Assembly (NCBI GenBank): GCA_031441465.1
Contig: JANOEP010000002.1
Coordinates: forward strand, 1-15,181
Reading direction: 5' to 3'
Source of the DNA: a bacterium
GTDB taxonomy: Bacteria; Krumholzibacteriota; Krumholzibacteriia; LZORAL124-64-63
Length of the DNA stretch: 15,181 nt
Part shown: positions 1 through 15,181 of the stretch, piece by piece
Numbering within the stretch: position 1 is the stretch's first letter
Layout: every line of letters starts with the position of its first letter
Program-made: the position numbers and the translations under genes
Notes under the pieces: model-generated
Seen by the model: the letters and a program-made list of their open reading frames with translations, nothing else
The model's database searches: none
What the model was told of the DNA's origin: nothing

Positions 1-547
1 AGCCGAGCAGGGTCAGCGGCAGGCCGAGATCGTTGTTCAGATTGCCGGCGGTCGCGTGGACGCGGGCGACGGCGCCGGCCAGCGCCGCCAGCAGGTCCTT
101 GGTGGTGGTCTTGCCGTTGGTGCCGGTGACGGCGGCGAGACGCGCCGGACAGAGCGTGCGCCAGCGGCCGGCGAGCACGGCCAGCGCGGCCTCGGGGTCG
201 CGGCTGAGCAGCACCGTCGCGCCGGCGGGCGCCGGACCGTCGAACAGCGGGTCGGGCGGCGTGCCGTCCCAGCGACGGGTCAGCGCCGCCGTGACGCCGG
301 AACGCAGGGCGTCCGGGACGTGGCGACGGCCGTCCGTCCGCTCGCCGGCCAAGCCCACGAAGAGCCGGCCCGCCTGCGCAACGCGCGAGTCGAGCGACGC
401 GCCGTGGAAGCTGGTGTCGGGCAGCGCCGACGGGTCGGTCGCGAACACCCAGGCGCCGCCGCGCGCGACGCCCGCGCCGTCCCACAGGTTCGCGGCCGCC
501 AGGTCCGTTCCCGCGCGACGCAGGTCGTAGCCGCGATCAGGCGTCAC
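1..547 (-). CDS. murF: UDP-N-acetylmuramoyl-tripeptide--D-alanyl-D-alanine ligase (5' part; runs off the window start)
   Basis: Not in the ORF track, translated by hand from GTG at 547 (GGAGGT 5 nt upstream). Reads MTPDRGYDL...SLDSR...LFVGLAGERTDGRRHV...AVTGTNGKTTTKDLL...TAGNLNNDLGLPLTLLG. Contains the Mur-ligase P-loop and the MurF-typical GNxNNxxGxPxTL motif. Lies directly after murE with an 11-bp overlap. Confidence 0.95.
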   Translation of the reverse strand, partial: MTPDRGYDLRRAGTDLAAANLWDGAGVARGGAWVFATDPSALPDTSFHGASLDSRVAQAGRLFVGLAGERTDGRRHVPDALRSGVTAALTRRWDGTPPDPLFDGPAPAGATVLLSRDPEAALAVLAGRWRTLCPARLAAVTGTNGKTTTKDLLAALAGAVARVHATAGNLNNDLGLPLTLLG

Positions 548-2072
548 GGGCCACCTCCGCGATCCAGTCCCGCACCAGCCGGCGGTCGTCCAGGTCGAGG
601 CGACGGTCGCCCACCAGCTGGTAGTCCTCGTGGCCCTTGCCGGCGATCACGATCGTGTCGCCGTCGACCGCGGCGGCCAACGCCCCGCGGATCGCCGCGG
701 CGCGGTCCGGTTCCAGGCGGCAGGCGGTCGAGCGCGGGGAGGTCTCGGCCCGGAACCCGTCGGCGATCTGGTTGCAGATCTCGCCGGGCTCCTCGCTGCG
801 CGGGTTGTCCGAGGTGATCCACGTCGCGTCGGCCAGCCGCGCCGCGACGGCGCCCATCAGGGGCCGCTTGCCGCGGTCGCGGTCGCCGCCGCAGCCGAAG
901 ACCGCGACGAGCCGGCGCGGCGAGAGTTCGCGGCAGGACTGCAGGACCGCGGCCAGGGCGTCGGGCGTGTGCGCGTAGTCGACGACCGCCGTGGCCCCCG
1001 AAAGCAGCGCGAAACTTTCCATGCGCCCGGGCACCTGTTCGGCCGCGGACAGGGCGGCGAGGCAGTCCGACGACGGGTAATCCAGCGCGAGGCCCGCGGC
1101 CAGGGCGGCGGTCAGGTTCTCGACGTTGAAACGGCCCACCAGGCGGCTCTCCAGTTCGAGCCGCGCGCCGCGCCAGTCCAACTGCAGGCGGGTCCCGCCG
1201 CGGCGCAGGTCGGCGGCGCGCACCGCGAGATCGGCCGCCGCGCCCGGACGACGGCCCGTGGCGTAACGAACGACGCGCAGCCCCGCGGTGGCCAGGTCGT
1301 CGAAAGCCGGTTCGTCGGCGTTCAGCACCGCGACACCGTCGGGCTTGCCGCGCCGGTCGCCCCGCAGCAGGTCCAGGATGCGCGCCTTGGCCCGCAGGTA
1401 GTCGTCGAGGTCGGCGTGGTAGTCCAGATGGTCCCGCGAGAGGTTCGTCATGACCGCGGCGTCCAGCGCGAGGTCGGCCGTGCGGCCCTGGTCCAGGGCG
1501 TGGGACGACACTTCCAGCGCCACGGCCCGCCGGCCGTGCCCGCGCATCTCGGCCAGCAGACCGTAGAGGGTGGGGCCGTCGGGCGTGGTCAACGGCGCCG
1601 CGACGCTGCGCGCCCCGGTCTCGTAGCGGATGGTGCCCAGCAGGCCGCAGGGGCCCGCGCAGCGCTCGAGCAGCCGCCGCAGCAGCCAGGCCGTGGTCGT
1701 CTTGCCGTTGGTGCCGGTGACCCCGACCACGCACAGCGCCGCGTCGGGCCGCCCGGCGACCTCGCGCGCCAGCCGCGCGGGCCAGGGCCGCGTCCCCCGC
1801 ACGCGCAGGACCGGCACGCCCGCCGACGCCAGCATGTCTGTGCGGAGCGGGGCGTCCTCTTCGACGAGCACGGCCGCGCAACCGGCGGCGGCGGCGGCGG
1901 CGAGGTGGGTGTGCCCGTCGGCCGCCGCGCCGCGCACGGCGACGAACAGCACGCCCGGTGCGCAGCGGCGCGAGTCGACCGCGACGCCGGACACGCCGAT
2001 CGGCGCCGACGGCAGCGGCGCGTCGGTCGCGAGTTGCGGGAAGCCCGCCAGGAGTTGCGCCAGCGTCACCAT
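537..2072 (-). CDS. murE: UDP-N-acetylmuramoyl-L-alanyl-D-glutamate--2,6-diaminopimelate ligase
   Basis: Motifs DSR, GVTGTNGKTT, LTTPD, LEVSSHALDQGR, NLSRDHLDYH, VDYAHTPDAL, FGCGGDRDRGKRPLMG, TSDNPRSE (DNPR indicates meso-DAP specificity) and AGKGHEDYQ. The start may instead be GTG at 2069, which overlaps the ftsI stop (GTGA). Confidence 0.97.
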   Translation of the reverse strand: MVTLAQLLAGFPQLATDAPLPSAPIGVSGVAVDSRRCAPGVLFVAVRGAAADGHTHLAAAAAAGCAAVLVEEDAPLRTDMLASAGVPVLRVRGTRPWPARLAREVAGRPDAALCVVGVTGTNGKTTTAWLLRRLLERCAGPCGLLGTIRYETGARSVAAPLTTPDGPTLYGLLAEMRGHGRRAVALEVSSHALDQGRTADLALDAAVMTNLSRDHLDYHADLDDYLRAKARILDLLRGDRRGKPDGVAVLNADEPAFDDLATAGLRVVRYATGRRPGAAADLAVRAADLRRGGTRLQLDWRGARLELESRLVGRFNVENLTAALAAGLALDYPSSDCLAALSAAEQVPGRMESFALLSGATAVVDYAHTPDALAAVLQSCRELSPRRLVAVFGCGGDRDRGKRPLMGAVAARLADATWITSDNPRSEEPGEICNQIADGFRAETSPRSTACRLEPDRAAAIRGALAAAVDGDTIVIAGKGHEDYQLVGDRRLDLDDRRLVRDWIAEVARDA

Positions 2073-4189
2073 CGCTCCACCATCTTCACCGCGATCCCTT
2101 CGGTCCCGATCGGCAAACCCGGCAGCGGGGTCTGTTCACCCACGTAGCCGGTCCCCTCGCAGCGCAACGGCACGCCGAGGCGCGCGGCCTCGCGCCGCAC
2201 GTCGCGGTTGGACCAGCCGAGCAGGTCGGGGCAAAGCCGGGCATCGGCGCCGGCCGGAGCGCGGGCCGGGGCCACGGTCACGGTGACGGTCTCCCCGGGC
2301 AGGCACTTCGTGCCCGCGCCGGGCACCTGGGCCACGACCATGCCCTCCCCCACGGCGCCCGCGAGGTGCAGGCCGGCCCCGGCGACGGCCTCCCGCGCCG
2401 CGGCGGCCGACAGGTAGAGCAGGTCCGGCACGGGCGTCGCCCCGCTGCGGTCGCGGCGGGGCAGCCGGACGTGCGCCGCCGATTCCGCGCCCACCAGCCA
2501 GTCCGTGCCGCGTCCGATCTCCTGGACGATCCGCCCGAAAAGCGGGGCCGCGCTCTGCGAGGCGTAGTGGTGCGCGTAGTCGGGTTCGTCCAGCATCGTC
2601 AGGATCACCAGGCGCGGCTCCCTGGCGGGCACCATCCCCAGGAACGTCGACATGTACTTGCCCGGCTGATAGCCCAGTTTCGGCAGGGCCTTCTGGGCCG
2701 TGCCGGTCTTGCCGCCGCACTCGATCCACTCCAGCCCGGCGGCCCGCCCGGTGCCGCGGCGCACGACCTCGGCCATCGAGTCGCGCAGCAGGGCCGCCAC
2801 CTCGGCCGACATGACGCGGCGCAGGACTTCGGGCTCGCCGCGCTCGACGACCGTGCCGTCCTTGTTGCGGATCTCGGCGATGAGCCGCGGCGCGAGCAGC
2901 ATCCCGCCGTTGGCCACCGCGGCGGCCGCCATCGCCAGCTGGATCGGCGTGGCCAGCAGTTCCTGGCCGATCGCGATGGTCGACTGCGTGCGCCGCGACC
3001 ATTTCTTCGGCTCCTGCAACGCGCCGCGCGTGCGGCCGGGGTAGAGCACGTCGTCGAGGACGCCGAAGCCCATTTTGGTGAGGTCCTCGTAGAACTCCTC
3101 GCGCTCCAGCCCGAGCACGGTGCGCGCGAAATAGACGTTGCTGGAGTGGACGAACGCGTTCAGGAACGAGATGCGCCCGAAGTCGTGACCCTCGGAGTTG
3201 TGGATCTTGTAGCGGTCGAACTGGATGTTGTCGCAGTCGTAGACGGTGACGGTGTCGAGCGCGGAACGGTCGAGCAGCGCGGCTGTGGTGAAGATCTTGA
3301 AGATCGACCCCGGCTCGTACGCCCCCGTGAAGACAAAGTTGTCCCAAGCTTCGGGCCCCTTCGCGTCGCTGCGCGCGCCGAGCACGGGCGTGTCGGCGGC
3401 GGCGAGGATGTCGCCGGTGCGCGGGTCGACGATCAGCACGGTGCCGCCGGACGCGCGGCAACTGTCCACGGCCGCGGCGAGTTCCTGTTCGGCGATCAGC
3501 TGGAGGTCGGCGTCGATGGTCAGCTTCACGTCGTGCCCGTCGCGGGGCGGCACGGTCACCTGCAGCCCGTCCGTGTTCGCGCCCGGCCCCATCTTGTAGA
3601 GCAGGCCCTTGCCCGCCTGCCCCGCCAGCTGCCCGTCGTACGAGCATTCGAGACCGGCCGTGAGGTTCTTGCCGCCGCTGTCCGGGTTGCAGAATCCCAG
3701 CAGCGAGGCGCCGGCGCCGCCCATGGGGTACGAGCGGGTGTGCAGCGGCTCCAGCTCGATCCCGGTCAGGCGCCGCAGCGCGTTCAGGGTGTCGCCGTGC
3801 AGGACGGCTTTGCGGTCGATCAGGACGTACTCGCGGTTCGCCTTGGCCCGCCGCAGGCGGCCGGCGAGCACGCCGGCGTCCTGCCCGACCAGGGGCGACA
3901 TCGTCGCCGCCATGGCGTCGGGATCCTGGTCCTGCAGGTTCTTGCCGGAGACGCCCAGGCGCCAGGTGATGATCGACAACGCGAGGGAACGGTCGTTGCG
4001 GTCGTAGATGTTGCCCCGCGCCGCCGGCAGAACCTGTTGGTCCTGCCACTGCTTCTTGGCCAGGGCGAGGTAGTGATCGTGCTGGTAGACCTGCACCTGG
4101 ACCAGGCGCAGCGCCAGGATCAGGAAGGGGATGACCGACAGCCGCTGCAGGAGCCGCAGTCGCGTGCGGTTCGTTCCCCGCCGCATCAT
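2066..4189 (-). CDS. ftsI: Class B penicillin-binding protein (septal transpeptidase FtsI/PBP3) with two C-terminal PASTA-like repeats
   Basis: Start reassigned to ATG 4189 (ATGA overlap with the ftsL stop). N-terminal membrane anchor, then RGNIYDRN, RSYP, GLE and LTIDADLQ. Catalytic motifs SxxK (EPGSIFK), SxN (HSSN) and KTG (GKTGTAQ). C-terminal repeats VPDLLYLS...VVAQVPGAG and CPDLLGWS...VGEQTPLPG. Canonical position between ftsL and murE. Confidence 0.93.
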   Translation of the reverse strand: MMRRGTNRTRLRLLQRLSVIPFLILALRLVQVQVYQHDHYLALAKKQWQDQQVLPAARGNIYDRNDRSLALSIITWRLGVSGKNLQDQDPDAMAATMSPLVGQDAGVLAGRLRRAKANREYVLIDRKAVLHGDTLNALRRLTGIELEPLHTRSYPMGGAGASLLGFCNPDSGGKNLTAGLECSYDGQLAGQAGKGLLYKMGPGANTDGLQVTVPPRDGHDVKLTIDADLQLIAEQELAAAVDSCRASGGTVLIVDPRTGDILAAADTPVLGARSDAKGPEAWDNFVFTGAYEPGSIFKIFTTAALLDRSALDTVTVYDCDNIQFDRYKIHNSEGHDFGRISFLNAFVHSSNVYFARTVLGLEREEFYEDLTKMGFGVLDDVLYPGRTRGALQEPKKWSRRTQSTIAIGQELLATPIQLAMAAAAVANGGMLLAPRLIAEIRNKDGTVVERGEPEVLRRVMSAEVAALLRDSMAEVVRRGTGRAAGLEWIECGGKTGTAQKALPKLGYQPGKYMSTFLGMVPAREPRLVILTMLDEPDYAHHYASQSAAPLFGRIVQEIGRGTDWLVGAESAAHVRLPRRDRSGATPVPDLLYLSAAAAREAVAGAGLHLAGAVGEGMVVAQVPGAGTKCLPGETVTVTVAPARAPAGADARLCPDLLGWSNRDVRREAARLGVPLRCEGTGYVGEQTPLPGLPIGTEGIAVKMVERW

Positions 4190-4656
4190 CGCGAGCGATC
4201 GGCGGCGGCGGCCGCCGCGACTCTCTCGCCGCTGCCGACCGACGCCACGACCCGCTGCCACAGGGGCTGCTCGCCGGCGCTTTCCTGGCCGGCCATGACC
4301 ACGATCAAGCCCGGGGCGTCGGAACGCTGCAGCCCGAGTTCCCGCTGCGCGCGGTCGAGGATGCAGGTCCGTGACGTCTCGGCGTTCCATTGCTGCTCGA
4401 GCAATCCGAGCTGCGTCTCGAGGTAGGCCTTGTCGGCCAGGAGCGATTGCAGGGCCCGACGGCCGGTCACGATCCCGTTGGACAGCGTGATCAGCGAGGA
4501 CAGCACGGCCAAGGCCCCCACGCAGAACGCGGCGGTGACCAGCGGCGTGCGGCCGCGCATCTCGCGGCGGCAGGCCATCGGTCCCGCCCGGCGGCGCAAC
4601 GAGGGCTGGCGGCGGCAGGCCTGGCCGGGTACCCGGATCGTCATGTGCATGGTCAC
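4186..4656 (-). CDS. ftsL: Cell division protein FtsL-like bitopic coiled-coil protein
   Basis: Lies between rsmH and ftsI with 4-bp overlaps on both sides (GTG 4656; ATG 4650 is an alternative start). Basic cytoplasmic N-terminus, one TM helix (LVTAAFCVGALAVLSSLITL), a leucine heptad (LQSLLADKAYLETQLGLLEQQW) and the FtsL-type motif ILDRAQRELGL. Confidence 0.75.
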   Translation of the reverse strand: MTMHMTIRVPGQACRRQPSLRRRAGPMACRREMRGRTPLVTAAFCVGALAVLSSLITLSNGIVTGRRALQSLLADKAYLETQLGLLEQQWNAETSRTCILDRAQRELGLQRSDAPGLIVVMAGQESAGEQPLWQRVVASVGSGERVAAAAAADRSR

Positions 4657-5573
4657 AGCCTTTCCGCGGCCCGCAGCTTCGCGCTGCGCGCCCGCGGGTT
4701 GGTCCCGACCTCGGACGCCGGCGGCACCTCCGGGCGGCGGGTCAGGAGCGTCATCGAACGCCGGTGGCCGCAGACGCAGGCGGGCGTCCGCGGCGGGCAC
4801 AGGCAGTCGCGGCTCTCGCGCGCGAGCCACTGCTTCACGGCGCGGTCTTCCAGCGAGTGGTAGGAGATCACGACCAGGCGCCCGCCCGCGGCCAACCGCG
4901 CCGGCGCCTGCTCCAGGGCGTCCTGCAGGGCGCCCAGCTCATCGTTCACCGCGATGCGCAGGGCCTGGAAGACGCGGCTGAGCGTCGGGGTGAGCACGGG
5001 ACCGCGGCCCACGGCCCCGGCGACGACTTCACGCACCGCGCCGGTCGTGGCCAGCGGCGCCTCGCGGCGCGCGATGGTCATGGCGGCGGCGATGCGCCGC
5101 GAGCGGCGCTCTTCCCCGAAGGTCCACAGCAGCGTCGCCAGCGCGGTCTCGTCCAGTCGAGCCAACAGGTCCGCCGCCGACGGCCCGCCGGCCGGGTCGA
5201 AGCGCAGGTCCAGGGGGGCGTCGACGCGGTAGGTGAAGCCTTTGGACGGCTCGTCGATCTGCAGGGAGCTGACGCCCAGGTCGAGCAGCAGCCCGTCCGC
5301 CCGCTCCCAGCCCGCGGCCGCCAGGGCGCCGGCCAGATCGCGGAACGAACGGTGCTGGAAATGGAAGCGCGACTCGGCGGCCGCCAGGTTGCGCCCGACG
5401 ACGCCGGCGTCGGGATCCAGGTCGAGGCCCAGCACCTCGGCCCCCGTCGCCAACAACGCGCGGGCGTGCCCGCCCTGGCCGAAGGTGCCGTCGATGATCC
5501 GCCGCCCCGGGCCCGCACCCAGCAGCCTCACCGACGTCTCGCGCAGCACGGGGATGTGGGCCGGGGCGTTCAC
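4653..5573 (-). CDS. rsmH: 16S rRNA (cytosine(1402)-N4)-methyltransferase RsmH (MraW)
   Basis: Motifs HIPVL, DGTFGQGGH, LDLGVSSLQID, FGEER, FQALRIAVNDEL, ISYHSLEDR and NPRARSAKLR. The GTG start overlaps the upstream stop (GTGA). Confidence 0.97.
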   Translation of the reverse strand: MNAPAHIPVLRETSVRLLGAGPGRRIIDGTFGQGGHARALLATGAEVLGLDLDPDAGVVGRNLAAAESRFHFQHRSFRDLAGALAAAGWERADGLLLDLGVSSLQIDEPSKGFTYRVDAPLDLRFDPAGGPSAADLLARLDETALATLLWTFGEERRSRRIAAAMTIARREAPLATTGAVREVVAGAVGRGPVLTPTLSRVFQALRIAVNDELGALQDALEQAPARLAAGGRLVVISYHSLEDRAVKQWLARESRDCLCPPRTPACVCGHRRSMTLLTRRPEVPPASEVGTNPRARSAKLRAAERL

Positions 5574-5968
5574 GAAGCACCGGTCCCGCCGGCCGCGGCG
5601 GACGGCGCGACGCGCAACGCCGCCGCCTCGCCGTACTGGTCGCCGAGGATCAGGATCGCCCGGTGGTAGGGATGCCAGCCCGCGAGCAGCAGGGTGTGGC
5701 CGTAGTCGCGCAGATGGCGGTGCCAGGCGACGAGATCGCGCACCGCCCGGAAGTCGAGGTGGGCGAGCCCGCGCCCGTCCAGGACGATCTGGCAGTCCCG
5801 GCGCTGGAGGCGCGGCCGGACCGCGGCGACGAGCCGCTGGAGCATGGGGCGATCCAGTACACCGGAGAGAGTGACCCGAACGTCACCGTCGCGTTCGCGA
5901 ATCTCGAAGCCGAGGCCACCCTCAAGAACGTACAGTTGCGGCGGCCGTCGGGTCGACTCTCCCGGCAT
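5570..5968 (-). CDS. STAS-domain (anti-sigma-factor-antagonist/MlaB fold) protein lacking the phosphoacceptor serine
   Basis: 132 aa, with purine-rich GAAGGGAAGGGAAG just before the ATG and a stop overlapping the rsmH start. The pattern VRVTLSGVLD...IVLDGRGLAHLDFRAVRDLVAW...GHTLLLAGWHPYHRAIL follows the STAS consensus (GxLD...vvlDxxxvxfiDSsg...g.xl.l....p.v..il). Confidence 0.75.
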   Translation of the reverse strand: MPGESTRRPPQLYVLEGGLGFEIRERDGDVRVTLSGVLDRPMLQRLVAAVRPRLQRRDCQIVLDGRGLAHLDFRAVRDLVAWHRHLRDYGHTLLLAGWHPYHRAILILGDQYGEAAALRVAPSAAAGGTGAS

Positions 5969-6065
5969 GGGCTTCCCTTCCCTTCGTCGGCCCGCCCTCC
6001 GTGGCGAGCCCAGGCTCCCTCCGACCTCGCGGCCGCCGATCCGTCGGCGACCCTTCTGCTCCGGC
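5969..6065 (-). promoter_or_regulatory. Structured intercistronic leader with repeated ANGGA motifs (candidate post-transcriptional control element)
   Basis: On the minus-strand RNA there is a 9-bp hairpin GGUCGCCGA-CGGA-UCGGCGGCC (6052-6031). A second stem GUCGG/CCGAC (6025-6021 with 5990-5986) encloses two small hairpins. ANGGA occurs at 6044-6040, 6020-6016, 6002-5998, 5983-5979 and 5978-5974. Confidence 0.35.
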
Positions 6066-6545
6066 TCAGCGCCGGACGAAGAAAAACGTGTTCATGAATT
6101 CCTTCGACGGCGCCTCCTGCGCCTGGTTGGTCTCGTCGTAGGCCTGCTTGTCCCACAGTTCCAGGTAGTGCCCCATCCCCACCAGCACGATGCGCTCCGA
6201 GATGCCGACCCTCTGGAGGATGTCGATGGGGACGGTGACGCGGCCCTGCTGGTCCGGCACGATGTCCGTGCTCTGGCCGCTGAGGCGACGTATCTGATCG
6301 CGCCACTGCTCGTCCTGGCCCTGCTGCTGGGCCATCAGGAACGACGCGTCCCACTCCTCGCGCGGGAACAGGGCGAGGCTCTTCGCCGAGGCGACCGTCA
6401 CCACGTACTTCTCGTCCTCGACCATGACGCCGCCGCACCGGAACTTCGCGGGCAGGTTGAAGCGGCCCTTGCCATCCACGACGCGCTCCTGGGCGCCCGT
6501 GAACGGGGACCTCCTGCGGCTGCCGTCGTGGGTCTGGTCGGTCAT
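6066..6545 (-). CDS. mraZ: Transcriptional regulator MraZ
   Basis: Two AbrB/SpoVT-like repeats with the DxxGR signatures (FTGAQERVVDGKGRFNLPAKFR and VPDQQGRVTVP) plus LVGMGHYLELWD. First gene of the dcw cluster. Confidence 0.95.
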   Translation of the reverse strand: MTDQTHDGSRRRSPFTGAQERVVDGKGRFNLPAKFRCGGVMVEDEKYVVTVASAKSLALFPREEWDASFLMAQQQGQDEQWRDQIRRLSGQSTDIVPDQQGRVTVPIDILQRVGISERIVLVGMGHYLELWDKQAYDETNQAQEAPSKEFMNTFFFVRR

Positions 6546-6586
6546 GGCGGCGCGGAATCCTGTCGCTGGGGGGGCGTTCCTTCTGT

Positions 6587-6612
6587 CACCACTTCAAACC
6601 ACTCATCACCAA
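6587..6612 (-). promoter_or_regulatory. MraZ-binding direct repeats (three boxes, 10-bp period)
   Basis: The minus strand reads TTGGTG-atga-GTGGTT-tgaa-GTGGTG. This matches the GTGG(A/T)G-N4 repeat arrangement known for MraZ operators and lies just downstream of the predicted transcription start. Confidence 0.8.
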
Positions 6613-6625
6613 TGAACGCCTCAGC

Positions 6626-6654
6626 ACCTTAGTCCTTCACCAAATCAGTGTCAA
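6626..6654 (-). promoter_or_regulatory. Sigma70-type promoter of the dcw operon (Pmra)
   Basis: Perfect -35 TTGACA (6654-6649), a 17-bp spacer and -10 TAAGGT (6631-6626, fits TAnnnT). It sits in the only AT-rich stretch of the window. Predicted TSS is about 6619-6620. Confidence 0.85.
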
Positions 6655-6740
6655 GGGGGTAAGAACGATATTTTCCAAAATCGTCATCATATTGATTTAT
6701 AAGGAGTTGATCGAAGAATGAGGGGGGTCGCTGGTCGAAA

Positions 6741-8033
6741 TCAGGTGTGGGCGGAAAAATCTCCCCGGACGGGCAGGATCAGCTGCCGCCAGGACAGGGA
6801 GCCGACCTTGCGGAAGCGGGCCAGCATGACCGTGCTGCCGACGGTGTAGGCCAGTGACGTGGCGATCGCCGCCCCCAGCGGACCATGGCGCGGGATCAGC
6901 AGCAGCCCCGCTCCCACGTTGACCGCCAGGGTGACCAGGCTGGCCTGGGTGTTCCAGGCGGACCGCCCACGCCCGATGAAATCGCCGGCCAGCACGGCGC
7001 CCGGCGCGCAGGCCACGATGCCGGGCAGCAACGCCCACAGGGCCGGTACCGCCGAGCGGTATTGGGCGCCGAAGACCGCCGCCAGCAGCAGCGGCGCGGC
7101 GACCGCCGCCAGGCAGGCGGCCGCGGCCGTGGCCGCGAGCGCGACCCGCACGGCGCGCGCCGAGGTGGCCACGCCCGCCTCCCGGTCATCCGTCGCGGAC
7201 GACCAGACCAGCAGGGGCTGCAAGGCGCTCGGCAGCAGCCACAGCACTTCGCCGATCATCACCGCCACCGAGTAGACGCCCACCGCTTGCGCGCCGTGCC
7301 AGGCCGCGACCAGGGCCAGGGCCAGACGCATGTGCAGCAGCGAGACGACCGCCGACAACTGGCCCTGCCAGCCCGCCCGCAGCAGCCCGGCCAAACCACC
7401 GGTTTCCCGAACCGGCGCGCCGACGGCGGCGCGACCCGCGCTGCGCGCGGTCAGCCAACCGAACACCGCGACGCCGGCGATCTGGCTGACGGCGAAGACG
7501 ACCAGGGCGGTCGCGAGTCCGAACACGCCGCTCGCGAGGGCGACACCCAGCAGCGCCAGCTGCAACAGGCCCCGGCCCAGGTTCACGGCGGTGCCCGTCC
7601 GCAGACGTCCCAGGGCCAGCAGGTCGTAGGTGAGGATGTCCGAGAGCAGCAGGGCCGCGAGCGCGCCGGCCATCGCCGCGGCGGTCGCCGCGCTCCAACC
7701 CAGACGGGCGGCGAGCGCCGCCCCCGCGTCGGTCCGCCAGGCGAGCGCCCCCAGGGCGGCGGCCACGAGCGTCACGCCGACGGTCCAGAGCGCCTGGGTC
7801 CGCAACAGGGACCGCGCAGCGGCCGGGCGGCGTCGGATGGTCGGGACCGCGGCCAGACCCACGCCGCCGTTGACGGCGGCGGCTACGAACATCAGCAGCG
7901 TGATCCCCAGCGCGTAGCGGCCTTGCCCGTCCGGCCCGAGCACGCGCGCGACCACCAGCCCGGCGCCCGCGCCGGCCGCGGCCTGGCCGAGTCGCAGCCC
8001 GAGCACCGCCGCGCCTTCGCGCAGGAGTTTCAT
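6741..8033 (-). CDS. Wzx-type (MOP superfamily) oligosaccharide flippase
   Basis: Start reassigned to ATG 8033 (GGGGAGGGAG upstream, ATGA overlap). About 12 hydrophobic segments. Motifs ARVLGPDGQGRY, AVGVYSVA, VFGAQY and LLIPRHGPLGAAIATSLAY are typical of polysaccharide-biosynthesis flippases. Confidence 0.85.
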   Translation of the reverse strand: MKLLREGAAVLGLRLGQAAAGAGAGLVVARVLGPDGQGRYALGITLLMFVAAAVNGGVGLAAVPTIRRRPAAARSLLRTQALWTVGVTLVAAALGALAWRTDAGAALAARLGWSAATAAAMAGALAALLLSDILTYDLLALGRLRTGTAVNLGRGLLQLALLGVALASGVFGLATALVVFAVSQIAGVAVFGWLTARSAGRAAVGAPVRETGGLAGLLRAGWQGQLSAVVSLLHMRLALALVAAWHGAQAVGVYSVAVMIGEVLWLLPSALQPLLVWSSATDDREAGVATSARAVRVALAATAAAACLAAVAAPLLLAAVFGAQYRSAVPALWALLPGIVACAPGAVLAGDFIGRGRSAWNTQASLVTLAVNVGAGLLLIPRHGPLGAAIATSLAYTVGSTVMLARFRKVGSLSWRQLILPVRGDFSAHT

Positions 8034-9043
8034 GAACTCCCTCCCCGCCGCAACGACAGCGCCGCGGCGCCGAGGCGCGACGTCCGCCGCCACATCGCGC
8101 GCTCCAGCGTCAGGGCGCCGAGCAGTTCCTTGAACTGCGCCACGCCCTGCTGGCCGCCGTGGCCGCCGAGATCCAGGCGCGCCGCCCCGCGCCGGCAGGC
8201 TTCCTCGAGATCGGCCCAGACCAGCAACGTCGCCGGGAACACGTCGTCCAGACCGTCGACGGTGGCCCCGACCCAGGCGGTCACCGTCCCGCCGGCCTGC
8301 AGGCAGAGGTGGGCGCCCAGCAGCGCGCCGTCGCGGCGGACCGTCGTGCAGTACGCCTGGCCGCCGCCGTCGGCGAGCAGGCCGCGCAGCAGACCGCCGG
8401 GGATCGGACGCGACCCCCAGCGCCGGATCGCCGCGGCGTAGATCGGCAGGAACTCGTCGATCACGGCAGGATCGGACGTGACCTCCGTCGTGCAGCCGCG
8501 CCGCAGCGAGCGGTTGCGCTCGTTGCGGCGATTCTTTTTCAGCAGGTGCGCCTCCACGTGGTCGAGGCCCTGCGCCAGCGGGAAGTAGGCCACGGGCACC
8601 GCCGTGCGCCGGAACCCGGCCCCGGCGAGCGGTGCGGCCACGTCGTCCGCGGCCGGGCCCTCGGCGTGCAGCGTCGCGGCCAGGGTCAGCGGTGCGCGCG
8701 CGGCGGCGATCCAGGCGTCCAGCAGGATTGCGAGGGTGCCGCGGCGCCGGACCGGGTCGAGATCCGGCCGCACCAGCAGATCGCAGGGCAGGCCGGCGTG
8801 GTGGGCTTCCAGCGTGCGGAAAGGGCCGCGCGCGGTCTCGATCCAGGCGAGCCCGCCGATGGTCTCCCCCGCCGCGGCGACGGTCGCCCAGACGCCCGTG
8901 CGGCGCGGCATGTGGGCGCAGAGCGCCGCGGTCCAGACGCCCGCACCGGCGAAGCCGCCGCCGCAGAGCGCGTGCAGGCGCCGCCAGTCCGGATCCGGCC
9001 GATCGCCGCGCCCGAGGACGTGGACCGCTGCGGGATGCGACAT
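8030..9043 (-). CDS. GNAT-superfamily (FemABX/CelD-BcsL/DUF482-like) acyl- or aminoacyl-transferase
   Basis: Start reassigned to ATG 9043, 8 nt after the upstream stop. Shows KKNRRNERNRSLRRG (the KxRxxiRra..G helix), FLPIY, PATLLVWADLEEACRRGAARLDLGG and GVAQFKELLGA (the FK.xfGa end motif). Confidence 0.8.
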   Translation of the reverse strand: MSHPAAVHVLGRGDRPDPDWRRLHALCGGGFAGAGVWTAALCAHMPRRTGVWATVAAAGETIGGLAWIETARGPFRTLEAHHAGLPCDLLVRPDLDPVRRRGTLAILLDAWIAAARAPLTLAATLHAEGPAADDVAAPLAGAGFRRTAVPVAYFPLAQGLDHVEAHLLKKNRRNERNRSLRRGCTTEVTSDPAVIDEFLPIYAAAIRRWGSRPIPGGLLRGLLADGGGQAYCTTVRRDGALLGAHLCLQAGGTVTAWVGATVDGLDDVFPATLLVWADLEEACRRGAARLDLGGHGGQQGVAQFKELLGALTLERAMWRRTSRLGAAALSLRRGGSS

Positions 9044-9051
9044 GCCCACCC

Positions 9052-11463
9052 TCAGCGGACCAGGGCCAGCGGCATCACGCGCACCTGTCCCGCCAGTTCC
9101 ACGCGCACGAGGTACGTACCGGAAGCCGCGGCGTCGCCGGTGAGGTTGGCCCCGTTCCAGAACGCCGCGTCGGACGCGACGTGGCGGTCGCGGTACACCA
9201 GCTGGCCGTCGAGGGTGTAGACCTCCACCTGGGCGCCGCCGCTGATCGCGAGGGGCGTCGTGACGGTCTCGGCGACGACGCCGCCGAGGCGCAGCCCGGC
9301 GTGCTCGTCGACCCGCAGCGGGTTCGGGTACAGGAAGAGCGGCGCGAGCGGCCCCTCGCCCGCGGTGCTGTTGCGTTCGATGGTCACCAGCACGGCGCCG
9401 CCCGCGGCGCCGGCGAGCAGGCGCATCCCGGTGGCGTCGGTCGTCAACTCGCGCACCGGTCCCTGCGGGGTGCCGGACACGATGTCCGCCGTGTAGTAGG
9501 CGGCCAGTCCGTAGCTCGCGAATTCGGCGGCGTTGGTGAAGGGGTCGACCAGCACCTCGCCGTTGCGGATCCGCACGCGTTCGAGCCCGGCGTCGTGGCC
9601 GACCCACACGTCGCCGTTGCCGTCGATCTCCACGTCCAGCAACGTGCCCTGGAGCAGACCGGGCGTCGCACCGTCCACCTTCGCCCGCAGCGAGCGCACC
9701 AGCGTCATGTCCAGCGTGTCGTCGTCGTACGTCCGGTAGGAAAGCTGCGCCAGCCCGCTGCCGCCGCCGACCCAGATCGTTCCGTCCGGGGCGACGTCGA
9801 CCGCGCGCACGCTGTCGAATTCGAAGCCGGCGCCTTCCACCGTGGCCGGGGGCGTCCAGATGTCGTCGCCGGCATCGGTCCAGGTCAGCGTCGCGCCGGC
9901 GCCGGCGGCGCCGTTGACGTCCCAGAGCACCAGACCCACGCCGGTCACCGCGAACCAGATCCGGTCGCGGCCGTCGACGACGGCGTCGAAGACGACGCCG
10001 CCGCCCAGACCGGTGTTGTCGGTCGGCAGGCGGATCCAGGACGACGGGTCCCGCCAGTGATCGGGATCGACCAGCACGTCGACGCCGTCACGATCGCTGA
10101 GCAGCAGCACGGGGCCGTCGGGGTGGTGCACGATCCGCGCGATGCGGCGCGACGACATCGGCGACGTGTCGGGCGTCAGGTGGTCCATGTCGGGGATGTC
10201 CGGCCGGTAGCGGATGACGCCGGATTGGAACTGCGTGAACCAGATCTCGCCGTCGGCCCGGGCCGTGAAGGCGAGCACGCCGCCGTCGAAATTGAACAGG
10301 CCGACCGAGTCCGCGGCCGCGGCGGCCAGGTTGGTGATCTGCGTCCACGCGAAGCCGTCGCGCCGCGCGATGCCGCCGCCCTGCCGCGAGCCGAACCAGG
10401 GGACGCCCGCGGCGTCGAAGGCGACGCCGTCGACGGAGGTGAACAGCAGCTCGTCCGACTCGATCAGGTTCCAACCGTCGCCGATGCGGCTGGCGACGAA
10501 GGAGCGGGCCGCCTTGAGGTTCGCAGGCTCGGGACGCCGCAGGCCGGCGCACCAGAGCCGGTCGGTGCCCTCGAGCGCGTGCACGGCGGCTTCGGGCGCG
10601 TCGACGGCCTGCCAGGCCGCGCCGTCCCATCGCCGCAGGCGTCCGGCGGTACCGGCCGCTTCGACCAGAGCCCAAGGTTCGGCGCCGACGTGGGCGAGGT
10701 CCGTCACCAGCAGCGTGAGGTCGCCCAACCGGCTCCACACGTCCGTTTCCTCGCTCCACGACCAGACGCCGTTACCGGCGCCCGCCAGGAGGCCCAGTCC
10801 CGGAACGCGCCGCAGCGCGAACACGGCTTGCGTGCCGATCCCGGCGCTCGCGTCGCTGACCGCGTTGTTGCGCTGCAGCGAGATGCCGCCCGCGGTCGCG
10901 ATCCACAGGTCGCCGCCGTCGAGCAGCAGGTCCAGGACGATGTCGCTCACCAGACCGGGCGTGTTCGCGGTGGTCATCACGCCGCCGGGCAAGCCGCCGC
11001 TGATCACGCCCACGCCGCCCGCCTGCAAACCGTAGTAGACGCGCTCCGCGTTCGCGGCGACGGCCGTGATCGCGAGGTCGGAGCCGAGATTGGTCACGCG
11101 ACGGAACACGGGCGCCACCGGATCGGGGTCGACCCGGGTCAGACCCGCGCCCGGGCAGGCCACCCAGAGATGGGTGCCGCTCCAGGCCAGGTCGACGACG
11201 CGGTCGCCGGCGAGGCCGTCGACCGCCCCCCAGCGCCCGGTGATGCCGCCGTCGGCGTTCATCACCAGCACGCCCCCCTCGGCGAGACCGCCGAACAGCC
11301 GACCGTCGGCCGCCAACAGGGCGACGCAATCCTGGGCGCTCAGGACGGTTTCGAGACGGACCGCCTGAGCGCTCGCGCCGGGCGCGGCGGCGACGGCGAC
11401 GAACAGCGCCGTCAAGAACAGCGCCGGGGCGAGCGCGCGCGCGGACAGATGATTGCTCTTCAC
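9052..11463 (-). CDS. Secreted beta-propeller protein with C-terminal T9SS-CTD/FlgD-Ig-like domain (PorZ-like architecture)
   Basis: GTG start with AGGAG and a GTGA overlap. Signal peptide ending APGASA. More than ten propeller-blade repeats (LWVACPGAGL, LWIATAGGI, PWFGSRQGGGI, IWFAVTGVGL, IWVGGGSGL, VWVGHDAGL) and NTPGLVSDIV. Tail reads LYPNP...VEVYTLDGQLV...WNGANLTGDAAASGTYLVRV...MPLALVR. Confidence 0.75.
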   Translation of the reverse strand: MKSNHLSARALAPALFLTALFVAVAAAPGASAQAVRLETVLSAQDCVALLAADGRLFGGLAEGGVLVMNADGGITGRWGAVDGLAGDRVVDLAWSGTHLWVACPGAGLTRVDPDPVAPVFRRVTNLGSDLAITAVAANAERVYYGLQAGGVGVISGGLPGGVMTTANTPGLVSDIVLDLLLDGGDLWIATAGGISLQRNNAVSDASAGIGTQAVFALRRVPGLGLLAGAGNGVWSWSEETDVWSRLGDLTLLVTDLAHVGAEPWALVEAAGTAGRLRRWDGAAWQAVDAPEAAVHALEGTDRLWCAGLRRPEPANLKAARSFVASRIGDGWNLIESDELLFTSVDGVAFDAAGVPWFGSRQGGGIARRDGFAWTQITNLAAAAADSVGLFNFDGGVLAFTARADGEIWFTQFQSGVIRYRPDIPDMDHLTPDTSPMSSRRIARIVHHPDGPVLLLSDRDGVDVLVDPDHWRDPSSWIRLPTDNTGLGGGVVFDAVVDGRDRIWFAVTGVGLVLWDVNGAAGAGATLTWTDAGDDIWTPPATVEGAGFEFDSVRAVDVAPDGTIWVGGGSGLAQLSYRTYDDDTLDMTLVRSLRAKVDGATPGLLQGTLLDVEIDGNGDVWVGHDAGLERVRIRNGEVLVDPFTNAAEFASYGLAAYYTADIVSGTPQGPVRELTTDATGMRLLAGAAGGAVLVTIERNSTAGEGPLAPLFLYPNPLRVDEHAGLRLGGVVAETVTTPLAISGGAQVEVYTLDGQLVYRDRHVASDAAFWNGANLTGDAAASGTYLVRVELAGQVRVMPLALVR

Positions 11464-13517
11464 GAGTTCTCCTGTTCAGTGGTCCCACGTTCGAGCCGGG
11501 AAATGCCGGCCGGATCGTACAATGCGCGACGGAGACGGGCCGTCCCGGCGCCCGCCCAAACGCCGCTCAGACCGGCGACGGGCGGTTCGAGGCGCCAGGG
11601 ATCGCCGGCGGTTCCCGGCGGTGGCGGCGCCCCGCCGGGACCGGCTGGGACGAGCGGGGCTCCCGAGAGTGCCAGGTGCCCGCCGACCAAGGCCCGGGCC
11701 AGAGCCGGTTGCCGGAGCAGACCGCGGGGGCGGCCGTCGCGGCCGCAGACCAGGCGCCAGGTCCGCGCCAGCGATTCCTCACCGGCCGGCGCCGCCTGGA
11801 AATTCCGGACCGTCCCTCCCCGACGCAGGCGCGCCAGCCCGGCGAGCGGGGCGCTCACCGCCAGCAGGAGCAGGCCCAGGGCAGCGGCGGCGAGGCGCTT
11901 GGCGACGTCCAAGGCCGGGCGCGCCGGTCCGGGATCGAGCACGGCGCTCGAGACGCCGCCGAAATCCTCGGCGTGGGCGCCGGCCTGCAGCAACGCCGTC
12001 GCGTCCACGCGCCAGCGCAACCGGACCCGCCGGCGCCGCAGCAGAGCCAAGGCCCGCAACTCGGAAGCTTCGCCCGTCGGCCACTGCCAGAACACGACCT
12101 GGGCGATGCGGTAGCGCTCGACGACGTCGACGAGGTCCGCGGGCGAGCCGAGGCGGGGTACGTCCGGGCCGCTCGGCGCGGCGCCGCCCAACGCCCCGTC
12201 GGCGGACAGGTAACCCACGGCGTCCAACCCGCAGCTGCGCGGGTCCGGACCGCCGTCCAGCCAGCCCGTCACCTCGGCGGCGGCTCCCACCAGCAGCGTG
12301 CGCTCCAGCGACAGGTAACCGCGTTCCATGCGGCGGCGCAACGCCAGGAACGCCGACTCGCTCAACAGGAGCGTCCCGAGCAGGAGCGGCCAGAACAGCA
12401 ACAGCACCACGCGGCTGTAGATGTGCTGGTGGCTCATGTAGGTGCTCGCCCACAGCAACAGGGTGACGGCGGCGACCTGCTGCATCCGGTCCCCCGCGCG
12501 CAGTGAGTGCCCGCGGGCGCCGCGCCGGTAGCGTCCCAGCAGCAGGAAGCCGAGGCTCGTCAGCAGGTTGGCGAACACGAACAGGGGCCGGTACCAGGCG
12601 AGCGGCAGCAGCGGCTCCTCGAAGAAGGGGTTGAGCGCGCCGCGCAGGGCGTAAGCGGCCAACAGCGACAGGTTGAGCGCCGCCAGGTCGGTCAACCAGA
12701 ACGCGAAGGTGCCCAGGGGATCGCGCCAGCGCTTGAGCAGGTAGACCAGCAGCCCCCACTTCTCGTAGAACGAGATCAGGCTGGTCAGGTGCAGCCAGAA
12801 GCCGCGGCGCAGCGGGCCGCCCGCGCTGTCGCGGCGATGCCGGTGGACGAAGCGGGACTCCGGGGCGTAGAGCACGTCGTACCCGGCCTGGCCCATCCGG
12901 TAGCACCAGTCGACGTCCTCGAAGTAGAGGAAGAAGCGCTCGTCCATGGCGCCGACGCGGGCCACGGCCTCGCGGCGCACCAGCACGCAGCCGCCGATGA
13001 CCCAGTCCACGGGCCGCGTCGTCAGGTGGTCGAAGTCGCGCATCAGGTGGCGGGCCACGGCGCGGGAGCCCGGTGAGAGGCGGCCCAGGATCGTGCGCCG
13101 CATCAGCAGGGTGCCGAGCGTGTAGAAGCGACGGCAGGATTCCTGGATCGTGCCGTCCTCGTTCAGCAGCTGCGGTCCCAGCAGGCCGGCCCGGGGGTGC
13201 GCCGCGGCGGCCCGCAGCAGCGCGTCGACGGCGCCCGGCTGGGCCACCACGTCGGGGTTCAGCAACAGGGTGAATTCGGCGTCCACGGCCCGCAGGCCCT
13301 GGTTGCAGCCGCGGGCGTAGCCCTCGTTGCGGGCGTTCATGAGCCAGCGCACGCCGGGGTGCGCCTCGCGGATCGCGGCGAGACCCGGCTCGGTCGAGGC
13401 GTTGTCCACGACCGTCACCGTGTGGTCGCAGGCCGGCGGGCAGCGCGCCAGCGCGTCCAGGCAGCGGCCGAGGTCGCCGCTGGTGTTGAAGTGGACGATG
13501 ACGACCGAGAGCTTCAA
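11460..13517 (-). CDS. GT2 (WbbL-like) glycosyltransferase fused to a WcaJ/WbaP-like membrane, Rossmann-like and degenerate phosphoglycosyl-transferase module
   Basis: Start reassigned to TTG 13517 (GGAGG 6 nt upstream, TTGA overlap). The GT2 part has LSVVIVHFN, VVDNAS, NEGYARGCN, LLLNPD, DWVIGGC and MDERFFLYFEDVDWCYR. It is followed by four TM helices (TDLAAL...YSRVVLLLFW), TLLVGA...DAVGYL...LGSPADLVDVVERYRIAQV, then KRLAAAALGLLLL...GHLALSG...VAGLSG. Confidence 0.85.
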   Translation of the reverse strand: MKLSVVIVHFNTSGDLGRCLDALARCPPACDHTVTVVDNASTEPGLAAIREAHPGVRWLMNARNEGYARGCNQGLRAVDAEFTLLLNPDVVAQPGAVDALLRAAAAHPRAGLLGPQLLNEDGTIQESCRRFYTLGTLLMRRTILGRLSPGSRAVARHLMRDFDHLTTRPVDWVIGGCVLVRREAVARVGAMDERFFLYFEDVDWCYRMGQAGYDVLYAPESRFVHRHRRDSAGGPLRRGFWLHLTSLISFYEKWGLLVYLLKRWRDPLGTFAFWLTDLAALNLSLLAAYALRGALNPFFEEPLLPLAWYRPLFVFANLLTSLGFLLLGRYRRGARGHSLRAGDRMQQVAAVTLLLWASTYMSHQHIYSRVVLLLFWPLLLGTLLLSESAFLALRRRMERGYLSLERTLLVGAAAEVTGWLDGGPDPRSCGLDAVGYLSADGALGGAAPSGPDVPRLGSPADLVDVVERYRIAQVVFWQWPTGEASELRALALLRRRRVRLRWRVDATALLQAGAHAEDFGGVSSAVLDPGPARPALDVAKRLAAAALGLLLLAVSAPLAGLARLRRGGTVRNFQAAPAGEESLARTWRLVCGRDGRPRGLLRQPALARALVGGHLALSGAPLVPAGPGGAPPPPGTAGDPWRLEPPVAGLSGVWAGAGTARLRRALYDPAGISRLERGTTEQENS

Positions 13518-14242
13518 GCCGCGCCTCCGGTACCGCGCGGTTCCCGCCGCAACCGCAGCGCCCAGACCATCCACATCGCTTCCCAGACGATCCGCTTGGA
13601 CATCTTCGAGACGCCGACCTGGCGGTCGACGAACATGATCGGGATCTCCTTGATGCGGTACCGCCGCCGCCAGCAATGGTAGTTCATCTCGATCTGGAAG
13701 GAGTAGCCGTCGCTCTTGATGCGCGACAGCGGCAGGGCCGCGAGCACCTCGCGCCGGAAGCACTTGAAGCCGCCGGTGGAATCCTTGATGGGCATGCCCG
13801 TGACCCGCCGCGCGTAGAGGTTCGCGCCGACGCTCAGGATCACCCGCCGCAGCGGCCAGTTGACCACCGTGATGCCATAGAGGTAGCGGCTGCCGAGCAC
13901 GACGTCGTGATCCCGGATCTCCTGCAGGAACGTGTCGATGGCGGCGGGATCATGGCTGAAGTCGGCATCCATCTCGAAGACGACTTCGGCGTCGGTGTTG
14001 GCCAGGATCCACTGGAAGCCGGCGATGTAGGCGGCGCCCAGCCCCGCCTTGCCCGGCCGCTCGAGCATCCGGACGCGGCCGCCGAAATCGGGCAGCGCCT
14101 TGACCACGGCGGCGGTCCCGTCCGGCGAGTTGTCGTCGACGACCAGGACCGAGATGCCGGGATCGCGGGCCAGGACCGCCGGCACGATGCGGCCGATGTT
14201 GTCGGCCTCGTTGTAGGTCGGGATGACGACCACGCTTTTCAC
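13514..14242 (-). CDS. Polyprenol monophosphomannose synthase-like (Dpm1/Ppm1 family) GT2
   Basis: Start reassigned to GTG 14242 (GAAGGTGG upstream). Motifs IPTYNEADNI, VDDNSPDGT, GLGAAYIAGF, EMDADFSHDP, GSRY, DSTGGFKCFRR, GYSFQIE and EIPIMFVDRQVGVSKMS. The donor sugar cannot be determined from the sequence. Confidence 0.92.
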   Translation of the reverse strand: MKSVVVIPTYNEADNIGRIVPAVLARDPGISVLVVDDNSPDGTAAVVKALPDFGGRVRMLERPGKAGLGAAYIAGFQWILANTDAEVVFEMDADFSHDPAAIDTFLQEIRDHDVVLGSRYLYGITVVNWPLRRVILSVGANLYARRVTGMPIKDSTGGFKCFRREVLAALPLSRIKSDGYSFQIEMNYHCWRRRYRIKEIPIMFVDRQVGVSKMSKRIVWEAMWMVWALRLRREPRGTGGAA

Positions 14243-14261
14243 GACGCCACCTTCCTGCCCG

Positions 14262-15181
14262 TCATGCCGCATCCCCGGTCCGGCCCGCGAAGCGGCGCCG
14301 CCACGCGGGCACCGAACCGGCGAACGCCAGCCCCAGGACCAGGACCAGGCCGCAGACCGTCGCCACGATCCCGAGGCGCAGCGCCGGGTCCCGATAGACG
14401 AAACGGACCTCGTGCTCGCCGGCCGGCAGGGCGACCGCCCTCAACATGTGATCCGCGACGAGCAGCGGTGCCGGCGCCCCGTCGACGGTCACGGTCCAAC
14501 CGGGTAACCACAGGTCGGCCAGGACGAGCACGGACGGCGTGGGCGGCGAGGCTCGCAGCACCACTTCGTTGAGATCGTCGCGCACGTAGTCGACCGCCGG
14601 CAGCGGTTGGGCGGACGCGACCGGCGCGGGGGACGGCGCGCGGTCCAGCAGCACGCGGCGCGCGACGGGCTCGCGGCCGGCCTGCAGGCGGTCCAGGAAT
14701 CCGGCCAGGTCGCCGGAGACCGGCGCCCATTCGCCCACCAGGCGGGCGCGCGGCAACGCGCTGAGGTTGCGGTAGAGCGTGGACTCTCCGGACATCACGG
14801 GCCGCGTCTCGATGTCGGCGCCCAGATCCGCCAGCGCCGGCACGGCCTGCGGCGGCAGGAGCCCGTCGAGCATCAGGTAGCGCCCGCCGAGCCAGGCGGC
14901 GACGCGTCCTGCGGGACGCGCAGGGTCCAGCATCCGCACCCGCGCGGCCTCGGCGGCGGCCGGCTTCGCCGGGTGGTACCCGCCGAGGGAGCGCAGTCCG
15001 GCCGGCAGACCCCCGTTGTGCTGGGCGAGGGAGCCGAGCGGCCACACGCGTTCGTGACCGACGAGCTGCGCCACCTCGACCAGGAAAGGATCCGCCCGGA
15101 ACGCCGAGCGCCGCGCGGCCTGCCGGATGAGATCTCCGGCCGGCACCAGGGAGGCGCCCCCGTCGGCCCGCCGGGCGAGTT
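14262..15181 (-). CDS. YfhO-family membrane protein (putative GT-C glycosyltransferase), 3' part only
   Basis: The frame stays open to the window edge. Contains SLGGYHPAK, LYRNLSALPRA, and the characteristic C-terminal LVLADLWLPGWTVTVDG...ADHMLRAVALPAGEHEVRFVY followed by a final TM helix. Confidence 0.8.
   Translation of the reverse strand, partial: LARRADGGASLVPAGDLIRQAARRSAFRADPFLVEVAQLVGHERVWPLGSLAQHNGGLPAGLRSLGGYHPAKPAAAEAARVRMLDPARPAGRVAAWLGGRYLMLDGLLPPQAVPALADLGADIETRPVMSGESTLYRNLSALPRARLVGEWAPVSGDLAGFLDRLQAGREPVARRVLLDRAPSPAPVASAQPLPAVDYVRDDLNEVVLRASPPTPSVLVLADLWLPGWTVTVDGAPAPLLVADHMLRAVALPAGEHEVRFVYRDPALRLGIVATVCGLVLVLGLAFAGSVPAWRRRFAGRTGDAA

Follow-up and report, generated by a model that had tools for sequence, protein, structure and literature searches.

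In most bacteria, the dcw operon begins with mraZ and rsmH, two genes whose part in division is still little understood. The E. coli MraZ is a repressor of this operon, and its toxicity is counteracted by excess RsmH. The gene analyzed here, dcw-STAS, is located between these two genes in the window, which is the whole 15,181-nt stretch of Krumholzibacteriota DNA under study. SpoIIAA and RsbV (1TH8, 1TIL, 1AUZ, and 6M36; TIGR00377) are, like its product, stand-alone STAS proteins of about 110–130 amino acids (aa) with the same topology. The first serine of the SpoIIAA D-S-S motif is, as we take it, the phosphorylated one. Unlike SpoIIAA and RsbV, dcw-STAS has no serine or threonine at the phosphosite (Phe here, and Tyr or Phe in most relatives), scores under the TIGR00377 cut-off, and lies between mraZ and rsmH with no adjoining kinase or phosphatase gene. 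MlaB (PDB 6XGZ and 7CH7), the STAS subunit of the MlaFEDB lipid transporter, is a non-phosphorylated stand-alone STAS protein that serves as the constitutive partner of an enzyme. By analogy, MlaB may exemplify the mode of action that we propose for dcw-STAS. Its fold match to dcw-STAS was weaker (E 4.8e-3 to 5.8e-3), and the window ORFs that were scanned included neither mla nor ABC transporter genes.

The dcw-STAS gene is already known as an annotated ORF through its Myxococcus xanthus orthologue. The M. xanthus gene context was taken from an annotation table in the supplement of a published study, where MXAN_5614 (MraZ), MXAN_5613 (STAS), MXAN_5612 (RsmH), and MXAN_5611 (FtsL) are consecutive on one strand (eLife 2019;8:e50374). 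According to the supplementary files of that study, MXAN_5613 is a gene of 387 nt annotated as "anti-sigma factor antagonist", and in supplementary files 3, 7, 10, and 11 its read counts are about those of mraZ (eLife 2019;8:e50374). MXAN_5613 corresponds to MXAN_RS27200, in the cluster of ABF87244.1/Q1D0S1, and was equated with our relative P0162 by matching length and annotation, not by sequence comparison. The orthologue shares with the window the MraZ–STAS–RsmH–FtsL position given in the annotation table, a similar size (128 aa), and the His, the Tyr, and an S-P-Y-L turn in the same columns. It differs in having only about 26% identity, the motif H-L-N-Y-R-G, a G-G-D-[LV]-K-L strand, and no N-terminal M-P-R-E-[ST]-T-R extension. 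By the same annotation, its locus has a 46-nt leader and a 6-nt gap to rsmH in place of an overlap. The literature searched contained no description of a gene between mraZ and rsmH and no functional study of MXAN_5613. A preliminary description of the window had known of no described dcw component of this kind, and this agrees with the literature searched, with the addition that the ORF itself had previously been annotated in M. xanthus.

The dcw-STAS Gene and Its Operon

The features of the region are listed in Table 1.

Table 1. Positions of genes and regulatory features around dcw-STAS in the window.
Feature	Position	Strand	Remarks
Promoter-like site upstream of mraZ	6626..6654	(-)	TTGACA, 17-nt spacer, TAAGGT
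Three direct repeats	6588..6612	(-)	TTGGT-N5-GTGGT-N5-GTGGT, 10-nt period; MraZ-operator-like
mraZ	6066..6545	(-)	159 aa; Pfam MraZ 76.6 bits, two stretches
mraZ–STAS spacer	5969..6065	(-)	97 nt; GGA-loop hairpins and STAS ribosome-binding site
Hairpin, CGGA loop	6031..6052	(-)	9 bp; in both MFE and centroid structures
Hairpin, ACGGAG loop	5989..6010	(-)	28 nt 5' of ATG
Purine-rich Shine-Dalgarno region	5972..5984	(-)	AAGGGAAGGGAAG, GGA inside; read from sequence
dcw-STAS gene	5570..5968	(-)	ATG start, 132 aa; His70, Asp72, Phe73, Arg74, Tyr101
rsmH	4653..5573	(-)	306 aa; Methyltransf_5 283.2 bits; GTG start overlapping STAS TGA
ftsL-like gene	4186..4656	(-)	Probable start GTG 4656 or ATG 4650, not first GTG of ORF (4830)
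ftsI	2066..4189	(-)	Pfam: PBP dimerisation, transpeptidase, and PASTA domains; probable start ATG 4189, overlapping ftsL stop
murE	537..2072	(-)	Pfam Mur ligase domains
murF, 5' part	2..547	(-)	Pfam; extends past window edge

The dcw-STAS gene is a stand-alone ORF between the mraZ stop and the rsmH start, without fusion to a membrane transporter. The preliminary description had given this ORF its own purine-rich ribosome-binding site, which was found as GAAGGGAAGGGAAG at 4 nt 5' of the ATG, and had placed the STAS TGA over the rsmH GTG, which was read directly as GTGA at 5573–5570. The tight gene chain from rsmH through ftsL, ftsI, and murE to murF that it reported also holds, given reasonable start choices. 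Depending on these choices, the rsmH/ftsL junction is GTGA or a 2-nt gap, the ftsL/ftsI junction is ATGA, ftsI and murE overlap by 7 nt (or GTGA), and murE and murF overlap by 11 nt. The ftsL-like gene gave no match in the Pfam search and was kept downstream of rsmH in related loci; it is named ftsL because of its position and the annotation listed for M. xanthus.

The existing gene call for the window starts at Met42 and gives a 91-aa product. The 132-aa form was preferred because residues 1–41 and the ribosome-binding site are conserved across genera and because the strands at 11–38 were confidently modelled. We conclude that the ORF at 5570–5968 is genuine and encodes a stand-alone STAS-domain protein.

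Distribution, Synteny, and Selection

Loci were compared across nine families of the phylum Krumholzibacteriota, labelled f1 to f9, of which f1 is the family of the window. These loci are related by descent, so that the counts are not independent. The arrangement mraZ–STAS–rsmH was found in all related loci examined from six of the nine families (f1, f2, f3, f5, f6, and f8). The order MraZ–STAS–RsmH was present in 20 of 20 related loci, in 48 of 49 species-genome loci (the remaining one, L068, is truncated), and in all 14 weak-match loci of families f2, f3, f5, and f6. By family, it was present in 5/5 loci of f3, in the 1/1 locus of f8, and in 4/4 informative loci of f6. The profile search detected dcw-STAS in 85 of the 90 f1 genomes.

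No gene occupies the mraZ–rsmH gap in f7 (0/4 loci), f4 (0/5), or f9 (0/5), and mraZ adjoins rsmH there. The absence of STAS from the gap in these three families indicates that the protein is dispensable to the module in some relatives.

A sister subfamily was found in a Myxococcus-type lineage represented by the relatives of P0072. In these, mraZ was directly upstream in 12/12 metagenome loci (L153–L164), and rsmH was directly downstream in all nine loci with downstream DNA. The P0072-type cluster names include Myxococcus, Corallococcus, Pyxidicoccus, and Myxococcota MAGs. On these results, dcw-STAS is a regular third member of the mraZ–rsmH dcw head in much of Krumholzibacteriota and in Myxococcota.

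The median Nei-Gojobori dN/dS of dcw-STAS was 0.32 (21 pairs among seven genus members). The median for rsmH was 0.20, a figure that includes six pairs spoiled by a frameshift in L005. The conserved synteny and the purifying selection considered in the preliminary description were both observed, the former across six families of the phylum and the Myxococcus-type lineage and the latter at a dN/dS of about 0.3.

Fold and Family Assignment

The dcw-STAS protein scored 41.1 bits against Pfam PF13466 (STAS_2; cut-off 29.2) over residues 32–108, and 18.5 bits against PF01740 (STAS), under its cut-off of 22.6. The AlphaFold model had a pLDDT of 78.2, with a core above 83, a pTM of 0.72, and STAS topology. 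Its elements (E20–26, E29–38, H40–53, E60–71, H73–88, E92–96, and H100–109) follow the SpoIIAA topology. The Foldseek search against the PDB returned 18 matches at E ≤ 1e-3, and every listed one was a STAS protein or a STAS-containing chain. The best matches were anti-sigma antagonists, namely 4hyl_B (2.4e-6), 1til_B (2.9e-6), and RsbV 6m36_B (2.5e-5). Compared with SpoIIAA and RsbV, the TM-score was 0.71–0.77 on the target with an rmsd of 2.3–3.0 Å, and the profile match to SpoIIAA had an E-value of about 3e-4. The STAS pattern claimed earlier for this ORF was thus upheld by the score above the STAS_2 cut-off, by the topology of the model, and by SpoIIAA and RsbV as the top structural matches.

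The window protein scored 21.1 bits against TIGR00377 (NCBIfam), below the cut-off of 53.45, and the M. xanthus protein P0162 (29.5 bits) and P0072 (36.7 bits) were also below it. The ESM Atlas search returned generic STAS clusters only, with all scores below 0.9.

Residues at the Phosphorylation Site

The residues D72-F73-R74-A75 were read straight from the translation. In the profile alignment to the SpoIIAA chains 1th8_B and 1auz_A, the SpoIIAA D-S-S corresponds to D72-[Y/F]73-R74. Chain 1tid_B has Ala at the position of the first Ser, which is consistent with that Ser being the phosphosite. Phe73 aligns with this first SpoIIAA Ser, and none of the 27 aligned cross-family members had Ser or Thr at position 73, in agreement with the earlier statement that no phosphorylatable serine is available. 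The D-[FY]-R motif was retained only in part, as an aromatic residue 73 is widespread but Asp72 and Arg74 are variable beyond f1. By contrast with these two positions, Tyr101 was present in 27/27 and His70 in 26/27 cross-family members. Across the subfamily, the conserved features are His70, Tyr101, and an aromatic or aliphatic side chain at 73, and the fold and specific residues were kept at 20–30% identity in the six families and in another lineage at phylum level. dcw-STAS forms a distinct, undescribed STAS subfamily whose signature is His70, Tyr101, and Tyr/Phe73 where the phospho-serine would be.

At position 73, Tyr is the commonest state among members of families f1, f3, f5, and f8 and among the Myxococcus-type proteins. 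A tyrosine at this site might act as phospho-acceptor in place of Ser, with switching by a tyrosine kinase. We regard this as very improbable, since residue 73 is Phe in 7/7 genomes of the window's genus and in f2, and Leu, Ile, or Ala in f6, all of which are non-phosphorylatable, and the gene is still kept.

A ligand-binding role was also considered, in which dcw-STAS would be a small-molecule sensor (for a nucleotide, lipid-linked precursor, or anion) reporting metabolic state to the division operon, with His70, Tyr73, and Tyr101 as the ligand site and not a protein interface. Some STAS domains are known to bind nucleotides or anions, the STAS domains of SLC26 and prestin were among the fold matches, and one His with two aromatics are residue kinds common in ligand sites. 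However, no ligand-binding motif was identified in dcw-STAS, and the Leu, Ile, or Ala at position 73 in f6 also speaks against such a site. A sensor role is unlikely on this evidence.

The genome of the window also encodes a canonical RsbV-like paralogue, which has W-V-N-S-T-G at the phosphosite and is without the signature His70 and Tyr101. This gene adjoins an RsbW-like gene (HATPase_c_2, 75.6 bits), and the pair is located on another contig than dcw-STAS. With such a kinase in the genome, and with the best structural matches being SpoIIAA and RsbV chains from kinase-bound structures, dcw-STAS could be a non-phosphorylatable decoy antagonist that constitutively holds an RsbW/SpoIIAB-type anti-sigma kinase, so that a sigma regulon would be tied to dcw expression. 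RsbW-like genes were found in 202 of 208 genomes of the phylum, but they were equally present where dcw-STAS is absent (f4, 23/23; f7, 8/8; f9, 12/13), and therefore no co-occurrence signal with dcw-STAS exists. In addition, the canonical paralogue has other residues at the kinase-facing positions of His70, Tyr/Phe73, and Tyr101, the TIGR00377 score falls short of the family cut-off, and dcw-STAS never adjoins a kinase in the loci seen. This role as a decoy therefore appears rather unlikely.

Putative Promoter, Leader Hairpins, and Proposed Coupling to rsmH

The TTGACA element upstream of mraZ was at the same place in most of the related upstream regions listed. The sigma-70 consensus scan of 4500–6900 listed no sites; the TTGACA site was passed over because its -10 element matches only 3/6 positions. 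The three direct repeats behind it resemble what we take to be E. coli MraZ boxes. The strict three-box pattern was present in 14 of 68 distinct upstream regions, and looser two-box pairs were present in many more. The proposed control by MraZ would fit these MraZ-box-like repeats behind a TTGACA promoter.

The spacer between mraZ and dcw-STAS is rich in GGA-loop hairpins in f1. At least one GGA in a hairpin loop was found in 53/53 f1 spacers and at least two in 47/53. In total, 176 GGA-loop hairpins were observed against 37.5 (mononucleotide shuffles) or 43.0 (dinucleotide shuffles) expected, an enrichment of about four-fold, and their density was 2.78 per 100 nt in the spacers vs. 0.81–1.09 in the flanking coding sequences. 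The window spacer alone has four against 0.69 expected. Across f1 loci, the ANGGAN loops cluster at 3–7 nt and 24–29 nt 5' of the ATG, and the CGGA-loop hairpin of the window has a counterpart in most of them. The Shine-Dalgarno region reads GGGAAGGAGCCC in other genera, and the hairpin at this site has a stem of 3–4 bp only. Folding of the whole spacer was no better than that of shuffles (z = -0.26). The GGA-hairpin leader is limited to f1, and the spacer is about 15–50 nt in f2 and Myxococcus-type loci. Rfam gave no match at gathering score in the window, and among seven related loci at E ≤ 0.1 only a chance snoRNA match.

The f1 leader resembles CsrA-controlled leaders, which have GGA in hairpin loops with one site over the Shine-Dalgarno sequence, in its several ANGGAN hairpin loops about 20 nt apart, the last at the ribosome-binding site, and in the presence of csrA. 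Under the CsrA-site consensus and spacing rules that we assumed, its sequence has the makings of such a leader, with at least two GGA loops, one of them at the Shine-Dalgarno, and csrA in the genome. CsrA was detected in the window's genome (81.5 bits) and in 41/41 sampled f1 genomes. The sites are putative, and CsrA here differs in being of the flagellar fliW-csrA type, encoded in a fliW-csrA-fliS locus. In Bacillus-type systems, CsrA of the flagellar locus is mainly for flagellin control.

At its 3' end, the STAS gene terminates in ATGA (43 loci) or GTGA (10 loci) in 53/53 distinct f1 loci, where the start codon of rsmH overlaps the stop. This invariable overlap, the regulatory-looking leader 5' of the gene, and its clean absence from three families could all be explained if the STAS cistron were mainly a translated leader that sets the translation of rsmH and the genes downstream, and the protein had little function of its own. 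The retention of the fold and specific residues in such divergent lineages, a dN/dS of about 0.3, and a length of 132 codons, which far exceeds the needs of a leader, argue against this and leave it with a small probability.

A metatranscriptome contig of 693 nt matched 5644–6325 with 70 differences; in a relative, it covers the STAS gene, the spacer, and the 3' portion of mraZ. This hints at transcription, but a transcript cannot be demonstrated from contigs, and this one may derive from DNA contaminating the RNA library.

Proposed Function

We propose that dcw-STAS is transcribed together with mraZ from the MraZ-box promoter. The synthesis of RsmH, and perhaps of the overlapping chain behind it, would be translationally coupled to STAS translation, as proposed because rsmH starts inside the STAS stop. 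In f1, STAS translation may be gated by a CsrA-type RNA-binding protein on the GGA hairpins about 25 and about 5 nt 5' of the ATG. The protein itself would not be switchable by serine phosphorylation and would serve as a module that binds constitutively, by way of the customary STAS interaction face. The signature residues are located on this face, which consists of the beta3-alpha2 loop, the beginning of alpha2, and the beta4-alpha3 turn. The likeliest partner would be a product of the same module, with RsmH first and MraZ second. Taken as a whole, from the real gene through co-transcription, coupling, and CsrA-type gating to a phosphorylation-independent module with an in-module partner, we give this account an even chance of being correct. 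The preliminary description had seen in the gene an adaptor or ligand sensor recruited into the dcw operon. The STAS fold, the lack of Ser/Thr, the synteny, the selection, and the MraZ-box-like repeats stand; the adaptor or ligand-sensor role and the suggested partners are candidates.

Complex prediction of the STAS protein with MraZ and RsmH gave scores of 0.00 and 0.00 with STAS as the partner, which, obtained without controls, count neither for nor against binding. None of the RsmH columns was both conserved where the gene is present (16 sequences from f1, 12 from other families, and 7 Myxococcus-type) and changed in the 18 sequences where it is absent, in a comparison that left out L067 and L106 as incomplete matches. 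Three MraZ columns did split the groups with and without the gene. These were rejected as a gene-linked signal, because the f7 loci, which are without the gene, share the "with" state, and the split thus follows phylogeny.

In a bolder and rather improbable version of the proposal, dcw-STAS would be the third player of the MraZ/RsmH pair. As a phosphorylation-independent switch that is licensed post-transcriptionally (in f1, through CsrA acting at the GGA-hairpin leader), the protein would associate with MraZ or RsmH and shift the balance between dcw-promoter repression and ribosome methylation, forming a division checkpoint common to Myxococcota and Krumholzibacteriota.

As a conserved third gene, dcw-STAS offers an unexploited way into the MraZ/RsmH module, and whole lineages have it, with the genetically tractable M. 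xanthus among its carriers. Its product would clearly exemplify a stand-alone STAS protein outside kinase/phosphatase partner switching. In f1, early dcw translation may be gated as a unit, as suggested by the GGA-hairpin leader combined with the stop/start overlap.

Longer Relatives

Among the longer relatives, P0047 (436 aa) appeared to be a fusion and was rejected as such, as it is really an out-of-frame read-through, a frameshift artefact. Seven other longer or extended relatives were scanned, of which six contained STAS alone, and P0067 adds a zinc ribbon.

Gene order and reading frame

A STAS-domain gene, here called dcw-STAS, stands between mraZ and rsmH on the minus strand and is present in a single copy in the genome of the window. 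The preliminary description had proposed a 132-aa ORF with a purine-rich ribosome-binding site, and such a stretch lies 4 nt 5' of the ATG. Its TGA and the GTG of rsmH share bases as GTGA, also as described, and the chain of overlapping genes claimed beyond rsmH was recovered as overlaps or 2-nt gaps, assuming sensible start codons. The existing gene call starts at Met42 and leaves out the two strands with which the domain begins. Two observations favour the 132-aa form: its first 41 residues and its ribosome-binding site are conserved from genus to genus, and the model places confident strands in this N-terminal part.

Features of the mraZ-rsmH region in the window
Feature	Position	Strand	Remarks
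Polysaccharide-type cluster	6741-15045	-	upstream of the dcw promoter
Promoter-like site, TTGACA-17 nt-TAAGGT, and three TGGT-type direct repeats	6588-6654	-	upstream of mraZ; 10-nt period
mraZ	6066-6545	-	159 aa
mraZ-STAS spacer	between mraZ and dcw-STAS	-	97 nt
Hairpins in the spacer	6031-6052; 5989-6010	-	
dcw-STAS ORF	5570-5968	-	ATG start, 132 aa
Codons 2-4 of dcw-STAS	5960-5968	-	
Existing gene call	5570-5845	-	91-aa product
rsmH	4653-5573	-	GTG start
ftsL-like gene, ftsI, murE, murF start	3' of rsmH, in that order	-	

Fold and family assignment

The STAS pattern seen in the sequence was confirmed by profile search, structure prediction and Foldseek. Pfam STAS_2 matched residues 32-108 at 41.1 bits (cut-off 29.2), and PF01740 scored under its cut-off. 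Among PDB sequences, SpoIIAA chains were the best profile matches (E 3e-4), with the D-S-S of SpoIIAA aligned to D72-[Y/F]73-R74 of dcw-STAS; the window reads D72-F73-R74-A75 and has no serine there, as previously noted. The AlphaFold2 model built from 40 orthologues had a pLDDT of 78.2 and a pTM of 0.72, with residues 21-110 mostly at about 90 or higher and disorder limited to the two termini. Foldseek returned 18 PDB matches at E<=1e-3, led by a Haliangium anti-sigma antagonist (4hyl), SpoIIAA (1til, 1th8), RsbV (6m36), TM1442 and RsbS, followed at lower rank by SLC26 STAS domains and MlaB. The protein is beyond reasonable doubt a STAS domain. By profile score, it is placed outside the curated anti-sigma antagonist family, since its TIGR00377 score is 21.1 bits and the cut-off 53.45.

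Signature residues

The phylum Krumholzibacteriota is divided here into nine families (f1 to f9), with the window in f1. Across 27 aligned sequences from six families, Tyr101 was found in all 27 and His70 in 26. Position 73 was Tyr or Phe in f1, f2, f3, f5 and f8; in f6 it was Leu, Ile or Ala, and no Ser or Thr occurred there in any of the 27. Of the D-[FY]-R motif, which the preliminary description proposed to test across the lineage, Asp72 and Arg74 are invariant in f1 alone. At the three signature columns, the canonical RsbV-like paralogue of the same genome has Trp, Ser-Thr and Arg. In the model of dcw-STAS, the signature residues fall where strand 60-71 ends, in the opening turn of helix 73-88 and in the turn that leads into helix 100-109, the face by which SpoIIAA and MlaB bind their partners. 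A tyrosine phospho-switch is contradicted by Phe73 in the window's genus.

A canonical partner-switching pair lies on another contig of this genome (C37, L120:1486-2265), where a 112-aa STAS protein has S-T at the phosphosite and an RsbW-like kinase follows 10 nt 3' of its gene. Two more STAS matches were found on contigs C73 and C66.

The N-terminal motif M-P-R-E-[ST]-T-R of dcw-STAS is specific to f1 and modelled as disordered. In almost every related locus, codons 2-4 are CCG-AGA/GGA-GAG; AGA would be an uncommon choice for Arg at so high a GC content, and its retention suggests a constraint on the first codons at the nucleotide level.

Conservation within the phylum

Among seven genomes of the genus, dcw-STAS was 89-92% identical, and the 21 pairs had a median dN/dS (Nei-Gojobori) of 0.32. 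The median for rsmH was 0.20, a value that includes six pairs compromised by one frameshifted assembly. There (G001; L005, L023 and L084), tblastn split rsmH into pieces 1-173 and 174-306 in different frames, which is a frameshift or assembly error.

A 10-sequence profile detected dcw-STAS in 85 of 90 other f1 genomes at E<1e-20. Two of the five misses also lacked a detectable rsmH, which points to incomplete assemblies in those cases. The MraZ-STAS-RsmH order, which the preliminary description proposed to test across the lineage, was kept in all 20 loci of a first set and in 48 of 49 species-genome loci, the remaining one being truncated. Weak profile matches in f2, f3, f5 and f6 all lay between mraZ and rsmH (14/14; ORFs of 120-200 aa), and direct inspection of the gap found an ORF in f3 (5/5), f8 (1/1) and f6 (4/4 informative loci). 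No such ORF was present in the gap in f7 (0/4), f4 (0/5) or f9 (0/5), where no more than about 150 nt separate the two genes. MraZ of f7 (L132, L133, L135) shares a D-W-E-Y C-terminal tail with f3 and f8, and this common tail suggests that f7 may be a clean secondary loss.

Occurrence beyond the phylum

Searching 1.84 billion representative proteins with a cross-family profile gave 11 matches at E<=1e-30 and 348 at E<=1e-10, beyond which the matches pass into a tail of general STAS proteins. Beyond the clear orthologues, 61 more single-domain proteins keep His70, Tyr/Phe73 and Tyr101; their NCBI and UniProt cluster names include Myxococcus xanthus (ABF87244.1, Q1D0S1), Corallococcus and Pyxidicoccus, besides Myxococcaceae, Myxococcales or Myxococcota MAGs. 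When metagenomes were scanned with one of these proteins, P0072, 13 loci were recovered. All 12 of the loci L153-L164, which encode its relatives, have mraZ as the immediate upstream neighbour, and the nine with enough DNA all have rsmH as the immediate downstream one; GTGA was read at four of six junctions.

For M. xanthus DK1622, supplementary files 3, 7, 10 and 11 of Munoz-Dorado et al. (eLife 2019;8:e50374) list MXAN_5614 (MraZ), MXAN_5613, MXAN_5612 (RsmH) and MXAN_5611 (FtsL) consecutively on the reverse strand, with expression values of MXAN_5613 close to those of mraZ. MXAN_5613, annotated as an anti-sigma factor antagonist, is presumably P0162, the M. xanthus protein of cluster ABF87244.1/Q1D0S1, as judged from agreement in length and annotation. 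The arrangement is verified in two lineages.

The preliminary description knew of no comparable dcw component, and no description of a fixed place for the STAS gene in the dcw operon was found in the literature searched, which took in one supplement and no subscription journals. That literature contained nothing relevant on mraZ or dcw together with STAS or 'anti-sigma factor antagonist', nor on Myxococcus xanthus with mraZ, and no mention of Q1D0S1 or ABF87244; its main texts did not mention MXAN_5611-5613 or RS27200. A passage search of a dcw synteny paper (PMC8871954) found mention of neither STAS nor anti-sigma. Genome annotations already give the protein a generic label, STAS or anti-anti-sigma.

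Promoter, leader and translational coupling

The promoter-like site and its repeats lie about 70 nt before the mraZ ATG, and similar repeats follow TTGACA in many related loci. From work on E. coli, we presume that the three repeats are MraZ boxes.

At the 3' end of dcw-STAS, the rsmH start overlapped the stop in all 53 distinct f1 loci (ATGA in 43, GTGA in 10), and it was the start nearest the projected first residue of RsmH in the 35 loci where rsmH was delimited. In all 53 loci the mraZ-STAS spacer, 31-226 nt long, places one or more GGA in a hairpin loop, and in 47 it places two or more there. Altogether 176 GGA-loop hairpins were observed, against 37.5 expected from mononucleotide and 43.0 from dinucleotide shuffles, and their density was 2.78 per 100 nt versus 0.81-1.09 in neighbouring coding sequences. 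Hairpins whose six-base loops read ANGGAN are concentrated 3-7 nt and 24-29 nt 5' of the dcw-STAS ATG, and the Shine-Dalgarno stretch of the window contains GGA repeats. This pattern resembles that of CsrA sites, and csrA was present in the window's genome and in all 41 sampled f1 genomes. A CsrA reading calls for caution because csrA here is a flagellar-type locus, directly after fliW and near fliS (contig C46, L166:516-2273), the stem at the Shine-Dalgarno site has only 3-4 bp, and the whole spacer folds no better than shuffles.

Many other f1 genera, not including the window's genus, have a conserved hairpin-rich element 3' of the repeat boxes and 5' of the mraZ start, in which a long outer stem encloses two inner hairpins with GGA loops (L016, L017, L020, L029, L032, L033, L035, L038-L040, L046, L050, L052, L054, L055, L059, L061, L062 and L066). 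An Rfam E-value search of seven such loci gave no family.

A 693-nt contig from one metatranscriptome run maps to 5644-6325 with 70 differences and covers a relative's STAS gene and spacer together with the 3' part of its mraZ. It is a hint of expression, as contigs do not prove a transcript and RNA libraries can contain DNA. A wastewater DNA run contained the entire 2-kb stretch at about 90% identity.

Proposed function

Confidence in the descriptive part of this reading is high. As to mechanism, the best reading is that dcw-STAS may be a constitutive binding module, not switchable by serine phosphorylation, that acts via the canonical STAS face. Translational coupling would have it made in a fixed ratio with RsmH, its partner would most likely be found inside the mraZ-rsmH module, and in f1 the GGA-hairpin leader could gate its translation and hence that of rsmH. 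We judge each of these proposals somewhat more probably wrong than right. Alternatively, the protein might be a decoy for an RsbW-like kinase; such kinases are nearly universal across the phylum, a result that identifies no partner. It might also be a ligand sensor, or its cistron a mere translated leader. When RsmH and MraZ were compared between lineages that have dcw-STAS and lineages that lack it, no clean signal emerged, and a scan for fusions among its relatives found none that was informative.

Other features of the window

Within residues 257-270 of RsmH, Cys257, Cys259, Cys266, Cys268 and His270 were invariant in 36 of 36 aligned family members and look like a metal-binding cluster. 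The polysaccharide-type cluster contains a Polysacc_synt_3 flippase-like gene, a GNAT gene (Acetyltransf_6), a Reg_prop-containing protein and two GT2 glycosyltransferases.
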